DNA from: Gammaproteobacteria bacterium
Lineage (GTDB): Bacteria > Pseudomonadota > Gammaproteobacteria > Chromatiales > Chromatiaceae
Reading direction: 5' to 3'
Length of the DNA: 64,000 bases
Assembly: GCA_015490795.1 (NCBI GenBank)
Contig: WFXD01000005.1
Span: 4,690 to 68,689 of the forward strand
Shown: one piece after another, positions 1 to 64,000 of the stretch
Layout: the number at the start of each line of letters is the position of its first letter
Numbering within the stretch: the first letter of the stretch is position 1
Program-made: the position numbers and the translations under genes
The notes under the pieces: generated by a model
The model's input: the letters and a program-made list of their open reading frames with translations, nothing else
What the model was told of the DNA's origin: nothing
Databases searched by the model: none

Positions 1-187
1 CTGGTCATGACGATATCACCGTACACAAGGTTTACGGTCTCATCATCAATCACGGGATCAGCAGGAGCTGCTGCTTTAGGTGCAGGCGCAGGCGCTGCTT
101 TTTCAGCAGAATGAACTGCACCGGTAAATAAGAATAGGCCCACAGTCAGGATGACTGACAGCAGCCCTGAGCTACGCATCTTCAGCA
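1..187 (-). CDS. N-terminal fragment of a secreted protein of unknown function (gene runs off the window edge)
   Basis: ATG at 187 with GGGAGG about 8 nt upstream. Translation MLKMRSSGLLSVILTVGLFLFTGAVHSAEKAAPAPAPKAAAPA... reads as a Sec signal peptide plus an Ala/Pro linker. The frame stays open to position 1. Confidence 0.5.
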
Positions 188-227
188 TTACGCTACCCTC
201 CCGGATATATGTTTATTATGGTGTAAC

Positions 228-257
228 TGTTCAAGGGGGCTTCAAAGCCCCCTTGAA
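228..257 (-). terminator. Perfect 13-bp stem / 4-nt loop hairpin downstream of the cytochrome c gene; possible operon terminator or RNA stabiliser
   Basis: gttcaagggggct-tcaa-agcccccttgaac lies 17 nt after the stop at 274. No clear U-tract follows, so terminator function is uncertain. Confidence 0.45.
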
Positions 258-273
258 CATTAAGTGTAGCTAA

Positions 274-711
274 TTATTTCTGAAAGCCACGGATGATGTG
301 TACCATAGTCCAGGCTTCCTCTTCGGAGACCTCTTTGCCTTTCTTTGCGACACCTGCTTTCCAGCCTTTCATTTCGGTATCCTTGCTGCCGTTCATGATG
401 AGCCAGTAGAGTTGGCCATCGGTGGCAGATGACCCGGCGGTCCAGTCAGGTGGAGGTGGTTCCATACCTTTGGCGCCTGGCCCTTTGCCGTTGCCCTTGG
501 AGCCATGACACTTTTTACACTTCTTTTTATAGCCTTTTTTGAAGACTTTTTTGATGGCATCGTCATCCGCTTCAACCGGGTTGGTCAGACCTGCTGCTTC
601 GGCTGGCACTTTTGCCAGGGTCTCTTCAGATGTGGCAGCTGCGAACCCAGCGGCCAGACTCATGCTCAGTGCAACGGTTGCTATGGTGATACTTTTTTTC
701 AATCGCTTCAT
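274..711 (-). CDS. Monohaem class-I c-type cytochrome, periplasmic
   Basis: Internal start MKRLKKSITIATVALSMSLAAGFAAA (signal peptide) with GGAGG upstream. Single CKKCH haem motif; candidate distal Met in WLIMNGSKDTEMKGW. Confidence 0.85.
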   Translation of the reverse strand: MKRLKKSITIATVALSMSLAAGFAAATSEETLAKVPAEAAGLTNPVEADDDAIKKVFKKGYKKKCKKCHGSKGNGKGPGAKGMEPPPPDWTAGSSATDGQLYWLIMNGSKDTEMKGWKAGVAKKGKEVSEEEAWTMVHIIRGFQK

Positions 712-879
712 AGTTTCCTCCACGGATACTTGATAGTTCGAAGAAGTACAAGTTGGTAGCGGTATTCCCCCGCTGGTTAGTACTATATCCAGCACAAGGC
801 CTTTATGCGGGATAGAGCTTTAGAGCAGCCCAGCCATGGATAGGTTCATATCTTCATAGCTGGGCTGCACATTTTGTGG

Positions 880-1545
880 TTACTCCTCTTCCATCTCAGG
901 CCATGCAACGTCTGCATGAACAAGGTTGTAGTGGCAGTTGATGCAGGAGACACCTTTTTCCTTCATGGTTTTGTGCTGGCCAATATCCTGCCACCATTCA
1001 CTCTCTGTTTTATGGCAGACCAGGCACTTTTCACTCTGATCTTCCACCATCTGCTGGCGTACCTTCGCTGCCATTTTAGGTCGAAGCTCATTCTCCCACA
1101 TCTCTATGTCACGCAAGCTGCTGGAGACGGCGTGGAATGGGCTTTCGCCAATAACGCCCTGGTTTAGGTAGATGAATTTCCAGTGCAGGATTTCGCGTAC
1201 GCTGTGTGGATCATGGCAGCCTACGCAGCCTGGGCGTACCTCAAGCTCGTTGTCATAGTGAGCGGATTCACGGTACTCCTCGTAGGGGTAGGCGTGGCAC
1301 TCTGCGCAGCCAACGGTCACATCGAAGGCACCGGGTTCAAAGACCTCTTTGGGTTTGTAGTCTTCAATGTCTTCACTTGCGGTGCCCATGGGTGTGTACT
1401 CGTCAAGATCGACGAATATCTCATGGCAGATGGTGCATGCGCTGATTCGAGTGAATCGGTCACTGGTACAGCTCAGACCTGAAAAGAGCAGAACCAGGAC
1501 GATGGCACCGATGATGATAAGCACACCTTTGGTTGTTGTGTTCAA
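880..1545 (-). CDS. Membrane-anchored (or lipid-anchored) five-haem c-type cytochrome, NapC/NirT-like
   Basis: N-terminal hydrophobic helix followed directly by CTICH. Five CXXCH motifs: CTICH, CAECH, CVGCH, CLVCH, CINCH. 221 aa. Confidence 0.85.
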   Translation of the reverse strand: MNTTTKGVLIIIGAIVLVLLFSGLSCTSDRFTRISACTICHEIFVDLDEYTPMGTASEDIEDYKPKEVFEPGAFDVTVGCAECHAYPYEEYRESAHYDNELEVRPGCVGCHDPHSVREILHWKFIYLNQGVIGESPFHAVSSSLRDIEMWENELRPKMAAKVRQQMVEDQSEKCLVCHKTESEWWQDIGQHKTMKEKGVSCINCHYNLVHADVAWPEMEEE

Positions 1546-1589
1546 TCTTCCATCCTCCGTTATCGTATCTATTTAAGAGGCCAGGGGGG

Positions 1590-3941
1590 TTAACCCATCT
1601 GTCTCTTATATATGGCTTCATGTTTGGCGTTATCGACTTTGATGTCGCCATATTTGTCGCCCGGTTCTGAAGGTGAAATCGTCACCACCGTATCATTCCA
1701 GGCCTGTGCTCCAGATGCTGGATCGATGGCCAGTGGAATGATGTCGTTGGGGTTGACGCCACCGTCTCTCCACCAGAGGTTGGCAGAAATGTCCTCATCC
1801 ATCTGTGATTCAGAGGCAAGAGGTGTGACTGCGGCGGGGTTTGCCTGAGCAACCCGGCCGTAGGCAGAACGCCCAACAGAGGTAGAGAACCCGATGACCT
1901 GAGGATGAATGCCCTGAGTTAACCAGGCCTTGGTGACCAGATAGCCAACCTCGCTTTTGACTCTGACCAGCTCGCCGTCGCCAATGCCCAGTTTTAACGC
2001 AATCTCCTTGTTTATCCATAGCGGGTTGGAGTGCCATAGCTCTGACAACACCTTCAGGTTGGATGTGCGTGACAGACTCTGATAACTCACTTTGAAGGTG
2101 GTCAAAACGAACTCGTTTGACTTGATGCCAGAGAGTCGCGGGTTTTCTGTCCATGCTGGCGCAGAGAGTTCAACCTTGCCAGAGGGGGTGGCAAAACCAG
2201 CCGCTTCGTAGGTTTTGTACTCAACCGGGACAGGCTCGCCGTTTTTGATAATCTTCCGTGTGTTGAGGTCAATCTTGCCGTAGGCAGGAAAGACACCTTT
2301 TTTGAGCTTTTTATAGCCTTTTTGCTCCAGCCCTGCGGTGCCTTCAACCTCTTTTTTGACCCACTCTTTGCTGTTTTTAAATGCCCAGTACTGCCTCATG
2401 CCACGGCTATCATCAGCGTCGATGGTTTCGATGATCTTCTTCAGTGTCTCCCGGACATCCTGCGCCTTGCCTCGGGAGGGAACACCTGGAATGGTCATGG
2501 TGGCCCAGGGGAGCAGAGCAGTCGGGCTGCTGCCAACATCATGGCGCTCGGTGGATACCACGTCAGGCAGGATGATGTCTGCCAGTTCGGATGTTTCGCT
2601 CATAAAGGGGCTGAAGTCAACCAGATAGGGAACCAGGCTCTCGTCTTTCAGCACATCACGCCAGACGCTTGCCGCCGGAGATGAGTAGGCCGGGTTGCTC
2701 ATGTGATTGAACAGTATCGCCACTTTACGCTTGCCGCCTTTAACCTCGAATGGGAAGGTGTGATTCAGCTGGCGAGAGCTGCTGCCTGATGGGGCCGGTG
2801 CAGGTTGAATAGAGGCGATATCGAACTGACGTGGCAGGCAGTTGCCGCCTTCAATGTCGATGTTCCCGGTTATGATGGCCAGAAGCTGACAGGCCGCTTC
2901 GGCATCTACACCGCCCTGATGGAAGCTCAGGCCATTTTGACTGACGACTGTAGCGGGTTTGTTTTTGGCAAACTCAATGGCGATGCGCTTGATATCCTTG
3001 GCTGAAACACCACTTGCTTTTTGTGCCTTGGCAGGTGTGTAGGCCTTCAGTTGCTGAGCCAGTTCTTCCGCAGTGGTGTTGGTCCAGTTGTTGATGAAGT
3101 CAATATTTGCCAGGTTTTTCTCCATGATTACATTGGCCATGGCCAGTGCAATGATGCCGTCACTGCCTGGAAATACCGGAATCCACTCATCACTCTTGCC
3201 GGCGGTGTGCGACATGCGGACATCAAAGGTGACGAGTTTAAGGCGATTGTTGACGATGCCATCGGTCAGCCGTTGGGCCAGCGGCAGGGCTGTCTCAATG
3301 ATGTTGGCGCCAAAGTTCAGAACATATTTGGTGTTTTCAAAGTCCGGTAGTGTGGAGTCCACACCAAAGGTCTCTCTAAGTACCAGCTGTTTGGCAACGC
3401 TGCTGATGGAGGGAACCCGGCTGCGGATGACTGAGCTTGAACCCAGCGTATCCATAAAGCGTGTTGTGCCGCCATCTTTAAAGGCACCTTCATTCAGATG
3501 GATGCTGTCCGGGTTGCTATCCAGTGCCGTTTTTACCTTTGCGGAGACCTCGGCGATCGCTTCATCCCAGCTGATCTCTGTCCATTGGCCAGAGCCGCGT
3601 GGGCCTGAGCGCTTCATGGGAGTGAGAATTCTGTCAGGGTCATAGGCACCAAAGAAGGATGCCAGCCCTTTGCTGCAGAACTTGCCGCGTGTTGCGATAT
3701 GGTCAGGGTTGCCCTCAACCTTCTCTATTTTACCGGCTTCTTCATAGCAGAACCCGCCATCAAAATAGGGACACATGGTGCAGAGAAATGTTGTCTTCTT
3801 GCGCTCATGAAAGGTCCTGATCTGATGGAAGTCGGCACCGCCGAGCTTAAGCTCCATCGCTGTACCCATGGAGGGGACTGCCGCAGCAGTAGTAGCGATT
3901 GCGCCTGCTTTTAAGAAGTCTCGTCTGTTGATTTTTGACAT
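1590..3941 (-). CDS. Molybdopterin (Mo-bisPGD, DMSO-reductase family) oxidoreductase catalytic subunit, Tat-exported; Psr/Phs/Ttr-like, substrate unknown
   Basis: Start at MSKINRRDFLKAGA (twin-arginine motif) with GGAG upstream. N-terminal FeS motif CTMC-x7-C-x23-C followed by GNPDH...GKFCSKG. About 783 aa, the size of PsrA/PhsA. Confidence 0.9.
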   Translation of the reverse strand: MSKINRRDFLKAGAIATTAAAVPSMGTAMELKLGGADFHQIRTFHERKKTTFLCTMCPYFDGGFCYEEAGKIEKVEGNPDHIATRGKFCSKGLASFFGAYDPDRILTPMKRSGPRGSGQWTEISWDEAIAEVSAKVKTALDSNPDSIHLNEGAFKDGGTTRFMDTLGSSSVIRSRVPSISSVAKQLVLRETFGVDSTLPDFENTKYVLNFGANIIETALPLAQRLTDGIVNNRLKLVTFDVRMSHTAGKSDEWIPVFPGSDGIIALAMANVIMEKNLANIDFINNWTNTTAEELAQQLKAYTPAKAQKASGVSAKDIKRIAIEFAKNKPATVVSQNGLSFHQGGVDAEAACQLLAIITGNIDIEGGNCLPRQFDIASIQPAPAPSGSSSRQLNHTFPFEVKGGKRKVAILFNHMSNPAYSSPAASVWRDVLKDESLVPYLVDFSPFMSETSELADIILPDVVSTERHDVGSSPTALLPWATMTIPGVPSRGKAQDVRETLKKIIETIDADDSRGMRQYWAFKNSKEWVKKEVEGTAGLEQKGYKKLKKGVFPAYGKIDLNTRKIIKNGEPVPVEYKTYEAAGFATPSGKVELSAPAWTENPRLSGIKSNEFVLTTFKVSYQSLSRTSNLKVLSELWHSNPLWINKEIALKLGIGDGELVRVKSEVGYLVTKAWLTQGIHPQVIGFSTSVGRSAYGRVAQANPAAVTPLASESQMDEDISANLWWRDGGVNPNDIIPLAIDPASGAQAWNDTVVTISPSEPGDKYGDIKVDNAKHEAIYKRQMG

Positions 3942-3957
3942 TGTTCTATTCTCCAAA

Positions 3958-4863
3958 TCAATAGAAAGACTGTATGTACTGACCACCCATTACCCACCAG
4001 ACCCGCATGCCGTATACGCCGACAGCTACCAGGAAGGCGGCACCATACACCCCAAGCCGTGTACGCTTGAGTGGTGATACCAGAAGGATGAGTGGAATAA
4101 GCAGGCCGATGATGACCTCCAGCCATATATAGGGTGTAAAAAAGATACCCATCAACACTGTGCTGTGGCCGAGATACTCGCTTGCTGTACCGTACTGAGT
4201 CTGCATGAAGTCAAGAAAGAGCAGGAAGAAGTCAAATACGATGCCGTACATCATATATTGCGCCATCTCCTCCATGAGCTCCCACTTGATTTTTTTCTCT
4301 GGTCGCATGAACTGGTTCTGGACCCACAGCACCAGAATCATCAAGCCGATACCCGATATAAAGGCACCTGTAAGAAACAATAGTGGTGCAAGCGGCGTAT
4401 GGTTGACGTAACGGCCGGGGTTCAGTTCCATAACAACGCCGGTGTACCAGTGCGTTGACAGGGCGAGAACAATAGCGATGATCCCAACTATCTTTGCCCA
4501 CTTTTGATTGTTTTTTATGACAAAGTAGGTGTAGACAAACATCGAGACCGGGTAGCTCAGGATCAATAAAGAACCCCACGACATGGGGGCCGTTCCGTGC
4601 CAGTACCCCGGTAACATGAGGTAGATGAAGCGGAACGGTTTACCCAGATCCCAGATCAGCAGAACGGGGACGATCATCAACATGGCGATGGCCAGTATGG
4701 ATGCGGTCAGCGCCAGCGGTTTGTAGCGTTTGATGCCGAATACCCAGCCGAACGCGGAGAGTACAAATGAACCGGCACTGGCACCAACAAGCCAGAAGTA
4801 GATAGTAATAGGCGTCCCCCACGGGTTGTGGTGGACAGCGTTATACGTAATTATGGTTTCCAT
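3958..4863 (-). CDS. NrfD/PsrC-type integral membrane quinone-interacting subunit
   Basis: 301 aa and very hydrophobic, with about 8 predicted TM helices. Sits between the FeS and catalytic subunits. N-terminus METIITYNAVHHNPWGTPITIYFWLVGASAG is typical of the NrfD family. Confidence 0.85.
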   Translation of the reverse strand: METIITYNAVHHNPWGTPITIYFWLVGASAGSFVLSAFGWVFGIKRYKPLALTASILAIAMLMIVPVLLIWDLGKPFRFIYLMLPGYWHGTAPMSWGSLLILSYPVSMFVYTYFVIKNNQKWAKIVGIIAIVLALSTHWYTGVVMELNPGRYVNHTPLAPLLFLTGAFISGIGLMILVLWVQNQFMRPEKKIKWELMEEMAQYMMYGIVFDFFLLFLDFMQTQYGTASEYLGHSTVLMGIFFTPYIWLEVIIGLLIPLILLVSPLKRTRLGVYGAAFLVAVGVYGMRVWWVMGGQYIQSFY

Positions 4864-4878
4864 TTGTAGTATCCCCCC

Positions 4879-5757
4879 TTATCCAAACAGCAGCTTTTTA
4901 AGCGCTGCGACCACTTCGTGATACTTGTGTGGTATTGACGCTATAAAGTCGGACATGTTTTTGCCTACATGGTACATGGTGTTCTCACCTTCAACGATAT
5001 CTCCGAAAGCATCTCCGTGATGATTGCGTTTATAGGTATTGAACTCCTCCCTCTGCTGAGCGGTGCGGTGCTTGTAGTTATGCGGCTCATCCATGATCTC
5101 CCAGTCGCCACCGATATAGTAGACGGATGGGCTTGTTCCAAGCTCGGGTTTGAGCACCGTCACCTTCTCTCTGGCGACAAGTTTCGCTACTTCGCTCTTG
5201 GGGTCGTTAATGTCGCCAAATATGCGGGCACCGCCTACGCAGGCCTGAACGCATGCCGGCACCAGCCCCTTCTTGACCCGGTGGATACAGAAGGTGCACT
5301 TATCGACAACCAGTACAGGCAGGTTGTTATTGGTGCGTTTGGCGGGAAGAAAATGTCTGGCATTGTACGGACATGCAACGACGCAGGTTCGACACCCAAT
5401 GCAACGGTTATACCGTTGCAGCACAAAGCCCTCTTCGTGTTTGAAGGTAGCCTGTGTGGGACAGTTGCGCACGCAGATAGGGTAGTCGCAGTGGTTGCAC
5501 AGGCGGGGCATGAAGATGCGTCTGCTATCTGGATACCTCCCCTTGTCTGCAACCATAACCCAGGTTCGCCAGACACCCAGAGGGACGCCATATTCGGCTT
5601 TACAAGCTACTACGCAGGACATGCACCCAATGCATTTCCTGAGGTCAATGACCATTGAGTAGCGCCTTGTACCGGGGATACCCTTTGTTCCCGGTGTTTG
5701 AGCTCCATACTCACGCAGATGGTGAGCAGGGCCTTCATGTTTGTTTTCTGTTGCCAT
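4879..5757 (-). CDS. 4Fe-4S ferredoxin-type electron-transfer subunit (PsrB/DmsB-like) with a C-terminal extension of about 80 aa
   Basis: Cys clusters CIGCMSCVVAC, CNHCDYPICVRNCP, CIGCRTCVVACP and CTFC...C..AC. Confidence 0.9.
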   Translation of the reverse strand: MATENKHEGPAHHLREYGAQTPGTKGIPGTRRYSMVIDLRKCIGCMSCVVACKAEYGVPLGVWRTWVMVADKGRYPDSRRIFMPRLCNHCDYPICVRNCPTQATFKHEEGFVLQRYNRCIGCRTCVVACPYNARHFLPAKRTNNNLPVLVVDKCTFCIHRVKKGLVPACVQACVGGARIFGDINDPKSEVAKLVAREKVTVLKPELGTSPSVYYIGGDWEIMDEPHNYKHRTAQQREEFNTYKRNHHGDAFGDIVEGENTMYHVGKNMSDFIASIPHKYHEVVAALKKLLFG

Positions 5758-6066
5758 TTAGACTCCCGTTTGCAGTTTTGAGCACTGAAATTTGGGTTCG
5801 GTAACAATATGAAAAAACACGCGCCCTTGGCAAGGGATATTTCTCCTGTACTTCCCTGTGAAGGCAGGAACAGCTGCAAGAGATACCACTTAGGTGATAC
5901 GAGGTGGTAGCTGTGCAATAGCTTGTAAATTAAAGATAAATAATGGTTACAGGCTGGGTGTGGTATGACGGATAAGATTCAATCAGGTTATTTGGTGGTA
6001 TCCCCTTTTTTCAGGGTGAGAAATGCAGGATATAGCTGTTGTAACTGCTGCAAAGGGAGGTATCTT

Positions 6067-6837
6067 TTACCTGTTCAACAATTGGCGAACATATTTAACA
6101 GGGATGGCATAGCTAATCCCGGTTGGATTGGTCAGTGCGGACTCCTTGGTATTCTTTACCAGAACGCTGTTCACTACGCCCAGCACATGGCCTGTATCCA
6201 CAGAATACAACGGGCTGCCACTGTTGCCCGGATAGGCTGTGGCATCCAATTGAAAAACATTGAACGGGTTTTTAATACGGCGGATATGCTTTACCTCCAG
6301 TTGCCGTGAATTCAGTGCGGGAATGACAATGGGGGTAATGGCAGAGACAATGCCGCGGTGAGTTACTGGATAAAGTCCCAGTACCATGCCGATAGGAAAG
6401 CCGGTGAAAGCATACAGTTCGCCCTCGCGCACAGTGGCAGAATCCCCCAGTTTCAATGCTGGCAGTGGATCGCCGGTAATAGCCAGCAGTGCAAGATCGT
6501 GAGTCATATCTGTAGCCACTACGGTGGCTTTGCGCCCTTTGGCCTGTTTTCCACGGCCTTGAAATATTGCCAGCGTCTCCCGCCGGGCATAGTCCACTAT
6601 CTCCGGGATTACATGGTGGTTGGTGATGATATGGCGTCCATCCCCTACGACAAACCCGGTGCCCATGAATTGGGCTTTAGGACTACGGGTAGGCATGATG
6701 GTCCCTATGGCTACGATGCTTGGGCGAATGGCCTCTACAGTGTTGGGGAGTTCACTTGCATTGGAGATCAATGGAGAAAGCAATATCATGATCCAAGTGA
6801 TGTTGCCACATATAAGTGAGTTCAGCTTTCTGGTCAT
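6067..6837 (-). CDS. Secreted trypsin-like (S1/S1C-type) serine peptidase
   Basis: Signal peptide. Catalytic motifs TNHHV (His), HDLALL (Asp) and GNSGSPL (Ser). Confidence 0.85.
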   Translation of the reverse strand: MTRKLNSLICGNITWIMILLSPLISNASELPNTVEAIRPSIVAIGTIMPTRSPKAQFMGTGFVVGDGRHIITNHHVIPEIVDYARRETLAIFQGRGKQAKGRKATVVATDMTHDLALLAITGDPLPALKLGDSATVREGELYAFTGFPIGMVLGLYPVTHRGIVSAITPIVIPALNSRQLEVKHIRRIKNPFNVFQLDATAYPGNSGSPLYSVDTGHVLGVVNSVLVKNTKESALTNPTGISYAIPVKYVRQLLNR

Positions 6838-6923
6838 AATTATTCTCAGATATTGGTGCCTGCAAAATGTGCTGTAGTTGTGCTGGACATTGCCTTTTTG
6901 GCGGGGTCAATTGAGTTTCAGGA

Positions 6924-8249
6924 TCAATACTCGTAGCGAACGGAGCCCCTGACCTGGGTTCGGTAATAGTTGTAGATTTCAATATTACTATTGCCTTCAG
7001 TGTAGTCCAGGTTTGAACGTACAGCCCATTGTCTGCCGGGCCTGTATGTCATGCCAAGTGAATAGTTGCGGTATTCATCCTCGCGTTTTGTAAGAAAAAG
7101 CGGGTCGTTTCCCCGGTACCGGCTCTTTTGTGACTGGATGGTAAAGTCGAGACTGAACCTTGGGTTGACTGTGAGCTGGCTGCCGATACTGAGGCCGTAA
7201 ATATCCCTGTCAATCCTGGATCTGGCAAATGCAGGATCATCCCTTGCGCGCTCTACGCCGCCATAAAGAGAGCCAAAAACCACAGGTTGCAAAGCCCCTG
7301 CAAAGATATGTTGAAATCCTGTTCCTCCCATCTGTTGCCGGGAATTATAATACTCTTCAGTATGAAACTTCATATCAGCTAACTGCAAAAAACCAGTCAA
7401 TTGGGTTTGTGCATCGGGCTGCCAGCTTAGCTCGCTGTTGATTGAAAGCATTTCGCGGTAACGGTCATGGCCTACTTCATAATTCTGCCACTCCATTCCG
7501 ATCTTAAAGTGCCCCCGGTCACCGGAAAAGATAAGGCCGCTTTGAATATCGAATATGCCAATATTGAACTTGGAAATATCTTCATGGCTCCTTTGGCTGA
7601 TATTCATATCACCAAATAGAGTGACCCCGGGCTTCAGTGGGTGGTTGACAGTTACTCCGCCAGCAAAGCTGAAATAGTTATCACCCATAGAGAGTGAAGT
7701 ATCATTCAGGGTGCTAATACCGAACCTGTCTATATATCCAGCAGCAGAGGGTGCGTTGCTGACATTGGAGTCATAACCAAGCCCAAACTCAATATACATG
7801 CCAGTGGTGGTTTTATAGTTGGCTTCGCGCAGACGAATGGCATCCATAAACAGGTTGATATTGGCCTTCACTTCCGTTGGAGGAGCGCTGTCCAGTACCT
7901 TGGTGAACTCCTGGCGGGCGCGACCATACTGCTTGAGCAGAAAGTAGCCGCGTGCCAGTTCAAGCCGTGCTCTCTGGTCGTTTGGGCGGAGCATGAGTAT
8001 GCGTTCCAGTGCAAGCATACCTTGGCTGATATGGCCGCTATCAATTGCAGCGAGGGCATAGTGGTAGTCGAAGGCGGGATCACCCCCTGCTTCCAGTAGA
8101 TGTTTTTTGGCCAGCTTGTAGGCATCATTGATCAGGCCTGCATGGTAAAGTTTTTTGATTGTATTAATGACATCAGCTTCTGCATACGCCGATGCAATAC
8201 CAAAGGCCAGCAGACAAGTTGTAATAAAACAGGATATCAGCCATTTCAT
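6924..8249 (-). CDS. Outer-membrane protein: N-terminal TPR region plus C-terminal beta-barrel (Slam / DUF560-like)
   Basis: Signal peptide MKWLISCFITTCLLAFGIASAYA. TPR-like helices over about aa 25-135. This is followed by alternating-hydrophobicity strands (YIEFGLGYDSNVSN...) ending in ...SVRYEY with an aromatic terminus. Confidence 0.6.
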   Translation of the reverse strand: MKWLISCFITTCLLAFGIASAYAEADVINTIKKLYHAGLINDAYKLAKKHLLEAGGDPAFDYHYALAAIDSGHISQGMLALERILMLRPNDQRARLELARGYFLLKQYGRARQEFTKVLDSAPPTEVKANINLFMDAIRLREANYKTTTGMYIEFGLGYDSNVSNAPSAAGYIDRFGISTLNDTSLSMGDNYFSFAGGVTVNHPLKPGVTLFGDMNISQRSHEDISKFNIGIFDIQSGLIFSGDRGHFKIGMEWQNYEVGHDRYREMLSINSELSWQPDAQTQLTGFLQLADMKFHTEEYYNSRQQMGGTGFQHIFAGALQPVVFGSLYGGVERARDDPAFARSRIDRDIYGLSIGSQLTVNPRFSLDFTIQSQKSRYRGNDPLFLTKREDEYRNYSLGMTYRPGRQWAVRSNLDYTEGNSNIEIYNYYRTQVRGSVRYEY

Positions 8250-8393
8250 TGTTTTTATTTTTTTGTTAAAGAGTGGTTGCCCTGCTTATATTAATATGGC
8301 ACTGACATGAAAAGCGCAATAGAAATGAAAAGCAGTAGCGGCTCTCCCTGCCAAATTTCAGCATATCTGAGAGGTTCTGCTTCTGAAAGAGCG

Positions 8394-8561
8394 CTAGGAG
8401 CCTGCCGGACTTAGGATGAACTGGCTGCGGAAGTGGGAGAGCGGCTCAAATATCCCCGGTTTTTCGTTGCGTAGACCCACTATGCGCCTCAAAACCGGGA
8501 ATATTTGCGCTCGCTCTCCCACTCCCTCGCTACAATCCACCTAAGTCCGACAGGCTCCTAG
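8394..8561. repeat. 168-bp imperfect palindrome (MITE / ERIC-like element or large structured RNA)
   Basis: The 22-nt ends ctaggagcctgCcggacttagg and cctaagtccgAcaggctcctag are reverse complements with one mismatch. Inner arms gtgggagagcg...ccccggtttt and aaaaccggg...cgctctcccac also pair. Intergenic. Confidence 0.7.
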
Positions 8562-8570
8562 CTCTTCCCT

Positions 8571-9365
8571 TTACTGTGGCGCCTGTTTTTGGGTGTTCCC
8601 CTGGCTTGCTTCGGTTGCATCTTTAAAGAGCTTCAATATCAGCTGAGGATAGTTGCGTATTACGGCCTCTTTTGTAGGTTTCTCTATAGCCACCAGACAG
8701 GCCTCTGTCTTTGCCCGAACGGTTACAGCATGGGGCAGGTTGCAGAAGTAGGCCGTTGGCTCAATAAAGTCCATGACCGGCTGGCCTGGAATGAGCTGGC
8801 CATCCCGCTCCCATTGCAGGTCACCCCAAATCAGTTGGTAGAGCCGATCAGCTGGCGACCCCTGTTTGATGATTACTTCGCCTGCTTTTGCATCCACCTG
8901 CGCCACAGGCACGGCATTGGTCGCAACAATCTCCTTTAGCTCATCATTGGCCTCTTTGAGGCGTGCAGAAAACTGCTGACAGAGAATCCGGGTAAAAGTG
9001 GGGAATCGCTCAATAATAGTCTCAAGGTGTGAAGGTTTGAGTTTAATGGCATAGGTTATCCCTGAACTTCGTACAGAGGCGGTTCGGATGCCGGTTCCCA
9101 GATAGGACATCTCCCCGATGAAGCATGGGTTGTCTTCCTCGTTGTGATGGGTTGCAATCGCTTGCAGGCCAGCGGCCCCGCTCTTTTGCTCAACCACAAA
9201 GGCACCGCGCAAAATGGCATAAACCTCGCTGCTTTCGTCATCTTCACAAAAGAGATATTCACCGTCTTCAAAGCGCAATAGCTGGGAGTCGCTGCACGCT
9301 TTCAGCAGTTTGGGGATCTCGCTTCCCGACATGTTGAGCTGTGAAATATCAAAGGGTTTGGGCAT
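8571..9365 (-). CDS. Protein with two cyclic-nucleotide-binding (cNMP/Crp-like) domains and no DNA-binding domain seen
   Basis: FCEDDESSEVYAILRGAFVV...GEMSYLGTGIRTASVRS, and a second beta-roll region GEVIIKQGSPADRLYQLIWG. Confidence 0.75.
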   Translation of the reverse strand: MPKPFDISQLNMSGSEIPKLLKACSDSQLLRFEDGEYLFCEDDESSEVYAILRGAFVVEQKSGAAGLQAIATHHNEEDNPCFIGEMSYLGTGIRTASVRSSGITYAIKLKPSHLETIIERFPTFTRILCQQFSARLKEANDELKEIVATNAVPVAQVDAKAGEVIIKQGSPADRLYQLIWGDLQWERDGQLIPGQPVMDFIEPTAYFCNLPHAVTVRAKTEACLVAIEKPTKEAVIRNYPQLILKLFKDATEASQGNTQKQAPQ

Positions 9366-9565
9366 GGTTGCCTCGCTTTTGTCTCGTTTACTGGAATTAA
9401 AGGGTAGTTATCCCAAAGATTCAAGTGCTCTGCGGGGTGATTGATGGTGTTTTGTCAGCAAGGCATGTTGATTTTGAATTTATCAGTAGTATGCTTGTTT
9501 TATAGATTCGATACGAAAGTCAGCTGGCTGGAATCAATTTCAGGAAAATATAAAGGACCTATATC

Positions 9566-12500
9566 ATGGCTGAAGAGTCCGAACTTCAGGCGGAGGCGTT
9601 ATCGCCAGAGCATGTGCATGAGTTGCTGTTGAAACTGAAGCAGTATCAGCGCCAGACTGAAGATATGACCCAGGCCAGGCATCAGCTGATCAGCGCCCAG
9701 AATCACCTTGAGGCGCTCTTGCATAGCGCTACGGTTGCCATCGTCTCCTTCGCGCATGATGGTATGGTCCAAACCTTCAATAAAGCAGCACAACAGATTT
9801 TCGGGTATGCCGAAGGGGAGGTTATCGGCTGTAATATCCCGCATCTCATTCCGACCCAAAACCAGAGCCATGATGATGTGGCCCGCTATCTTCGGGACTT
9901 CATTGCAACCCGCGCAACGGAAGATGCCCCTGTTATCGGCCGGCACAAGAGTGGAGATCAGCTTCTGCTACAGATCTCCATCATGGAATCCAGTGGTGCG
10001 GATACGGTGCTCTTTGGTGATGATTCAGAAGAGCCTGTCACTACATCCGCCCGTGCAGAAGATAACATTATGGTCTGTTTTCTGTGGGATGTTACCCATA
10101 GCAAAATGATTGAACAGCAGCTCAAGCAGCATACCGAAAAGCTGGAAAAGGAGGTTGCAGATCGAGTAAAAAATGAAGAGAAACTGGCCTATCAGCATAG
10201 CCTTGATCGAGTCTTGAACAGACTGCTTCAGGTGCCACTGGAGCGGCGCACCCTCAATGAGTGTCTTGAAGAGCTGCTGGATATTACGCTGTCCGTACCA
10301 TTTACGGGTTCAATGCCAAAGGGTGCTGTCTTTCTGGTTGGGAGCAATCCCACAGCGCTGGAACTGACCGTCTCCCGGAGTCTTGAGGGGGCCGTGTTGC
10401 AGACCTGCCGCCGGGTTCCTTTTGGCTATTGTCTGTGTGGGCGAGCGGCTGCTGAACAAACTATTATCCACACGGATCACATAGATGAGCAGCATGATGT
10501 GCGGTTTGAAGGCATGGTGGAACATGGCCACTATGCGGTTCCGATCATGGCCAGAAAACAGGCTATTGGCCTGCTGCTGCTCTACATAGCCCACGGCCAC
10601 CCATGCGATATGGTTGAAAGACGCTTTTTGAATGCGGCCGCACTGGTGTTTGCCAGTGTCATAGAGCGCAAACAGACAGAACAGCAGTTGGTTGACTCCA
10701 AAGAGAGGGCGGAGGCGGCCAATCGTGCCAAATCGGCATTTTTGGCCGTTATGAGCCATGAGATCCGCACACCCATGAACGGTGTACTGGGCATGCTGCA
10801 TCTGTTGGACAAAACAGATCTGGACGCCAAACAGCGGCGATATGTTGGCACCGCAACCGGATCAAGCGAGATGCTGCTCACTGTCATCAATGACATCCTT
10901 GATTTTTCCAAAATAGAGGCGGGCAAGCTGGAGCTGGAATCTGTCCCGTTTGATCCCGTTGCGCTGGCAGAGGAGTCTGCGGCGCTGCTGGCAGGTGTGG
11001 CTCAAAACAAGGAGGTGGAGCTGATATGCAGGGTAGCCCCTAATCTGCCAGGCCTGGTAATGGGTGACCCGACCCGCCTCAGACAGGTACTGGCAAACCT
11101 GATCAGCAATGCCATCAAATTTACTGAACAGGGCGAGGTGCTGCTCTACCTTACCCAGGGGGAAGAGGAGGCATGCCGCATGGAGTTTGGGGTTTGCGAT
11201 ACCGGCATCGGCATGACGGAAGGGCAGCAAAAAGTGGTGTTTGAGGCCTTTAGCCAGGCCGACAACTCAACCACGCGCAAGTACGGTGGCACAGGGCTGG
11301 GGCTGGCGATCAGCAGCCGGCTGGTGGTAAAAATGGGGGGCAATCTAAAGGTGGCAAGCAGGCCTGGTCATGGCTCAACATTCAGCTTTTGCATACCGCT
11401 GCAGGCGGTGGGAGATGCCCGGCAAACAGGCCATGACTCCGAGCTGCTGCCCAAGCAGCGTATTTTGGTAGTGGATGACAACAAGAGCAGCCGGGAGGTG
11501 CTCACAACGATTCTGAAAAGCTGGCAGGTTGAAGATGTTGGAGAAGCTGCAAGCGCAGCTGATGCACTGCGCCAGTTGCGGGCGGCTGCAACTGCAAACA
11601 GACCGTACAGTATCGCCCTGCTGGATATGCAGATGCCGGAGATGGGCGGGATTGAACTGGCGCGGGCTGTTCGGGCAGACGCAGCGCTACGCGGGATGCA
11701 GCTACTGCTGCTCAGCTCAATGGACTGGAATGGTGAAGCACCGGATCTGGATGCCTGGGTGACTAAACCAGTGCGGCCATTGGAGCTCCACAATAAATTG
11801 CTGCTACTGCTTGGTGAAATGCAGGTAGAGCCATCCCGGCCGGGCAACCATGCACAGGCGGACGCCTGGTGGTTTGGTGGTCAACAATTGCTACTGGTTG
11901 ATGATAATGAAGTCAACCAGCAGGTGGCCGAAGAGATTCTCTCTGATGTGGGTTTTAGTATTGATACGGTAGAGAACGGCCTATATGCGCTGCAAGCGGT
12001 GCAACAGCAAGACTATGATGCAGTCCTGATGGATATTCAGATGCCGGTCATGGATGGGCTTGAAGCGACCCGGCAGATCCGGGCGCTTGGCGGAGTCCAT
12101 GCCGAGCTTCCCATCATTGCCATGACGGCCCACGCCCTCAGCGGCGACCAGGAAAAGAGCCTGGCGGCCGGGATGAGCGCGCATGTCACCAAACCCTTCG
12201 ACCCGGAGGTGCTTTTTCAGACGCTATCCCAGTGGATCAGATCCGGAAAAAAAATTCAGCGTGAAGAGAGCAACAGTGCTGATATTGACAGCCTGCCGGA
12301 GTTGCCGGGCATCAACCTGGCAGCCGGTCTGCAACGTATCCGTGGCAACTGGCCAGCGTACAAAAGGATCTTGAAGGGCTTTCGTCAAAAGCAGTCCACA
12401 ACCGTGGATGCCATTGAAGTGTATATAAAACAGGGGCAGTTGGGGGAGGCTGCATCTCTGGCGCATACCCTGAAAGGGAGTAGCGGCAATATTGGCGCCG

Positions 12501-12907
12501 AGGCGCTGTTTCAGCAAGCGGCATCAATGGAGGGAGCCTGCCGCGCCAATGACAAAGCAGAAGCATTGGCCAAAATAGATCATCTGCGGGCTGCACAGCA
12601 GGAGGTGATGGCAGGGCTGTTGACGCTGGAAGAGGATGAAACGCCATCAAGTGAAATCAACACCACCCCGCAGGATGTAGACCCTGATGCACTGCATGCG
12701 CTGCTTAAACAAATGGAAGGCTATCTGGATACAGATCTTGGCGAAGCCCAGAACTGCCTTCACCAACTGGGCGCATATTCTGCATCGGCAACCTGGTTTA
12801 AAGAGCTGGAGAGTGCATTGAACAGCTTTGATATCGAGGCAGCCAAAGAGATTATCCAGCAGGTTGATAAGGCCGAACCATGGGTGGCTAATGCAAATGG
12901 AGAATAA
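9566..12907 (+). CDS. Soluble hybrid sensor histidine kinase: PAS-GAF-HisKA-HATPase-REC-REC-Hpt
   Basis: H-box [10 protein letters not shown]; G-box GTGLGLAIS. Two receivers ([10 protein letters not shown]...DMQMPEMGG and [10 protein letters not shown]...DIQMPVMDG). Hpt motif [12 protein letters not shown]. No TM helix seen. Confidence 0.95.
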
Positions 12908-12910
12908 ACC

Positions 12911-14044
12911 ATGAGTAGTGATAAAAGCAGAATATTGATTGTGGATGACTCGCCTGAGGATATTCATTTTCTGATGGAAAACCTGAAGGATGATTATGCC
13001 GTGGTCGTGGCGACCAGTGGAGAGAAGGCGCTGGAGATGATGGCCAAACAACCCGCGCCGGATGTCATCCTGATGGATGTAATGATGTCGGGGATGGATG
13101 GCTATGAGACATGCCGGCGGATAAAAAGTGACCCACACACCAAAGATGCCGATGTGATTTTTGTCTCTGCGCACGATTCGATAGATGAAAAACTGGCGGG
13201 CTACGAGGCGGGCGGCTCTGATTATGTCATAAAGCCGTTTTTGCCCAGTGAGCTTGTGCAGAAGGTACAGATGTCGATCAGCAACAGGCAGCTTCAGCAT
13301 GCACTTGAGAAGGAAAAGGCATTTGCCATGGACACGGCAATGACGGCAATGACCAGTGCCGGCGAGCTGGGCGTGGTGCTGGAGTTTCTCAGGCACAGCT
13401 TCACCATCACCAATATTGCTGATTTGGCACAGCAAGTGGTTGAAGCCATGTCGTGCTACTCGCTTCAGAGCAGTGTACAGATACGCTCAACAATAGGGCT
13501 GATCAATATCAACAACAGCGGGCCGGCATCCCCACTGGAGCAAGAGCTGCTGACACGTTTAAGTAATCAGGGGCGGATAATGGCGCATGGCGCAAGGCTG
13601 ATCCTGAATTTTGGCGATGTCTCCCTGCTGATAAAAAACATGCCGCTGGATGACCCGGATAAGTGCGGCAGAATCCGTGACAACGTTGCCATATTGGCAG
13701 AGGGTATAGAGTCAAAGCTGAAGGCGCTTGAGGTAGAGCAGCGCAATATAGAGAGCAAAAACCGCTTGCAGCAGTTGGTGTTTGATTCAAACAGCGCATT
13801 GCAAGAGATTGAAAAGATACAGCAAAGACAGAAAGAGAAAAACATGCAAATTATGGATACCGTTATGCAGCAGATGGAGGCATCATTTTTATCTTTGGGG
13901 CTAACTGAAGAGCAAGAGGTAAATTTGCATGATATTGTGCAATCTGGCGTGGACAGGTCGCTCAATAATTTTGAAGCAGGCATTGAAATAGACAGGCGGC
14001 TGCAGAAGATTATACGAAATCTCCAAAGCATGGCGGATGGTTGA
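12911..14044 (+). CDS. Response regulator: REC domain plus an uncharacterised C-terminal domain of about 250 aa
   Basis: ILIVDDSPEDI...LMDVMMSGMDG...KP receiver motifs. Starts 4 nt after the kinase stop. Confidence 0.9.
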   Translation: MSSDKSRILIVDDSPEDIHFLMENLKDDYAVVVATSGEKALEMMAKQPAPDVILMDVMMSGMDGYETCRRIKSDPHTKDADVIFVSAHDSIDEKLAGYEAGGSDYVIKPFLPSELVQKVQMSISNRQLQHALEKEKAFAMDTAMTAMTSAGELGVVLEFLRHSFTITNIADLAQQVVEAMSCYSLQSSVQIRSTIGLININNSGPASPLEQELLTRLSNQGRIMAHGARLILNFGDVSLLIKNMPLDDPDKCGRIRDNVAILAEGIESKLKALEVEQRNIESKNRLQQLVFDSNSALQEIEKIQQRQKEKNMQIMDTVMQQMEASFLSLGLTEEQEVNLHDIVQSGVDRSLNNFEAGIEIDRRLQKIIRNLQSMADG

Positions 14045-14063
14045 TAAAACCGTACGCCGGGAT

Positions 14064-15362
14064 CTATGCAGGGGGCGCCGGGTAGCCGGTCTCTACTGCT
14101 GCGTCTATTTTAGATTGTTCACTCTCCATTAAGAGCAGAAAAAGGCCGATGTTTTTGCGTGACAAGGTGGCTGTGTCAGCGCGCAGAGCATCCATTGGGG
14201 TGATGAAATCCGGAGAGATCTCTGCATAGTGCAAAAGAGAGAGCGCATGGGCCTGCTGCTGTTGCATGACACTGCCCACCCAGAGGATCTTGTTACCAGG
14301 CATCAGTGTCGTGTTGGATCGCCATAGCCTCAGCACCAGCCGCTTATCATCAGGAGCAGGTTTAATCATGGTCAGTGATGCATAACGGCCATCATGAACC
14401 AGGGGCAGAACAGGCCGTGCCTGCAAGGGCAGGGAAGGGGAGAGCAGTTTCAATAGGTCATTCCACTGTAACTCATTGGCTTGCTGCCAGCCTTTTTTCA
14501 GCAGTGCTCTCTTTAGGCTTTCCACTGTTCCGGCATATTGAAGGTATAGCGGGTGGCTGGATTTTTCTTTGATACTGCGGCGAAAAACAGGTTGCTCCTG
14601 CCATGCATGGCTTAGCCATTCTGACTGGCTAATGGCCCGTTTTTTCTCTGTTGGCGCATAAAGAGTGATCTCTGATTTGTAGCCGTTCCAGATTATCAGG
14701 CTGGTTATGAGCGCCAGCAAGATAATGAGGCATGCTGTAACCCAAGGTGCAGCTCGGGGGTAAAGGAACAGAAGCAGCTGCTTGATGCCCCAGATCAGCA
14801 TTACGAGTAGCAGCAGCAGAATGACCAGTCTGATGACCACCTCGGATGCCAACCCCAAAGATGCCCCCAACACCATGCCGGGCAGCAGGTAGAGCGGCGC
14901 CCAGGCCAATGCAGATATGACGTTGGCAATGATGAAGCGATTGGCTGGCATGCCCATCATCCCTGCAATCATTGGAATGATGGCGCGAGTAGGGCCGACA
15001 AAGCGCCCAATGACTACACTCATTCCGCCATAACGCTGAAAAAACTGGATGCTCCGTTCCAGGGATTGAGGATGCCTGTTGAATGGCCAGAGCCGGGAAA
15101 TCCGGTTCTGGTAGTGATGGCCGAGCATGAAACTGAGGCCGTCGCCCACAATGGCGCCGGCAACGGCCCAGCCGCAGGTAGGCCAGAATTCCAGTATGCC
15201 GGTGCTGATGAGTGTGCCAAAGCCGATCATCATGGCGGCACCGGGTACCAGCATGCCGATAACTGCCAGGGATTCACACATGGCAACGAGAAAGATGGCG
15301 ATGCCGGCCCAGATCGGATTCAGGGCGATCCAGTCCAGAAGCTGTTGCAGTAGCTCAGCCAT
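14064..15362 (-). CDS. DedA/SNARE-associated membrane protein fused to a C-terminal LssY-like domain
   Basis: N-terminal half is multi-TM with DedA-like sequence (ESLAVIGMLVPG...GRFVGPTRAIIP). A soluble tail of about 200 aa follows a further TM helix. Confidence 0.75.
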   Translation of the reverse strand: MAELLQQLLDWIALNPIWAGIAIFLVAMCESLAVIGMLVPGAAMMIGFGTLISTGILEFWPTCGWAVAGAIVGDGLSFMLGHHYQNRISRLWPFNRHPQSLERSIQFFQRYGGMSVVIGRFVGPTRAIIPMIAGMMGMPANRFIIANVISALAWAPLYLLPGMVLGASLGLASEVVIRLVILLLLLVMLIWGIKQLLLFLYPRAAPWVTACLIILLALITSLIIWNGYKSEITLYAPTEKKRAISQSEWLSHAWQEQPVFRRSIKEKSSHPLYLQYAGTVESLKRALLKKGWQQANELQWNDLLKLLSPSLPLQARPVLPLVHDGRYASLTMIKPAPDDKRLVLRLWRSNTTLMPGNKILWVGSVMQQQQAHALSLLHYAEISPDFITPMDALRADTATLSRKNIGLFLLLMESEQSKIDAAVETGYPAPPA

Positions 15363-15379
15363 AGGTTGTTTGCGGCTCT

Positions 15380-15425
15380 CAAATTGCAGGAGCGGCTGGC
15401 CGCCCCTTCCATCTCCTGCAATTTG
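15380..15425 (-). terminator. 13-bp perfect inverted repeat between the hemL stop and the DedA start (hairpin; possible terminator)
   Basis: caaattgcaggag (15380-15392) pairs with ctcctgcaatttg (15413-15425). GC-rich loop; no clear U-tract. Confidence 0.4.
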
Positions 15426-15437
15426 GTGAGTAGTCCT

Positions 15438-16721
15438 CTACTTTAGCTCAGCAAAGGCGATTTCGGCGGCCTCAAGGGTGGCGGTAATGTCATCATCGCT
15501 GTGTGCGGCGGAGAGGAAGCCTGCCTCGTATGAGGATGGAGCCATGTAGATGCCGTGATCCAGCATGGTGTGGAAGAACTGCTTGAAGGCATCCTGATTG
15601 CAGGCAGTGGCCTGGGCAAAGTTCTCTACGGCCGGGGCATCGGTGAAGAAGATGCCGAACATGCCGCCGATCTGGTTATAGGTAAGCGGGACGCCGGCCT
15701 TCTCTGCCTGGGCGACCAGCCCGCTTGCCAGCTTCTCGGTGATGGCGGAGAGTACATCGTAGAAGCCGGGGGTGGTGATCAGCTCCAGCGTCTGCAGCCC
15801 GGCAGCCATGGCGACCGGGTTGCCGGAGAGGGTGCCCGCCTGATAGACGGGGCCAAGTGGCGCAATCCTCTCCATGATCTCGCGTTTTCCGCCAAAGGCG
15901 CCCACAGGCATGCCGCCGCCGATGATCTTGCCCAGGGTGGTCAGATCCGGGGTGATGCCGTAGTAGCCCTGCGCGCCGCCCAGTGAGACACGGAAGCCGG
16001 TCATCACCTCGTCAAAGATCAGTACGCTGCCGTACTGGTCGCAGGCCTCGCGCAACCCCTCCAAAAAGCCGGCAACGGGTGGGATGCAGTTCATGTTGCC
16101 TGCGACAGGTTCGACGATAATGCAGGCGATCTGCTCACCGATTTTACTGAAGAGCTCCTGCACCTGTTCCAGATTGTTGTAGTCCAGTGTGAGGGTGTGT
16201 TCGGCCAGTGAGGCGGGGACGCCGGGTGAGCTGGGTTCGCCCAGCGTCAGAGCGCCGGAACCGGCCTTGACCAGCAGAGAGTCGGAGTGGCCGTGGTAGC
16301 AGCCTTCAAATTTCACGATCTTGTCGCGGCCGGTGTAGCCACGCGCCAGGCGGATGGCGCTCATGGTCGCTTCGGTGCCAGAGCTGACCATACGTACCAT
16401 ATCCATCGATGGCACCAGCTCGCAGACCTTGTCGGCCATCTCGGTCTCAATCGCGGTGGGTGCGCCGAAGCTGAGGCCATTCTGTACGGTTTTTTGTACG
16501 GTGGAGATCACTGCGGGGTGGGCGTGCCCCAGAATCATCGGCCCCCAGGAGCCAACGTAGTCGATATAGCGGTTACCATCCGGGTCGTAGAAGTAGGCAC
16601 CGGAGGCGCGCTCGACAAATACAGGATCACCACCGACACCACGGAAGGCGCGCACAGGGGAGTTAACGCCGCCCGGAATGTGGTACAGGGCCTGCTCGAA
16701 AAGTTCTTGGGAACGGCTCAT
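15438..16721 (-). CDS. hemL: Glutamate-1-semialdehyde 2,1-aminomutase
   Basis: Full-length HemL-like sequence: [11 protein letters not shown]...[12 protein letters not shown]..., PLP-lysine region [16 protein letters not shown]. Confidence 0.97.
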
Positions 16722-17353
16722 CTTTGGTAATCCTCAAATAGTTTGGCAAATTGGCGGCAGGCGTGGTGGATATCTTGTTGCGCAAACACCCCCTGGATGA
16801 CGGCCAGCATATCGGCACCCGCCTGCACGAGTTGGAGACCATTTTCCGGGGTTATTCCTCCAATGGCAACCACTGGAACGGTGAGTTGCCGTTTGGCCTG
16901 CTGCAGCAGGTCGATATTTGCCTTGACGGCATGGGGTTTGGTGGCGGATGCGAAGAAGCGGCCAAAGGCGACATAATCAGCCCCGGCAGACTCGGCATCG
17001 CGTGCCTGTTGAAGGCTGTTGTAACAGGAGATGCCGATAATAGCAGCTGACCCCAGCTCATGGCGTGCCTGTCGCAGGTCGATGTCGCCCCGCCCGAGAT
17101 GAACCCCGTCAGCATCGATCTGCCGGGCGAGTGCCAGATCATCGTTGATGATCAGGGGGATGTTGTGGGTTTGGCACAGGGTGAGCAGCGTTGTAGCCTC
17201 CAGTAATCTTTTGGCCTGATCACTGCTCTTGTCCCGGTACTGGATGATGCGGGCACCGCCCAAAATGGCGGCCTCCACCTGGGCATGGAGCTTCCCGCCC
17301 TCCCCTGATGTCTGGTCGGTAATGGCGTAGAGTCCGCGCAGTTGTCTGCTCAT
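16718..17353 (-). CDS. thiE: Thiamine-phosphate synthase
   Basis: Start at [17 protein letters not shown] overlap with the thiD stop. The upstream part of the tracked ORF overlaps thiD and is discounted. Confidence 0.92.
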
Positions 17354-18159
17354 AGCGGGTGCTGCCTGAGTGAATGGAGCCGATTGGGTAGCGCCTGCCC
17401 CCGGCCCAGTCTGTAGGCATTGGCCAGTGACTGCCAGGCGAAATCCTGTGCATGGTATGTGGCCTCTGTGAGGCTCTCTCCTTGCGCCAGCAGGGTGGCA
17501 ACGGCGGCCGCCAGGGTGCAGCCGGAGCCATGATATTCGCCAGGCAGCCTTGGCCACTGCCAATACTCGATCAGCCCTTTGGGGCCATAGAGACTGTTGA
17601 CAACCTCGCTGCCCTCTTCATGGGTGCCGGTAATCAACAGCTGTTGGCAGCCGTGCTGCAGCAGTATCTCGGCACAGCGGTTTAGGTCGCTGGCGCTGGC
17701 CAGGGCACGCGCTTCCTGGGAGTTGGGGGTGGCCAGGCAGGCCAGCGGCAGCAGCTCCTGCAGAAGGGTTTGTCGCAGTGCATCACTGGCCAGTGATGTG
17801 CCCCCCCCCGCAGCCAGTACCGGATCAAGCACCACAGGGATACCGGGGTGTTTTTTCAGCAGCTGCGCCAATGCATGGGCAACAGCGGCGCTGCCGACAA
17901 GGCCGATCTTGATGGTATTCACGGGTAGATCAGCCAGAACCGCCTCGGCCTGGGCAGTGACCACGCTGGGGTCGATGGGGATCAGCTGTTGAACATTGCG
18001 GGTATCTTGAATGGTCAGACAGGTTATGGCACTGGCGGCATAGCCCCCCAATGCCACAATGGCCTCGCTATCGGCCTGGATGCCTGCACCGCCACTGGGA
18101 TCATGGCCGCCAATGGCGAGTGTTACGGCAGCTGCTGCATCGAATGTGGGTGTTGCCAT
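17350..18159 (-). CDS. thiD: Hydroxymethylpyrimidine/phosphomethylpyrimidine kinase
   Basis: GGHDPSGGAGIQAD motif; ThiD-like along the full length. Confidence 0.93.
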   Translation of the reverse strand: MATPTFDAAAAVTLAIGGHDPSGGAGIQADSEAIVALGGYAASAITCLTIQDTRNVQQLIPIDPSVVTAQAEAVLADLPVNTIKIGLVGSAAVAHALAQLLKKHPGIPVVLDPVLAAGGGTSLASDALRQTLLQELLPLACLATPNSQEARALASASDLNRCAEILLQHGCQQLLITGTHEEGSEVVNSLYGPKGLIEYWQWPRLPGEYHGSGCTLAAAVATLLAQGESLTEATYHAQDFAWQSLANAYRLGRGQALPNRLHSLRQHPL

Positions 18160-18361
18160 GGTAAACGTCTGGGCTGTCTGGAAATATAGGTCAGGTAATA
18201 TATCGCTTTGACCAAATGGATCAATAGCTTGTGCTGTTTATCTGTTTTTTGCTTGAGCTTTCTTTCAGGTTTAATGGAATAAAATCAGTTTTTCAGCCTG
18301 TCAGCATCGGTTTTTTGACTAAAATTGTCATGTAGCCCTTGAATGAGTAAGGCTGAATATT

Positions 18362-18844
18362 ATGACTCCTCACACTGACTTTGTTGAAACGGCACGCATC
18401 TATTGTGACCTGATCGATCACCTGGATGGTGCTGATACGGTTTGGCTGGAGCGGCTGGCAAAGCTCCTGCCGCGTCTGCATGCAGCGGTGGCTGAAATGG
18501 ATCAATCCAAAGGCAGCGCTGAGCTCTTCTCCTCAGAGCAGGATCTTGATGATCGTTTTGAGTTGTTCAGCCGTCTGCACATGCTTCTGGGTGAGAAAGA
18601 CCCCTATTGGCTGGAATTTGATGTGTCGTCGGATGGCCAGCTCATGACAGGCAGTCTGGCGGATGATCTGACAGATATTTTTTGCGAATTGAAGGCGGGC
18701 CTGGAGATGCTGGAGAGCCACCCAGAGAAGAGAAGCAGTGCGTTAAACAGGCTCTGTAGTAGTTATAAAACCCATTGGGGCCAGCACCTTATGGATGCCC
18801 AGCGCCACCTCTACGAGCTTGATACCCGAAATCAACTGCGCTGA
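18362..18844 (+). CDS. Hypothetical acidic helical protein (resembles the DUF5063 family)
   Basis: 160-aa ORF with no competing frame. The family assignment is from memory only. Confidence 0.55.
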   Translation: MTPHTDFVETARIYCDLIDHLDGADTVWLERLAKLLPRLHAAVAEMDQSKGSAELFSSEQDLDDRFELFSRLHMLLGEKDPYWLEFDVSSDGQLMTGSLADDLTDIFCELKAGLEMLESHPEKRSSALNRLCSSYKTHWGQHLMDAQRHLYELDTRNQLR

Positions 18845-18923
18845 ATTCGCATGCTGGAGGGTGGGGTGATACAATTACCTGACTTTATCACTTGTTTATT
18901 ATTGAAATTCAGGAGGCAGTAGT

Positions 18924-19304
18924 ATGACTGCGACAACCGATAGAATCCTGGGAGCGGGCTACATGACGCTTACTGCCCCGGCTCAGAGCAAGATTGTAGA
19001 CCTGATTGCCCAGGTGGAAGAGGATATTCAAGGCGTCCGCGTCTATGCAACCGCAGGCGGTTGCAGCGGTGTCGGCTTTGGCATGACCTTTACGGATCAG
19101 ATTGATGAGACTGACAACGTACTGGAGTGTGAAGGGTTTAAGGTTGTGATAGACGATGGTGCAGTGCCGCACCTGCAAGGCGTAGAGATCGATTATGTCG
19201 ATCGTGGCGATGGCACATCTGTCTTCAAATTCAACAATGTCCAGCCGGTGAAAGATGAGAGCGCTTGTGGCAGCTGCGCTTCTGCCAGCACTTGCAGCAG
19301 TTAG
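18924..19304 (+). CDS. HesB/IscA-family (A-type Fe-S carrier-like) protein with an atypical Cys-rich C-terminus
   Basis: AGGAGG 7 nt upstream. GGCSGVGFGMTF core. The tail ACGSCASASTCSS replaces the canonical CGCG motif. Confidence 0.8.
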   Translation: MTATTDRILGAGYMTLTAPAQSKIVDLIAQVEEDIQGVRVYATAGGCSGVGFGMTFTDQIDETDNVLECEGFKVVIDDGAVPHLQGVEIDYVDRGDGTSVFKFNNVQPVKDESACGSCASASTCSS

Positions 19305-19329
19305 CTGCAACAGGTACCAGTAAAAAAAA

Positions 19330-19360
19330 GCGGCAGGCCTTTTAGGTCTGCCGCTTTTTT
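19330..19360. terminator. Bidirectional rho-independent terminator between convergent genes
   Basis: A8 run, then gcggcaggcc-tttt-aggtctgccgc, then T6. Confidence 0.75.
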
Positions 19361-19398
19361 CATGAGGCCAGCATCCAGAAGCCCGACAGGCTCCAGGA

Positions 19399-19827
19399 TT
19401 ACCAGCCGTAGCCCCGCCCCACAACAGCCAGCAGTACAATAGCAACCAGAATAACCACCGGCACCTCGTTAAACCAGCGGTACCAGATATGACTGCGGTG
19501 GTTGTTGTCGCTGGCAAAATCTCTCATCAGCTTCCAGCAGTAGATCTGGTAAACCACCAGCAGCATGACCAGCGTAAGTTTGGTATGCAGCCATGCCATT
19601 TTGCCAAAGGCCAGCCAGGCATAGTCATAAAGCATCCAGATGCCAAACCCCAGCGTCAGAACCATCCAGGGTATGGTGAACCAAAAAAGTTTGCGTTCCA
19701 TGATTTTGAAACGTTCGTTTCCTGCCTGATCTTTGGTCGTTGCGTGGTAGACAAACAGGCGCGGCAGATAGAACAGACCGGCAAACCAGGTCACCATAAA
19801 GATAAGATGAAAGGCCTTAAGCCACAT
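19399..19827 (-). CDS. hemJ: Protoporphyrinogen IX oxidase HemJ (UPF0093 family)
   Basis: MWLKAFHLIFMVTWFAGLFYLPRLFVYH is the typical HemJ N-terminus. 4 TM helices, 142 aa. Confidence 0.85.
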   Translation of the reverse strand: MWLKAFHLIFMVTWFAGLFYLPRLFVYHATTKDQAGNERFKIMERKLFWFTIPWMVLTLGFGIWMLYDYAWLAFGKMAWLHTKLTLVMLLVVYQIYCWKLMRDFASDNNHRSHIWYRWFNEVPVVILVAIVLLAVVGRGYGW

Positions 19828-19852
19828 ACAGTGCTCCTAAGATATTGATCGG

Positions 19853-20548
19853 TTAGTTTTGGGGGTTGTCGCGTGCATCGTGATACAGCGTTTTCAGAAT
19901 ATCACGCCGGGTCTGGCCAGGTATTGAAGATGGGGTGGGGTCACTCTTGCGCCCGCTGAGCCATGCGCCAATACGCCGGAAAAGCGCCTTGAGGGTGCGC
20001 CAGATGCGGGGCAGTATCCAGATGACAACCAGGGCAAAGAGCATCAGCAGGACAATGAAGACAACGGGATAGTTCAGCGCTGTCCACAGCCCGCCAATAA
20101 CGGCCAGATCTTCAGTGATCGAGGCTGTCCAGTTGGTGACAGGCTCGGGTGAGGTGTTGATCAGCAGTCGACTGCTCGCTTTGGTGACATGGCTGGTTGC
20201 GGTTATGCCTCCACCGACCAGCAGGGCGGCAAATTCGGCAGCCGGGCCCACATCCATCCCTTGCGCCATCCCTGCGGCCATGACAGCACCTGCCGGGATT
20301 CTGATAAAGGTATGGATGGCATCCCAGATGGTATCGACGCCGGGCGTCTTGTCGGCAAAAAACTCCACGCAGTACATCAGCCCGGCAGCACCCATCACCA
20401 TAGGGTCATCCAGCATCTCCAGCCCCGGGGGAAGCTCCAGATTGCCGGTGATGGAGAGGTATCCCAACATAAATACGGTGGCATACAGGTTAATGCCAGA
20501 CGCCCATGTAACACCCAGTGCCAGCGAGATAAGTTGAATGGTTTCCAT
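19853..20548 (-). CDS. DUF4126-like integral membrane protein
   Basis: Gly/Ala-rich multi-TM protein: GINLYATVFMLGYL...FFADKTPGVD. Confidence 0.65.
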   Translation of the reverse strand: METIQLISLALGVTWASGINLYATVFMLGYLSITGNLELPPGLEMLDDPMVMGAAGLMYCVEFFADKTPGVDTIWDAIHTFIRIPAGAVMAAGMAQGMDVGPAAEFAALLVGGGITATSHVTKASSRLLINTSPEPVTNWTASITEDLAVIGGLWTALNYPVVFIVLLMLFALVVIWILPRIWRTLKALFRRIGAWLSGRKSDPTPSSIPGQTRRDILKTLYHDARDNPQN

Positions 20549-20698
20549 CTGTGCGTATCCTGAAATATGCCGGGGAGCAGATTGGCCGTGAATTACAAAA
20601 TTTACCAGGCCCGAGTTTAACCCGGATATTCTACGAATTATACGTGCTCTTGCCCGGCGGTTGGTGCCACAGGGGGCTTTTTGGCGGGTAAGCGGTGC

Positions 20699-20727
20699 TT
20701 GACTTCATCTATGAGTGCCGATAGATT
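20699..20727 (+). promoter_or_regulatory. Candidate sigma-70 promoter for the argC operon
   Basis: TTGACT (20699-20704), 17-nt spacer, TAGATT (20722-20727), about 115 nt upstream of the argC ATG. Confidence 0.4.
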
Positions 20728-20841
20728 TATTTGCTGGCATGGGGCGTCCACCAAAAGAGGGTGGGTAATCAAGATCAGAAAATTGCACCATCCTTACTTC
20801 TCAAGCGGCTTCAGGCCGCTTTTCTTTTCGGTTGGATTCTT

Positions 20842-21873
20842 ATGATCAAGATTGGGATAGTGGGCGGAACAGGGTATACGGGCGTGGAGCTTCTGCGTTT
20901 GCTGGCTCCCCACCCGGCATTGGAAGTAAAGGTGATCACCTCCAGGGGCGAGGCGGGCAGGGCGGTTGCAGAGCTGTTTCCAAATCTGCGCGGCCATCTG
21001 GATCTCTGCTTTTCCGAGCCGGACAGCAAGCAGCTGGCCGCCTGTGACCTGGTCTTTTTTGCCACACCAAACGGCACCGCCATGCAGTTGGTGCCAGAGC
21101 TGCTGGCCGCCGGTACACGGGTGATTGATCTGGCGGCTGACTTCAGGCTCAGTGACCCTGATGAGTGGGCAAAGTGGTACGGCATGCCGCACGCATGCCC
21201 GAATCTGCTGGCAGAAGCGGTCTACGGCCTGCCCGAGATCAATCGTGATCGTATTAAAAGCGCCTTGCTGGTCGCCAACCCGGGCTGCTACCCAACAGCC
21301 GTAACCCTGGGCTTCATGCCGCTGCTGGAGGCCGGGCTGGTTGACGCTTCCCGCTTGATTGCCGATGCCAAATCGGGTGTCAGCGGGGCAGGGCGAACGG
21401 CTGGCGTAGCTGCCCTGATGGGTGAGTGTGGTGAGAGCTTCAAGGCCTATGCAGTGCCGGGGCATCGCCATCTGCCTGAGATCAGCCAAAGCCTCGGCAG
21501 GATTACGGGTGATCCAGTGGGGCTGACATTTGTACCACACCTGCTGCCGATGATCCGTGGTATCCACGCCACGCTTTATGCAGAGGTGAACGACAAGTCA
21601 GTTGACCTGCAAAAGCTGTTTGAGACACGCTATGAAAATGAACCGTTTGTTGACCTGCTGCCCGCAGGGGCGCATCCCGAGACACGCAGTGTCCGGGGTG
21701 TGAACAGCTGCCGGATAGCGGTGCATCGTCCGCAGGGTGGTAATACGGTAGTGGTGTTATCGGTGATTGACAATCTGGTAAAGGGTGCTGCGGGGCAGGC
21801 CGTTCAGAATATGAATCTGATGTTTGGGCTGGAAGAGCGCACGGGTCTGAATGGCATTGCGCTTCTGCCCTGA
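20842..21873 (+). CDS. argC: N-acetyl-gamma-glutamyl-phosphate reductase
   Basis: Start at [14 protein letters not shown]. Active-site region ANPGCYPT. Confidence 0.95.
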
Positions 21874-22628
21874 TGGTACCGCACCGAAAAATCGCTAAAC
21901 CCAGAATTGTTCACGCTGACCATGGGCGGCGGCGTTGGTATCTGGCGTTGCTGCTGTTCCCTGCTATAGTGGTGGTGGCATCCTGGTATGCCTATGAATA
22001 CGGGCGTACCGGCACCCTGCTCAACAGTATGGCTGCTGGATCAACCGTTACTGTGCTTGAGCGCCAGGTTGAAGGGCTTCAGCAGCAGGTTAAAGCGCTT
22101 GAATCGGAGCGGGTCAAGCTGCGTGAAGAGATAGCGGTGCTGGAGCGCGCAAGCCAGATTGACCGTGAGGCTGTCCGTGCTGCGGGAGAGGAGATAAAAA
22201 GCGTGCAGGAGGGGCAGCTCAAAATGGAGGAGGAGCTGGTTTTTCTGCGTGGCATTATCTCGGACAGGGTGGATAAAAAGAGCCTGCGTATCCGGGATTT
22301 CAGATTGCGGCCAACGGAAAGCCAGCATCTTTTCCAGTATAGTTTCACCGTCAGTCAGGTATTGGGTGATAAAAAAGGTGTAAAAGGCGATCTGTTTATT
22401 ACGGTTGCTGGCGAGCAGGAGGGCAAAAAGGCATCGCTTGAACTGCCTGCGCTGACGAAAGAGAAGAGCAACAGCTTGAAGGTGGATCTCAAGCATTTTC
22501 AAAAATTTGAAGGATTATTGCAACTGCCGGAAGGGTTTGTAGCAAGCAAGATGACAATCGACATCAAGCCCGACAAGAAAAAGCAGCCGCGTTTGAGTGA
22601 AACATTCAAGTGGCTTGTGGAGGAATAG
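21873..22628 (+). CDS. Membrane-anchored coiled-coil protein conserved upstream of bactofilin (DUF6776-like)
   Basis: TGATG overlap with argC. One TM helix (WYLALLLFPAIVVVASWYAY), then heptad-rich LERQVEGLQQQVKALESERVKLREE. Confidence 0.7.
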   Translation: MVPHRKIAKPRIVHADHGRRRWYLALLLFPAIVVVASWYAYEYGRTGTLLNSMAAGSTVTVLERQVEGLQQQVKALESERVKLREEIAVLERASQIDREAVRAAGEEIKSVQEGQLKMEEELVFLRGIISDRVDKKSLRIRDFRLRPTESQHLFQYSFTVSQVLGDKKGVKGDLFITVAGEQEGKKASLELPALTKEKSNSLKVDLKHFQKFEGLLQLPEGFVASKMTIDIKPDKKKQPRLSETFKWLVEE

Positions 22629-22630
22629 CG

Positions 22631-23068
22631 ATGTTTGGAGGTGGTGGTGTGTCAAAATCGAAAAAATTCAAGGCATCAAAGATAGCCACAGTGATCGGCC
22701 ATGGAACAGAGATCAAAGGGGATATCTCCTTTTCAGGCGGCCTGCACCTGGATGGCGTTATCAAGGGCAACCTGACGACCAATCAGGATGATTCCGCAAC
22801 CCTGACGGTGAGTGAGGATGGCTCCATTGAGGGTGATGTACGGGTGCCCAATGTTGTTCTCAATGGTGCAGTAGCTGGTGATGTATACGCCTGTGGCAGG
22901 GTTGAGCTGGCTGCCAGGGCGCGAGTGACAGGGACGGTCTACTACAACCTGCTGGAGATGGCCATGGGTGCAGAGGTCAATGGGCAGCTGAAACGTGTCA
23001 ACGAGAACGAGCCGCGCATGCTGGGCTTTCTTGATGAAGAGAAAAAGGCCAGTGATGTGGGCGCGTAA
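22631..23068 (+). CDS. Bactofilin-family polymer-forming cytoskeletal protein
   Basis: GGAGG upstream of the ATG at 22631. Bactofilin beta-helix repeats: [27 protein letters not shown]...[18 protein letters not shown]. Confidence 0.85.
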
Positions 23069-23100
23069 CAGTATGGTTTCAACTTGAACGGGATAGATTT

Positions 23101-23454
23101 ATGAGTACCGCTGATACAGAATCTGAAGCACCACTGGTATTTACCGCCGCAGCTGCTGCAAAGGTGGCAGAGCTGGTGGCAGAGCAGGATAACCCCAGGC
23201 TCAAATTGCGGGTCTATATTGAAGGCGGCGGCTGCTCGGGCATGCAGTATGGCTTCACTTTTGATGAGAATGAGGATGAAGATGATACCAAGATTGTCAC
23301 GGATGGCATTGCGCTGCTCATCGACCCTATGAGCATCCAGTACTTGATGGGGGCGGAGGTTGATTATGTGGACAACCTTCAGGGTTCACAGTTTGTAATC
23401 ACCAACCCGAACGCCGCCACAACCTGTGGCTGCGGGTCATCCTTCTCGGTTTAG
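23101..23454 (+). CDS. erpA: Iron-sulfur cluster insertion protein ErpA
   Basis: [14 protein letters not shown] and a C-terminal CGCGSSFSV. argC-bactofilin-erpA synteny as in Pseudomonas. Confidence 0.92.
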
Positions 23455-25029
23455 GCTTTTTGACTCTGATCTGCTTTGGCCGTGAGTGTGAAACAAAAAA
23501 GAGGCCAGCAATAGCGCCAGCAAGGCTGAAACAATGCCCCAGTTGCCGATTGATGCATAGGGCGTCATGCCCTGCATGGGGATGATTTTCCGGGTCAGAA
23601 CCGCTTTTTTAAATGCAGCTGACACCTCCTGGATCTCTCCTCCAGGCCCAATGATTGCCGAGATGCCGGTATTGGTGGCGCGCAGCAGGTACCTGCCGCT
23701 CTCCAGTGCGCGCATGCGGGCGATTTCCAGATGTTGATGCGGGGCCAGTGAGTCGCCAAACCAGGCATCATTGCTGGCGTTTATCAGAAAGGCAGCCGCT
23801 GGCAGAGCCTGGATGACCTCCTCTCCAAAGGCATCTTCGTAGCAGATGGAGATACCCGCAGGATAGCCTGCCAGATTGAGCACGGTTTTGTCCTCATCCC
23901 CTGCGCTGAAGTCAGACATGGGTATCTGCAGGAAATCAATCAGCGGGTTCAATAGCCACTTCAGCGGGAGAAACTCCCCAAACGGCACCAGATGCCGTTT
24001 GCTGTAGCTGTCCCGCTCTTTTCCAAGGCTGACCATGGCATTGAAATAGCTTGAATCCTCAGTGCTCTGCAGCACAATGCCGACCAGCAGATCCGTGCTG
24101 TTTGATCGTGCCTCGGCCTCCAGTGGGTCCAGCAGATCATCCTTGACCCGGTGGTAGAAAGCGGGAATGGCCGTCTCCGGCCAGATGATCAGATCACTGC
24201 TCCAGTTGGCGCGTGTCAGGCTGGTGTAGAGCCTCATCGTTGGGCCAAATTGGCTGGGTTCCCATTTGAGCTCCTGCGGGATGTTGCCCTGGATCAGGGT
24301 GACCTTGATCGGCTCACCCGCAGGCTCTGTCCAGAGGTGATCATCAAGCAGGCCGGCGACTGACCAGATTATGATGATGCCACCGATGCCCAGCAGTGGC
24401 TTGAAGAGGGTCTTTGACCGGGCGGGGGCCATGAGCTGGCTGCAAATCAGTGTGATGAGGGCAGCTGTCAGCGCCACTAGCCAGCTTACGCCAAATATGC
24501 CCGCTATGGGGGCCATCCCCTGCAGCGGGCTATCCAGTTGGGAATACCCCATGCTGAGCCAGGGGAATCCGGTCAAAAACCAGCCGCGCACCCACTCGGT
24601 AAGTGTCCAGACCGCAGGGAGGGTGATGAGCAGGTGAACGCTGTCGCTGCTGCCGCGCAGCCGTGCCCCCAGCCAGCCGGCCACGCCAAAAAAGAGGGCG
24701 ATGATGGCGACAAAGAGCAGGGTGATGATCATGGCCAGCGGGAGGCCAATGCCGCCAAACTGGTCAATGCTGATGTGTAGCCAGGAGACGCCAAACCCCA
24801 TAAGCCCCAGGCCAAACCACCACCCCAGCATGAAGGCCTGTCTGGGTGTGGCTGATCGCCATAGCCCAAAAAGCAGCGCCAGGCTTGGCAGCGCCACACA
24901 GGAGAGGGAGAAGGGGGCAAAAGCCAGCACAGCCACTGCGCCAGCACAAAATGCCAGGCTTTTTTGAAACCGGAATAGATGCGGAAAAGGCAAGGTTGTG
25001 CTCAGCCTGCTACGGCCGCAGGCGCTCAC
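23437..25029 (-). CDS. lnt: Apolipoprotein N-acyltransferase
   Basis: N-terminal multi-TM region plus a CN-hydrolase domain (IIWPETAIP..., [19 protein letters not shown]). GTGA start/stop overlap with corC. The 3' end overlaps erpA by 18 nt (convergent). Confidence 0.92.
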
Positions 25030-25895
25030 TTTTCAGCGGGTTCGTCAGTAGATGTTGCCAGCAGCCGGATATTCAAAAGGTGGATCTTGCGGCTGTCGGC
25101 ACGCACCACGCTGAATTGAAACTGGCCAATTTCCAGCTGCTCTCCACGTTTGGGGAGATGCCCCAGGGTGTTTGTGACCAGGCCGCCGATGGTGTCGTAG
25201 TCGTCGCTGTTGAGGTTGGCATTGAAGTATTCGTTAAAATCCTCAATGGAGGTACATGCCTTGGCGGTAAACTCCTGCTCATTGCGTTTGAGAATGGAGG
25301 TGCCTTTGTCAAAGTCGTGCTCATCTTCAATCTCGCCTACGATCTGCTCCAGCACATCCTCAATCGTGACCAGGCCTGCCGCAGCGCCATATTCATCGAC
25401 AACAATGGCGATATGGTTGCGGTTGGCGCGAAAATCCTTGAGCAGGACATTGAGGCGTTTGCTTTCAGGGATAAACACAGCGGCACGCAGCACATCGCGC
25501 ATATTGAACTGCTGGTTATCCCTGTTTCCGCAATGGTGCAGCAGATCCTTGGCCAGCATGATGCCGACCACCTCGCTGCGGTCATCGCCAATCACGGGGA
25601 ACCGGGAGTGGGCGGATTCAATGGCGGTATTCAGTGCCTCGCTCAGGGTGTCGTCCCGTCCCACTACCTTCATCTGGGCGCGTGGAATCATGATATCCCG
25701 CACCCGGAGTTCGGCCACCTGTAGCACACCCTCGATCATGGTGAGAGCCTCTGAATCAATCAGGGCGCGTTTTTTTGCATCCTGCAACAGGTGGATTAGC
25801 TGCTCTTTATCTTTGGGTTCGTGTTTGAAGCGTCTCTGGAGTCGTGCAATCCAGCCCTTCAATCGCGAACCGTTGGTAGATTCTGCGTCGTTCAT
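25026..25895 (-). CDS. corC: CBS-pair / CorC_HlyC domain magnesium-cobalt efflux protein
   Basis: CBS pair (VRDIMIPRAQM..., VRDVLRAAVFIPE) plus a C-terminal transporter-associated domain. Canonical position between ybeY and lnt. Confidence 0.9.
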   Translation of the reverse strand: MNDAESTNGSRLKGWIARLQRRFKHEPKDKEQLIHLLQDAKKRALIDSEALTMIEGVLQVAELRVRDIMIPRAQMKVVGRDDTLSEALNTAIESAHSRFPVIGDDRSEVVGIMLAKDLLHHCGNRDNQQFNMRDVLRAAVFIPESKRLNVLLKDFRANRNHIAIVVDEYGAAAGLVTIEDVLEQIVGEIEDEHDFDKGTSILKRNEQEFTAKACTSIEDFNEYFNANLNSDDYDTIGGLVTNTLGHLPKRGEQLEIGQFQFSVVRADSRKIHLLNIRLLATSTDEPAEK

Positions 25896-26374
25896 GATGT
25901 CTCGTTGTGTTGGTACGGGTCGGAAAAGCCCAGCTGGGCCAGTATTTCAATCTCCATATTTTCCATTTCAGCGGCTTCAGCCGACTGTTTGTGATCATAC
26001 CCTAACAGGTGCAAAATGCCGTGCACCACCATGTGTGCCCAATGGGCCTGTGCGGTTTTTCCCTGCGCTGCCGCCTGTGCCGATACCACAGGTGCGCAGA
26101 TGACCAGATCCCCCAGCAGGCTGCTCTCTGCCGGAGGGGGCGGCCGAAAGGGGAAGGAGAGTACATTGGTCGCCCCGGCTTTTCCCCGATATTGCTGGTT
26201 TAGCGCGGCACTCTCGGTTTCACCGACCAGCCGGATGACCAGCTCAGTCTGGACTCTCTTGTCGCCAATAGCCACTATAGCCCACTTCTGAAGGTCAGCC
26301 TCTGAGGGCAGTTCACCCTCTGGGGTGGCATATTGAACCTCCAGTGCCAGCCTGCTACTGCTTGTCGAATGCAT
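25892..26374 (-). CDS. ybeY: rRNA maturation endoribonuclease YbeY
   Basis: HGILHLLGYDH zinc motif. Start placed at the ATG at 26374, overlapping the phoH end by 20 nt. The tracked ORF start at 26428 is an alternative. Confidence 0.88.
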   Translation of the reverse strand: MHSTSSSRLALEVQYATPEGELPSEADLQKWAIVAIGDKRVQTELVIRLVGETESAALNQQYRGKAGATNVLSFPFRPPPPAESSLLGDLVICAPVVSAQAAAQGKTAQAHWAHMVVHGILHLLGYDHKQSAEAAEMENMEIEILAQLGFSDPYQHNETS

Positions 26375-27326
26375 CGTAGGCGGTAACAATGCGCTGCACC
26401 AGCGAGTGGCGCACCACATCACGGGCATTGAAGAGGGTAAAGCTGATGCCGTCCACCTTTTTCAGTAGCTCGGTGGCCTGCCGCAGGCCGGAGAGCTGCC
26501 CACGGGGGAGATCGACCTGGGTGATGTCGCCGGTGATGACGGCAGTGGAGCCAAAACCGATGCGGGTCAGAAACATCTTCATCTGTTCGGGGGTGGTGTT
26601 CTGCGCCTCATCCAGAATGATGAAGGCATCGTTCAGGGTGCGGCCACGCATGTAGGCGAGCGGCGCAACTTCGATGACGTTGCGTTCGATCAATTTGGCG
26701 ACCCGCTCGAAGCCCAGCATCTCGTACAGGGCGTCATACAGCGGCCGCAGGTAGGGGTCGATCTTCTGCGCCAGATCGCCGGGCAGAAAGCCCAGCCGCT
26801 CACCGGCCTCAACGGCCGGGCGCACCAGCAGGATGCGGCGCACCCGGTCGCGCTCCAGGGCATCTACGGCGCAGGCTACGGCGAGATAGGTCTTGCCTGT
26901 GCCGGCTGGCCCTACGCCAAAGTTGATGTCGTGGGTGAGCACTTTATGCAGGTACTCTTTCTGGTTTGGTCCCCGGGGACGAATGATGCCGCGACGGGTT
27001 TTGATGATGGTTTCGGGGATCTCTGGCTGCGGGGCGTTCTCAATAAGCGCCTCTACCCCGGACTGCTGTAGAAAGAGGTGTATCTTTGATGGGTCCAGGG
27101 CCTCATCCCGGGCGGCGTTATAGAGCCCTTTCAGCACTTCATCAGCGGCGCGCACTGCGGTGGCATTGCCAATCAGCTGAAACTGGCTGCCCCGGTTGTT
27201 GATCTCGATGCCCAGCCTGAGCTCAATCTGGCGCAGGTGCTCATCGGCCTGGCCGCAGACGTTGGCCAGCCGTTCATTGTCTTCCGGCAGCAGCGCCAGG
27301 TTTATGGTTGAGAGCCGTTCAGACAC
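26355..27326 (-). CDS. phoH: PhoH-like ATPase (PhoH/YbeZ)
   Basis: Walker [10 protein letters not shown]; Walker [10 protein letters not shown]. Confidence 0.92.
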
Positions 27327-27334
27327 AAAAGGGG

Positions 27335-28681
27335 TTATGCTGAGTGAGCCAGGTTATCAGGGAGCCACTCCCCCCGCAACGAGTTGGGCAGGGCTTCGGT
27401 GATCTGGATGTCGGCAAATTCACCGATCAACGCTGCCGGGCCATCAAAATTAACTACGCGGTTGTTCTCTGTACGACCTGCAAGCTGCGCCGGGTCTTTA
27501 CGTGCCGGACGCTCTACCAGCACCCGCTGCACGGTGCCTACCATGCGACGGCTGATCTGCTGCGACATCTCGTTGATGCGGTGCTGTAGCCGGGCCAGCC
27601 GCTCCTGCTTTACCTGCATTGGAATCTCATCGGGCAGATCCACAGCTGGCGTGCCAGGGCGAGGGCTGAAGATGAAGCTGAAGGAGTGGTCAAAGCCGAT
27701 CTGTTCGATCAGCCGCATGGTGGCCTCAAAATCCTTGTCGCTCTCGCCGGGGAAGCCGATGATAAAATCGGAAGAGAGGCAGATATCGGGGCGGACCTCG
27801 CGCAGGCGTCGAATCTTGCTGCGGTACTCCAGTGCCGAGTGCCCCCGCTTCATCTGCATCAGGATGCGGTCAGAGCCGCTTTGAACCGGCAGATGCAGGT
27901 GGCTGACCAGCTCCGGCACATCGGCGTAGACCTCGATCAGTGAATCGGAGAACTCCACCGGGTGCGAGGTGGTGAAGCGAATGCGGTCAATGCCGTCAAT
28001 GGCGGCCACATAGCGGATCAACAGCGCCAGATCGGCGCTCTCACCATCATGCATCTGGCCACGGTAGGCGTTGACATTTTGCCCCAGCAGATTGATCTCG
28101 CGCACCCCTTGCCGGGCCAGCGAGGCCACTTCGGCAATCACATCATCAAAGGGGCGGCTGATCTCTTCACCCCGGGTGTAGGGCACCACGCAGTAGGTAC
28201 AGTATTTGGAGCACCCCTCCATAATAGAGACGAAGGCAGATGGGCCATCGGCCACCGGCTCAGGCAGGCAGTCAAATTTCTCGATCTCGGGGAAGGAGAT
28301 ATCGATTACCGGATTGTGGGTTTTGCGGGCCTGATCCAACATCTCTGGCAGGCGGTGCAGGGTCTGCGGGCCAAAGACCAGATCGACATAAGGGGCGCGA
28401 TCACGGATGGTATCCCCCTCCTGGCTGGCGACGCATCCGCCTACCCCGATGACCAGATCGGGGCGGCGCAGCTTCCACGGGCGCCAGCGACCCAGCTGGG
28501 AGAAGACCTTCTCCTGGGCTTTTTCGCGGATCGAACAGGTATTGAGCAGCAAAACATCCGCATCTTCTGCGATTTGCGTTAATTCGAGGTTGTGCGAGGC
28601 GTGCAGAAGATCCGCGATTTTAGCGGAATCATACTCGTTCATCTGACAGCCAAAGGTTTTAATAAAGAGTTTGCAGGGCAT
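27335..28681 (-). CDS. miaB: tRNA-2-methylthio-N6-dimethylallyladenosine synthase
   Basis: N-terminal [14 protein letters not shown]; radical-SAM [11 protein letters not shown]; C-terminal TRAM domain. Confidence 0.95.
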
Positions 28682-28852
28682 ACATGGGTGTGAATTGTGA
28701 CAAGGCCAACAAGTTTAATGCCTGGCGATACTTTTTTCCATGTATCGCAGGGATCTTTATCCAATTTGCAGGTTGCACAGTGCCCTTTGGTCTTCGGGCA
28801 GATGCCATCGGTATGGCCCATCAGCCACGCTGCAAGCAAAATCTGGTGGGCG

Positions 28853-30508
28853 CTATTCTTTACTGATCTCTATCTCATGGTAGTCGAAACAGTCAAAAAT
28901 GGGGGTGGTTTCTATCATCTCGTCCGAAATGATGCGTTGAATAAAACCATTGTTATCCAGCACCAGCTCGCGTTGCTGCCTATACATACCCTGTGGTGTT
29001 ATAAGGGCTTGTGGTGTTTTGGCCCCCCTGTCCACCAGTATGCCGTGCTGGAAATCAGCAGTGAGCTCGCGGTCGTAAAAATGGGGGCGAATGGAGATGG
29101 GTACTGTTTTACCGGGTAAAAACTGTATGCCAATCTCCAGGGTGTTGCTGTCCCGCTCGATCATTCGGCGAATGATTCCGGTTTTTAGCTCTTTTTCACC
29201 CCCGTCGGCATCCAGCTCAATCATGATCAACTGGCCAACTTGCACCTCTTTAGGGAATGGTGGCGGTACTATAATGCCAATGCCGCTTCTGCTTTTGTTA
29301 AATATGCGCCATGAATAGATCTGAAACTGCTTCTCTTCCCGGCAGAATGGCGCTGTCTCTCCAAGCGTTAGCGTATCCTCCTCCACCAGGGTTTCGGTGT
29401 GGGCACTCTCTTGTGTCAGCTTGCCCCTCTTAAGGAAGTGGTTGATGGCGCTCAGGCCGTAGGTGACGGGGCATGCCCCATACTTTTCATGTCGTTCACT
29501 GCGGCGGGTGGGGCGCACATGCCATGCCAGCAGCATGTGGCGGAACATCTGGCTCGCCTGCTCTTTTGATATGTTTTCAACCCCTTTTATCTCGCTGCTT
29601 TTGTCGGCCAGCAGCCGTTTTCGTTGCTGATGGATCATCAGGTTGAGCGAATTAACGTGCAGCAAGCGGTGATGTTCCGGGTGTAACGTGGCATTTGGCT
29701 CGGGTGGTTTTGGTGGCTGCATGGCTTGCAGATCCACCAGGAACAGCCCGGTGATATTGTCGGGCACCGTGGTTGATCTGTGCAGCTCGGACTTTACAGC
29801 CCAGTGTGTGAGGTAGTTGTAACAGAACCAGACCTCTCCTTTTAAAAGACGATAGGGGTCGATGATGGCAATGAGCAGGATGCGCTTGAACAGCAGGTTA
29901 ATAGAGATGCCCTCCTCTATCGGCGTCTGCTCCAGGTTGTACTGTTCAGCCAGGGAGTAGAGTTGGAAAAGTTCACGCCATGCTTTTTTTGAATCGGGCA
30001 TCAGGTTGGAATACTCCAGCATCAACTCCAGCATAATGGCTTTCATGGCGGAGTAGATGGCATGCCCAAACGGCTGTTGGTGTTTGCGTATATTGTTGAG
30101 TTGAAGATGCTCGTTGATGATGAACTTGTAGCTGTAGGCAAGTTCAACGGTGATCTTTATGGCTATTGGAATGATGTCGTTTTTCTTTAACCGGTTTTGA
30201 GTCCCTTTTTGCTGGGTGGCTTGCCGTGCAGCCTGATATACGACATCAAAGGGCGGTTGATAGCAGTTCACCAGCTCATGGCGGTGGCTCACCGTGCCTG
30301 GAAACCGATTAAACTGGTAGATCGACTCATACAGTGCAGCGGCCACCGATGGCGGGTTGGCATAGGGCAGATGATTGATCCACTCGACCAGTCTGGATGG
30401 ATCTGTTTCAACGTTTGGACTCTCAATAACATCTTGGGCAGGCACGGTCAGCTGTAGAGGGGCTGGTGAGCCCTGCGATTTTGTCTGGTCTCTCATTACG
30501 GGATCCAA
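28853..30508 (-). CDS. Large hypothetical protein with a C-terminal PilZ-like beta-barrel (degenerate motif)
   Basis: 551 aa. C-terminal region has FNKSRSGIG, matching the (D/N)xSxxG half of the PilZ signature. No RxxxR motif lies upstream of it. Confidence 0.55.
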   Translation of the reverse strand: MDPVMRDQTKSQGSPAPLQLTVPAQDVIESPNVETDPSRLVEWINHLPYANPPSVAAALYESIYQFNRFPGTVSHRHELVNCYQPPFDVVYQAARQATQQKGTQNRLKKNDIIPIAIKITVELAYSYKFIINEHLQLNNIRKHQQPFGHAIYSAMKAIMLELMLEYSNLMPDSKKAWRELFQLYSLAEQYNLEQTPIEEGISINLLFKRILLIAIIDPYRLLKGEVWFCYNYLTHWAVKSELHRSTTVPDNITGLFLVDLQAMQPPKPPEPNATLHPEHHRLLHVNSLNLMIHQQRKRLLADKSSEIKGVENISKEQASQMFRHMLLAWHVRPTRRSERHEKYGACPVTYGLSAINHFLKRGKLTQESAHTETLVEEDTLTLGETAPFCREEKQFQIYSWRIFNKSRSGIGIIVPPPFPKEVQVGQLIMIELDADGGEKELKTGIIRRMIERDSNTLEIGIQFLPGKTVPISIRPHFYDRELTADFQHGILVDRGAKTPQALITPQGMYRQQRELVLDNNGFIQRIISDEMIETTPIFDCFDYHEIEISKE

Positions 30509-30671
30509 ATGGTTGTCTGCAAACAGGTTTTATTTTATCCAATGCTTCGGGGCACATTAGGCGGTGTTGAATGTCATACTCTCGAATGGCCGATCTGAAA
30601 CCAGGTGCTATTTGATGTAAACGATTGTATTTAGCGAATTATATACGCAAAATGCAGACTATACTTTATGC

Positions 30672-31178
30672 GTGCTTGTCGGAGGAGTAGTGAGATCTAT
30701 TAAACCAGTGGCCTTGTGGATGGCGGTTTGCCTTTTGTGGTTACAGACGTTGGCTCAGGCAGAGCCGGTCAGATTCAGCGCCGTCGATATCGATGGAAAA
30801 GAGCTCCACCTGAGCGATTACCGTGGCAAGTGGGTGCTGGTGAACTATTGGGCAACCTGGTGTGCGCCCTGTGTAAAAGAGATCCCCGAGCTTGAGGCGT
30901 TTCATAATAAACATAAAGAGAATAAAGCGGTGGTGCTGGGCTTGAACATGGAGAGCATCAAGCTGGATAAGCTGCGCCGTTTTTTAGAGGATAAAAAGGT
31001 TACCTACCCCATTGCTCAAGTGGATATGGCTGTCAATACCCCTTTTGGCATGGTATTTGGAATGCCAACCTCCTTTTTGATCAACCCGAAAGGTGAGGTT
31101 GCTGCCCGGGAGGTCGGTATCCTTTCGGCTGAATCGATTGAGAATTTTATTGAGCGGTCAGAGAGAGAACAGCGTTGA
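30672..31178 (+). CDS. Periplasmic TlpA/ResA-like thiol:disulfide oxidoreductase
   Basis: Signal peptide; WATWCAPCVKEIPEL active site. The start (GTG 30672) is uncertain. Confidence 0.85.
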   Translation: MLVGGVVRSIKPVALWMAVCLLWLQTLAQAEPVRFSAVDIDGKELHLSDYRGKWVLVNYWATWCAPCVKEIPELEAFHNKHKENKAVVLGLNMESIKLDKLRRFLEDKKVTYPIAQVDMAVNTPFGMVFGMPTSFLINPKGEVAAREVGILSAESIENFIERSEREQR

Positions 31179-31207
31179 ATTGGAAACCTGCCTGCGTGCA
31201 CAAATAA

Positions 31208-33004
31208 ATGACAAAAGATAACCAATTCGTAGAAGGCGGTGACCGAAAGCTGGATGTCAAAGAGCTGCTGCCCGCTTTGGTTGAAAGCGGCCTGCTATCG
31301 CATGAGGAGGCGGATAATGTTCAGCGGCTGCATGAGAGCATCGGTGGCGACAAGGTTCAGATTCACCCGCTGATCTGGCTGGCCGGACGGCACCTTAAAT
31401 CATCAGCGCCACCTCATGCAGAGCTGACGATAGAGCGGCTGACCGAGTGGCTGGCTGACCATGTCGGTCTGCCCTATCTGCGTATTGATCCGCTGAAGAT
31501 TGATGTGGATGCTGTTGGCGCTGTCGTATCCAAGGCCTATGCGGCGCGCTTCAGGATTCTTCCCGTCCATGTGGACGAAGATAAGGCCGTGTTTGCAACG
31601 GCAGAACCCTACATACGCGAATGGGAGCAGGAGTTAAGCCATGTGCTGGGCCGGGGTATTGAGCGGATAGTCTCCAACCCGCTGGATATTGCCCGGTATA
31701 TTGAGGAGTTTTTTGGCCTTAGCCAGTCCATGCGCAGAGCCAAGAAGATCGACACCGGCTTTGGCACCTCGATTGATGCGGTAGAGGCACTGGTTGAACT
31801 GGGCCGCTCCGGCAAGCTGGATGCCAATGACCGGCATATTGTCAGCATTGTTGACTGGCTGCTGCAATATGCGTTTGACCAGCGCGCCAGCGATATCCAT
31901 TTAGAGCCACGCCGGGAGACGGCGAATATCCGGTTCCGCATCGATGGCGTGCTGCACACCGTCTATGAGATGCCGGCAACCATCATGATGGCGGTGGTCA
32001 GCCGCATCAAGGCGCTGGGGCGGATGGATGTAGTGGATAAACGCCGCCCACAAGATGGCCGGGTCAAGACCAAAACCCCAAGCGGCCAGGAGGTGGAGCT
32101 GCGTCTCTCCACCATGCCCACCGCCTTCGGTGAAAAGATGGTGATGCGCATCTTCGATCCGCAGGTATTGGTGCGCAGCCTCTCCGAGCTGGGCTTCTCC
32201 AAGTCGGATGCCAGACACTGGAAAGAGATGACGGGGCACACCCACGGTATCATCCTGGTGACCGGCCCCACCGGGTCGGGCAAGACCACCACCCTCTACT
32301 CCACGCTCAAACAGCTGGCTCAGCCCGAGATCAATCTCTGCACCATTGAAGACCCGATTGAGATGGTGGAACCCGCATTCAACCAGATGCAGGTGCTGCC
32401 CGCCATCGGCCTGGACTTTGCGGCAGGGGTGCGAACCCTGATGCGGCAGGACCCCGATATTGTCATGGTGGGTGAGATCCGGGATCTGGAGACTGCCCAG
32501 ATGGCCATCCAGGCGGCGTTGACCGGGCATCTGGTGCTCTCGACACTGCACACCAATGATGCCTCATCCGCCGTTACGCGGCTGATGGATGTTGGCGTTG
32601 CCCCCTATCTGATTCGATCCACGGTTATTGGCGTGGTGGCACAGCGTCTGATACGCACCCTCTGTCCGCACTGCAAGGCAGAGGCGGAGGATGCTGAAGA
32701 TGCATGGGCGGCATTGACCCGCCCCTGGAAGCTGGCGCTGCCGCCCAAGGTCTATCGTCCCGTGGGATGCGTTGAGTGCCGCAAGACAGGCTACATGGGG
32801 CGCATGGGTATCTATGAGATACTGCGTATGACGCATGAGGCGCGTGCGCTGATTGATGTGGACTGCACCATTGAAAAGATTCGCAAGCAGGGGCTAAAAC
32901 AGGGTATGGAACCGTTGCGCATCAGTGGTGCGAGAAAGGTCTATGCCGGGCATACCTCTGTAGATGAGGTGATGCGGGTCGCCCCGCCGACGGATGAATT
33001 TTGA
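31208..33004 (+). CDS. GspE/PilB-family secretion ATPase (orphan; no other T2SS/T4P genes nearby)
   Basis: T2SSE_N-like N-domain (LPYLRIDPLKIDVDAV...). Walker A GPTGSGKTT; Asp/His boxes (MRQDPDIVMVGEIRD, TGHLVLSTLHTND); tetra-Cys CPHC...CVEC. Confidence 0.9.
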   Translation: MTKDNQFVEGGDRKLDVKELLPALVESGLLSHEEADNVQRLHESIGGDKVQIHPLIWLAGRHLKSSAPPHAELTIERLTEWLADHVGLPYLRIDPLKIDVDAVGAVVSKAYAARFRILPVHVDEDKAVFATAEPYIREWEQELSHVLGRGIERIVSNPLDIARYIEEFFGLSQSMRRAKKIDTGFGTSIDAVEALVELGRSGKLDANDRHIVSIVDWLLQYAFDQRASDIHLEPRRETANIRFRIDGVLHTVYEMPATIMMAVVSRIKALGRMDVVDKRRPQDGRVKTKTPSGQEVELRLSTMPTAFGEKMVMRIFDPQVLVRSLSELGFSKSDARHWKEMTGHTHGIILVTGPTGSGKTTTLYSTLKQLAQPEINLCTIEDPIEMVEPAFNQMQVLPAIGLDFAAGVRTLMRQDPDIVMVGEIRDLETAQMAIQAALTGHLVLSTLHTNDASSAVTRLMDVGVAPYLIRSTVIGVVAQRLIRTLCPHCKAEAEDAEDAWAALTRPWKLALPPKVYRPVGCVECRKTGYMGRMGIYEILRMTHEARALIDVDCTIEKIRKQGLKQGMEPLRISGARKVYAGHTSVDEVMRVAPPTDEF

Positions 33005-33062
33005 CCATACATATTAGGCTACTGTAACAACAGTTGTGTCTGATGGCAGAGAGGGAGGCTCG

Positions 33063-34766
33063 ATGTCGTTGCGATCCATTAACCGGCTGATCCAGCTTGG
33101 CTACCGTTTTGTCTACCGCTCAAAGGGGCGGTTTTACCTCTATCTGGCTTTTTTTTGCAGTATTCTGGTGGTGCTGGATGCCACCAGCTTCCATCTTGTT
33201 GCAGGCATGCAGCACCGCACCTTCGATATCATGATGAAAAACCGGATCATCTACCCCAAGGCGGACCCGGATATTGTCATCATAGATATCGATGAGGGCA
33301 GCCTGGAGGCGATGGCCGGGGATTACGGCCGCTGGCCCTGGCCCCGGCAGATATTTGCAGAGTTTGTAGAGAATCTGGAGGAGCAGCAGCCCAAGGCCAT
33401 CATCTTCGATATTCTGTTCAGTGACCCCGATGTCTACAACCAGGAGTCAGATGACTATTTCAATGAGGTCGCTGAATCCACAACCAATACCTTCTTTCCG
33501 ATGCTTCGGCTCAACCCCCAAAATGATAACCTCAGCCAGGTCACGCCAGCCATGATACCTGGCATGGGGCGTATCCCCGGCGAGCCACAGCAGGATCGAG
33601 GGCTGGCGGTTATTCTCCCCCATTTTCCGGCAGTGGTGGCAAGTGGGCGGATAGGCACCAACAACATCTACCCGGACAGCGATGGCATTGTGCGCCGGTA
33701 CGCACTCTACCGGCCACACTTTGGGTGGCGTATCCCCTCACTTCCAGCCCGGACGGCAGAGGTGCTTGGCTGGGAGCTGCCGGATGAGCAGGATGTGCTG
33801 CTGAATTGGCGTGGCCGCCTGGGGGCATTCAACACTGTTTGCTTTAGCACCGTGTATGAAGATTTTCTCAGTCGGAAGCGGCAGCGCCCGCAAGACGAGT
33901 TCACGGGTAAAGTGGTCATCATCGGCTCCAGCGCGCCCAGCCTGTTCGATACCAAGCCCACCCCGATGGAGCGTATCCATCCAGGCGTGGAGGTGCTGGC
34001 CACAGCCGTGGATAACCTTAAAAATGGTGATTGGATCACCTCGCTCTCCAGCCCCTGGATTTACGCTACCGTGGCGCTCAGCCTGATCTGGCTGGTGGCG
34101 CTGGCCTTCCTGACCGGCATCAAGCGCACCCTGATTGATGGCGTATTTGCCGGTTCCCAGGTGGGGCTGGTGGCGGTTTCGTATGCCAGCCTGAACCTCT
34201 CCACCTATTTTATCGACCTGACAGCGCCGATAACGGCGGGCTTTGTCTACTTTACGCTGGCGCGGGTCTACGCCTACGCCGAGGTGGCGCTGGCTGAACG
34301 CCGTGTCTGGCTAACCCTGGAAAGCGATGCCAAAGGGTGGCAAAACACCCTGGTGGTCGTCTTGCTTGGAAAGGAGGGTGCGCTATCGGAAAGCAAGGTG
34401 ATTACGGGGTTAAAGCGGCGACTCAACGCCAGAAAAGAGGGCTTTACCATTGAGGCATTTCCTGACAAGCCGGCAGGGATAGGGCGCGCCTATGGTGATC
34501 TGCTGCTGATCTATTATGTTGATAGTGAAGTCAGAGAAAAAACATCGCCAGAACAGATGGCTACAGAGCCGTTTCTGGAGATGATCAAGGAGGAGGCGAC
34601 AGCAGTTTGCGGTGCCATGCCGCCGCTGGGGTATAGCCAGGGCGCCATGCCGTATGGTGATGAGCATGGGCGAATAGAGGTGTGGCGCAGGCTGGTGCAT
34701 CAAGCCATTCACAGCCTGCATTGTGATGAAGGTGGGCGGGTGTTTGATGACAGGGGGGGTAGATAA
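33063..34766 (+). CDS. CHASE2 sensor-domain membrane protein without a recognisable output domain
   Basis: GAGGGAGG upstream of the ATG at 33063. DIVIIDIDEGSLEAMAGDYGRWPWPRQIF...IIFDILFSDPD is the CHASE2 signature. C-terminal TM cluster plus an unassigned cytoplasmic tail of about 170 aa. Confidence 0.85.
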   Translation: MSLRSINRLIQLGYRFVYRSKGRFYLYLAFFCSILVVLDATSFHLVAGMQHRTFDIMMKNRIIYPKADPDIVIIDIDEGSLEAMAGDYGRWPWPRQIFAEFVENLEEQQPKAIIFDILFSDPDVYNQESDDYFNEVAESTTNTFFPMLRLNPQNDNLSQVTPAMIPGMGRIPGEPQQDRGLAVILPHFPAVVASGRIGTNNIYPDSDGIVRRYALYRPHFGWRIPSLPARTAEVLGWELPDEQDVLLNWRGRLGAFNTVCFSTVYEDFLSRKRQRPQDEFTGKVVIIGSSAPSLFDTKPTPMERIHPGVEVLATAVDNLKNGDWITSLSSPWIYATVALSLIWLVALAFLTGIKRTLIDGVFAGSQVGLVAVSYASLNLSTYFIDLTAPITAGFVYFTLARVYAYAEVALAERRVWLTLESDAKGWQNTLVVVLLGKEGALSESKVITGLKRRLNARKEGFTIEAFPDKPAGIGRAYGDLLLIYYVDSEVREKTSPEQMATEPFLEMIKEEATAVCGAMPPLGYSQGAMPYGDEHGRIEVWRRLVHQAIHSLHCDEGGRVFDDRGGR

Positions 34767-35272
34767 TGAGAGTGATTCAATGGTTGATCTGCATCTTTTT
34801 AATGGTTGCTGCCGCACCACTGCTTGCGGAACCGGGGCATATCATTCGCCCCAGTGACCTGATGGATGAACCCTACCGGGATGCGGCCCCGCTGGCTGAG
34901 CTAAAGGCGGGCGACCCTGTAGAGATCATCAAGCGCAAGGGTGGTTGGCTGAAGGTCAAAAGTGCAGGCCGGACGGGTTGGGTCAGGATGTCTAAAATCC
35001 GCAAAGGCAAAGCGACTGCGAAACCGGCCTCAGGCAGTGAGGCAAAGGGGGTGTTGGATCTGGCCAGTGGCCGTTCGGGCACCGGCAATGTGGTTTCAGC
35101 CACCGGGGTAAGAGGGCTGAGCGAAGCAGAGCTGAAAGAGGCAAAATTCAGCGCCAGCGAGGTGGACAAGCTGGAATCCTTTACCGTTTCCGGGCAGCAG
35201 GCAGCCCGCTTTGCGCAAGCAGAAAAGCTGGTTGCAAAAGAGCTTGAATTTATCCCGGCGGCAGAGAGATAG
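34766..35272 (+). CDS. Secreted bacterial SH3-domain protein
   Basis: TAATG overlap with the CHASE2 gene. Signal peptide; LKAGDPVEIIKRKGGWLKVKSAGRTGWVRMS is an SH3b-like fold motif. Confidence 0.7.
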   Translation: MRVIQWLICIFLMVAAAPLLAEPGHIIRPSDLMDEPYRDAAPLAELKAGDPVEIIKRKGGWLKVKSAGRTGWVRMSKIRKGKATAKPASGSEAKGVLDLASGRSGTGNVVSATGVRGLSEAELKEAKFSASEVDKLESFTVSGQQAARFAQAEKLVAKELEFIPAAER

Positions 35273-35282
35273 GAGAGAGGCC

Positions 35283-36356
35283 ATGAGATTTAAACTGCTG
35301 TTAGCCCTGTTGCTGATAACAGGGACACCGCCTGCATACGCCTTTGATTTTGGCGGGTTGATCAAAGAGGCCACAAAGGAGCCTGAGCCGGTTTCGGGCA
35401 AAACCCCGCAGCAGGGCCAGCAGCCGGGTTTGATGGGGCTGTTGGGAGGAACTCCGGTAGAGGAGGAGATCGCCATTGGGCGTGAAATTGCAGGCCGGCT
35501 ACTGGGCGCTGCCCCGCTGGTAGATGACAAGCAGCTGCAACGTTACATCAACCATGTCGGTGCCTGGGTGGCCAGACAGAGTGGCCGCAATGACCTCAAA
35601 TGGTATTTTGGGGTGATTGAGTCTGATGACATCAACGCCTTTGCAGCGCCAGGCGGTTATATTCTGGTCACCAAAGGGCTGTATAAAAGGCTGCGTAACG
35701 AGGCGGAGCTGGCAGGTGTTCTGGCGCATGAGATCGGCCATGTTATCAAGCAACACCACCTGAAGATATTGAAGCAGGGGCAGTTGATTGATATGGGTGG
35801 CAGCCTTCTGAAACAGAAGGTGGGCGGTGGTGGAAAAGGCCAGGCGATTGGCAGGATGATCGGCAGTGGTGCTGAAATTCTGGCGCGGGGCCTGGATAAA
35901 AATGCCGAATATGAGGCGGATCGCATCGGTGTGGTACTGGCTGCAAGAGCAGGATATGACGCCTATGCCCTCCCCTCAGTGCTACAGGAGATCGGCCACC
36001 TGAGCGCGGATGACAACACGGTTTCGCTGCTGTTTAAAACGCATCCACACCCGGAAAAAAGGCTGCTGGAGCTGGGTGATGCCATGGATGCCCATGCCGA
36101 CCGATTCGAAGATGGCAAAATAGTTGCAGACAGATTTTACCGATTGGGGAAGGAGAAAAACCCCAGTGATGCGCGGCTACCCGGCTTTTTGTTGAGCGAT
36201 TTTTTTCAGGTGCCATACAGCGATAGCCATCCATGCGACATTGAGCATCAATGCACCCATTGCGCCCATGAACAGGGTGTTGATGCCAACCAGAAACGCC
36301 CCCGCCAGGTTGTATATATGGTAGGCAGCCGAGGTGTTGGTAAACCTCCCTTTTGA
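35283..36356 (+). CDS. Periplasmic M48-family zinc metallopeptidase
   Basis: Start MRFKLLLALLLITGTPPAYA with GGAGAG upstream. HEIGH zinc motif, EYEADRIG third ligand region. The last 60 codons or so overlap an antisense membrane-protein gene. Confidence 0.85.
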   Translation: MRFKLLLALLLITGTPPAYAFDFGGLIKEATKEPEPVSGKTPQQGQQPGLMGLLGGTPVEEEIAIGREIAGRLLGAAPLVDDKQLQRYINHVGAWVARQSGRNDLKWYFGVIESDDINAFAAPGGYILVTKGLYKRLRNEAELAGVLAHEIGHVIKQHHLKILKQGQLIDMGGSLLKQKVGGGGKGQAIGRMIGSGAEILARGLDKNAEYEADRIGVVLAARAGYDAYALPSVLQEIGHLSADDNTVSLLFKTHPHPEKRLLELGDAMDAHADRFEDGKIVADRFYRLGKEKNPSDARLPGFLLSDFFQVPYSDSHPCDIEHQCTHCAHEQGVDANQKRPRQVVYMVGSRGVGKPPF

Positions 36357-36434
36357 AATCATGGCGTAGGCATACAACAGTATTATAGCGCCAGCTATCC
36401 CGGCTATTTGCGAGGCAGACTCGATGGTAATCAT
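36177..36434 (-). CDS. Small 3-TM membrane protein, unknown function
   Basis: 85 aa with clean hydrophobic segments (IAGIAGAIILLYAYAMI, LAGAFLVGINTLFMGAMGALMLNVAWMAIAVW). In tandem with the next small membrane ORF. Confidence 0.55.
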   Translation of the reverse strand: MITIESASQIAGIAGAIILLYAYAMISKGRFTNTSAAYHIYNLAGAFLVGINTLFMGAMGALMLNVAWMAIAVWHLKKIAQQKAG

Positions 36435-36446
36435 GGCTTGCTCCCG

Positions 36447-36764
36447 CTACGGCTTCAACTGCTCTTTATCAGGTTGAAAGAGATTGCGCAGTGCAACGCC
36501 AATGCCGATGATCCCCGAGAAGATGGCAGAGTAGCCAATGGCCATCAGTGATAGATTAAAATTCCACTCCTCCAGCAGAAGCAGGCTGATAGTACTGACT
36601 TGCATCATCTTGCCCACAGCAACGCCTGCGGCTACAAATCCTGTTCCAAATGCCAGATAGACAAATGAGATGCCTGTAGAGGGTATGTCGTAGCGCACTA
36701 TAAAGACGCCTGCCGATATAAGCGTCACCGCGATACCGAGTAGTTGATGAAGTAGATCGTTCAT
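36447..36764 (-). CDS. Small 3-TM membrane protein, unknown function
   Basis: 105 aa, hydrophobic, 12 nt upstream of the 36434 ORF. Confidence 0.55.
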   Translation of the reverse strand: MNDLLHQLLGIAVTLISAGVFIVRYDIPSTGISFVYLAFGTGFVAAGVAVGKMMQVSTISLLLLEEWNFNLSLMAIGYSAIFSGIIGIGVALRNLFQPDKEQLKP

Positions 36765-36946
36765 TTTTCACGATTCATGTCAGCGGATACAGACCTGTTC
36801 GCCCCTTGTGGAACTTGAGTGGGCTGCTCCAGAAATATTCCCGGTTTGGTGTAGTATACTGCGCGATTAACGGTTTGTATCCGCAGTAGGTACAACTGAT
36901 TTTTTTTAGGTTCATCTGATTAGTGTCCCTGTGGAGGTTATATAGC

Positions 36947-37648
36947 GTGCGTTGGATCAATAGAGGCGTCGTGCTGCTGCTGGGGTTTGTCATCACCACA
37001 GCAAGCTGGGGCCTTGAGTGGAACCAGGAGGGTGGAGAAAAAGAGCGGGCATTGACACTAAAACCCAACTACAACCGCGGGCTGGAGTTCTACCGCATCT
37101 GTGCAAAATGCCACAACAAGCAAGGTTGGGGGCGGCGTGATGGGTCATTTCCACAGATATCGGGTCAGCACTACAATGTCCTGATCAAGCAGCTTGTGGA
37201 TATGCGCGAAAACAACCGCGAAAATCCCTCCATGCAGCACTTTGTGATGCCTGAAGTGCTGGGCGATGCCCAGGCGCTGGCCGATCTCTCCTACTACATC
37301 TCCAAACTGCCCATGACCCCGGCAAACGGAAAGGGGCGGGGCAAGAACCTGGAGCGTGGTCAGGATATCTACATGGAGAAGTGCATTGGCTGTCATGGTG
37401 ACAACGGTGAAGGTGATAATGAGAAATTTTTCCCGCGCATCCATGGGCAGCACTACCGCTATATGCTGCGCCAGTTTAAATGGATAAGGGCCGGGGAGCG
37501 GCTCAATGCACATCCGGATATGCAGATTCGGATCGAGGACTTTACGCTAGAGGACTCCAAGGCAGTGGTTGACTATATTTCACGTCTGAAACCGCCAAAA
37601 GAGATTGTGGCGCCCTCAAGAAAGTGGAGAAACCCTGATTTTGAATAG
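36947..37648 (+). CDS. Dihaem cytochrome c4-type protein
   Basis: GGAGG 9 nt upstream of GTG 36947 (alternative start 36923). CAKCH and CIGCH motifs, each followed by a PxIxGQHY c4-type segment (FPQISGQHY, FPRIHGQHY). Confidence 0.85.
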   Translation: MRWINRGVVLLLGFVITTASWGLEWNQEGGEKERALTLKPNYNRGLEFYRICAKCHNKQGWGRRDGSFPQISGQHYNVLIKQLVDMRENNRENPSMQHFVMPEVLGDAQALADLSYYISKLPMTPANGKGRGKNLERGQDIYMEKCIGCHGDNGEGDNEKFFPRIHGQHYRYMLRQFKWIRAGERLNAHPDMQIRIEDFTLEDSKAVVDYISRLKPPKEIVAPSRKWRNPDFE

Positions 37649-37908
37649 CGCGCCTGAAACGCTTGCCATGTATGGACAAAGGTAGTGGATGAGCGCAAAA
37701 GCGGACGGTTTTGTTTCAGCCATATTGCACTCCCCGGTTTTGGCATATAAACACTTATAAAGTTTAGGTTATACTTGCCAGCTCCCAAGACGAGACAAAA
37801 ACCAGGTTGTGACGGGGCTGTAGTCCATGGGCAGGTTTGGATATTATACCAGCCGTGCAGGCGCCCTCTGAAATTTGCTGCGACGCTCTCTTAACCACCA
37901 AGAAGACA

Positions 37909-39063
37909 ATGAAGACCCAGATTGCCAACTGTTTGAAAATGAGCCTGAAAGCGCTCTCTTTTGCGCTGTTTTTGCCTCTCAATGGTGCCGTGGCAGAGGA
38001 GGCTGCCTGGCCCATGTTCCTGCTCAACCCGCAGCACGATGCCCAGCCTGCCTCCACTCTTGCGCCGCCACTGGAGCTGCTGTGGGAGTTTGACGCAGGC
38101 GATCTGCTCTACGCCTCTCCCGCTGTCGCCTCTGGCAAGGTCTTTATCGGTTCGCTCTCCGGTGCATTCTATGCGGTGGATCAAGAGACAGGCGAGCCAG
38201 TGTGGAGTTTTGAAACCGCTGACGAGATCACATCCTCCGCTGCTGTTGACAATGGCAAGGTCTACTTTGGTGGCAAGGATGGCACCCTCTACTGTCTGGA
38301 TGCCGCCACAGGTGAACTGATCTGGGAGTACAAGACCCAGGGCAAAATCGTCAACTCCCCTGCGCTGGTGGATGGCGTGGTCTACTTTGGCTCGAATGAT
38401 ATGAGCATCTACGCCATTAGCGCAGAAGATGGCGGCTTTATCTGGTCGACCCCTCTGGCTGAAAAACCCACCAGCTCACGAGGCATTTACGCCTCCCCCA
38501 CCATTGGCCACGGGCTGGTCTATGTAACGCGCAAGGCCTTCAAGGTCTATGCGCTGGATATCAGGGATGGACATATCGTATGGGAGTTCAGAACCCGCTC
38601 AGCCAACTATGCCTCGCCTGTGCTCAGCGGTAACACCCTCTACATTGGTGGCTATGATCGCAACCTGTATGCGCTGGATGCCAAGAGCGGAAAAACGAAA
38701 TGGCAGGCCACCGTAGATGAGTGGATCTATGCCTCGCCCATCCCCTTTCAGGATGGCGTACTGGTGAGCGCCAAAGATGGCGTGCTGACCTCATTCGATA
38801 GCGCCACGGGCAAGCTGCGCTGGTCGCAGGATCTGCGCGCCCCCATCAGCTCGACCCCGGCAGTAACCCGAAGCGGCATCGCCTTTGTGGCCAACGAATA
38901 TGGTGAACTGACTGCAATTGACGTGAAAAATGGCCAGCCTGTTTGGCAGGAGACACTGCCCGATGACGGGTTCCACTCCTCCCCGGCCATCGTGGGCGAC
39001 CGACTCTATATTGGCACCATGAATGGCTACCTGATGGCCTGGGAGCAGAGACAGATACCATGA
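37909..39063 (+). CDS. Secreted PQQ-like (BamB-like) beta-propeller repeat protein
   Basis: Signal peptide. Repeats of the type GKVFIGSLSGAFYAVDQETGEPVWSF / GKVYFGGKDGTLYCLDAATGELIWEY / NTLYIGGYDRNLYALDAKSGKTKWQ. Confidence 0.85.
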   Translation: MKTQIANCLKMSLKALSFALFLPLNGAVAEEAAWPMFLLNPQHDAQPASTLAPPLELLWEFDAGDLLYASPAVASGKVFIGSLSGAFYAVDQETGEPVWSFETADEITSSAAVDNGKVYFGGKDGTLYCLDAATGELIWEYKTQGKIVNSPALVDGVVYFGSNDMSIYAISAEDGGFIWSTPLAEKPTSSRGIYASPTIGHGLVYVTRKAFKVYALDIRDGHIVWEFRTRSANYASPVLSGNTLYIGGYDRNLYALDAKSGKTKWQATVDEWIYASPIPFQDGVLVSAKDGVLTSFDSATGKLRWSQDLRAPISSTPAVTRSGIAFVANEYGELTAIDVKNGQPVWQETLPDDGFHSSPAIVGDRLYIGTMNGYLMAWEQRQIP

Positions 39064-40013
39064 ACAGTAGCGTGTTGAGCTTTTTGCTGGGGCTGTTGCT
39101 CACCTTTGGTGCGGCGGCACAGGTAGTGGCCGAAGAGGATCTGAATATGAATCCTCACTGGTCCAAAACCAAAGACAAGTGCCTTGCATGCCACGAACAT
39201 ATTCCAGAGAGAGGCGGCCAGTTAAATCTCCGTTATGACGGCGATATAAACAGGCTCTGCAACCACTGCCACTCCGAGATATCCAAAGACAAGTATATCC
39301 ATGCCAGTGGCATGATTGCCCCGCAGACGATGGTGGACAAGATGCCAGAGGAGTTTCGCTCCGGGCTGGATGATGAGGGCCGCATCACCTGTGCAGTCTG
39401 CCATGACATGACCTACCAGTGCCTCAGTGAAGAGTTCGGGCGCAAAAAAGAGAACATCCTGTTCCACCGGGGGGCACCCTTTGAAAAACGAACCGACCTC
39501 TGTTACAACTGCCATGAGCCCTCTGCATATAAAAAGATGAATCCGCATGACCAGATTAACGATGAGGGAGAGCTGGACACCGACATCTGCACCTACTGCC
39601 ATGCCATCCTGCCTGACCGCCGAAAGGCTAAAAGCATTGCAGATGTTGAATTCAAATTTGATAATTTCGACATGCTCTGTCTACGCTGCCATACAGATGA
39701 TGCCTATGCCGTGGGCTGTGTGATTGGCTATGAAAAAGATGGCAGCCCCAGATACCATGCAGGGCGGCCCGATGAAGGGATGTCGGGCCGGATTGAGGCA
39801 AACCAGGGGGGAGCCATCCTGCCGCTGGATCTTGTCACGGGCAAAATCTTCTGCGGCACCTGTCACAACCCGCATGAGCTTGGGGTGCAGCGGCGCAGCG
39901 AAGCTGATGCGGGCGCCGACTCCCACAAGCGTTTGAGAATCAGCCAGATAAACTCGGGGATCTGCCTTGGCTGCCATGATGCCAAAGAGATCAAACAGTT
40001 CCACCTGCCATAG
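39060..40013 (+). CDS. Octahaem c-type cytochrome, secreted
   Basis: ATGA overlap with the propeller gene. Signal peptide. Eight CXXCH: CLACH, CNHCH, CAVCH, CYNCH, CTYCH, CLRCH, CGTCH, CLGCH. Confidence 0.9.
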   Translation: MNSSVLSFLLGLLLTFGAAAQVVAEEDLNMNPHWSKTKDKCLACHEHIPERGGQLNLRYDGDINRLCNHCHSEISKDKYIHASGMIAPQTMVDKMPEEFRSGLDDEGRITCAVCHDMTYQCLSEEFGRKKENILFHRGAPFEKRTDLCYNCHEPSAYKKMNPHDQINDEGELDTDICTYCHAILPDRRKAKSIADVEFKFDNFDMLCLRCHTDDAYAVGCVIGYEKDGSPRYHAGRPDEGMSGRIEANQGGAILPLDLVTGKIFCGTCHNPHELGVQRRSEADAGADSHKRLRISQINSGICLGCHDAKEIKQFHLP

Positions 40014-40020
40014 ACCGTCC

Positions 40021-40998
40021 ATGATACAGCGTTTTACCGCCCCTCTCCGGCCCTGCTTCCAGCAGAGTGGATGGCTGCTTGTGCTGGCTGCCCTGCTGCT
40101 CCCTGCCCAGCCGATTGCCGCTGCCCCGGATCTGCTCCCTGTCGAGCAGATCCGGGTCATTGAGGGTGGCGACAAACTTGGCCTGCGCCAGCCGAGCAGC
40201 GTACGGATCACCTCAGACAACCGCACCCTGGTGCTGGACGGCGTCTCAAACCGGGTTGTCATCTACAACCACGAAGGAAAATTCCAGGGCAGCTTTGGCA
40301 AAGGTGGCAGCGCAAAAGCGGAGCTCAGCCGCCCGCTGGGGATGACCCTCGATGCCAGGGATCATGTTTATATCGCCGACTCCGGCAATGCCCGTATCCA
40401 GATCTACAGCCCAGATGGCAAACATCTCAACCAGATCAAACTTCCCCAAAGCAAGCAGCAAAAAAGGCCCGACCCCACCGACCTGGCCATCGACAACCAG
40501 CGCCAACTGCTCTACGTGGTCGATAATGAAAACCACCAGGTGCTCGTCTATAGCCTGAAAGAGCGAAAATTCATCCGCACTGTGGGGGGGATGAGCCATC
40601 AGGAAGACGGCTTCCGCTGGCCCTTCTCCCTCTACATCGACGCCACCGGCAGGCTCTACATCGTCGATGTCATCAACACCCGGGTGCGCACCATCCTGCC
40701 TGAAAAGGGGTTTGGGTTTGGCCATGATATTGGCCGCTGGGGGGTCGAGAAGGGTGAGCTGTTCCGCCCCAAAGGGGTGGCAGTCGATGCCAGTGGGCAT
40801 ATCTTTATTAGCGACTCCTACCTCGGCGTCATCCAGATGTTCGACAAAAAAGGGAGATTCCAGGCCGTGCTCAGCGATGGTCAGGGCAAGATAAAGCACT
40901 TTACCACCCCGGCCCGGCTCTATTTTGACAACAACGGCCTCCTCTATGTGGTGGAGATGTTCGCCAACCGTATCAGCGTCTACCGTATCAAATCATGA
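40021..40998 (+). CDS. Secreted NHL-repeat six-bladed beta-propeller protein
   Basis: Signal peptide LLVLAALLLPAQPIAAAP. NHL-like blades (LSRPLGMTLDARDHVYIADSGNARIQIYSPDGK, FRPKGVAVDASGHIFISDSYLGVIQMFDKKG, and others). Confidence 0.85.
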   Translation: MIQRFTAPLRPCFQQSGWLLVLAALLLPAQPIAAAPDLLPVEQIRVIEGGDKLGLRQPSSVRITSDNRTLVLDGVSNRVVIYNHEGKFQGSFGKGGSAKAELSRPLGMTLDARDHVYIADSGNARIQIYSPDGKHLNQIKLPQSKQQKRPDPTDLAIDNQRQLLYVVDNENHQVLVYSLKERKFIRTVGGMSHQEDGFRWPFSLYIDATGRLYIVDVINTRVRTILPEKGFGFGHDIGRWGVEKGELFRPKGVAVDASGHIFISDSYLGVIQMFDKKGRFQAVLSDGQGKIKHFTTPARLYFDNNGLLYVVEMFANRISVYRIKS

Positions 40999-43900
40999 AG
41001 CAGTTGAGACTGGTTGGGCTTTTCCTGTTGCTGCCCCTGCTTTTGGCATCCACAGCAGCTGTTGCGGCCCCTTCAGGCCAGCAGCCCAATGCCTCGAAAG
41101 AGTGCGCCATGTGCCACCTGCGCTGGGTCGATGATTTTGATGGCAGCCATGCCGCAAACTACCTGCTCGATTTTACTGAAGAGAAGGTCGTAGCCACAGA
41201 GATGATGTGCTACAGCTGCCATGACGGCTCGATCGTGGACTCCCGCTTGCGGGTGTGGGAGACCAGCCGGCACAAGGCAGGGACAGACCCATCCAGCAAA
41301 ATCACGATTCCCGAGACCTTTCCGCTTGATCCACAAGGGCGGCTGACCTGTGCAACCTGCCATAGCGCACACGGTGTCGACTCAACGACCGACATCGGAT
41401 CGACCATCTTTTTGCGAGTGCCCAATGTCAACTCATCCATGTGCCGCCAGTGTCACAGTGACAAGGATGACGGCGTGGCAGCGGGCAAGCATCCGGTCGA
41501 TATCGTTTTTGATGAATTCCCACAAAAGATCCTCGATTTTGGCGGCAAGGCGGGCAAAGACAAGAGCGGCAAAAAGAGGACGGTTATCTGTGAAAGTTGT
41601 CACAATCCGCATGGCAGCACCAACGACCACTTTCTGGTAATCCCGAACAGCCAGAAGGGGGTAACCCACTCCAGCCTGTGTGAAACCTGTCACGGCGTCT
41701 CGCCGGATATTAAAAGTGCGGATGAGCTGCGGCGGTTTTCGCACCCGGTGGATGTGGATATTATCAAAGAGGTCAAACTGCCAGAGAGGTGGGATAACGG
41801 CGAAAGACCACTGCTGGCCGAAGGCCGGGTGATTAACTGCCGCACCTGTCACTCACCGCACAACGGCACGCGGGATAACCACCTGCTGGTGTCGAGCAAC
41901 AAACAGAGCAAACTCTGCCTGACCTGTCATACCTCGAAGAAAAAGCTGCTGAACACCAAACATGACCTGTCGACCAGCTTCCCCGATGAGAGGAACTCGG
42001 CAGGCCGGAGCGCAGCCGAGGCCGGCCCCTGCTTCTCCTGCCATTTTATGCACAAAGGAGAGGGGCCAAAGATGTGGGCGCGGGATATCGAGGGCGAAAG
42101 CATTGAGGATCTGTGCAAAAGCTGCCACGACAAAGAGAGGGTCGCAGAGCATGCCCTGACCGGCGCGCGCAGCCATCCGGTGGAGGTGCCCCCTTCCAGA
42201 AATATGGATGTGGGCAATCTGCCGCTCTATAGCGAACAGGGAGAGAGGCGCGCCGATGGTAACGTGACCTGCGCCTCCTGTCACGATCCTCATGTCTGGT
42301 CGGCATTGTCGGACGACCGGGGAGACAAAGGGGTAGAGGGCGACGGCACAAACAGCTTTCTGCGCCAGACGGCCGCACCACCCAGCGGTAGCCTCTGCCA
42401 AAGCTGTCACCGGGACAAAAAGCGCATCGCAAAAACCAAGCATGATCTGAATGTTACAGCGCCGAACGAAAAAAATGCCAGGCAGCAGACGCCAAAAGAG
42501 TCCGGGGTCTGTGGTGCATGCCATACAGCACATAACGCCAAGGCGGGCAAGCTCTGGAACAGGCCGCTGGGTGCAGGCGAGGATTATATCGAGCGCCTCT
42601 GCACCTCATGCCATGCCAAAGCGGGCATGGCCGCAGACAAGACAACGGGCAAGAGAAGCCACCCTGTTGGGGTCAAGCCAAAAGAGAGTGGCGACCTGCC
42701 GCTGTTTACGGCAGATGGGAGAAAGAGCGCCCGGGGCAATCTCTCTTGTGGCACCTGCCATGACCCTCATCGGTGGGCTGCGGGCAGTGATGAGCGTGGT
42801 GACAGCAAGGCAGAGGGTGATGGCAGCAACAGCTTCCTGAGAAAAACCAGCTCGGTCGAGAGCGAGCTCTGCCGCACCTGCCATGCCGAGAAATCGACCC
42901 TGCTGGGCAGCAAGCATGATATGCACGTCACCTTCCCCAAGGCCCGCAACAATCAGGCTCAAACCATTGGGCAGAGTGGCGTCTGCGGCATCTGCCATGT
43001 GCCACACAATGCAGATGGCAAACGGCTCTGGGCGCTGCGGCCACACAAGGTGGAAGACCCCTACGAAACATTGTGTCTCTCATGCCATGCAAAAGGCGGA
43101 ATGGCTGAAAAGAAGACGACAGGCTCCATTACCCATCCGCTGGGCAAGCAGCCCAATATGCAGCCACAGTTCCGAGGCAAGCTGCCGCTGTTTGACAAAG
43201 AGGGCAAACGGGATGACGAGGCGGGCACGGTCTCTTGCCCCACCTGCCACAACGTACACCAATGGGACCCCCGGGTTACCGAAGAGCAGACATCTCGCGG
43301 CAAAGGGCGGGAAGGCGACCGTAACAACAGCTTCCTGCGGGTCCCCTATGATGAAGATGCCACCCTCTGTGCAGCCTGCCATAAAGATAATGCACTGGTT
43401 ATTGATACAGACCATGATTTGCGTATCACCTCCCCGAACACTGTCAACCTGAGTCACGAAACAGTGGACGATGCAGGTGTCTGTAGCGCCTGCCACCTGG
43501 TGCACAATGCATGGGGTAACCTCCTGTGGGCACGAGGGGTTGGTGTGGGCAGCAGCCGGAATCAGGCGTTATGCACAGGCTGTCATGCCCGGCGTAAATC
43601 AGCGAGCAGAAAGGTGATCGGTGAGCCGACCCACCCCATGAAACGGATCGCAGATGCGCGGCCCACACTGCGCAAGGAGGCGCGCAGATTCTACAGAAAA
43701 AAACGTGGAGAAGAGGCAGCGCCAAAGGATGAAGCGGTGAAGCTGCCGCTCTTCACAAAAAATGGCGAGCAGTCAACAAATGGCGATATGGCCTGCTCAA
43801 CCTGTCACAACGTACACCGTTGGGATCCTGAAAAGCCAGAGAGAGGGCCAGGCAAAAAAACAGAAGGTGATGCAGGCAACAGCTTTCTGCGCAAATCCAA

Positions 43901-44672
43901 CCTGGATGGCCCAAAGCTGTGCGTGACCTGCCATGCCAGCAAGGGCTATGTTGTGGGCACAGATCATGACCTCTCCATAACCAACCCCGACGCCAAAAAC
44001 GGCCTGAACAAGACTGTAGCAGAGAGTGGCGTCTGTAGTCCGTGCCATGTCCCGCATGGTGCGAAAGGTGAGGGCTATCTGCTATGGGCAAGAGAAGAGG
44101 GGGAGGGGAGCAATCTGCATCAGGAACGGATCTGCCTGAGTTGCCATGAAAAAGGCGGGCCGGGAGAGAAGAAGATCGTTGAGCACTTTTCTCATCCGCA
44201 ATCAATAATAGTTCCAGAGCTGCACCGTCCGGGCAGCAGCAAATATGCGCCGGTTTACAATGTAGCGGGGCAAAAGGTAAATGCGGGGCTGATTGCATGC
44301 CCAACCTGCCACAACCCGCACCAATGGACCTCAAGCAGAAAGAGCACGGGCCCGGGGAAAGAGGTGGAAGGCAACAACAGAAACAGCTTTCTGCGGTTTA
44401 AAAGCTCAGGAAATATCTGTAGAAATTGCCACGGTATCGACAGCTTGCAGCGCTATAAATATTTTCACATGGATGATATCAGAGCCTCAGACCGAGCCGC
44501 CCGGGGCAGAGCGTCGGCAGGCGCGGCAACCAAACCGCCAGCAAAAGAGAGCCTGCCGGCAAGCAGGCCTGTGATGCAGGGGAGGGGCGAGCGCAGAGCC
44601 CCCAGCATGTCAGAGCGCCGTCGGGCGCTTATGGAGCGACGTTATCAAAAAGAGATGGGCACAGATCCTTAG
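40995..44672 (+). CDS. Giant secreted multihaem c-type cytochrome (28 CXXCH motifs, 1225 aa)
   Basis: ATGA overlap with the NHL gene. Signal peptide. I counted 28 CXXCH: 7 N-terminal, five tandem 4-haem modules each ending EGDxxNSFLR, and 1 more. Basic, apparently disordered C-terminal tail. Confidence 0.9.
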   Translation: MKQLRLVGLFLLLPLLLASTAAVAAPSGQQPNASKECAMCHLRWVDDFDGSHAANYLLDFTEEKVVATEMMCYSCHDGSIVDSRLRVWETSRHKAGTDPSSKITIPETFPLDPQGRLTCATCHSAHGVDSTTDIGSTIFLRVPNVNSSMCRQCHSDKDDGVAAGKHPVDIVFDEFPQKILDFGGKAGKDKSGKKRTVICESCHNPHGSTNDHFLVIPNSQKGVTHSSLCETCHGVSPDIKSADELRRFSHPVDVDIIKEVKLPERWDNGERPLLAEGRVINCRTCHSPHNGTRDNHLLVSSNKQSKLCLTCHTSKKKLLNTKHDLSTSFPDERNSAGRSAAEAGPCFSCHFMHKGEGPKMWARDIEGESIEDLCKSCHDKERVAEHALTGARSHPVEVPPSRNMDVGNLPLYSEQGERRADGNVTCASCHDPHVWSALSDDRGDKGVEGDGTNSFLRQTAAPPSGSLCQSCHRDKKRIAKTKHDLNVTAPNEKNARQQTPKESGVCGACHTAHNAKAGKLWNRPLGAGEDYIERLCTSCHAKAGMAADKTTGKRSHPVGVKPKESGDLPLFTADGRKSARGNLSCGTCHDPHRWAAGSDERGDSKAEGDGSNSFLRKTSSVESELCRTCHAEKSTLLGSKHDMHVTFPKARNNQAQTIGQSGVCGICHVPHNADGKRLWALRPHKVEDPYETLCLSCHAKGGMAEKKTTGSITHPLGKQPNMQPQFRGKLPLFDKEGKRDDEAGTVSCPTCHNVHQWDPRVTEEQTSRGKGREGDRNNSFLRVPYDEDATLCAACHKDNALVIDTDHDLRITSPNTVNLSHETVDDAGVCSACHLVHNAWGNLLWARGVGVGSSRNQALCTGCHARRKSASRKVIGEPTHPMKRIADARPTLRKEARRFYRKKRGEEAAPKDEAVKLPLFTKNGEQSTNGDMACSTCHNVHRWDPEKPERGPGKKTEGDAGNSFLRKSNLDGPKLCVTCHASKGYVVGTDHDLSITNPDAKNGLNKTVAESGVCSPCHVPHGAKGEGYLLWAREEGEGSNLHQERICLSCHEKGGPGEKKIVEHFSHPQSIIVPELHRPGSSKYAPVYNVAGQKVNAGLIACPTCHNPHQWTSSRKSTGPGKEVEGNNRNSFLRFKSSGNICRNCHGIDSLQRYKYFHMDDIRASDRAARGRASAGAATKPPAKESLPASRPVMQGRGERRAPSMSERRRALMERRYQKEMGTDP

Positions 44673-44774
44673 GAGCCTGTCTTTTTGAAAAACCAGTTGC
44701 CGGGGTGGCTCCCTGTTGGTGTAAGATGGCTCAAATGGGAAACAGAGCGAATGGCAGAAGGGTAACTTCATACG

Positions 44775-46733
44775 ATGCCTGATCATATCCCAGCCATTGA
44801 GGTGATCCAGGGGCCATCGGTTACCGCAGCCCCTCAGCGCAGCCTGCATGGGCGCAGGTCGCGGCGCCTCTGGGTATTCCTGATCGTATTTCTCCTGTGT
44901 GCCGCCGCCGGGCTGTTTTATACCTACTCCCGGCCTGCGGTCTATCGTACTACAGCCGCCCTGTTAACGGTCGCCATGCCAGCGGTGGACCAGCAGGGCG
45001 CAGCAGCAGACATCCAGCATGTCGCTATCCAGAGCCAGCTTTTGCTGGGCCAGCCCCTGTTGCAAGAGGTGCTGGAGAGGCTGGAGCAGGGAGGCGGCTT
45101 TCGATATATCAACAGCGTTGCCCAGCTACAGGGGATGCTCTCCGTTGAGCCGCTTAGCGATACCAATATTGTCAATTTGAGTGCCGAAGGGCCGATCCCG
45201 GAGGCGCTGCCCGCCGTGGTAAACACCTGGGTGAATGTCTATCTCGAAATGCGCGCCCGGAAGATCAAAGAGGCCACCGGCACAACGACCCAGGCCCTGA
45301 AGGAGCAGCATCAGGCCCTTGCGGCCAAGGTTGAGACCAAGCGCGCCGAACTGGACAGGTTCCGTCAGGAGCACGACATCCTAAGCATGGGGCGCGATGA
45401 AAACCAGGTTCTTGCCCGGCTGAAGGGGCTGACCCAGGCGCTCAACGCCGCCAGTGAAGAGGAGGTAAAGGCAAAGGCGGCGCTGGAGACCATTCATAAA
45501 GCCATCGCCAAGGGCAAACCTGTGGTTCCCAGAGATGAGCAGAGAAGCCTGGCGGCGCTGGAGTCCCGCGCCCAGTTGCTCAAAGAGAAGCTGACGGCGC
45601 TGCAACGCCGTTATACCGACGCCTTTATCGCTATCGACCCCAATCTCAAGACCATTCCCAAACAGCTGAAGGAGATTCAACAGGAGATCAAAACGAAGGT
45701 TGAATATGGCCGGAAGACGGTGCTGGCCGATGTGGAGCAGAAATGGGCGATTGCACGGCAATCGGTAGCAGAGTTGCAGGCCCAGCTGAAGGGGCATAAA
45801 AGCAAGGCAACCCTCTTTACCGCGCGTTTTGCCGAACATGAGGCGCTACAGGAGGATCTGGCCCGCCTGGAAGAGCTCTACCGCACCACCGAGGAGCGCT
45901 TGGTGGCGATCGAGGTGCAGAATCGGCAGAAGTTCCCGCAGGTCAATATACTGGAGTATGCCCAGCTGCCTGCTCACCCGGTGCGGCCGCAATATACGCG
46001 TGATGCTGCTATCGCCCTGGTGGCATCGCTGCTGACAGCGCTGTTTGCCGTCTGGCTGGTCGAGTTTCTTTTGCGCAAGGAGAGAAGGGATGAACCCCAG
46101 ACCCTGGCAGGCCTGCACCTCTACACCGGGCAGCAGCGACCAGCCATAGACCCACCGGCTCCAGTCGCCGCCATCAATGGGCAAGCGCATACTGCACTGC
46201 CACAGCCGGCAGGCACAGAGCTGGATATGGAGGAGATCCGGCAGCTGTTCGAGCAATCAGACACCATTGGACAACAGCTGATTGCACTGCTGCTGAGCGG
46301 ACTGACCCTGGAAGAGGTGGCCAGGATAGAGCGATGCTGTTTCGACTTCAAAGAGAGCAGGCTTCGGGTGCCTGGATATCAGGAGCGGGCCATCACCCTG
46401 GCGCCATCGGTTTTGAAGCTCTTTGCCGAAATTGAACCTGCCCCTGCCAATGAAGAGCTGGAAATCGCGACAACCTCCACAGCGGAGCTAGTGGCAAAAA
46501 TCACACTGGTGGCGGTAGATGCCGGACTCAGCGAACCGGAACGGATAAATGCTCAATCCCTCCGGCACAGCTATCTCACCTATCTGGTGCGGCAGGGGAT
46601 AAAGTTGTCTGAAGTGAACAAAGTTGTGGGTGGCATATCAGCAACGCAGCTTGCCGCCTATGCACAGCTGTCGCCGGATGGCCCCGGCAAACCCCTGGAA
46701 GAGATCGACCTCGTCTACCCGTTGTTCAGATGA
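44775..46733 (+). CDS. Polysaccharide co-polymerase (Wzz/GumC-like) membrane protein fused to a degenerate tyrosine-recombinase-like C-terminal domain
   Basis: TM1 LWVFLIVFLLCAAAGLF, a long periplasmic coiled-coil region, then TM2 AAIALVASLLTALFAVWLVEFLL. Cytoplasmic tail has LLLSGLTLEEV...RAITLAP...SLRHSYLTYLVRQGIKLSEVNKVVGGISATQLAAYAQL. Confidence 0.7.
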   Translation: MPDHIPAIEVIQGPSVTAAPQRSLHGRRSRRLWVFLIVFLLCAAAGLFYTYSRPAVYRTTAALLTVAMPAVDQQGAAADIQHVAIQSQLLLGQPLLQEVLERLEQGGGFRYINSVAQLQGMLSVEPLSDTNIVNLSAEGPIPEALPAVVNTWVNVYLEMRARKIKEATGTTTQALKEQHQALAAKVETKRAELDRFRQEHDILSMGRDENQVLARLKGLTQALNAASEEEVKAKAALETIHKAIAKGKPVVPRDEQRSLAALESRAQLLKEKLTALQRRYTDAFIAIDPNLKTIPKQLKEIQQEIKTKVEYGRKTVLADVEQKWAIARQSVAELQAQLKGHKSKATLFTARFAEHEALQEDLARLEELYRTTEERLVAIEVQNRQKFPQVNILEYAQLPAHPVRPQYTRDAAIALVASLLTALFAVWLVEFLLRKERRDEPQTLAGLHLYTGQQRPAIDPPAPVAAINGQAHTALPQPAGTELDMEEIRQLFEQSDTIGQQLIALLLSGLTLEEVARIERCCFDFKESRLRVPGYQERAITLAPSVLKLFAEIEPAPANEELEIATTSTAELVAKITLVAVDAGLSEPERINAQSLRHSYLTYLVRQGIKLSEVNKVVGGISATQLAAYAQLSPDGPGKPLEEIDLVYPLFR

Positions 46734-46824
46734 AAGCGTATATAGAAAACCAGAAGCCACATCAATCCGGCCAAGCTGTTGACCGCCCTCTACAACCCAT
46801 CTCCCCAGTGAGGAGGATGCGTGA

Positions 46825-47679
46825 TCAGCGCTTCTGTCGCCCTCTCCCCGGTCTGCCTGCCGGTTTTTGTCTCCGGCCTTTGCTGGGTGCTGGCCTCTCC
46901 GTACGGTGCGCTCTCTTCTCGTCCTTTAAGCCTGCGGCCTGCAAGAGCTGCTTTAGCTCGTCGGGCTCCAGCGGGCGGGATCTCCCGGCAAACAGCCGGT
47001 TGCCCATGACAATGGGGCCAAACCTTACCCGGATTAGACGGCTGACAGTGGCCCCTGTTGCCTCCCACAGGCGTCGAACCTCGCGCTTGCGCCCCTCCAT
47101 GATGACCACATGAAACCAGCGGTTGGCTCCAGTTCCGCCACTTTCGACAATATGCTCAAAGCGGGCCGGGCCATCCTCCAGTTCAATGCCGTTGACCATG
47201 CTTTTGAGCATATCTTCAGTCACCCTGCCCAGGATACGCACCGCATACTCCCGTTCAATGAGCTGTGATGGATGCATCAATCGGTTGGCCAGTTCGCCAT
47301 CGGTGGTAAACAGCAGCAGCCCGGCACTGTTGATATCCAGACGCCCCACAGCGATCCAGCGTCCGCTTTTCAGCCGTGGCAGGCGTGAAAAGACGGTTGG
47401 CCTCCCCTCCGGGTCAGCGCGTGTCACCAGCTCACCTTCCGGCTTGTTATAGATGATGACCTGCCGCTCCGGGGCGCTCAGGCGGGCAGGCTTTAGCGGC
47501 TTGTCATCCAGCTTTATCTGTTCGTCACCACTGATGCGGCAACCCAGGCTGGCCAGCTGGCCATTGACCTTGATGCGCCCTGCTTTTATCCAGGTTTCAA
47601 TCTCTCGGCGAGAGCCAAGGCCGGCGTTGGCCAGCACCTTTTGCAGCCGTTCACCTTGTGGCGGAGTGGGGTTTGTCAC
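46825..47679 (-). CDS. rluB: 23S rRNA pseudouridine synthase B
   Basis: S4 domain (ERLQKVLANAGLGSRREIE); GRLDINSAGLLLFT catalytic motif; Arg/Lys-rich tail. Confidence 0.92.
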   Translation of the reverse strand: MTNPTPPQGERLQKVLANAGLGSRREIETWIKAGRIKVNGQLASLGCRISGDEQIKLDDKPLKPARLSAPERQVIIYNKPEGELVTRADPEGRPTVFSRLPRLKSGRWIAVGRLDINSAGLLLFTTDGELANRLMHPSQLIEREYAVRILGRVTEDMLKSMVNGIELEDGPARFEHIVESGGTGANRWFHVVIMEGRKREVRRLWEATGATVSRLIRVRFGPIVMGNRLFAGRSRPLEPDELKQLLQAAGLKDEKRAHRTERPAPSKGRRQKPAGRPGRGRQKR

Positions 47680-47693
47680 AGTATTTGAAGGCC

Positions 47694-48323
47694 TTATGGG
47701 GGTGGTTTTGATTCACTGTCCACTGCGGCAGGCTCGTGGCTGGCACCGGCAGTTATGCCTGGCAGCTCAAGATCAAGCTCCTGGTTGATAGTGTCGAGAT
47801 CCCTGATCTCGGCAAGCGTTGGCAGTTCAGAGAGTGATTTCAGGTTGAAGTAGTCCAGGAACCCTTTGGTGGTTGCATAGAGTGAGGGTTTCCCCGGCAC
47901 ATCCCGGTGTCCCACCACGCGCACCCATTCGCGCTCCAGCAGGGTTTTGATGATATTGGTGCTTACGCTGACGCCGCGCACCTCTTCAATCTCGCCGCGG
48001 GTGATCGGCTGGCGATAGGCGATCAGCGCCAGGGTCTCCATCAGGGCGCGTGAATAGCGCGCCGGCCGCTCTGCCCAAAGGCGTGATATCCAGGGTGCGA
48101 ACTCTGATCTGACCTGGATGCGAAAGCCGGAAGCGACCTCAAGCAGCTCAATCCCGCGCCCCTGATACTCCTCCGCCAGTGCCTGCAGCGCTGCTCTAAC
48201 GGCCTGTCGCTCAGGCAGATCGGTCACATCAAACAGCGCCAGCAGCTCGTCCAGGGTCAGTGGTTTGCCTGCTGCCAGCAGTGCCGCCTCAATGATTGAT
48301 TTTAACCGTTGCTCAGTAGGCAT
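47694..48323 (-). CDS. scpB: Segregation and condensation protein B
   Basis: ScpB-like winged-helix repeats (IIEAALLAAGKPLTLDEL...ITRGEIEEVRGV). Directly follows scpA. Confidence 0.9.
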   Translation of the reverse strand: MPTEQRLKSIIEAALLAAGKPLTLDELLALFDVTDLPERQAVRAALQALAEEYQGRGIELLEVASGFRIQVRSEFAPWISRLWAERPARYSRALMETLALIAYRQPITRGEIEEVRGVSVSTNIIKTLLEREWVRVVGHRDVPGKPSLYATTKGFLDYFNLKSLSELPTLAEIRDLDTINQELDLELPGITAGASHEPAAVDSESKPPP

Positions 48324-48331
48324 GGCCTGAC

Positions 48332-49162
48332 TCAGGTGGAAGATGAGGCAGCTTTAACATGAATCGGGCCGTAGGGTTCTGTCTGAACCAGTTCGAGCAG
48401 TGCGCCTTTTATCAGCTCTAATATCGCCAGAAAGGTGACGACGACCCCGGCGCGCCCCTCTGTATAATCGAACAGCCGGGTGAACGCTGTGAAGGTGTCG
48501 CTGTTCACTCGATCCAGCACGATGGACATTCTTTCTCGTACCGAAAGTGGCTCCATTTTGATGTGCAGGTTACTAAACATATCTGCACGCTGAAGCACAT
48601 CTTTAAAGGAGAGCAGCAGCTCCTGCATGGATAGATCGGGCTGCCGCTTTTCTATAATACGGTCTGGCGCCTCAATCTCCAATGGGAAGGTATCGCGCCC
48701 CTGCTGTGGCAGGGCATCAAGATCTTCAGCCGCCTGCTTGTAGCGCTCATACTCCTGCAACCGCCGGATCAGTTCGGCGCGCGGGTCGTGTTCGTCACTC
48801 TCATCACTGCTCACCCGTGGCAGCAGCATGCGGGATTTGATCTCGGCCAGCATGGCGGCCATAAGCAGGTACTCTCCAGCCAGCTCCAGGCGCAGCTCTT
48901 TCATCAGCTCCACATACTCCATGTATTGCGTGGTGATCTGGGCAACCGGGATATTGAGAATATCCAGGTTTTGACGCTTGATCAGGTAGAGCAGCAGATC
49001 CAGTGGCCCTTCGAAGGCGTCGAGAAAAACCTCCAGCGCGTCGGGCGGGATGTAGAGATCCCTGGGCATGGTCGAGAGAACCTCTCCCTGCACCATGGCA
49101 AAGGGCATCTCTGCCTGCTGTGGGTGAGGGGCGCCAATCCCGGTAATCTCTCGCTGCTCCAT
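48332..49162 (-). CDS. scpA: Segregation and condensation protein A (kleisin)
   Basis: FEGPLDLLLYLIKRQNLDILNIPVAQIT is the typical ScpA N-terminus. Confidence 0.9.
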   Translation of the reverse strand: MEQREITGIGAPHPQQAEMPFAMVQGEVLSTMPRDLYIPPDALEVFLDAFEGPLDLLLYLIKRQNLDILNIPVAQITTQYMEYVELMKELRLELAGEYLLMAAMLAEIKSRMLLPRVSSDESDEHDPRAELIRRLQEYERYKQAAEDLDALPQQGRDTFPLEIEAPDRIIEKRQPDLSMQELLLSFKDVLQRADMFSNLHIKMEPLSVRERMSIVLDRVNSDTFTAFTRLFDYTEGRAGVVVTFLAILELIKGALLELVQTEPYGPIHVKAASSST

Positions 49163-49175
49163 GAGCTGTATTATC

Positions 49176-50396
49176 CTACCGGTAGTAGTTCAGCGACATG
49201 GCGTGCCGCACCTCATCCAGCGTCTCTTTTGCCAGATCACGCGCCGCCTCGCAGCCCTCTGCAATGATGCTGCGCACCAGTTCAGGCTGTTCAATATACT
49301 CCTGCGCCCGCTCCTGAATTGGTTTAAGCTCGCGCAGAACGGCATCGATAACCGGCTGTTTGCATTCGACGCAGCCAATGCCCGCAGAGCGGCAGCCTGT
49401 CTGCACCCAGTTTTTGATATCGTCATCCGAATAGACCTCATGCCACTGCCAGACGGGGCATTTTGCAGGGTCGCCCGGATCATTCCGGCGTATCCGGTTG
49501 GTATCTGTGGGCATGGTTCGCAGGGTCTGCTCTATACCTTCGGGCGTCTCTCGCAGTGCAATGGTATTGCCGTAGGATTTGGACATCTTCTGGCCATCCA
49601 GCCCCGGCATTTTGGATGCCTTGGTCAGCAGCGGCTGAGGCTCTGGCAATATGATACGGCCACCGCCCTCCAGGTAGCCGAACAGGCGCTCGCGATCACC
49701 CATGTTGATGTTCTGCTGGTTCTCCAGCAGCGCCCGTGCGGCGGCCAGCGCCTCGTGGTCGCCCTGCTCCTGATAGGCCTTGCGATACTGTTCGTAGAGT
49801 TTGGCTGTCTTCTTTCCCATCTTTTTTATCGCCTGGGTCGCCTTCTCTTCAAACCCGGTTTCACGCCCGTAGAGGTGATTGAACCGCCGCGCCACTTCGC
49901 GGGTCAGCTCGACGTGCGCTACCTGATCTTCACCCACAGGAACCTGCCCTGCCTTGTAGATCAGGATGTCGGCGCTTTGCAGCAGCGGGTATCCCAGGAA
50001 CCCGTAGGTGGCGAGATCCCGCTCCTTGAGCTTCTCCTGCTGGTCTTTGTAGCTTGGCACCCGCTCCAGCCAGCCCAGCGGGGTGATCATGGAGAGCAGC
50101 AGATGCAGCTCTGCATGCTCGGGAATGCGGGATTGAATAAACAGCCTCGCCTCACCGGGGTTGACGCCTGCGGCAAGCCAGTCGATCACCATGTCCCACA
50201 CGCTCTCGGAGATGATGCCGGGGTCATCGTAGTGGGTGGTCAGCGCATGCCAGTCTGCTACGAAGAAGTAGCACTCGTATTCATGTTGAAGTTCAACCCA
50301 GTTTTCCAGCACCCCGTGGTAGTGTCCCAGATGGAGCTTGCCGGTAGGGCGCATGCCGGAGAGTACACGGGAGTGTTGCGCAGGAACAGGAGTCAA
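49176..50396 (-). CDS. trpS: Tryptophan--tRNA ligase
   Basis: GKLHLGHY (HIGH-type) and KMSKS motifs. Proposed TTG start at 50396 with GAGGAA 6 nt upstream. The longer tracked ORF would overlap the upstream gene. Confidence 0.92.
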   Translation of the reverse strand: MTPVPAQHSRVLSGMRPTGKLHLGHYHGVLENWVELQHEYECYFFVADWHALTTHYDDPGIISESVWDMVIDWLAAGVNPGEARLFIQSRIPEHAELHLLLSMITPLGWLERVPSYKDQQEKLKERDLATYGFLGYPLLQSADILIYKAGQVPVGEDQVAHVELTREVARRFNHLYGRETGFEEKATQAIKKMGKKTAKLYEQYRKAYQEQGDHEALAAARALLENQQNINMGDRERLFGYLEGGGRIILPEPQPLLTKASKMPGLDGQKMSKSYGNTIALRETPEGIEQTLRTMPTDTNRIRRNDPGDPAKCPVWQWHEVYSDDDIKNWVQTGCRSAGIGCVECKQPVIDAVLRELKPIQERAQEYIEQPELVRSIIAEGCEAARDLAKETLDEVRHAMSLNYYR

Positions 50397-50437
50397 TGGT
50401 GTTTCCTCTGAAGTTTGATAAACGGTGTGCAGGCGCT

Positions 50438-51097
50438 CTATTGTAAGCCAACCAGCGATACGATGATGTATTGAAAAGTAGAGAGCAGCGGGCCAATGAT
50501 ACTGCCAAGCATGCCCGTTGCCAGCAGGCCAACGATAATGAAGAGTCCCCAAGGCTCAAGGCGGGCGTAGGGCACTGCCAGCCTGGCAGGCAGCAGTGAG
50601 GCTACAATGCGCCCCCCATCGAGCGGCAGGATAGGCAGCAGGTTCAGTACCAGCAGTATGCTGTTGATCATGATGCCGGCTGTCCCCATGTAGATCAGGG
50701 GATAGGCTACCCAGGGCAGACTCTCCAGCAGCGAGACCCCTGCCTGCATGCCCACCCCCCATAGCAGCGCCATGATCAGGTTGGAGGCGGGGCCGGCAAT
50801 CGCCACCAGCGCCATATCCCTGCGGGGGTTATTCAGATTGCGCCAATCTACCGGAACGGGTTTGGCCCAGCCAAACAGGAACCCGGTCAGCAGATACATC
50901 CCCAGTGGCACTATCACCGTACCCAGAGGGTCGATATGCTGGATGGGATTGAGCGTAACCCGCCCCTGCTGTTTGGCCGTCGGGTCACCCAGTTTGTTTG
51001 CAACCCAGCCGTGGGCGGCTTCGTGCACGGTAATGGCAAACAGCACGGGCAGTATCAAAACGACGATCTGCTGAATGGTATTTAATTCATTCATCAC
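50438..51097 (-). CDS. Site-2 protease (M50) family membrane metallopeptidase
   Basis: HEAAHG zinc motif in TM1. Multi-TM, 219 aa. Confidence 0.85.
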   Translation of the reverse strand: MMNELNTIQQIVVLILPVLFAITVHEAAHGWVANKLGDPTAKQQGRVTLNPIQHIDPLGTVIVPLGMYLLTGFLFGWAKPVPVDWRNLNNPRRDMALVAIAGPASNLIMALLWGVGMQAGVSLLESLPWVAYPLIYMGTAGIMINSILLVLNLLPILPLDGGRIVASLLPARLAVPYARLEPWGLFIIVGLLATGMLGSIIGPLLSTFQYIIVSLVGLQ

Positions 51098-51124
51098 TTG
51101 AAGGTGCCCATTGATAAAATCTTC

Positions 51125-51748
51125 CTATGCTTCAAACAGGGTGGCATCACCCTTGCCTTTGCGCACAACCGTGGCTGAATCATCGCTCATGTCGACCACG
51201 GTTGTCGGCTCGAATCCGCAATAACCCCCATCAATCACCAGATCTACATCATGCCCGAGGGTGTCGCGCATGTCATACGGATCAGTGAGTGGCATCTCAT
51301 CACCCGGCAGAATCAGGGTGGAGCTCATCAGCGGCTCTCCCAGCTCTCCCAGCAGTGCCTGGGCGATATGGTTGTCCGGTATACGCAGGCCAATGGTCTT
51401 GCGTTTGGCGTGCTGGAGGCGTTTTGGCACCTGTTTGGTGGCCTGGTGAATGAAGGTGTAGGGGCCTGGGGTCAGCCCCTTTAGCAGGCGGTACTGCTGG
51501 TTGCTGATCTTGGCATAGGTGGAGATCTCCGTCAGATCCCGGCATACCAGTGTGAAGTTATGTTTGTCATCAAGCTGGCGGATCTGCCGGATGCGCTCCA
51601 TTGCCCGCTTGTCGCCGACATGGCAGCCCAGGGCATAACTGGAGTCAGTGGGGTAGATCACCAGGCCGCCCTGGCGAATGATCTCAACCGCGCTTCGAAT
51701 CAGGCGCAGTTGGGGGTTATCCGGGTGAATTTGAAAAAATTGAGCCAC
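51125..51748 (-). CDS. L-threonylcarbamoyladenylate synthase family protein (YrdC/YciO-like)
   Basis: FFQIHPDNPQ...VIYPTDSSYALGC...KGLTPGPYTFI. The start is ambiguous: GTG at 51748, or GTG at 51799, which would overlap the upstream gene by 17 nt. Confidence 0.82.
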   Translation of the reverse strand: MAQFFQIHPDNPQLRLIRSAVEIIRQGGLVIYPTDSSYALGCHVGDKRAMERIRQIRQLDDKHNFTLVCRDLTEISTYAKISNQQYRLLKGLTPGPYTFIHQATKQVPKRLQHAKRKTIGLRIPDNHIAQALLGELGEPLMSSTLILPGDEMPLTDPYDMRDTLGHDVDLVIDGGYCGFEPTTVVDMSDDSATVVRKGKGDATLFEA

Positions 51749-51782
51749 TTGGGGGGAAACCGTTTGGAAAAGTCGTCCGCTA

Positions 51783-52646
51783 TCAGGCGCTGATAGCACG
51801 GGTGGTTAAAGGCAAGCCCCAATCATGCCAGATCGGTGTGCAGATTTCAGGCAGCGCCTGAAAGCGACCCAATCTGCGCCAGGGATTTTCGGGGCCATGG
51901 TAGTCCGAGCCGGTCGATGCCAGCAGGGCAAAATCCTGCGCATGCCGAGCCATGGTAGATGTCTCATCGCGGTTATGGCTTCCTGAGACCACCTCCAATC
52001 CCACGCCGCCGGCCTCTGCAAACTCTGCCAGCAGCCGGCGCAGCCTGGTGCGGGTAAAGGGGTAGCGTGCGGGATGTGCAATCACCGCCTGCCCGCCTGC
52101 GGCCAAGATCCACGCCACGGCATCCTCCAGCTCTGCCCACTTTCCAGGCACATATCCCGGTTTGCCGTGTGTCAGAAAACGTTGAAAAACCTTTTTCTCA
52201 CTCTCGGCATGACCATGTTTTACGAGAAAGCGGGCAAAATGGCAGCGGCCGATCAGCACCCCGCTTGAGAGTGCCCTGGCACCCTCAAATGCATCGCTGA
52301 TGCCCACCTTTGCCAGCCTGCGCCCCATCTCTTCTGCCCGCCAGTTGCGAAACTGGCGCAGTGTTGCCAATCCATCCTGCAACAGCGTGCAATCAGGGGT
52401 GATGCCCAGGCCAACGATATGCACGACATGGCTGTTCCAGCTTGCAGAGATCTCCACCCCAGGTATGAAACCGATGCCCAGGCTTTGTGCTGTGGCGGCG
52501 GCTTCGGCCAGCCCCTCGGTGGTATCGTGATCGGTCAGGGCGATGGCATCTACCCCTTGCTCGGCGGCGTGCTGTATCAGCTCCTTTGGCGAGCTCGTTC
52601 CATCCGATGCGGTTGAGTGTGTGTGCAGGTCAAAAATTGTAGCCAT
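51783..52646 (-). CDS. PHP-domain phosphoesterase (TrpH/YciV-like)
   Basis: Start at MATIFDLHTHSTASDG (PHP motif I). The upstream 73 codons of the tracked ORF are discounted. Confidence 0.85.
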   Translation of the reverse strand: MATIFDLHTHSTASDGTSSPKELIQHAAEQGVDAIALTDHDTTEGLAEAAATAQSLGIGFIPGVEISASWNSHVVHIVGLGITPDCTLLQDGLATLRQFRNWRAEEMGRRLAKVGISDAFEGARALSSGVLIGRCHFARFLVKHGHAESEKKVFQRFLTHGKPGYVPGKWAELEDAVAWILAAGGQAVIAHPARYPFTRTRLRRLLAEFAEAGGVGLEVVSGSHNRDETSTMARHAQDFALLASTGSDYHGPENPWRRLGRFQALPEICTPIWHDWGLPLTTRAISA

Positions 52647-52858
52647 GACCGCTATTGTAACCCATGCGAAAGGCAGATTCTTTTTTTCATCAGATGCAGA
52701 TAGAATCTGCGCCTCCCAGGAACTGAAATCCAAAAAACAGGTCTCACTCATGCGCTGCGGGTGGATGGGACGGATAGCCCCGCTTGCGAAACCATAAAAG
52801 TGCACAGGATCTTGCAAACATCCTCCATTGATATACAGATACCAAGTAGATAGAACAG

Positions 52859-53824
<966 letters not shown>

Positions 53825-53843
53825 GGCCTTTGCAGATACCAGA

Positions 53844-54767
53844 ATGGCAGGCACAGATCGCGTCCAGGTTAACCAATCCACCCTGATCGGACTGCAAAAG
53901 GCAGGGGCTTCACTGCCGCTCAGGGCGGTAAAGGTTCTGGGGCGCATGACGGGCAGCTACCTCTCCAGATTTAAAGGCCGGGGGATGGAGTTCGATGAGG
54001 CCCGCCCCTATCAGCCCGGTGATGATGCACGCAATCTCGACTGGAAGGTGACAGCGCGCACTGGCAAACCCTTCACCAAACTCTTTAGAGAGGAGCGTGA
54101 GCGCTCCATTCTGCTCTGGGTGGACTACCGTGCGCCCATGCACTTTGCCACTCGTGGCCTCTTCAAATCGGTGCTGGCGGCCAGGACGGCGGCACTGCTG
54201 GCCTGGAGCGCCATCCAGCACGGTGACCGTTTGGGCGGGCTGATCTTCTCGGAGGGCAACCATCTGGAACTGCGGCCCCAGCAGGGCAAGCATGCGGTGC
54301 TGAACTTTATCCGCAAGCTCACGGATGCATCGCCACAGAGCGCCCCCAAAAATGGCAATGGCGCCCAGCAGCAGGTGGCTCAACGGGCGCTGGCCCGCCT
54401 GCGCCGGGTCACCCGTCCGGGCAGCCTGCTCTTTTTGCTGAGCGACTTCCGCTCGCTGGATGAGTCTGCAGAGGCGCACCTGATACACCTGGCGCGCCAC
54501 AACGATGTTGTGCTGATCTTTATTCACGACCATCTGGAGAGGGCGCTGCCCCCGTCCGGCAACTACCGCCTCACGGATGGCCGGCGCACCATCACCATCG
54601 ACACCGGCAGCCGCGCACTAAAAAAGCGGTATACCGAGCGCTTCCAGACCCATGAGGCCTGGCTGCGTGATCTCTGCCGGCGTGCAGGCATCCACCTGCT
54701 GAGCTGCGCCACGGACCAGGATCCGTACAGCATGCTGCAAGCAGGCCTTGGCCGGAGGCGCAGGTGA
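53844..54767 (+). CDS. DUF58-family (VWA-like) protein, MoxR partner
   Basis: GMEFDEARPYQPGDDARNLDWKVTAR is the DUF58 signature. Alternative TTG start at 53811. Confidence 0.85.
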   Translation: MAGTDRVQVNQSTLIGLQKAGASLPLRAVKVLGRMTGSYLSRFKGRGMEFDEARPYQPGDDARNLDWKVTARTGKPFTKLFREERERSILLWVDYRAPMHFATRGLFKSVLAARTAALLAWSAIQHGDRLGGLIFSEGNHLELRPQQGKHAVLNFIRKLTDASPQSAPKNGNGAQQQVAQRALARLRRVTRPGSLLFLLSDFRSLDESAEAHLIHLARHNDVVLIFIHDHLERALPPSGNYRLTDGRRTITIDTGSRALKKRYTERFQTHEAWLRDLCRRAGIHLLSCATDQDPYSMLQAGLGRRRR

Positions 54768-55273
54768 GCCCGGCCACACAGCAGCCTCTGCCGCTCAGGG
54801 ATATCCACCTGCCAGAGCCGGTCTCCTGGTGGCCACTGGCACCGGGCTGGTGGGGGCTGGCTGTTTTGATCCTGCTGCTGGTTGGGCTGCTCTTTTTGGG
54901 TCGCGCCCTCTACCGCCGCGGCCAGCTGCGCCGGGAGGCGCGCCAGGCGCTACAGGCGATAGAGAGCCGATACAAAATCCACCAAAATGATCAGCAGCTG
55001 GCAGCCGACCTCTCCACACTGCTGCGGCGGGTGGCGCTCAGCTGTTCACCCCGGGCAGAGGTTGCCGGCCTGACCGGTGATGCCTGGCTGGATTTTCTGG
55101 ATCGCGGCGTGGCAGGCAGCCGTTTCCACAAGGCATTCTCCACCGGCGTTGGCCGCGCACTGGTTGAGGCCCCCTACAGGGCTGCTGTAAAGATAGAGGG
55201 CGCTGCCCTGCTCAAGCTGTGTGCCGCATGGGTTGAGGCCCTGCCCCATAAACCGGAGGGCTCCCAGGCATGA
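54764..55273 (+). CDS. DUF4381-like single-TM protein of the Bat operon
   Basis: GTGA overlap with the DUF58 gene; GGAGG upstream. IHLPEPVSWWPLAPGWW followed by a TM helix. Confidence 0.7.
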   Translation: MSPATQQPLPLRDIHLPEPVSWWPLAPGWWGLAVLILLLVGLLFLGRALYRRGQLRREARQALQAIESRYKIHQNDQQLAADLSTLLRRVALSCSPRAEVAGLTGDAWLDFLDRGVAGSRFHKAFSTGVGRALVEAPYRAAVKIEGAALLKLCAAWVEALPHKPEGSQA

Positions 55274-56265
55274 TGACGCTCTACTGGCCCTGGCTGCTCG
55301 CCCTGCTGCCGCTGCCGCTGCTGATCAGGTGGTTCATGCCTGCTGCCCCCCGGCAGCAGGATGCGGCCCTGCGTGTCCCTTTTCTGGAGGATTTTGAGGG
55401 TGGCGGCGAAACCACGGGCAGCAGACCCCGGCAGGATATACTGCTCTGGCTGGCCGCTGCTGCCTGGGTCATGCTGGTGCTGGCAGCGGCGCGCCCCCAG
55501 TGGCTGGGTGACCCGCTGGAGATACCGATGAGCGGGCGTGACCTGATGCTGGCAGTGGATCTCTCCAAGAGTATGGAAGAGGAGGATTTCAGGCTTGCCA
55601 ATCAATGGGTCGACCGTCTGACCGCGACCAAGCAGGTTGCCGGTGATTTTATCAAGCGCCGCAAGGGTGACCGCATCGGCCTGATCCTGTTTGGCGAACA
55701 GGCCTACCTGCAAGCGCCGTTGACCTTTGACCGGGAGACGGTAAAAACCCTGCTGTACGAATCGGCTATCGGCCTGGCGGGCAGAAGTACCGCCATTGGT
55801 GATGCCATTGGTTTAGGGATAAAGCGGCTGCAAGACCGCCCGGCTGAAAATCGGGTGCTGATCCTGTTAACCGACGGCGCCAACACGGCAGGAGAGATTG
55901 AGCCTGTCCGCGCTGCTGAACTGGCGGCGCGGAAGCGGGTAAAGGTCTACACCATTGGCATCGGCGCCGATGAGCTGATTGTCCGCTCCTTTTTTGGCAG
56001 CCGGCGCATCAACCCCTCGCGTGATCTGGATGAGAAAAGCCTCAAGGCCATTGCCGATAAAACCGGCGGCCGCTACTTCAGAGCCAGGGATATCAATGAG
56101 CTGAAAGGGATCTACCGGCTGCTGGACGAGCTGGAGCCGATTGAGCAGGAGCAGCAGCTGTTCCGCCCCGTTCGAGCACTCTACCCCTGGCCACTGGGTG
56201 CTGCACTGATACTTGCCGGCCTGGTTATCGGCTGGCGCAGCGGATGGAGGCCAAACCGTGGATAA
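55270..56265 (+). CDS. VWA-domain membrane protein (BatA-like)
   Basis: ATGA overlap. N-terminal TM. MIDAS DLSKSM; LLTDGANTAG. Confidence 0.85.
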   Translation: MMTLYWPWLLALLPLPLLIRWFMPAAPRQQDAALRVPFLEDFEGGGETTGSRPRQDILLWLAAAAWVMLVLAAARPQWLGDPLEIPMSGRDLMLAVDLSKSMEEEDFRLANQWVDRLTATKQVAGDFIKRRKGDRIGLILFGEQAYLQAPLTFDRETVKTLLYESAIGLAGRSTAIGDAIGLGIKRLQDRPAENRVLILLTDGANTAGEIEPVRAAELAARKRVKVYTIGIGADELIVRSFFGSRRINPSRDLDEKSLKAIADKTGGRYFRARDINELKGIYRLLDELEPIEQEQQLFRPVRALYPWPLGAALILAGLVIGWRSGWRPNRG

Positions 56266-58102
56266 CTTCCATTTTCTGCGCCCGCTCTGGTTTCTGGCGC
56301 TCATCCCGCTGCTGGCTATCCTGTGGAGGCTCTGGCACCAAACCACCAACAGCAAGGCCTGGCGCGCGGTCTGTGACCCCGAGCTGCTGCCCTATCTGCT
56401 GGCGGACGAGCAGGGCGTACGGCAGCGATGGCCGCTGCTGGCTATTGGCATTGCAGGGCTGCTTGGCATCATCGCCATTGCCGGCCCGGTTTGGGAGCAG
56501 CGTGAACAGCCGCTGTTTCGGGAGCAGTCTGCCCTGGTGCTGGCGCTGGATCTCTCCCGTTCGATGGATGCCGCAGATATCAAACCCAGCCGCCTGGCAC
56601 GCGCCCGTTACAAGATCGCCGATATTCTGAAACAGCGACGAGAGGGTCAGACCGCGCTGATTGTCTATGCCGCCACCCCGTTTCTGGTTACGCCCCTCAC
56701 CGATGATACAGCCACCATTGCTGCTCAGCTCAACAGCCTTGAAACGGCGCTGATGCCTTCACAGGGCACGCGCCCCGATCTTGCAGTAAAAAAGGCGGCT
56801 GAATTGTTACAGCAGGCAGGTCATAGCCAGGGGGATATTCTGCTGATTACAGATGGCATCGAGCCTCTCTCGATAGAGGAGGTTTTGGCGGCAAGGGATA
56901 ACGGGGAGTACCGTATCAGCCTGTTGGGGGTTGGCACCCCTGAAGGGGCACCCATCACCCTGCCCGGGGGTGGTTTCCTGAAGAGTGCCGCAGGGGAGAT
57001 TGTGCTGCCGCGTCTGGATAGCCCAACACTCAGTGAGCTCGCCCAGGCGGGTGGCGGCCGCTACCACAGGCTCTCTATCGGTGATGATGATATCAGATAT
57101 CTATTGGCGCCCCTGCAGAACCGGCAGAGCCACGCTGCTGAAAAGGAGGCGGCGCTGACCACCGATCAGTGGCAGGAGGAGGGGCCTTGGCTGCTGCTGT
57201 TGATTCTGCCGCTTGCTGCGCTGGCCTTTCGCCGCGGCTATCTGCTGCTGGTGCTTTTTATACTGCTGCCCCACTCTCAGGATGCCGCAGCGCTTGAGTG
57301 GCAAGAGCTTTGGGCGCGCGCCGATCAGCAGGCCTCTCGAATGCTCCAGCAAGGTGATGCCAGTGCCGCCGCCCGGCAGTTTGAAAACCGGGAGTGGAAG
57401 GCGGCTGCCCACTACAGAGCGGGGGAATATGAGCAGGCCATTGCGGCGCTCGATGGCATTAACAGCCCCGATGCGCTCTACAACAAAGGCAATGCCCTGG
57501 CACAGATTGGAAAGCTGCCAGAGGCGCTCCAGGCCTATGATCAGGCGCTGGAGCTGAACCCGGCTGACCAGGATATTGCGTACAACCGGGAGCTGGTCGA
57601 AAAGCAGCTTGAGCAACAGCAGAGGCAGGATCAGCAACAAAACCAGGATGAGAGCCAGGAGTCGTCAGAACAGCAACAGCAGGATCAATCGCAGCAGGAT
57701 CAATCACAGCAGCAGGATCAATCCGAACCTCAGCCGGGTGAGCAGCAGGAGCCACAGCAGGGAGAGTCCTCCGACAATGAGCAGCAGGAGCCACAGCAGG
57801 GAGAGTCCTCCGGCAATGAGCAGGAGCAGCAGAAAAGTGAGGCCCAGCAAGGTGAAGAGGGTGAGCAGCAAGAGGAGCCAGCCGCAGCAGAGGAGCAATC
57901 GGATAAAGGGGATGAGCAGGAGCAGAGTGAGTCAGAGATGGCCAAGCCTGAAGAGATGACGGAGGAGGAGAAGAGCATGGCGCAGGCAACAGAGCAGTGG
58001 TTGCGCCGCATCCCCGATGACCCTGGCGGGCTTTTACGGCGCAAGTTCCTGTATCAATACCAACGCCAACCTCAACCTGTACAAGAGGCACAACAATGGT
58101 AA
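56258..58102 (+). CDS. VWA plus TPR membrane protein (BatB/BatC-like) with a Gln/Glu-rich low-complexity tail
   Basis: GTG 56258 with GGAGG upstream, 8-nt overlap. MIDAS DLSRSM. TPR (YNKGNALAQIGKLPEALQAYDQALELNP). About 150 aa of Q/E-rich sequence. Confidence 0.85.
   Translation: MDNFHFLRPLWFLALIPLLAILWRLWHQTTNSKAWRAVCDPELLPYLLADEQGVRQRWPLLAIGIAGLLGIIAIAGPVWEQREQPLFREQSALVLALDLSRSMDAADIKPSRLARARYKIADILKQRREGQTALIVYAATPFLVTPLTDDTATIAAQLNSLETALMPSQGTRPDLAVKKAAELLQQAGHSQGDILLITDGIEPLSIEEVLAARDNGEYRISLLGVGTPEGAPITLPGGGFLKSAAGEIVLPRLDSPTLSELAQAGGGRYHRLSIGDDDIRYLLAPLQNRQSHAAEKEAALTTDQWQEEGPWLLLLILPLAALAFRRGYLLLVLFILLPHSQDAAALEWQELWARADQQASRMLQQGDASAAARQFENREWKAAAHYRAGEYEQAIAALDGINSPDALYNKGNALAQIGKLPEALQAYDQALELNPADQDIAYNRELVEKQLEQQQRQDQQQNQDESQESSEQQQQDQSQQDQSQQQDQSEPQPGEQQEPQQGESSDNEQQEPQQGESSGNEQEQQKSEAQQGEEGEQQEEPAAAEEQSDKGDEQEQSESEMAKPEEMTEEEKSMAQATEQWLRRIPDDPGGLLRRKFLYQYQRQPQPVQEAQQW
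57740..57817 (+). repeat. Two exact-but-one-base copies of a 39-nt in-frame tandem repeat inside the BatB-like gene
   Basis: gagcagcaggagccacagcagggagagtcctccg[a/g]caat, two copies, encoding EQQEPQQGESS(D/G)N. Flanked by caggatcaatc-type short repeats. Confidence 0.9.
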
Positions 58103-59814
58103 AAAGAGATCTCATCAAACGTCTGTTTTTCACCCTGATCATACTGTTGCAGGCAGCCAATGCATGGGGTGCGACCATCACGGCAGAGGTTTCACCGAAC
58201 CCGGTCTCCATTGATGAGGCCTTCGAGCTGATATTTGAGGCGGATGGCCCACCCGATGGCGAGCCTGATTTTTCACCGCTGGAGCATAATCTGGAGATCC
58301 TCTCTCGCAGCCAGAGCCAGAGCATCAGAATGATCAATGGCGACTACAGCCAAACCACTCGCTGGAGGCTCAGCGTGATGGCAAAGAGCGCCGGGCCGCT
58401 AACCATACCGGCCATATCCTTTGGCAGTGACCGCAGCCAGGCCATATCCATCCTGGTGCGGGAGGCAGCGCAGCCAGACCCGGCCAGCAGCGGTGAAGAT
58501 CTGTTTATGGAGGTCTCGGTCGAGCCTGAAACTGCCTATGTGCAGCAGCAGCTGATCTTTCGTGTGCGCATCTACCGTGCGGTTAATATTGTGGATGCCA
58601 GCCTCTCTGCGCCCCAGTTCAACGACCCCGATATTATTGTCGAACAGCTGGGTGATGAGCAGAACTTTGAGACGCAACGCAATGGCAGGCGTTATCTGGT
58701 CTCTCAAATCGATTACCTTGCCTTCCCGCAGGCCAGCGGCACGCTGACGCTGGATCCAATCACATTCCAGACCCGGATCATGCAGCAGAGCCGCCATCCG
58801 TTCGACAGGTTTGGGCAGGCCGGGGCGATAAAACGTATCCGCTCAAAAGCGATAAGCATAGAGATCAAGCCCATCCCGAAAGGGGCGGCGCAACCCTGGC
58901 TGCCGTTAACCAACCTGCAACTTTCGGCCTCCTGGCCCAAGAGCAATCCCGAGTTCCGGGTGGGTGAGCCTGTTACCCGCACACTGGCCATCGTGGCCGA
59001 TGGCATTACCGCCGCACAACTCCCGGAGATTCACCAGGATATGCCCGCTGGGTTCAAGCAGTACCCGGATCAACCCATGTTGCAGGACCACAAGGATGAA
59101 AATGGCGTCACAGCCATTCGCCAGGAGAAGATTGCCCTGGTGCCTACCAGGGTTGGGGAGTATGTTTTGCCCGCGATAAAGGTCAGCTGGTGGAATGTAC
59201 AGACAAACCGGCAGGAGGTCGCCTGGATTGCCGAGGAGCATATTCAGGTGCTTCCAGCGCCAGATGCCCCTGCCGAGCCACCACCCACTGTCGCCAGCAG
59301 CCCAATTGCTCAAGAGGCCAAAGTGCTGCCCGAGCTGCCGCCCCGAGCCGAACCGAGCAACGGTATCTACCCCTGGCTAGCGCTCTTTTTTGCAGTGGGC
59401 TGGCTCTCTACCGCTGCTGCCTGGTGGTGGTTTAGCCACTATCGACAGCCAAAAAAGAGCGCCCCGGAAAACAGCCGCCCACCCAAAACAGAGCGTCGCA
59501 ATAAGATCCTGGCGGAACTGAGAGCGGCCTGTCAGGCAGGTGACGGCTTTGCGGTATGCAGAGCCCTGCTTGCCTGGGGTAAGACGGTGTGGCCGGCTGA
59601 TCCGCCCAAAGGTCTTGTTGAACTTGCCTCCCGTTTTGATGAGGCAGCCGCTGCAGATATTCTTGCCCTCAACCAATCTCTTTATGGCAGGCAGCGCGGC
59701 AGCTGGGATGGTGATGCAATATGGAGTGCCGTTAAAAACCATAGCGCGCAACAGCATGCGCAAAAGCACCCGGCAGAAGGGCTTGAGCCGCTCTATTTGC
59801 AGGCAGAGCGGTAA
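58096..59814 (+). CDS. BatD-family protein (oxygen-tolerance operon component)
   Basis: ATGGTAA overlap with the previous gene. Signal peptide, long beta-rich region, one TM near the C-terminus (WLALFFAVGWLSTAAAWWWF). Confidence 0.8.
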   Translation: MVKRDLIKRLFFTLIILLQAANAWGATITAEVSPNPVSIDEAFELIFEADGPPDGEPDFSPLEHNLEILSRSQSQSIRMINGDYSQTTRWRLSVMAKSAGPLTIPAISFGSDRSQAISILVREAAQPDPASSGEDLFMEVSVEPETAYVQQQLIFRVRIYRAVNIVDASLSAPQFNDPDIIVEQLGDEQNFETQRNGRRYLVSQIDYLAFPQASGTLTLDPITFQTRIMQQSRHPFDRFGQAGAIKRIRSKAISIEIKPIPKGAAQPWLPLTNLQLSASWPKSNPEFRVGEPVTRTLAIVADGITAAQLPEIHQDMPAGFKQYPDQPMLQDHKDENGVTAIRQEKIALVPTRVGEYVLPAIKVSWWNVQTNRQEVAWIAEEHIQVLPAPDAPAEPPPTVASSPIAQEAKVLPELPPRAEPSNGIYPWLALFFAVGWLSTAAAWWWFSHYRQPKKSAPENSRPPKTERRNKILAELRAACQAGDGFAVCRALLAWGKTVWPADPPKGLVELASRFDEAAAADILALNQSLYGRQRGSWDGDAIWSAVKNHSAQQHAQKHPAEGLEPLYLQAER

Positions 59815-61947
59815 CTACGGGTTGATTTGGCACCCTGCCAGCAGACACCTCAGCACCCCGTAATCGTACTGTTCATCCAGCGCCTCGTAGAGGGATTTCA
59901 AGGAGCCATCCTCTTCGGTACCCAGCAGTTCGATAGCGTTTACAATCTCGGCATACTGGGCATCATCCAGCGGCAGGGCATCACGGGCACTCAAGCAGCC
60001 AGCCGCTACTGCTTCGGCCAGATGGACGTAGATGGTGGCAGGTTTGAGTCCCCGCTGCTGGGCAATGGCCTCTGCATCTTTGCCCTGCTGGTGCAGCGCC
60101 AGGGTCTCATTGATGGTGTCGCTCAGGTGGTTGTCGAGCAGTTCAGGCAGGGGGTATTTGGCAATCTCCTGCAGAAACTGTCTACCGTAGTGTTTGAGTT
60201 TCTGCTCGCCCACGCCGGATATATAACGCATTGCATCCGGCGTTGCAGGGCGGGTTCGGGCCATCTCGGCCAGGGTGGTGTCATGAAAGATCACATAGGG
60301 CGGCACCCCCTGCTCCTGGGCAAGGCTGAGGCGCAGGGCGCGCAGGGCTTCAAACAGCGGCGTGTCAATGGTGCGCAGCTCCTGCTGCTTCTGCGCGCGC
60401 TTCTCTTTTTTGATCTTTTCCGGCCTGGCCATCTTGCGCAGCTCCAGCCGTTGTTCACCTCGCAGCAGGGGGCGGCATTTTTCGGTGAGCTTGAGTGCGC
60501 CATAGCCATCGACATCCACGCTGAGATAGCCCTGGGCAATCAGCTGACGAAAGATGCTGCGCCACTCCACCCCCGTATGCTCATCCCCGATGCCGTAGGT
60601 GCTGATCTGATCATGCCGGTTCTTGCGGATACGCTCATCATCCTTGCCCACCAGTACGTCGATGATGTAGTTGACCCCAAAGCGCTGGTTGGTGCGGTAT
60701 ACGGTTGACAGCGCCTTTTGTGCCGCAACAGAGCCATCCCAGGTCTGGGGTGGGCGGGTGCAGTTGTCGCAGTTGCCACAAGGCGCTGCCAGCGTCTCAT
60801 CAAAGTAGGCCAGCAGGGCCTGACGGCGGCAGCTGATGAGCTCGCAAAGCCCCAGCATTGCCTCCAGTTTTTGTAGTGCAATGCGTTTAAACTGCTCATT
60901 GGCATCACCCTCCTGCATCATCTGGCGCAGGGTGATGACATCCTGCAATCCATAGGCCATCCAGGCATTGGCAGGCTCTCCATCTCGTCCGGCGCGGCCG
61001 GTCTCCTGATAGTAGGCCTCGATACTTTTGGGCAGATTGAGATGCGCCACAAAGCGCACATCCGGCTTGTCGATCCCCATGCCAAAGGCGATGGTGGCGA
61101 CAATGATCACCCCCTCTTCACGCAGGAAACGCTCTTGGTGCCGCTGTCGCACCTCACTGGGCAACCCGGCATGATAGGGCAGCGCCAGCCGCCCCTTGCC
61201 GGCAAGCCAGCGGGCAATGCTCTCGGTCTTTTTACGCGACAGGCAGTAGATAATGCCGGCATCCTGCGGATGTTCGCGCTGAATAAATCGCCACAGCTGC
61301 TCTTTGGCATTCTGCCCTTCGCTGACGGCATAGTGAATATTGGGGCGATCAAAGCTGTTGAGGAACACCGTTGCCTGTTGCAGATTCAGCTGGGTGATGA
61401 TCTCGGCACGGGTGCGCCGGTCTGCGGTTGCTGTCAGGGCAATGCGTGGCACATTGGGGTAGCGCTCATGCAGGATGGAGAGCTGCTGGTACTCTTTGCG
61501 GAAATCATGCCCCCACTGGGAGACGCAGTGGGCCTCGTCAATCGCGAACAGTGCGACCCGGGTCTGATCCAGCAGGCTGAGCATTCGCTCTGTCATCAGC
61601 CGTTCAGGAGCGATGTAGATGAGATCCAGTGCCCCATCCAGCAGGCTCTGCTCTATCTGCTGCTGGCTGGCCTGATCCAGGGTTGAGTTGAGGAAGGCCG
61701 TTTGAATCCCCAGCTGCCTGAGCGCATTCACCTGATCCTGCATCAGGGCGATCAGCGGAGAGATCACTACGCCCACCCCGTCGCGTACCAGGGCCGGGAT
61801 CTGATAGCAGAGGGATTTGCCACCGCCGGTAGGCATCAGTGTAAAGGCATCCTGCCCATCCAGCAGTGACTGGATAATATCCGCCTGGTTATGCCGGAAC
61901 TCGTTATAGCCGAAGGTGGTTTTCAGGATCTGGTAGGCAGGCTGCAT
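59815..61947 (-). CDS. recQ: ATP-dependent DNA helicase RecQ
   Basis: [10 protein letters not shown] (motif I), [17 protein letters not shown] (DEAH), zinc-binding CRR...CGNCDNC, C-terminal HRDC. Confidence 0.96.
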
Positions 61948-62116
61948 AGTGTCCTATTTTACCACCAAAACCATGGGCAGATGTCAGGGCTGCTTAATGA
62001 TTCTTGCTACGGTTCCAACTGCTCTTGGTGGGATAATCTGTTATCATACCGTCCCTTTTTTCGTCATATTCACCAATATGGCAGCTATTTTTGTTCCCCT
62101 GACTTGAGGTGCCTCC

Positions 62117-63859
62117 ATGGATTCCGCTCCTGCATCCGTCGGCTTTGACCGATTCGGATTTCCTGCCACTGTTCTAAAAGCGGTTACAGACCTTGGCTAT
62201 GAAACGCCAACCCCTATTCAGCAGCAGTGCATTCCCCATCTCATGGAGGGGAGGGATCTCTTGGGGCAGGCTCAGACCGGCACGGGCAAAACGGCTGCAT
62301 TTGCGCTGCCTGTGATGAGTGATATAGATCTGAAACAGCGTGATCCACAGGCATTGGTACTGGCACCCACCCGAGAGCTGGCGCTTCAGGTTGCAGAGGC
62401 CTTCCAGAGCTATGCCCATGGCATGAAGGGGTTTCATGTTCTGCCACTGTATGGCGGGACAGGTATCGCCACCCAGTTACGACAGCTCAAACGTGGCGCC
62501 CATGTAATTGTGGGAACCCCCGGCCGGGTTATGGATCATCTGCGGCGTGGCACCCTTTCGCTGAAGGGGCTTAAAACCCTGGTGCTGGATGAGGCGGATG
62601 AGATGCTGAACATGGGATTCATCGATGATATTGAGTGGATCTTTGAGCAGACGCCAGCAGATCGGCGTGTCGCGCTCTTCTCGGCAACCATGCCAAAGGG
62701 TATCCGCAATGTGGCCCGGAAATATCTGGATAACCCGGTTGAGGTCAAGGTTGCCTGTAAAACAGAGACCGTCACCACCATTGAGCAGCTTCACTGTGTG
62801 GTTACACCCTTCCATAAAATGGATGCGCTGACGCGGGTGCTGGAGGTTGAAACGCTTGATGCCATGCTGGTCTTTGTGCGCACCAAAACAGCAACGGTTG
62901 AGGTGGCGGAAAAACTGGAAGCGCATGGATTCTCTGCTGAGGCGCTGCATGGCGACATGAATCAGGCCATGCGCGAGCGAACGGTGGGCCGCCTGAAAAG
63001 TGGCAAGCTGGATATTGTTGTGGCAACCGATGTAGCGGCTCGCGGGCTGGATGTCGAGCGGGTAAGCCACGTTGTCAACTACGACATCCCCTATGATCCA
63101 GAGGCCTATGTCCACCGTATTGGCCGTACCGGGCGGGCAGGGCGCAAAGGCAAGGCGCTGCTCTTTGTATCGCCCCGTGAGCGGCATCTGCTCAAATCCA
63201 TTGAGCGGGCCATACGCCAAAAGATCCCCCCCATGTCACTGCCATCAGCAGATGATCTGGGTGAGCACCGTATTGAACAGTTTATGCAGCTGTTGCGTGA
63301 TACAGCTGTCAACCAGGATCTGGATTTCTACTATCGTCTGGTCAGCCGGATCGAAAATGAACAGGAGATGAGCGTAACGGATATCGCTGCGGCGCTCACT
63401 TTTCTTAGTCAGCGCGAGCGCCCCTTCATAGTGAAAGAGATCAAAGTGCCCATGGCCAAAAAACGGCCAGATAGCCGGACTGAGCCAAGAGGGGACAGAG
63501 GGAGAAAGGGGCAGGGCAAGCCTGAGCAGGCCGGTGACGATCTGCCCCGAACCCGTTACCGGATAGAGGTTGGCCGCCAGCATGGGGCTACACCGCGTGA
63601 AATAGTGGGGGCGATTGCCAATGAAGCAGGGGTTGAAGGAAAGCATATCGGCTACATAGGCATTCACGATACCCACAGCACGGTGGATCTGCCTGAAGGG
63701 ATGCCCAAAGAGATTGAGAAACATCTGCAAAAGGTGATTGTATGCGGCCAGCGGTTGCGCATCTCACCCACGGGTGAAAAGGCGGCCTCTCCGAGGGGAC
63801 AGAAGCAGCCTAAAGGCAAAAAAACGGGGGAGCGAAAGCGCACTAAAAACAGGGGTTAA
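62117..63859 (+). CDS. deaD: DEAD-box ATP-dependent RNA helicase (DeaD/CsdA-type)
   Basis: AQTGTGKT, DEAD, SAT and HRIGRTGRAG motifs. DbpA-like C-terminal RNA-binding domain and a basic tail. Confidence 0.95.
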   Translation: MDSAPASVGFDRFGFPATVLKAVTDLGYETPTPIQQQCIPHLMEGRDLLGQAQTGTGKTAAFALPVMSDIDLKQRDPQALVLAPTRELALQVAEAFQSYAHGMKGFHVLPLYGGTGIATQLRQLKRGAHVIVGTPGRVMDHLRRGTLSLKGLKTLVLDEADEMLNMGFIDDIEWIFEQTPADRRVALFSATMPKGIRNVARKYLDNPVEVKVACKTETVTTIEQLHCVVTPFHKMDALTRVLEVETLDAMLVFVRTKTATVEVAEKLEAHGFSAEALHGDMNQAMRERTVGRLKSGKLDIVVATDVAARGLDVERVSHVVNYDIPYDPEAYVHRIGRTGRAGRKGKALLFVSPRERHLLKSIERAIRQKIPPMSLPSADDLGEHRIEQFMQLLRDTAVNQDLDFYYRLVSRIENEQEMSVTDIAAALTFLSQRERPFIVKEIKVPMAKKRPDSRTEPRGDRGRKGQGKPEQAGDDLPRTRYRIEVGRQHGATPREIVGAIANEAGVEGKHIGYIGIHDTHSTVDLPEGMPKEIEKHLQKVIVCGQRLRISPTGEKAASPRGQKQPKGKKTGERKRTKNRG

Positions 63860-64000
63860 GCATACTCGCTCAGCTGATGTGCTGCGGGAGCAGTCGCCCT
63901 CTCTATTCGCTGATATTGGGCGGCGCCAGCGGTGGCATTGGGTGGTGCCGATGCCGTCTTCTGTTCCCGGCCCAGACGGGCAATCTCAATGCGGGTGATA

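Follow-up and report, generated by a model that had tools for sequence, protein, structure and literature searches.

NHL-repeat propellers encoded beside multihaem cytochromes have been reported in four lineages, in some with a porin and in some without one: in Tenderiales as part of Uet (10.1101/2022.05.06.490989), in D. ferrophilus IS5 (PMC5815863), in Dethiobacter (PMC10376724), and, again with Uet, in Gallionella (PMC10734462). The cluster uetABCDEFGHIJ of 'Ca. Tenderia electrophaga' and Tenderiales is proposed to serve extracellular electron uptake (10.1101/2022.05.06.490989). For the NHL/multihaem clusters of D. ferrophilus IS5 (DFE_0448-0451 and DFE_0461-0465; PMC5815863, PMC9769857), it has been proposed that the propellers stabilise the cytochrome complex. 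PCC3 consists of four genes, encoding a porin, an extracellular multihaem cytochrome (MHC), a periplasmic MHC, and an inner-membrane protein; the periplasmic MHC is very large and repetitive, with a median of 21 haems (21, 24 or 27 in Gallionellaceae), and five TM helices, together with a pair of WX3HX13H motifs and one SGXXG, characterise the inner-membrane protein (PMC5566968). Oet, found in syntrophic SRB / Geobacter, comprises the periplasmic OetA, the porin OetI, and the extracellular lipoprotein cytochrome OetB (PMC10553843). MtrCAB, MtoAB, and PioAB follow the logic of a periplasmic multihaem wire joined to an outer-membrane barrel. The Geobacter Cbc modules (CbcL and relatives) combine an FdnI/HydC-like cytochrome b with multihaem c.

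The locus analysed here lies in a window of 64 kb, the whole stretch of DNA under study, and consists of four genes, A–D, preceded by a gene for a c4-type dihaem cytochrome; relatives carry a larger, ten-gene form (the full cluster, below). Searches of Pfam, NCBIfam, PDB, and relatives place none of A–D in a characterised or named family. We take the locus to represent a family not described before, in a kind of system that is already known, set apart from Mtr by family models and from PCC3, Uet, and Oet by their descriptions. The sequence-only reading had held that the operon fits no recognised architecture, which is too strong in view of the four lineages listed above; its claim of an undescribed system stands as far as family assignments go, although the operon proves to be a trimmed second copy of a larger cluster.

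The locus resembles Uet in that both are operons of multihaem cytochromes and NHL propellers in chemolithoautotrophic Gammaproteobacteria, and Bat genes, which lie next to Uet, are also present in the window. A variant of the cluster in relatives (L045, L056, L067), with the order 4-haem cytochrome, NHL propeller, ~670-aa barrel candidate, NHL propeller, 11-haem cytochrome, and then B onwards, is made up of parts of the kinds seen in UetA, C, H, I, and J. However, the undecahaem UetJ, tetrahaem UetA, 28-strand barrel UetC, trihaem c7 proteins UetD/E/G, cupredoxin UetF, and PPIase UetB are all missing from the operon and from the 64 kb, the sole Uet-type component of the window being an NHL propeller (UetH/I-like). 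Uet in turn, compared by description and not by sequence, has no BamB/PQQ-like propeller, 24-28-haem cytochrome, or FdnI-type cytochrome b. The D. ferrophilus IS5 clusters, also compared by description, share NHL propellers co-expressed with several large multihaem cytochromes and no beta-barrel in the cluster, but belong to a sulfate reducer of another phylum and have neither a PQQ/BamB-like propeller nor a c4 cytochrome.

With PCC3, the shared features are the proposed spanning of the periplasm, linkage of the wire to a large porin and to a haem b protein of ~300 aa in the inner membrane, and an overlapping host range (Sulfuricella, relatives of vent symbionts). By description D is of the same kind as the large PCC3 cytochrome (28 haems, ~44 aa per haem, five modules); PCC3, however, has no propellers. 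The window does not hold PCC3 itself, as only c4, A, B, C, and D are present and not the four-gene unit, and among 42 cytochrome-b-like proteins of related loci, which have about four hydrophobic segments, WX3HX13H occurs in 0/42 and SGXXG in 1/42. The B gene lies near the barrel gene in full clusters, as mtrA lies near mtrB, but Mtr systems have no propeller partners. An Mtr/Mto/Pio conduit is rejected, there being no MtrB-family porin: the window holds no barrel candidate, and the barrel candidates of the paralogous clusters match no Pfam family. B and D are not MtrA/DmsE decahaem cytochromes, with 8 and 28 haems and scores against the NCBIfam model (TIGR03508) of 30.3 and 112.1 bits (cut-off 192.2). 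The module of a 6/7-haem cytochrome, an FdnI-type cytochrome b, and a membrane 3-haem cytochrome in full clusters has the composition of Cbc in kind only; it is missing from the window, with c4 in its place. Oet, as described, has neither propellers nor cytochrome b (PMC10553843), and is set apart by architecture, not by sequence.

Operon structure and flanking genes

All four genes are on the plus strand: A (37909..39063, ORF of 384 aa) encodes a PQQ-like/BamB-like propeller, B (39060..40013, 317 aa) an octahaem c-type cytochrome, C (40021..40998, 325 aa) an NHL-repeat propeller, and D (40995..44672, 1225 aa) a 28-haem c-type cytochrome. The A/B junction (CCATGAAC) and the C/D junction (TCATGAAG) are ATGA overlaps, where the start of B overlaps the stop codon of A and the start of D that of C. 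B and C are separated by 7 nt, the stop codon of B ending at 40013 and the ATG of C lying at 40021. Independent gene calling on public contigs of identical sequence arrives at these four genes too, with lengths of 384, 317, 325, and 1225 aa. CXXCH occurs exactly 8 times in B and 28 times in D, all 36 motifs and all four reading frames being intact; the motif count finds no CX3CH, CX4CH, or CXXCK variants in either protein. The recount of ORFs and motifs and the independent gene calls thus bear out the coupled arrangement and haem numbers read earlier from the sequence.

Sec-type signal peptides, also proposed then, are apparent on A–D, with a hydrophobic core followed by the cleavage-like AVA|E, VVA|E, IAA|A, and AVA|A, respectively. 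The N-termini of the four proteins show no lipobox, and no sorting signal or known secretion motif is seen in their sequences; all four are predicted to be soluble and secreted. In line with the sequence-only reading, the 64-kb window encodes no beta-barrel candidate and no MtrA-class decahaem cytochrome; nor does it encode a cytochrome b of the type found in homologous clusters.

The c4-type gene (36947..37648, plus strand, 233 aa from the GTG at 36947; 2 CXXCH) ends 260 nt upstream of A, and downstream of D a Wzz-like gene begins after 102 nt, close to the ~260 and ~100 nt first noted. The c4 protein matches solved cytochromes c4 over its full length (1etp, 2.9e-14; 6q2u, 8e-14; 1h1o, 3.5e-13), both domains being covered by 1etp, 6q2u, 1h1o, and 8uf3 (E 3e-14 to 1e-12). 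Its dN/dS is 0.05-0.07, and it lies directly upstream of A also in loci L007 and L008 (489 and 493 bits); in the sister clade (L012), a 6-haem / cytochrome b / 3-haem module sits exactly at this position. Cytochromes c4 are electron donors to cbb3-type oxidases, and the A. ferrooxidans iron-oxidation chain includes one; no oxidase gene adjoins the operon. The Wzz-like gene has 0 homologues in 80 related loci and is unrelated to the cytochrome/propeller system. An MshE-type secretion ATPase gene lies ~5 kb upstream of the operon; in L007, conservation of the operon does not extend to the upstream MshE, CHASE2, SH3, and M48 genes.

Propellers and cytochromes

HMM searches recover PQQ_2 in A and NHL in C, as suspected from the sequence, and Paired_CXXCH_1 / Cytochrome_C7 in both B and D. 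A is a secreted 8-bladed PQQ-like / BamB-like beta-propeller and the partner of B, which it directly precedes for 25/57 B genes. It matches PQQ_2 (E 2e-56) and Beta-prop_ACSF4 (E 3e-60), in PDB it is matched best by BamB and by designed propellers of the PQQ type, and its similarity to PQQ dehydrogenases and tetrathionate hydrolase is weak (E about 1e-15). BamB and A have a common fold class, but A is not BamB, scoring 190.8 bits against TIGR03300 (cut-off 285.2) and having no lipobox. Nor is it a PQQ-dependent dehydrogenase: the score against the NCBIfam PQQ alcohol dehydrogenase model (TIGR03075) is 118.8 bits (cut-off 480.05), its length is 384 aa versus ~570 aa or more, and conservation is confined to blade-structural residues. 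Residues conserved in at least 90% of 25 orthologues are G/W/P/Y blade residues, with no conserved catalytic residues among them.

C is a secreted 6-bladed NHL-repeat beta-propeller and the partner of D. It matches Pfam NHL (PF01436; E 2e-27, 94.2 bits, cut-off 20), the NHL domains of TRIM71, Thin, and TRIM2 in PDB (E 7e-31 to 1e-27), and, weakly, the SGL/lactonase families in Pfam; residues conserved in 32 orthologues are NHL blade motifs. An NHL propeller lies directly before the giant cytochrome for 33/51 D genes. No conserved Cys/His/Glu cluster is found in the 25 A or 32 C orthologues. Hence both propellers look non-catalytic, consistent with a docking role; of the earlier suggestion that they are docking or catalytic subunits, the former half fits, while for the latter catalytic signatures are absent.

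D opens with an 8-haem region at its N-terminus, continues with five 4-haem modules of ~160 aa in tandem, and ends in a tail of ~75 aa that is basic and of low complexity, with one haem per about 44 aa overall. Judged from this layout, it resembles a long wire made of modules; an additional 4-haem unit (haems 23-26) distinguishes it from 24-haem orthologues. Its 542 relatives at E<=1e-20 carry either no name or the label 'cytochrome c3 family protein', and sequence search finds no solved relative. B, with one haem per about 40 aa, is by sequence comparison paralogous to two of D's 4-haem modules. Clustered at 90% identity, its family numbers about 126 clusters, none of them named; at 50% identity and E<=1e-30, there are 234. 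The AlphaFold model of B (pLDDT 73.7) has no fold neighbour in PDB, only 7 conserved candidate distal ligands are seen for its 8 haems, and its dN/dS is 0.06.

The ten-gene cluster and its partial copy

In relatives, the genes occur in the order NHL lipoprotein, 4-haem cytochrome, ~600-aa probable barrel, A, B, 7-haem cytochrome, FdnI-type cytochrome b, membrane 3-haem cytochrome, C, and D, A and B thus directly following the barrel gene. The cluster is widespread in sulfur- and iron-oxidising Proteobacteria and Thermodesulfobacteriota. A-B and C-D are conserved gene pairs, and the tandem A-B-A-B-C-D in L014 shows the former to duplicate as a unit. The neighbourhood survey thus finds the pairings to be conserved (25/57 for A-B, 33/51 for NHL-D) and the pairs to lie, in relatives, inside a larger cluster. 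The cytochrome b matches Ni_hydr_CYTB and has four hydrophobic segments, the 3-haem and 7-haem proteins carry TM segments, and the module accompanies D in 27/28 well-flanked loci.

The ~600-aa protein is probably an outer-membrane barrel of ~28 strands, itself of an undescribed family. It has a signal peptide, C-termini ...RRDF and ...FGWRL, no TM helix, and no matching Pfam family; amphipathic beta windows number 21-32 (11-20 in shuffles). About 28 long strands are predicted, and all 50 Foldseek matches listed are outer-membrane barrels, the model being of low confidence (pLDDT 37.6, TM about 0.17). Only 19/37 well-flanked loci include a barrel candidate; the D / cytochrome-b unit may hence function in many cases with no partner in the outer membrane. 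Next to the D-type locus of Gallionellaceae, for example, there is no porin, barrel candidate, or extracellular MHC. The possibility that an orthologous locus always carries a known porin, raised from the sequence, therefore holds in part: related loci do have a probable barrel, but only in this proportion and of an undescribed family.

Both MAGs that contain the window (99.7-99.96% identity to their contigs) also hold the full ten-gene cluster on another contig. Since the full cluster occurs in these same two MAGs, the window operon is, by sequence comparison, a diverged, selected partial paralogue of it, without six of its ten genes and with the c4 gene occupying the slot of the cytochrome-b module. 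The idea of a stand-alone architecture with no porin or membrane partner does not survive this, as relatives and the same two MAGs hold both the barrel candidate and the cytochrome-b module. Window proteins show 30-43% identity to their full-cluster paralogues, and c4 and A–D have dN/dS of 0.05-0.14 at dS about 1. Full-cluster contigs differ from the window in GC (0.50-0.51 vs 0.556), with a tetranucleotide correlation of only 0.85-0.91, so assignment to the same genome rests on co-binning in two MAGs and a shared repeat, a 167-nt palindromic element common only to the window and full-cluster contigs. Three species-level lineages share the c4-A-B-C-D layout; in the two besides that of the window, represented by the MAGs of L007 and L008, the full cluster with a barrel candidate is present as well (L032, L033). 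In L007, the orthologues of C and D are each split into two ORFs.

Proposed role of the operon

The best explanation, to which we give a probability of about 0.5, is that a modular multihaem electron conduit has its soluble periplasmic core encoded by this operon, a diverged functional paralogue of the matching four genes of the ten-gene cluster. It builds on gene content and pairing, paralogy, the full cluster in the same MAGs, purifying selection, and the lack of catalytic signatures; from these we infer physical complexes, wire geometry, the direction of electron flow, and sharing of a barrel, as follows. D would be a long wire, its 28 closely spaced haems extending over roughly 20-28 nm if stretched out, about the width of the periplasm, and B a shorter adaptor cytochrome. 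The propellers would be non-catalytic partners, kept 1:1 with the cytochromes by translational coupling, that dock, orient, or help assemble them. The full cluster supplements this core with the ~28-strand probable outer-membrane barrel, the NHL lipoprotein, the tetrahaem cytochrome, and an inner-membrane module made up of the 7-haem cytochrome, FdnI/HydC-type cytochrome b, and membrane-anchored 3-haem cytochrome. The window copy would use c4 instead of the cytochrome-b module, which would tie the wire to a terminal oxidase and the pool of soluble high-potential cytochrome c, and not to the quinone pool. Towards the outside, it would borrow the barrel complex of the paralogous cluster; at 30-43% identity between the paralogues, such cross-use is uncertain.

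A self-contained periplasmic system, with D and B as an electron reservoir (capacitor) or relay between the redox enzymes of the periplasm and the c4/terminal-oxidase branch and the propellers as scaffolds, would account for the lack of a barrel or membrane partner in the window, for four predicted soluble proteins with no lipobox, and for the many related loci, including that of Gallionellaceae, with no barrel candidate; moreover, He et al. judged clusters of an MHC and an inner-membrane protein but no porin to be unlikely in EET (PMC5566968). We nevertheless regard it as rather unlikely, because all three lineages with the layout also carry the full cluster and a barrel candidate, A and B directly follow the barrel gene in full clusters, and a linear protein of 24-28 haems is far larger than a soluble shuttle requires. 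It is improbable that B and/or D are secreted and build a cytochrome matrix or nanowire outside the cell or on its surface, where the propellers would be modules for adhesion or anchoring. The haem-dense, repetitive D does resemble the proposed extracellular PCC3 cytochromes, cytochromes of the D. ferrophilus NHL clusters, predicted to be periplasmic, turned up among proteins of the outer-membrane fraction, and the MshE-type gene lies about 5 kb upstream; however, no lipobox, sorting signal, or known secretion motif is seen, the upstream genes are not kept in L007, and the inner-membrane cytochrome-b module found with D in 27/28 loci argues for a periplasmic, membrane-proximal role.

Quite improbable, in turn, are propellers acting as enzymes, for instance A as a PQQ-type dehydrogenase or tetrathionate-hydrolase-like sulfur enzyme and C as a lactonase/SGL-type one, with electrons from a substrate in the periplasm passed to B and D. 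A is a bare propeller of 384 aa, compared with about 570-600 aa for PQQ dehydrogenases, scores 118.8 vs 480 bits, and matches BamB and designed scaffolds best, and conservation in both propellers is blade-structural, with no Cys/His/Glu cluster, against which stand the weak similarities of A (E about 1e-15) and C noted above and the 7 conserved candidate ligands for the 8 haems of B. That the operon is a redundant, decaying duplicate with no function of its own is very improbable, even though six of ten full-cluster genes are missing and C and D are split in L007: none of the 36 haem motifs or four reading frames is disrupted, dN/dS is 0.05-0.14 at dS about 1, three species-level lineages retain the layout, and D has gained a 4-haem unit.

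Beyond the conduit core, we tentatively suggest, as a generalisation that is itself unlikely to hold, that BamB-like and NHL propellers are dedicated sockets, obligately 1:1 with octahaem and 24-28-haem wires, and that such pairs are interchangeable blocks of a widespread, hitherto unrecognised family of trans-envelope conduits with a switchable inner end. If so, the inner end would switch between the quinone pool, via the cytochrome-b module, and the oxidase branch, via c4, and the window copy would be a hard-wired path from the surface to the terminal oxidase that bypasses quinones, parallel to the quinone-linked copy in the same cell.

Operon anatomy and the four proteins

The operon consists of four forward-strand genes called as ORFs at 37909-39063 (A, a BamB/PQQ-like propeller), 39060-40013 (B, an octahaem cytochrome), 40021-40998 (C, an NHL propeller), and 40995-44672 (D, a 28-haem cytochrome). 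ORF calling and motif counts agree with the sequence-only reading in the gene order, in the ATGA overlaps at the A/B and C/D junctions and the 7-nt B/C gap, and in exactly eight CXXCH motifs in B and 28 in D; a motif scan yielded no variant haem motifs in either protein. The same four genes are present in public gene calls for contigs 99.7-99.96% identical to the window. As had also been proposed, the gene upstream of A encodes a true c4-type dihaem cytochrome (c4), the gene downstream of D is Wzz/PCP-like, and all four N-termini, read by eye, look like Sec signal peptides (A-x-A type cleavage sites); none has a lipobox. Co-transcription is inferred from the gene overlaps, the promoter and terminator scan being uninformative: counts were not clearly above the shuffled expectation, the one promoter-like site (37748-37775) is weak, and no terminator candidate between the genes is convincing.

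The HMM family check assigned A to the Pfam PQQ-like eight-bladed propellers, C to NHL repeats, and B and D to generic paired-CXXCH and c7/c3 models; Pfam and NCBIfam thus gave haem-motif and propeller matches and no specific family, and all NCBIfam equivalog models scored below their own cut-offs. The best solved relatives of A (384 aa) are BamB and designed PQQ-type scaffolds, C is similar to the NHL domains of TRIM-family proteins, and the two propellers are unrelated to each other by sequence comparison. Among 25 A and 32 C orthologues, each adjoining its own cytochrome, the residues that reach at least 90% conservation belong to the blade structure (G/W/P/Y in A, motifs of the D-x-x-N type in C), and neither set has a conserved Cys/His/acidic cluster, which argues for a scaffold role over an enzymatic one.

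The giant cytochromes are modular. D begins with an 8-haem region, continues with five ~160-aa 4-haem modules in tandem (34-47% mutual identity), and ends in a basic, low-complexity tail of ~75 aa; it has gained one 4-haem unit relative to 24-haem orthologues. B aligns with two of the 4-haem modules of D (E 3e-11). For the eight haems of B, only seven candidate distal ligands (H33, H81, H163, H233, H272, M85, and M95) are conserved among 20 family members; it may be that one haem is five-coordinate or is ligated from elsewhere. Sequence searches for solved relatives of B and D gave only marginal matches. Foldseek with the haem-free B model (pLDDT 73.7) returned nothing significant, a weak test, since such models of multihaem cytochromes are mostly loops.

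At 90% identity, the B family falls into ~126 clusters, all unnamed. An exhaustive profile search with B retrieved 234 clusters (50% identity) at E<=1e-30 and 1346 at E<=1e-3, including 1000-2000-aa proteins made of the same module. Every one of the 542 relatives of D at E<=1e-20 bears the label 'hypothetical' or 'cytochrome c3 family protein', and almost all originate from MAGs or metagenomes. Two of the D relatives, P0285 and P0289 from a 'Deltaproteobacteria' MAG (2047-2090 aa), are made up of the same 4-haem module and, by extrapolation, would carry far more than 28 haems.

Several other genes of the window were also characterised. The Wzz-like gene E (44775-46733, forward strand) lacks homologues in the 80 loci collected from related genomes and is not part of the system. 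In its product, a Wzz/PCP-like chain-length-determinant part with two TM segments and a sub-threshold match to the XrtA-system determinant is fused with a C-terminal, degenerate tyrosine-recombinase fold of XerC/XerA-like type (PDB 4a8e, E 6e-5) that retains the LRHS..T motif and a terminal Tyr. Upstream of the operon, a tightly packed trio (33036-36356, forward strand) encodes a CHASE2-domain protein, an SH3-domain protein, and an M48 peptidase; it is found in 6/6 same-species contigs (L001-L006) and is absent upstream of the operon in L007, a locus from a related MAG. A second redox gene cluster (274-5757, reverse strand) encodes a TAT-exported molybdopterin oxidoreductase, an NrfD-type membrane subunit, a 4Fe-4S protein, a NapC/NirT-type pentahaem cytochrome, and a monohaem cytochrome c, and looks like a Psr/Ttr/ACIII-type complex.

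Gene neighbourhoods in relatives and a second copy in the same genome

The 80 loci were taken from species-representative genomes and analysed with a crude ORF caller and phmmer, so that the counts are approximate. An A-type propeller lies directly 5' of B in approximately 25/57 cases, and an NHL propeller directly 5' of a giant D-type gene (at least 16 haems) in approximately 33/51. In L014 (6372-14832), a locus from a Chromatiales MAG, the order is a tandem A-B-A-B-C-D, where the propeller-octahaem pair has been duplicated as one unit. The propeller-cytochrome pair is therefore the unit that is conserved, and the window operon contains two such translationally coupled pairs. Among named relatives, MAGs labelled Sedimenticola, Ca. 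Polarisedimenticolaceae, and Chromatiales are the closest.

The gene order recurs for the A-B and C-D pairs, and these are usually embedded in a larger cluster with a cytochrome b. Its commonest form has ten genes, in the order NHL lipoprotein (with an ...LTGC lipobox in the L088 copy), 4-haem cytochrome, ~600-aa haemless protein (the barrel candidate), A, B, 7-haem cytochrome, ~310-340-aa cytochrome b, 3-haem cytochrome with TM helices, C, and D with 18 or 24 haems; below, this form is called the full cluster. In a second form, genes 1-4 are replaced by a 4-haem cytochrome, an NHL protein, a ~670-aa protein, another NHL protein, and an 11-haem cytochrome. Among closer relatives, L009 and L011 have a 6-haem cytochrome, a 241-aa cytochrome b, and a 3-haem cytochrome, then B, C, and D; L012 has 6-haem, cytochrome b, and 3-haem genes, then A, B, C, and D. 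L007 has c4, A, B, C, and D as in the window, and L008 has c4, A, and B, its contig ending after B; in this layout c4 takes the place of the cytochrome-b module. The C and D orthologues of L007 (6189-10896) are each split into two ORFs by a frameshift or an assembly error; the B orthologue of this MAG is 90% identical to the window B.

Among the 37 loci for which 18 kb or more of sequence was available, an NHL propeller is present in 34, a cytochrome b in 32, a D-type cytochrome in 28, the barrel candidate in 19, and an A-type propeller in 18. The link between D and the cytochrome-b membrane module is nearly universal in this set (27 of the 28 loci with D). In L020, L030, L051, and L092 (1780-9869), from Gallionellaceae, Sulfurimicrobium, and related lineages, the 6/7-haem, FdnI-type cytochrome b, and 3-haem genes occur in two to three tandem or divergent copies, suggesting that this membrane module is itself a swappable cassette.

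The cytochrome b of the related loci matches Pfam Ni_hydr_CYTB (FdnI/HydC type) and has about four hydrophobic segments. The ~600-aa and ~670-aa proteins have no Pfam match and are mutually homologous (hhalign probability 99.1%). They carry signal peptides, end in such C-termini as ...RRDF and ...FGWRL, contain no TM helix, and show 21-32 amphipathic beta windows vs 11-20 in shuffled sequences. The AlphaFold model of the barrel candidate, built from a shallow 12-sequence alignment, is poor (pLDDT 37.6), hence, its geometry was set aside, and the call uses the secondary structure (a signal helix followed by ~28 long strands) and the class of Foldseek matches: all 50 listed are outer-membrane barrels (LptD, BcsC, FimD, PelB, porins), with low TM scores. 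On this evidence, the protein is probably, not certainly, a large outer-membrane barrel.

The sequence-only reading had correctly described the window as lacking a barrel: no homologue of the barrel candidate or of the cytochrome b is found within it. Contigs matching the window come from the MAGs GCA_015488385.1, GCA_015485195.1, and GCA_027045995.1 and from REYS20-1 metagenome assemblies; judging by the study label, we take these to originate from Brothers volcano hydrothermal deposits. A search for a second copy in the window's MAG through B-family protein ids gave best matches of only 58-60% identity. Homology search with a sister MAG's barrel candidate, combined with exact-sequence look-up, traced a complete ten-gene cluster to another contig in both GCA_015488385.1 (L088) and GCA_015485195.1 (L087), and these two MAGs hold both the window and the full cluster. 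Identity between the window proteins and their full-cluster paralogues is 30% for A, 43% for B, 36% for C, and 38% for D. Thus, the probable barrel, encoded in about half of the loci, is also encoded in the same genome as the window.

An independent link between these contigs is a near-perfect, MITE/REP-like intergenic palindrome of ~167 nt, common only to them. The window has a single copy (8393-8559), and so does each of the five full-cluster contigs of the same species group (L087-L091), at 95-97% identity; there, the element separates the NHL-lipoprotein gene from the 4-haem gene. The remaining 89 loci lack it, and the Rfam search gave no meaningful match. Against the same-genome link stands the somewhat lower GC content of the full-cluster contigs, 0.50-0.51 vs 0.556 for the window. 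Both other lineages with the c4-A-B-C-D order also have the full cluster, L032 in the MAG of L007 and L033 in that of L008. The window copy is not in decay: dN/dS is 0.05-0.14 for c4, A, B, C, and D (vs L007 and L008), and its D has the additional 4-haem unit.

The missing porin and membrane partner are largely explained by the full cluster elsewhere in the same genome, and the proposal of a self-contained architecture lacking both is not supported. What stands of the claimed undescribed system is that the family is undescribed and unnamed: the window operon is a partial paralogous copy belonging to it, and the locus is not an isolated orphan system.

Comparison with known systems and a possible electron path

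Of the published multihaem electron-transfer systems, Mtr/Mto is ruled out by sub-threshold family-model scores. Identity with PCC3 is likewise ruled out: the motifs WX3HX13H and SGXXG, which define the PCC3/PCC4 inner-membrane protein (He et al., PMC5566968), are lacking in the cytochrome b of the related loci by motif test, the cluster content differs, no porin was seen at the Gallionellaceae locus, and published PCC3 has no propellers, unlike A-D and the full cluster. Oet (PMC10553843) was set aside for its differing architecture, judged from the published description alone. Uet as described is ruled out for the window, where most of its defining genes are absent; the second cluster form in relatives has the same kinds of parts, and, by this analogy, the larger system is possibly related to Uet as a family. 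Genes of BatA, BatB (vWA + TPR), and BatD type are found in the window at 54764-59814 (forward strand); Bat genes lie directly beside the Uet cluster in the Tenderiales study, with a suggested role in surface attachment (10.1101/2022.05.06.490989).

NHL propellers beside multihaem cytochromes, with a proposed role in stabilising complexes, have been reported before (10.1101/2022.05.06.490989; PMC5815863; PMC10376724; PMC10734462). In a literature search of incomplete coverage, we found no account of an octahaem cytochrome paired with a BamB/PQQ-like propeller, of a 24-28-haem cytochrome paired with an NHL propeller, or of the swap between c4 and the cytochrome-b module. The genes form a family that is undescribed, in a kind of system that is already known: modular multihaem conduits with accessory propellers.

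In the proposed mechanism, D would act as a periplasm-spanning wire. MtrA holds 10 haems over about 8-10 nm (~100 Å cited in PMC5566968); on this scale, the 28 haems of D would reach roughly 20-28 nm if extended. B may serve as an adaptor, possibly associated with the barrel, as A and B follow the barrel gene in full clusters, and each propeller would dock its own cytochrome or help to assemble it. The c4-linked copy would pass electrons to a soluble cytochrome c or oxidase branch, and the paralogous full-cluster copy would be linked with the quinone pool. Most of the host lineages oxidise sulfur or iron, which weakly suggests electron uptake as the more likely direction.

Significance

To our knowledge, Mtr-type systems are the only ones whose structures show in detail how the electrons of lithotrophs cross the ~20-30 nm periplasm between a mineral or electrode surface and the respiratory chain. 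The present family, with hundreds of clusters, all unnamed, in sulfur and iron oxidisers of vents, sediments, and groundwater, offers single polypeptides of periplasm-bridging length and, for each of them, a dedicated propeller partner. An uncharacterised and widespread locus, it lends itself to testing, and its two-copy design is an interesting natural experiment: two paralogous copies in one genome, one linked to a cytochrome b, the other to c4. If the pairs are not complexes, the placement of the locus in a larger cluster with a probable porin is still useful. If they are true complexes, they would represent a new assembly principle for biological wires and would allow extracellular electron uptake to be traced by marker genes in lineages that are still uncultured.

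What the first reader, a model, noticed from the sequence alone, without database searches (positions are those of the whole stretch)
41910..44430. The 28-haem cytochrome is built from five tandem copies of a 4-haem module of about 160-180 aa
Seen in sequence: from about residue 305 the protein repeats one pattern five times. The pattern is LCxxCH ... (T)KHD(L/M) ... GVCxxCHxxH ... LW ... LCxSCH ... (S/T)HP ... LPL(F/Y) ... G..xCxxCH(D/N)xHxW ... EGDxxNSFLR. The NSFLR-encoding DNA recurs at about 42349, 42824, 43323, 43875 and 44379, a spacing of roughly 475-550 nt. The DNA copies are diverged, so this is an old duplication and not a recent repeat. Seven further CXXCH motifs precede the array and one follows it. 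The C-terminal 60 aa or so are Arg-rich and look disordered. Inference: a modular haem wire whose length is set by module number.
Basis: seen in the sequence. Interest (0 to 1): 0.65.

Follow-up and report, generated by a model that had tools for sequence, protein, structure and literature searches.

The report
Seven fused OmcE-like haem units
This 1225-residue, 28-haem cytochrome is a single chain of seven four-haem units, each distantly related to the OmcE "nanowire" subunit that normally polymerises, so it looks like a protein wire whose length is fixed by the gene instead of by polymerisation.

Summary
ORF 40995-44672 encodes 1225 aa with exactly 28 CXXCH, and NSFLR recurs five times at the stated places. 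The five modules are 32-45% identical. Each scores 158-188 bits against a profile of the other four, against at most 32 bits for shuffles that keep CXXCH fixed.

The interpretation needs two corrections. First, the repeat runs through the whole protein: two diverged N-terminal copies make seven units. Second, the natural phase is shifted by one haem, so 28 = 7 x 4 with no remainder. That phase is the one of stand-alone OmcE. A profile of the unit finds the two OmcE-type filament entries first in the PDB (E about 1e-9), with all motifs in the same order.

Each unit has four CXXCH plus four invariant extra His. The first unit lacks the linker His, and an invariant C-terminal His appears to cap the last haem.

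Homologues carry 24, 28, 32 or 48 haems, with constant end units and independent internal duplications.

An NHL beta-propeller gene directly precedes the gene in at least 52 of 76 related loci. A cytochrome b module is present in 36 of them but is absent here.

The wire function and the cellular location are inferred, not shown.

The parts
40995..44672 (+). Gene for the 1225-aa, 28-haem cytochrome c. Its start overlaps the stop of the NHL gene (ATGA).
   Evidence: identical protein found in three independent assemblies
40995..41066 (+). Probable Sec signal peptide (aa 1-24, A-V-A before the cut). It is the only hydrophobic stretch, and there is no lipobox Cys.
   Evidence: Read from the sequence plus a hydropathy scan; no signal-peptide predictor was available, so this is inferred.
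41067..41459 (+). Unit 1 (aa 25-155; haems at C37, C72, C119, C150). It is diverged, lacks the KHD His and the CHxxH His, and its first haem has no conserved distal His.
   Evidence: Module profile hit aa 29-131, i-E 1e-8; His conservation
41460..41933 (+). Unit 2 (aa 156-313; haems at C199, C229, C282, C308), diverged.
   Evidence: Module profile hit aa 145-291, i-E 1e-13; orthologous to unit 2 of all homologues compared
41934..42413 (+). Unit 3 (aa 314-473), canonical.
42414..42887 (+). Unit 4 (aa 474-631), canonical. It forms a paralogous pair with unit 5.
   Evidence: tblastn of a stand-alone OmcE homologue aligns over this whole unit
42888..43385 (+). Unit 5 (aa 632-797), canonical. This is the extra unit relative to the 24-haem relatives.
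   Evidence: Units 4 and 5 both match unit 4 of P0009 best, at 56%
43386..43937 (+). Unit 6 (aa 798-981), canonical, with a 20-aa basic insertion before LPLF.
43938..44435 (+). Unit 7 (aa 982-1147), canonical; it ends with the last CXXCH (C1142).
44436..44471 (+). C-terminal cap GIDSLQRYKYFH. His1158 is invariant in 82 of 82 aligned homologues and lies 16 residues after the last haem Cys, where the KHD His of a next unit would lie (+15).
   Evidence: its role as a cap is inferred
44472..44669 (+). Arg-rich tail (aa 1160-1225, 20% Arg). It is found only in the closest relatives, where the block PSMSERRRALMERR is conserved.
40021..40998 (+). NHL-repeat beta-propeller, exported. It is the most conserved neighbour of the giant cytochrome.
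   Evidence: Pfam NHL 93.6 bits; directly upstream in at least 52 of 76 loci; gene aa
39060..40013 (+). 317-aa, 8-haem cytochrome made of two diverged copies of the same unit. Its C-terminus has a similar ...KQFH.
   Evidence: Unit profile hits aa 22-153 and 166-307; conserved in the gammaproteobacterial loci
37909..39063 (+). PQQ/BamB-like beta-propeller. Its stop overlaps the start of the 8-haem gene (ATGA).
   Evidence: Pfam PQQ_2 194 bits; conserved in 14 loci; gene aa; junction
36923..37648 (+). 241-aa class I c-type cytochrome with two CXXCH (CcoP-like). It sits where related operons carry the cytochrome b module. Whether it belongs to the operon is uncertain.
   Evidence: conserved only in the 5 closest loci

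Best explanation
The gene encodes an exported, soluble (no membrane anchor), all-c-type 28-haem protein made of seven head-to-tail copies of one tetrahaem unit.

The unit reads (T)KHD ... CxxCHxxH ... LW ... CxSCH ... (S/T)HP ... LPLF ... CxxCHxxHxW ... NSFLR ... LCxxCH. It is a distant homologue of OmcE, the tetrahaem subunit of Geobacter and Desulfuromonas extracellular cytochrome filaments. Like OmcE, each unit has four CXXCH plus four further invariant His, which implies bis-His haems.

In OmcE filaments one haem of each subunit is completed by a His from the next subunit. Here the subunits are joined covalently. The His that follows each unit's last CXXCH by 15 residues (the KHD His of the next unit) probably plays that role. 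Unit 1, which has no predecessor, lacks this His. After unit 7 an invariant His at +16 (RYKYFH) would cap the chain.

The result would be one continuous haem chain of genetically fixed length. That length is roughly 20-22 nm if the units pack like OmcE subunits (29-31 A rise per subunit). The chain would carry electrons by haem-to-haem hopping. Length in this family changes by duplication or loss of internal units, while the two N-terminal units and the C-terminal unit stay constant.

The protein works with an NHL beta-propeller, probably as an assembly or scaffolding partner. In this lineage it also works with a two-unit 8-haem cytochrome and a second beta-propeller. In most relatives the operon also encodes a cytochrome b plus two small multihaem cytochromes, which suggests electrons enter or leave through the inner-membrane quinone pool. 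This window lacks that module.

Shown here: the repeat architecture, the homology to OmcE, the conserved ligand set, the variation in unit number and the operon conservation. Inferred: the His-swap logic, the wire function, the direction of electron flow and a periplasmic location.
For: Architecture. There are 28 CXXCH. Seven unit hits cover aa 29-1134. Re-phased units give 7 x 4, and Pfam Paired_CXXCH_1 matches in 7 stretches.

Homology to OmcE. A profile of 43 diverse units finds 9yuq_N (E 1.5e-9) and 7tfs_A (E 2.4e-9) as the top PDB hits, followed by OmcS (E 5e-6). 9YUQ is the D. soudanensis OmcE filament. A stand-alone tetrahaem protein from a related locus (L016) matches 7tfs_A over its full length (E 2.9e-26) and shares TKH..CxxCHTPH..LW, CLSCHDG, DHPV, CxSCHDPH, PFLR and LCLMCH with the unit in the same order. 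A profile of five such stand-alone proteins scores 105 bits on the window protein, with its C-terminal part matching once per unit. Shuffles that keep CXXCH fixed give a mean of -28 and a maximum of 14.

Ligands. Twenty-seven non-motif His are invariant (82 of 82 rows, or 8 of 8 where only eight homologues are aligned). This is four per canonical unit. OmcE homologues likewise have four CXXCH and four further haem-ligating His, plus an unsatisfied haem at the subunit interface. OmcS and OmcE haems are ligated by a His from the adjacent subunit.

Unit number. Counts are 24, 28, 32 and 48 haems with the periodic spacing 42/38/30/53. The mapping of units onto the 24-haem relative is 1-2-3-4-4-5-6. 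Unit pairs of 72-73% identity occur in other lineages. Across 1.84 billion representative proteins, 3689 match the unit, with 2-14 matched stretches among the best 150.

Operon. The gene junctions overlap as ATGA. The NHL gene is directly upstream in at least 52 loci across Gammaproteobacteria, Desulfobacterota, Nitrospirota and candidate phyla. A cytochrome b (PF01292) is present in 36 loci.

NHL proteins next to omcS and in omcE clusters have been linked to nanowire expression or assembly.

The full-length AlphaFold2 model is moderately confident (pLDDT 77.8), whereas a single isolated unit is not (55.6). This is consistent with units that depend on their neighbours.
Against: No structure with haems could be computed, so haem spacing, linearity, total length and the proposed His swap are untested.

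Foldseek of the full-length model against the PDB found nothing. The single-unit model was too poor to search with. Similarity to OmcE therefore rests on sequence profiles with fragmentary local alignments: hhalign aligned only the last 39 columns, at 98% probability.

The identity of 7TFS as G. sulfurreducens OmcE comes from my own knowledge. The held texts confirm only 9YUQ.

The window has no cytochrome b module, no stand-alone OmcE and no outer-membrane barrel. Neither end of the proposed conduit is identified here.

Location is unknown. Comparable 27-haem Geobacter proteins are predicted to be extracellular and longer than the periplasm.

Many-haem proteins can also act as electron stores.
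Confidence: 0.62

Rival explanations
1. The protein is a surface-exposed or secreted cytochrome that contacts minerals, electrodes or partner cells directly, like the large Geobacter outer-surface cytochromes. It would not be a periplasmic conduit.
For: G. metallireducens has a 27-haem cytochrome (Gmet_0558, OmcO-like) beside a 4-haem OmcP (grouped with OmcE) and an NHL protein (Gmet_0556). All are needed for Fe(III) oxide reduction. A survey predicts such 27-haem proteins to be extracellular and about 350 A long, against a periplasm of about 170 A. In some related loci a complete OmcE cluster with a barrel-like protein lies next to the giant cytochrome operon.
Against: No porin, secretin or secretion gene is conserved with the gene; only the NHL propeller and, often, an inner-membrane cytochrome b are. 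The window has no barrel homologue. There is no lipoprotein signal. Homology of this protein to OmcO/Gmet_0558 could not be tested because no sequence was at hand.
Confidence: 0.22
2. The protein is mainly an electron store (a periplasmic capacitor) that buffers respiration when acceptors or donors fluctuate. The repeats would simply add capacity.
For: It has 28 haems, 27 of them with a conserved second His ligand, at 44 aa per haem. Storage is one of the two pressures proposed for very haem-rich cytochromes. The window's operon lacks identifiable partners at either end.
Against: The constant head and tail units, the capping His and the strictly colinear OmcE-like units point to a defined linear chain with specific ends. 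Operon linkage to a cytochrome b module in 36 loci suggests throughput. Storage and conduction are not mutually exclusive.
Confidence: 0.12
3. The repeat is an artefact: assembly collapse or expansion of a repetitive region, or a chance resemblance produced by regularly spaced CXXCH motifs.
For: Repeat-rich genes from metagenomes are prone to mis-assembly, and CXXCH-rich proteins give spurious low-complexity matches.
Against: The DNA copies share only 60-82% identity over at most 46 nt. The identical protein occurs in three independent assemblies. Relatives at 80-86% identity have the same 28-haem layout. Shuffles that keep CXXCH fixed score at most 32 bits, against 158-188 for the real modules.
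Confidence: 0.01

Closest known systems
OmcE tetrahaem nanowire subunit (D. soudanensis OmcE filament, PDB 9YUQ; 7TFS, which from my own knowledge is the G. sulfurreducens OmcE filament)
   Same: It is the best PDB match of the unit profile (E about 1e-9). The motif order is the same from TKHD to ...FLR..LCxxCH. It has four CXXCH plus four further conserved His per unit, and beta-propeller genes lie nearby.
   Different: OmcE is a 220-260 aa protein that polymerises non-covalently outside the cell, to open-ended length, next to a large outer-membrane barrel gene. Here seven units are fused in one chain with fixed ends, no barrel gene is nearby, and the units are shorter (about 160 aa).
OmcS hexahaem nanowire (PDB 6EF8)
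   Same: Its N-terminal CxxCHxxH region matches the unit profile (E 5e-6). A haem is ligated by a His from the adjacent subunit. An NHL protein is encoded next to omcS.
   Different: It has six haems per subunit and polymerises. Similarity is limited to one motif region.
GSU1996 dodecahaem 'nanowire' of G. sulfurreducens (four c7-type domains)
   Same: It follows the same principle: one polypeptide built from repeated multihaem modules that form a linear chain (my own knowledge of the structure).
   Different: Its modules are trihaem c7-type, number four, give 12 haems, and are unrelated to OmcE.
27-haem OmcO/Gmet_0558 with 4-haem OmcP/Gmet_0557 and NHL protein Gmet_0556 of Geobacter
   Same: It is a very large cytochrome of similar haem number encoded beside an NHL propeller and an OmcE/P-group tetrahaem cytochrome. 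It is genetically required for Fe(III) oxide reduction in G. metallireducens.
   Different: Sequence relationship to the window protein was not tested. The haem number (27) and the gene order differ, and it has been described as an outer-surface protein.
PCC3 and Uet clusters of iron oxidisers and electroautotrophs
   Same: They encode very haem-rich repetitive cytochromes proposed as envelope-spanning wires. The Uet cluster also has two NHL propellers.
   Different: PCC3 has a porin, a five-helix inner-membrane protein and low-complexity Thr/Ser/Ala/Gly-rich cytochromes. Uet has an undecahaem cytochrome, c7-type trihaems, a cupredoxin and a barrel. None of these is in the window.

Membership tests
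OmcE-type tetrahaem nanowire cytochromes | Four CXXCH plus four further conserved haem-ligating His per subunit | tested here: met
   Per unit, four CXXCH plus H10, H40, H83 and H119 are invariant in 43 diverse units. There are 27 invariant extra His in the whole protein.
OmcE-type tetrahaem nanowire cytochromes | Detectable sequence homology to solved OmcE subunits, colinear over the subunit | tested here: met
   The unit profile scores E 1.5e-9 against 9yuq_N and 2.4e-9 against 7tfs_A. A reverse profile of five stand-alone OmcE homologues scores 105 bits, against at most 14 for shuffles. The alignments are fragmentary but in the same order.
OmcE-type tetrahaem nanowire cytochromes | A stand-alone subunit of about 220-260 aa that polymerises non-covalently into a filament | tested here: not met
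   The protein is 1225 aa with seven fused units. It is therefore not an OmcE orthologue. Polymerisation itself cannot be tested here.
OmcE-type tetrahaem nanowire cytochromes | One haem completed by a His from the next subunit | not testable with these tools
   Only sequence hints are available: the KHD His lies at +15 after each unit's last CXXCH, it is absent from unit 1, and an invariant His1158 lies at +16 after the last haem. A structure with haems is needed.
OmcE-type tetrahaem nanowire cytochromes | Gene cluster with two multihaem cytochromes, two beta-propeller lipoproteins and a large outer-membrane barrel | tested here: inconclusive
   Two beta-propellers and an 8-haem cytochrome are present. 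However, the propellers have no lipobox, and no homologue of the barrel-like protein of L016 is in the window.
OmcE-type tetrahaem nanowire cytochromes | Alternating parallel and T-shaped haem packing, about 30 A rise per four haems | not testable with these tools
   The AlphaFold2 models carry no haems and give no coordinates. Foldseek found no match.
Paired_CXXCH_1 (PF09699 / TIGR01905) domain proteins | Score above the curated cut-off | tested here: met
   Pfam scores 185.9 bits against a cut-off of 20.6, in seven stretches. NCBIfam scores 115.6 against 25.2. This is a motif-level family and says nothing about function.
MtrA/DmsE decahaem and OmcA/MtrC families | NCBIfam score above the curated cut-off | tested here: not met
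   TIGR03508 scores 112 bits against 192, TIGR03507 scores 52 against 209, and NF041028 scores 76 against 325.
PCC3 porin-cytochrome cluster (He et al. 2017) | [quoted passage not shown] | tested here: not met
   The neighbours are two propellers, an 8-haem and a dihaem cytochrome, and a Wzz-like protein. There is no porin or five-helix protein.
Uet cluster of Tenderiales | Undecahaem UetJ, c7-type trihaems, cupredoxin, barrel UetC and two NHL proteins | tested here: not met
   Only the NHL propeller is shared.
GSU1996-type polymers of c7 domains | Repeated trihaem c7-type domains | tested here: inconclusive
   Pfam Cytochrome_C7 matches five stretches (129 bits). However, the repeating unit has four haems, and its best structural relatives by sequence are OmcE-type, not c7-type.

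The most novel reading that the evidence does not exclude
These proteins are single-chain, length-encoded versions of the OmcE nanowire. The inter-subunit His-haem link of the filament is kept, but the subunits are fused, the first unit is 'uncapped' and the last one is capped by a built-in His.

Unit number (about 4 to 12 or more) would be tuned by internal duplication so that the rod bridges a set distance. That distance runs from an inner-membrane cytochrome b/multihaem quinol module across the periplasm, and in some genomes on to an adjacent OmcE filament and its outer-membrane barrel.

The family would also show how polymerising cytochrome nanowires and giant multihaem cytochromes are related by fusion or fission of one tetrahaem unit.
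Probability: 0.3. Interest if true: 0.8.

Novelty: new variant of a known kind. Interest (0 to 1): 0.6.

Why it matters
Cytochrome nanowires are known as open-ended polymers of small subunits. Giant multihaem cytochromes are known mostly as unexplained gene predictions annotated 'cytochrome c3 family protein'. Linking the two makes several questions testable.

- It gives a structural template (OmcE) for a large, widespread and unnamed family. That family has 3689 representative clusters and occurs in Gammaproteobacteria, Desulfobacterota, Nitrospirota and candidate phyla.
- It offers a natural series of the same wire with 5, 6, 7, 8 or 12 units, suited to measuring how conduction scales with length.
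- It predicts which residues terminate a haem chain, an open question for OmcE filaments (the 'stopper' problem).
- It points to the NHL beta-propeller as a general partner of OmcE-type haem arrays.

For the organism, a Sedimenticola/Polarisedimenticola-like marine sediment bacterium, it suggests a capacity for long-distance electron transfer across the cell envelope.

Tried and rejected
- Foldseek of the full-length AlphaFold2 model (pLDDT 77.8) against the PDB gave no meaningful match. Haem-free, loop-rich models seem unsuited to this test.

- A single-unit model built from 43 aligned units reached only pLDDT 55.6, so no fold search was run on it. Haem spacing and rod length could therefore not be measured.

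- hhalign of the unit profile against one stand-alone OmcE homologue aligned only the last 39 columns. HMMER local alignments and a reverse profile were used instead.

- PCC3 (He et al. 2017) and the Uet cluster were considered because of the haem-rich repetitive cytochromes and NHL genes. They were rejected on gene content.

- The D. ferrophilus NHL-cytochrome clusters (12- and 14-haem proteins) were looked at, but no link could be made.

- The Gallionellaceae pangenome paper does not describe this family.

- Homology to Geobacter OmcO/Gmet_0558 (27 haems) could not be tested.

- The 550-aa neighbour with no Pfam match (28853-30508) was checked as a possible porin and rejected. It has no signal peptide and looks cytoplasmic.

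- Promoter and terminator scans gave nothing above the shuffle expectation.

Full report
**1. The observation**

The region lies inside one ORF, 40995..44672 on the + strand, of 1225 aa. The protein has exactly 28 CXXCH and no variant haem motifs. All 56 of its Cys residues are in those motifs.

NSFLR occurs at aa 453, 612, 778, 962 and 1130.

The five modules (aa 297-457, 458-616, 617-782, 783-966, 967-1134) are 32-45% identical in pairs and share 35 invariant columns.

To test whether this is more than evenly spaced haem motifs, I built a profile from four modules and scored the fifth. The real modules score 158-188 bits. Three hundred shuffles per module that keep the Cys and His of every CXXCH in place score 6-9 bits on average and never more than 32.

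At the DNA level the copies share only 60-82% identity over stretches of at most 46 nt, at spacings of 477, 498, 552 and 504 nt. The identical protein is predicted on contigs from three independent assemblies. Relatives at 80-86% identity have the same 28-haem layout. Assembly collapse and frameshift are excluded.

The last 66 residues are 20% Arg, against 6% elsewhere.

**2. The repeat covers the whole protein, in a different phase**

The five-module profile also matches aa 145-291 (i-E 1e-13, nearly full length) and aa 29-131 (i-E 1e-8, covering the last three haems of a module). The haems at the two ends therefore belong to the repeat as well.

If each unit starts just after an LCxxCH and ends with the next one, the protein divides into seven units of four haems with nothing left over: aa 25-155, 156-313, 314-473, 474-631, 632-797, 798-981 and 982-1147. 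Pfam's Paired_CXXCH_1 model spans the last two haems of such a unit and matches seven times.

The haem-to-haem spacing follows a period of about 42, 38, 30 and 53 residues. This period recurs throughout the family.

**3. What the unit is**

No curated family names the protein. NCBIfam gives only the paired-CXXCH domain above its cut-off, and the decahaem families fall well below theirs. The sources that name homologues call them 'cytochrome c3 family protein' or 'hypothetical'.

A profile of the five modules, and then of 43 diverse units taken from homologues, was searched against all PDB sequences. The two best matches are 9yuq_N (E 1.5e-9) and 7tfs_A (E 2.4e-9), followed by OmcS (E 5e-6). 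9YUQ is the OmcE tetrahaem filament of Desulfuromonas soudanensis. 7TFS is, from my own knowledge, the OmcE filament of G. sulfurreducens.

The alignments are local but keep the same order: TKHDLS ... CxFCHTPH ... LW, then CxSCHD, then LPLF ... CxSCHxVH.

A stand-alone 258-aa tetrahaem protein encoded in a related locus (L016) is a clear OmcE homologue, with E 2.9e-26 to 7tfs_A over its full length. LCxxCH' corresponds to the C-terminus of OmcE.

In the reverse direction, a profile of five such stand-alone proteins scores 105 bits on the window protein. Shuffles that keep CXXCH fixed give a mean of -28 and a maximum of 14. The C-terminal part of that profile matches once at the end of each of the seven units.

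The re-phased unit is therefore an OmcE-like tetrahaem unit, and the protein is a covalent heptamer of it. The neighbouring 317-aa, 8-haem cytochrome (39060-40013) consists of two further, diverged copies of the unit.

**4. Ligands and chain ends**

Across 43 diverse units the invariant residues are the four CXXCH, four other His (in KHD, CHxxH, SHP and CHxxHxW), a Pro, and F-L-R. OmcE homologues are likewise described as having four CXXCH and four other haem-ligating His.

In the whole protein, 27 of the 38 non-motif His are fully conserved. They are present in 82 of 82 aligned homologues, or in 8 of 8 in the stretch where only eight homologues are aligned.

The His of KHD lies 15 residues after the first Cys of the preceding unit's last CXXCH. 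Unit 1, which has no preceding unit, lacks this His and also the CHxxH His. After the very last CXXCH an invariant His (RYKYFH, His1158) lies at +16.

In OmcE and OmcS filaments one haem per subunit is ligated by a His from the adjacent subunit. The OmcE interface is described as leaving an unsatisfied haem, so that a chain 'stopper' would need a ninth His.

My reading is that the fused protein keeps this swap in cis and carries its own stopper. This is inferred, not shown. Under this reading exactly one haem has no conserved His partner, and it is a terminal one. On motif grounds it is haem 1 (C37AMCH followed by LRW). This haem is a candidate entry or exit site.

**5. Unit number in relatives**

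Of the 120 best homologues, 65 have 24 CXXCH, 30 have 28, two have 32 and two have 48 or 49. The number of unit hits equals haems divided by 4.

Compared with the nearest 24-haem clade, the units of the window protein map as 1-2-3-4-4-5-6. One internal unit was duplicated, and the two copies are now about 46% identical.

Other lineages gained units elsewhere and more recently. Units 3 and 4 of P0029 are 73% identical, and units 5 and 6 of the 32-haem P0034 are 72% identical. Units 1 and 2 always map to units 1 and 2 of the 24-haem references, and the C-terminal unit usually maps to their last unit.

A search of 1.84 billion representative proteins with the unit profile finds 3689 proteins at E up to 0.001 and 331 at 1e-30, with 2 to 14 matched stretches among the best 150. 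Haem counts in the 141 newly retrieved of those best 150 proteins peak at 20, 24, 18 and 28, although many of them are fragments.

**6. Genomic context**

The closest relatives are in metagenome-assembled genomes labelled Candidatus Polarisedimenticolaceae, Sedimenticola and Gammaproteobacteria. More distant ones are in Desulfobacterota, Nitrospirota, Schekmanbacteria and others.

In the window the order is as follows:
- dihaem class I cytochrome c (36923-37648)
- PQQ/BamB-like beta-propeller (37909-39063)
- 8-haem cytochrome (39060-40013)
- NHL beta-propeller (40021-40998)
- 28-haem cytochrome (40995-44672)

ATGA overlaps occur at two of the junctions.

Across the 76 related loci, the NHL propeller directly precedes the giant cytochrome in at least 52. 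The commonest full operon is a 6-7-haem cytochrome, a cytochrome b (PF01292), a 3-haem cytochrome, sometimes a PQQ propeller plus an 8-haem cytochrome, then the NHL propeller and the giant cytochrome. The cytochrome b is present in 36 loci.

The window and its orthologous locus L001 lack the cytochrome b module. The same MAG as L001 carries a second, 24-haem operon that has it (L014).

In a few loci (L016, L066, L069) a complete OmcE-type cluster lies next to the giant-cytochrome operon. It comprises a stand-alone OmcE homologue, an NHL propeller, a 638-aa protein ending ...RYFGVRF like an outer-membrane barrel, and a PQQ propeller. OmcE clusters are described as two multihaem cytochromes, two beta-propeller lipoproteins, OmcE and a large barrel. 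An NHL protein next to omcS has been linked to OmcS assembly or expression. No barrel, cytochrome b or stand-alone OmcE is present in this window.

**7. Mechanism**

The protein has a Sec-type signal peptide and no other hydrophobic segment. It has 44 residues per haem, and 27 of its 28 haems have a conserved second His ligand.

The best-supported model is an exported rod with one continuous chain of 28 closely packed haems that passes electrons by hopping. If the units pack like OmcE subunits (29-31 A rise), the rod would be about 20-22 nm long. A published prediction for a 27-haem Geobacter protein gives 35 nm. Either length is of the order of, or larger than, the periplasm.

The frequent operon partner, cytochrome b, suggests the inner-membrane quinone pool as one end of the path. 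The other end is unknown here. The direction of electron flow (uptake or export) cannot be told from sequence.

The full-length AlphaFold2 model is moderately confident (pLDDT 77.8, pTM 0.63). An isolated unit is not (pLDDT 55.6). This fits units that depend on their neighbours and on haems. No geometry could be extracted, and Foldseek gave nothing.

**8. Comparison and novelty**

In terms of how it works, the protein resembles an OmcE or OmcS nanowire and the modular GSU1996. In terms of membership, it is a remote homologue of OmcE at the unit level, but it fails the defining property of being a small polymerising subunit. It is best filed as a new variant of that kind.

Haem-rich repetitive cytochromes proposed as wires are already known in general terms: PCC3, Uet, and the Desulfuromonadia survey with its 27-haem 'nanowire per polypeptide'. 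In the held literature I found no description of giant cytochromes as concatenated OmcE-type units, nor of the capping logic. The library is incomplete, so this is no proof of absence.

Geobacter OmcO/Gmet_0558 has 27 haems, lies next to the OmcE-group OmcP and an NHL protein, and is required for Fe(III) oxide reduction. It may belong to the same family, which would give the family a phenotype. I could not test this.

**9. Verdict**

The function as a fixed-length electron conduit is plausible but untested. Interest is moderate to high for people working on extracellular electron transfer.

Noticed in passing
window 44775-46733 (+): This 652-aa protein combines a Wzz/PEP-CTERM chain-length-determinant-like N-terminal part (TIGR03007, 82 bits, below cut-off) with a weak tyrosine-recombinase-like C-terminal part (PF00589, aa 483-632). 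It is conserved at 84% in L001. It is an unusual fusion directly downstream of the cytochrome gene.
   Followed up: partly
window 880-3986 (-): A five-haem NapC/NirT-type cytochrome (880-1545) lies next to a TAT-exported molybdopterin oxidoreductase (1590-3986). This is a separate respiratory module.
   Followed up: partly
window 28853-36356: This block comprises a 550-aa protein with no Pfam match (minus strand), a thioredoxin-like protein, an MshE-type ATPase with the MshEN domain, a CHASE2 protein, an SH3 protein and an M48 peptidase. It is conserved upstream only in the closest relatives (L001, L003, L005), so it is probably not part of the cytochrome system.
   Followed up: partly
L016 15905-21532 (also L066, L069): A complete OmcE-type cluster lies next to the giant-cytochrome operon in some relatives. 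It has a stand-alone OmcE homologue (E 2.9e-26 to 7tfs_A), an NHL propeller, a 638-aa protein with an outer-membrane-barrel-like C-terminus (...RYFGVRF) and a PQQ-like propeller.
   Followed up: partly
L014 7124-14816 (same MAG as L001): The closest related genome carries a second, paralogous operon with a 24-haem cytochrome. This operon includes the 6-haem, cytochrome b and 3-haem module that the 28-haem operon lacks.
   Followed up: partly
window 41103-41117 (aa 37-41, first CXXCH): The first haem is the only one without a conserved second His: 27 invariant extra His serve 28 haems. A nearly invariant Trp and a conserved ExMCYSCH Met lie nearby, so this terminal haem may have a different ligand or an open site.
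   Followed up: partly
window 44472-44669 (aa 1160-1225): The Arg-rich tail is present only in the four closest relatives and contains a conserved block, PSMSERRRALMERR(H/Y)QKE. Other family members stop 26-38 residues after the last CXXCH. Its role is unknown.
   Followed up: partly
L049 and L059 (Gammaproteobacteria / Thioalkalispiraceae), about 1-4600: Upstream of their 18-haem operons lie a barrel-family protein (about 600 aa), an NHL propeller and an 11-haem cytochrome. This is reminiscent of the Uet cluster of Tenderiales.
   Followed up: no

Follow-up and report, generated by a model that had tools for sequence, protein, structure and literature searches.

Gene organization and membrane topology

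The window, a 64,000-nucleotide stretch of a Chromatiaceae contig, carries on its forward strand an open reading frame (44775-46733, ATG start) whose 652-residue product is an inner-membrane protein of the polysaccharide co-polymerase (PCP) type ending in a catalytically dead tyrosine-recombinase domain; we regard this identity and the pseudoenzyme status as very probable. Upstream of it, on the same strand and 102 bp away, is a gene encoding a 1225-residue cytochrome with 28 CXXCH motifs. The parts of the gene are as follows:

44775..46733, + strand: whole gene, membrane protein, PCP-like, ending in a pseudo-tyrosine-recombinase domain, 652 aa (ORF list, translation)
44775..44870, + strand: residues 1-32, short cytoplasmic N-tail with basic RRSRR at its end (sequence; net charge +3)
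44871..44930, + strand: residues 33-52, TM1 (Kyte-Doolittle peak; AlphaFold2 helix 25-52)
44931..46004, + strand: residues 53-410, periplasmic PCP domain (family profiles, AlphaFold2, Foldseek)
46005..46073, + strand: residues 411-433, TM2, followed by a basic RKERR stretch (hydropathy; AlphaFold2 helix 407-434)
46074..46208, + strand: residues 434-478, cytoplasmic linker, predicted disordered and poorly conserved (pLDDT, dN/dS, variable alignment columns)
46209..46730, + strand: residues 479-652, pseudo-tyrosine-recombinase catalytic domain (profiles, structure model, Foldseek)

Hydropathy reveals two hydrophobic segments only, at about residues 33-52 and 411-433, each flanked on its cytoplasmic side by basic residues (RRSRR before TM1, RKERRDE after TM2). 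Together with the AlphaFold2 model, this gives the topology of a PCP protein, with two transmembrane helices around a large periplasmic domain and both termini in the cytoplasm. The full-length model has a pLDDT of 81, falling below 50 in residues 1-25 and in linker residues 437-478. Since TM2 spans residues 411-433, the cytoplasmic part begins near residue 434; the preliminary description had rightly seen a PCP in the N-terminal part, as TIGR03007 and the Foldseek match to Wzc bear out below, while placing its end too late, at about residue 455. Likewise, its recombinase-like C-terminus of about 190 residues is correct in homology and shrinks to a folded domain of about 174 residues (479-652).

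The N-terminal module is a divergent PCP

The best family match of the N-terminal module is TIGR03007, the XrtA/PEP-CTERM chain-length determinant (E 1.7e-23, covering 12-438 of the 498 profile positions), and EpsF and ExoP-family profiles also match the periplasmic domain. These matches are significant, although the curated thresholds (Pfam Wzz and GNVR; TIGR03007, TIGR03017 and TIGR01005) are not reached: Wzz reaches 20.6 bits (cut-off 25.5), GNVR 15.5 (cut-off 27.7) and TIGR03007 82.6 (cut-off 278.85). The scores below the Wzz, GNVR and TIGR03007 cut-offs thus mark the module as a divergent PCP, and the last of them lies so far under its cut-off that the protein is a paralogue of TIGR03007 and not an equivalog.

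Structure agrees with this assignment. The periplasmic domain is modelled (AlphaFold2, pLDDT about 85-95) with an alpha/beta base and long helices, such as residues 289-386, giving the base and long helical hairpin of the PCP fold, and Foldseek with residues 1-435 returns Wzc 9r64 as the best match (2.8e-9), with WzzE at 1.1e-5 and KpsE at 2.1e-5. PCP proteins have a canonical proline-rich motif immediately before TM2. Here, read by eye, LPAHPVRPQYTRD stands directly N-terminal to TM2; in the alignment P405 is invariant and P402 nearly so, and the periplasmic domain has the proline-rich stretch LPAHPVRPQY ahead of TM2. A PCP-type module in the N-terminal 430 residues is supported by the TIGR03007 match and by the Foldseek matches.

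The C-terminal domain has a tyrosine-recombinase fold

PCP-2a proteins carry a BY-kinase at the position of the domain described here. The Walker A/A'/B autokinase motifs and the C-terminal Tyr cluster of that class are absent from the window protein, and neither a kinase nor an AAA_31/CbiA match was found in its C-terminus with Pfam, NCBIfam or Foldseek. The matches are to tyrosine recombinases. The Pfam profile Phage_integrase is matched over 3-168 of its 172 positions (E 8.6e-5) below the gathering score, the isolated domain reaching 22.8 bits against the PF00589 gathering cut-off of 27.1, and NCBIfam XerA matches at E 6.8e-9. When 28 C-domains of the family are combined into a profile, the PDB sequences of IntI4 (2.4e-11), XerA (1.1e-9), P2 Int (1e-8) and XerD (5.5e-7) are found, and hhalign aligns the domain to E. 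coli XerD with a probability of 93%. All of the top 50 Foldseek matches of the C-domain model (AlphaFold2, pLDDT 89) are recombinases, with XerA as the best (E 9e-8, TM 0.70). The similarity to tyrosine recombinases is far beyond chance, and the by-eye alignment on which it was first proposed is borne out by the Pfam profiles and by the predicted structure with Foldseek. Among 120 relatives listed, a precomputed PF00589 assignment exists only for P0055 and P0057. The core-binding domain profile Phage_int_SAM gave no match in Pfam, and in the AlphaFold2 model the disordered linker and TM2 stand upstream of the catalytic domain.

Loss of the catalytic residues

The catalytic motifs were mapped by hhalign to E. 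coli XerD, by a phmmer alignment to XerA 4a8e and by a codon check, which place the residues as follows (all by alignment and codon check):

46305-46307, + strand: T511 (SGLT), Arg-I lost
46380-46382, + strand: Q536, beta-hairpin Lys lost
46386-46388, + strand: R538, invariant
46554-46556, + strand: Q594 (QSLRH), His-II lost
46563-46568, + strand: R597/H598, Arg-II kept
46632-46634, + strand: G620 (VGG), His-III lost
46659-46661, + strand: Y629 (QLAAYAQL), nucleophile Tyr kept

SGLT, QSLRH, VGG and QLAAYAQL are all present and map as they had been read by eye. Arg-II and the Tyr are the sole members of the catalytic set that the window protein retains. An alignment of 52 relatives shows Thr in 31 and Ser in 16 at the Arg-I position, never Arg, and Glu, Ala or Gln at His-II; R538 is invariant, R597 is found in 45 and Y629 in 48. 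The wider set of 269 relatives has Thr (111) or Ser (100) at Arg-I, with Arg in only 6, and not one of the 269 carries the full catalytic set. Arg-I, the beta-hairpin Lys and His-II are thus lost family-wide, and the inactivation claimed for the single protein holds across the family. The kept Arg-II, His598 and Tyr629, together with the invariant R538, could serve a residual ligand or nucleic-acid function.

An acidic domain and the question of DNA binding

The C-domain has a net charge of -10 and a pI of 4.65 (family median 5.06), whereas the catalytic domains of XerD (pI 9.0) and lambda Int (8.4) are basic. Net charge is a rough guide, and DNA could still be bound through a basic patch on the surface. 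The comparison uses XerD of E. coli and Int of lambda; a regex search of the retrieved homologue loci found no genuine recombinases. Because the domain is acidic and has no core-binding domain, DNA binding is doubtful. The earlier suggestion of an inactivated recombinase fold recruited as a regulatory or DNA-binding module is therefore upheld for the inactivation and weakened for the DNA-binding option.

Under that option, the C-domain would be a membrane-tethered module that still recognises DNA and would tie a chromosomal site to the envelope or regulate transcription on a periplasmic signal. The fold belongs to DNA-binding enzymes, and Arg-II is retained along with H598, Y629 and the invariant R538; however, the domain is acidic where the comparators are basic, and the family has lost Arg-I and the beta-hairpin Lys, both of which contact the scissile phosphate. 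The neighbourhoods differ between loci and so point neither to a conserved DNA site next to the gene nor to a regulated operon. A precedent does exist in TnsF of Tn6022, an inactivated tyrosine-recombinase derivative that acts as a DNA target selector, but TnsF keeps core-binding-type domains (PMC10293859) and the window protein has none. Weighing both sides, we consider such a DNA module unlikely.

Gene neighbourhoods and the multihaem cytochrome

Neighbours were surveyed by clustering the open reading frames from 84 loci of different species, and six loci were read individually. No family recurs in more than 14 of the 84 loci, and nothing conserved appears beyond lineage-level synteny. Placement in a polysaccharide locus (Wzx/Wzy, an OPX exporter or glycosyltransferases), as expected of a PCP gene, is not a conserved trait of these loci. 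A GT2 glycosyltransferase lies directly downstream in nine loci, for example in Methylobacter (L023) and Methylotuvimicrobium (L087). One homologue (L008, 61% identical) comes after an XrtA-associated ATPase and beside a complete XrtA EPS core, where the genuine TIGR03007 protein (505 bits) and the corresponding kinase each have a gene of their own; L008 is the only such locus, and no XrtA EPS genes were found near the other homologues.

The position of the gene behind the cytochrome raises the possibility that the protein is coupled to the upstream multihaem cytochrome cluster and organises an envelope polymer displaying the 28-haem cytochrome. The gene follows on the same strand at 102 bp, and its two closest relatives, with identities of 85% and 83%, retain the arrangement (L009, L010). 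Against this, cytochrome genes are nearby in just three of the 84 loci, the window and these two relatives, all at 83% identity or above, whereas unrelated housekeeping contexts surround the Sedimenticola homologue (72% identical) and every homologue from Methylococcales and Nitrosomonadaceae. The link between envelope polysaccharide and cytochrome display that the preliminary description drew from this adjacency is not sustained, and we hold functional coupling to be improbable. The published cytochrome-porin clusters PCC3, PCC4 and Uet list no such component (PMC5566968, PMC10734462). The conserved inner membrane protein of PCC3 has about 300 residues, five transmembrane helices and haem-b motifs, and its size, helix count and haem-b motifs rule out that the window protein is this component (PMC5566968).

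The neighbourhoods also bear on whether the gene could belong to a mobile element and encode a working site-specific recombinase or integrase, as the NCBI and UniRef names 'integrase' and 'Phage integrase' and the weak Pfam and NCBIfam recombinase matches would have it. The window protein lacks Arg-I, Lys, His-II and His-III, the full set occurs in no family member, there is no core-binding domain, and the N-terminal 430 residues form a membrane-embedded PCP module; in addition, the neighbours are housekeeping genes, and mobile-element features are absent. PADLOC gave just weak LmuB coiled-coil matches, which are noise, and a role in anti-phage defence was rejected on the same result. An active integrase is thus highly improbable.

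A conserved family in ammonia oxidisers, methanotrophs and sulfur oxidisers

A scan with the full-length family alignment found full-length homologues (40-85% identity) in 193 species, in the Sedimenticola group, Methylococcales and Nitrosomonadaceae, so that the fusion looked for in other genomes does recur there. The C-domain profile retrieves 246 cluster representatives at E<=1e-30. All full-length representatives have about 640-700 residues, with the recombinase-like domain always C-terminal. Stand-alone C-domains and other N-termini were considered and rejected, as every short representative aligns as this architecture truncated at its N-terminus. The fusion is present in isolates of Nitrosomonas, Nitrosospira, Nitrosovibrio, Methylotuvimicrobium and Methylicorpusculum, and four independent hydrothermal-vent metagenome runs contain the entire stretch. 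The idea that two genes were falsely joined, by chimaeric assembly or as a local fusion artefact, has the odd domain pair in its favour and nothing further; it is refuted by these complete runs and by more than 200 full-length homologues of the same architecture, isolates included, leaving it a practically negligible probability. The statement that no PCP-integrase fusion was known fails for databases, where members are annotated under other names ('integrase', 'Phage integrase', 'GumC family protein'; NCBI, UniRef), and holds for the literature searched, where no paper describing one was found.

The C-domain is under purifying selection, maintained rather than decaying, with dN/dS of 0.25-0.34 (periplasmic part 0.11-0.15, linker 0.44-0.81). 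In a cultured methanotroph, the homologue at L087 10001-11980 is covered by sense-strand RNA at a depth of about 10-70 in three runs; the runs apparently come from a related strain (for about half of the reads the match is 95-99%, and the fit of many is partial), and thus the depth is uneven and the transcript ends are unreadable.

Proposed function

The window protein shares with Wzc and the PCP-2a class (E. coli K30 Wzc; ExoP family, TIGR01005) a cytoplasmic N-terminus, TM1, a large helical periplasmic domain, TM2 and a cytoplasmic C-domain. However, its C-domain is a tyrosine-recombinase fold where Wzc has a Walker-type BY-kinase with a Tyr cluster, and its gene lies outside any wza-wzb-wzc type operon. 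The XrtA/PEP-CTERM determinant TIGR03007 is the closest family to the N-terminal module; that protein has a separate autokinase (TIGR03018), the window protein is a paralogue of it, and adjacency to XrtA genes is seen in L008 only. With Xer-type recombinases (XerA 4a8e/5hxy, XerD 1a0p, IntI4 2a3v), the C-domain has in common the catalytic-domain fold, the box I/II motifs, Arg-II, the His after Arg-II and the Tyr. It differs from them in that the family has Thr or Ser at Arg-I and Glu, Ala or Gln at His-II, has lost the beta-hairpin Lys, shows a variable His-III and has no core-binding domain, and in being acidic instead of basic and membrane-tethered. TnsF of the Tn6022-like Tn7 transposons is also a catalysis-dead tyrosine-recombinase derivative in a new job, but it is soluble, combines CB-like DNA-binding domains with zinc fingers and works on DNA as part of a transposon (PMC10293859), whereas the window protein is chromosomal, membrane-anchored and encoded by a single gene, with an acidic domain.

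As the best reading, to which we give about an even chance, the protein is an orphan co-polymerase paralogue, nearest to the XrtA/PEP-CTERM determinant, whose dead fold would be a cytoplasmic assembly or adaptor module. Like other PCPs, it would oligomerise, and it may act in assembling or exporting envelope or extracellular glycans, jointly with genes at other places in the genome. As there is no conserved operon partner, this glycan role draws on the N-terminal homology and a few lineage-specific neighbourhoods, and we see the arguments for and against a part in glycan export as evenly balanced. The dead acidic recombinase domain stands in the place of the BY-kinase, on a flexible linker of about 45 residues.

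For what this domain does, we propose two possibilities. First, the dead fold may be a cytoplasmic protein-protein module, an oligomerisation ring or docking adaptor and not a DNA enzyme. Real recombinases build cyclic oligomers by C-terminal segment exchange, and the C-domain may use the same exchange; a residual anion-binding pocket (R538, R597, H598, Y629) may also be used. We put forward this assembly or adaptor mechanism tentatively, as a possible explanation. Second, and with considerably less confidence, we speculate that the C-domain could be the counterpart of the Wzc kinase ring, working independently of ATP: segment exchange would form a ring, and either a phosphorylated ligand would occupy the surviving pocket or a separate BY-kinase would phosphorylate Y629, thus turning formation of the periplasmic co-polymerase cage on and off. 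If true, this ring analogue would give ammonia oxidisers and methanotrophs a new kind of control over the export of envelope polysaccharides, and it would put the tyrosine-recombinase fold to a new use.

PCP proteins and BY-kinases control capsule and exopolysaccharide production, and therefore biofilm formation and aggregation. The hosts of the family are Nitrosomonadaceae that oxidise ammonia, type I methanotrophs, and sulfur oxidisers of vents or sediments; their aggregation and EPS bear on wastewater treatment, methane mitigation and symbiosis. A conserved PCP paralogue with a dead recombinase fold for a kinase is undescribed in the literature searched, and it provides a clean bacterial case in which a recombinase fold has been taken into use as a pseudoenzyme. 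It also exposes a recurring mis-annotation, as the family members are neither integrases nor markers of mobile elements.

Architecture of the fusion protein

The gene encodes a protein with only two membrane segments by hydropathy (residues 33-52 and 411-433), each flanked by a basic cluster on its predicted cytoplasmic side (RRSRR and RKERR, respectively).

44775..46733, + strand: ATG-started ORF, 652 aa

In the full-length AlphaFold2 model (mean pLDDT 81; 52 homologues used), TM1 is followed by a small base of alpha/beta structure, by periplasmic helices that are very long (e.g. 289-386) and by TM2, after which disorder at 437-478 leads into a compact, confident C-terminal domain (C-domain, residues 479-652). 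A separate model of the C-terminal 187 residues reached pLDDT 89 and pTM 0.85.

Residues 30-432 match nearly the whole of TIGR03007, the XrtA/PEP-CTERM chain-length determinant (NCBIfam, E 1.7e-23); EpsF, the ExoP family and Wzc give weaker matches. None of these NCBIfam matches reaches its curated cut-off, and the Pfam Wzz and GNVR matches are also sub-threshold; Foldseek with the full model places Wzc first (E 2.8e-9), with WzzE and KpsE next. Together, the family and structural matches place the N-terminal module in the polysaccharide co-polymerase (PCP) class, as a divergent member. The protein would work like a PCP; however, it lacks the kinase of PCP-2a (Wzc-type) proteins and thus falls outside that group.

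The homology of the C-domain to the recombinase catalytic domain is secure, since it emerges from Pfam Phage_integrase (residues 483-632 aligned to positions 3-168 of the 172 in the profile; the isolated domain scores E 8.6e-5, short of the gathering threshold), the NCBIfam XerA model (E 6.8e-9), a profile of 28 family C-domains against solved recombinases (IntI4, 2.4e-11; XerA, 1.1e-9; P2 integrase, 1e-8; XerD, 5.5e-7), hhalign against E. coli XerD (93% probability), and Foldseek of the C-domain model, whose top 50 matches are tyrosine recombinases only (best XerA, E 9e-8, TM 0.70). The preliminary description had read the ORF as a PCP layout fused to a degenerate recombinase domain, and had proposed Pfam and Foldseek comparisons of the C-terminal region; profile matches, AlphaFold2 and Foldseek bear this reading out, and both comparisons return recombinases (Pfam below gathering).

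The C-domain as a predicted pseudoenzyme

Catalytic equivalents were assigned by alignment to XerD and XerA and verified codon by codon, and every motif quoted in the preliminary description proved correct.

Catalytic equivalents in the C-domain
Arg-I: T511, lost
Beta-hairpin Lys: Q536, lost
His-II: Q594, lost
Arg-II: R597, kept
His-III: G620, lost
Tyr: Y629, kept

Across 52 aligned relatives, the Arg-I column holds T (31) or S (16) and never R, and the His-II column E, A or Q; R538 does not vary, and R597 and Y629 are present in 45 and 48 of the 52, respectively. Among 269 relatives, Arg-I is T in 111, S in 100 and R in 6, and none carries the full catalytic set. Judged from these residues, the C-domain is very probably a pseudoenzyme. 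The core-binding domain is also absent, the linker and TM2 preceding the C-domain instead; the protein thus departs from tyrosine recombinases both in catalytic residues and in this domain.

Conservation and expression

The fusion is real and conserved, and its C-domain is under selection. A search of 5.8 billion proteins gave more than 200 relatives, the best 120 of which are ~580-680 aa, nearly all full-length, and 40-99% identical. In an exhaustive search, the C-domain profile matched 246 cluster representatives at E<=1e-30; those of full length all measure ~640-700 aa and have the C-domain at the C-terminus, and the shorter ones align collinearly as N-truncated fragments, so that no other N-terminal architecture was seen with the C-domain among them. 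The same fusion, which the preliminary description had suggested seeking in other genomes, was found in 193 species (one genome scanned per species), the best 80 being Sedimenticola/Polarisedimenticolaceae, Methylococcales and Nitrosomonadaceae, isolates included. Against three relatives, the C-domain has a dN/dS of 0.25-0.34, compared with 0.11-0.15 in the periplasmic part (53-410) and 0.44-0.81 in the linker (434-478).

An assembly chimaera is excluded, because four independent hydrothermal-vent metagenome runs contain the window's stretch completely and full-length relatives share the architecture.

The homologue at locus L087 (10001-11980) has a sense-strand RNA depth of ~10-70 in three RNA-seq runs, matched by species label to runs containing the L087 sequence (Methylotuvimicrobium buryatense 5G), with strand taken from the usual dUTP library convention. 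Just upstream, intergenic 9809-10009 shows a depth of ~140-270 on both strands, much above its flanks; at positions 9858 and 9985 many reads switch to unrelated sequence, which points to a small element that is repeated or mobile, or to RNA runs and reference that differ in strain.

The family appears in public databases as 'integrase', 'Phage integrase', 'GumC family protein' or 'uncharacterized protein involved in exopolysaccharide biosynthesis', names that are misleading or generic; a full-text literature search found no description of a PCP-recombinase fusion.

Gene neighbourhoods

A five-gene cytochrome cluster (36923-44672, +) precedes the gene on the same strand, and the preliminary description had proposed a coupling to cytochrome display.

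36923-37648, + strand: dihaem cytochrome c
37837-39063, + strand: PQQ-like (PQQ/BamB-like) beta-propeller
39060-40013, + strand: 8-CXXCH cytochrome
39967-40998, + strand: NHL-repeat protein
40995-44672, + strand: 1225-aa cytochrome, 28 CXXCH motifs, MtrC/MtrF-like domains

This coupling is unsupported, since only the two closest relatives (L009, 85% identity; L010, 83%) share the adjacency and no neighbour family is conserved in more than 14 of the 84 loci by clustering of all ORFs. The most frequent neighbours across the 84 loci reflect lineage-level synteny with metabolic genes, and homologues in Sedimenticola (72% identical), Methylicorpusculum, Nitrosomonas and Methylothermus sit amid unrelated genes. 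The cluster itself is conserved in L009 at 81-91% identity, and its combination of NHL repeats and multihaem cytochromes recalls the Uet cluster (PMC10734462); no porin gene was identified.

Other neighbourhoods give hints that point to glycans. At L008 (61% identity), the homologue gene directly follows an XrtA-associated ATPase (TIGR03015), 66 bp later, and adjoins a complete XrtA/PEP-CTERM EPS core (330-7934) divergent from this ATPase, comprising the TIGR03027 exporter, a true TIGR03007 chain-length determinant (505 bits), the TIGR03018 autokinase and the TIGR03016 outer-membrane protein; among the loci, this adjacency is limited to L008. In nine loci of the Methylobacter lineage, L023 included, the next gene encodes a GT2 glycosyltransferase (229-244 aa), followed in seven of the nine by a fatty-acid hydroxylase-family protein.

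L023 12020-13587: family-2 glycosyltransferase region after the homologue
L087 11994-12683: family-2 glycosyltransferase region after the homologue

The L008 ATPase, at 499 aa, is nearly twice the length of its model (269 positions) and thus has an extra C-terminal part.

Possible role of the C-domain

The observation of the fusion is solid; the mechanism that follows is a proposal. The preliminary description had envisaged an inactivated recombinase fold serving as a regulatory or DNA-binding module. Inactivation holds, as the residues are lost; DNA binding is made doubtful, by acidity, by the missing core-binding domain and by the loss of two phosphate-contacting residues. The C-domain has a net charge of -10 and pI 4.65 (family median -7 and 5.06), whereas the XerD and lambda Int catalytic domains are at +2, with pI 9.0 and 8.4. 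An inactivated recombinase derivative, TnsF, is re-used in bacteria as a DNA target selector (PMC10293859).

The conserved C-terminal tail (P634, I644 and P649 in the 52 aligned relatives) and the likewise conserved R538/R597/H598/Y629 pocket are candidate functional surfaces. PCPs function as oligomeric cages, and in Wzc the cytoplasmic domains are arranged in rings; tyrosine recombinases form cyclic oligomers via exchange of a C-terminal segment; from these two properties we infer that the most likely use of the C-domain would be oligomerisation or docking on the cytoplasmic side of an orphan PCP paralogue.

Other genes in the window

The gene converges on housekeeping genes (pseudouridine synthase, ScpB, ScpA and a class-I tRNA synthetase). 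Two ORFs are probably spurious shadows: the one at 46730-47113 (+), which faces the pseudouridine synthase gene, and the 416-aa one without a Pfam match at 49161-50411 (+), antisense to and almost entirely inside the class-I (Trp/Tyr) tRNA synthetase (49176-50552, -). Further along, 52859-59814 (+) is a Bat/aerotolerance-like operon encoding a MoxR AAA ATPase, DUF58, DUF4381, two VWA proteins (one with TPR) and a BatD protein. Upstream, 31208-36356 (+) holds same-strand genes for a T2SSE/MshE-type ATPase with an MshEN domain, a CHASE2-domain protein, an SH3-domain protein and an M48 peptidase; in L006, too, CHASE2, SH3 and M48 genes precede the cytochrome cluster. The 551-aa protein at 28853-30508 (-), whose sole match is a weak PilZ domain (residues 396-465, E 0.003), may be a c-di-GMP receptor.
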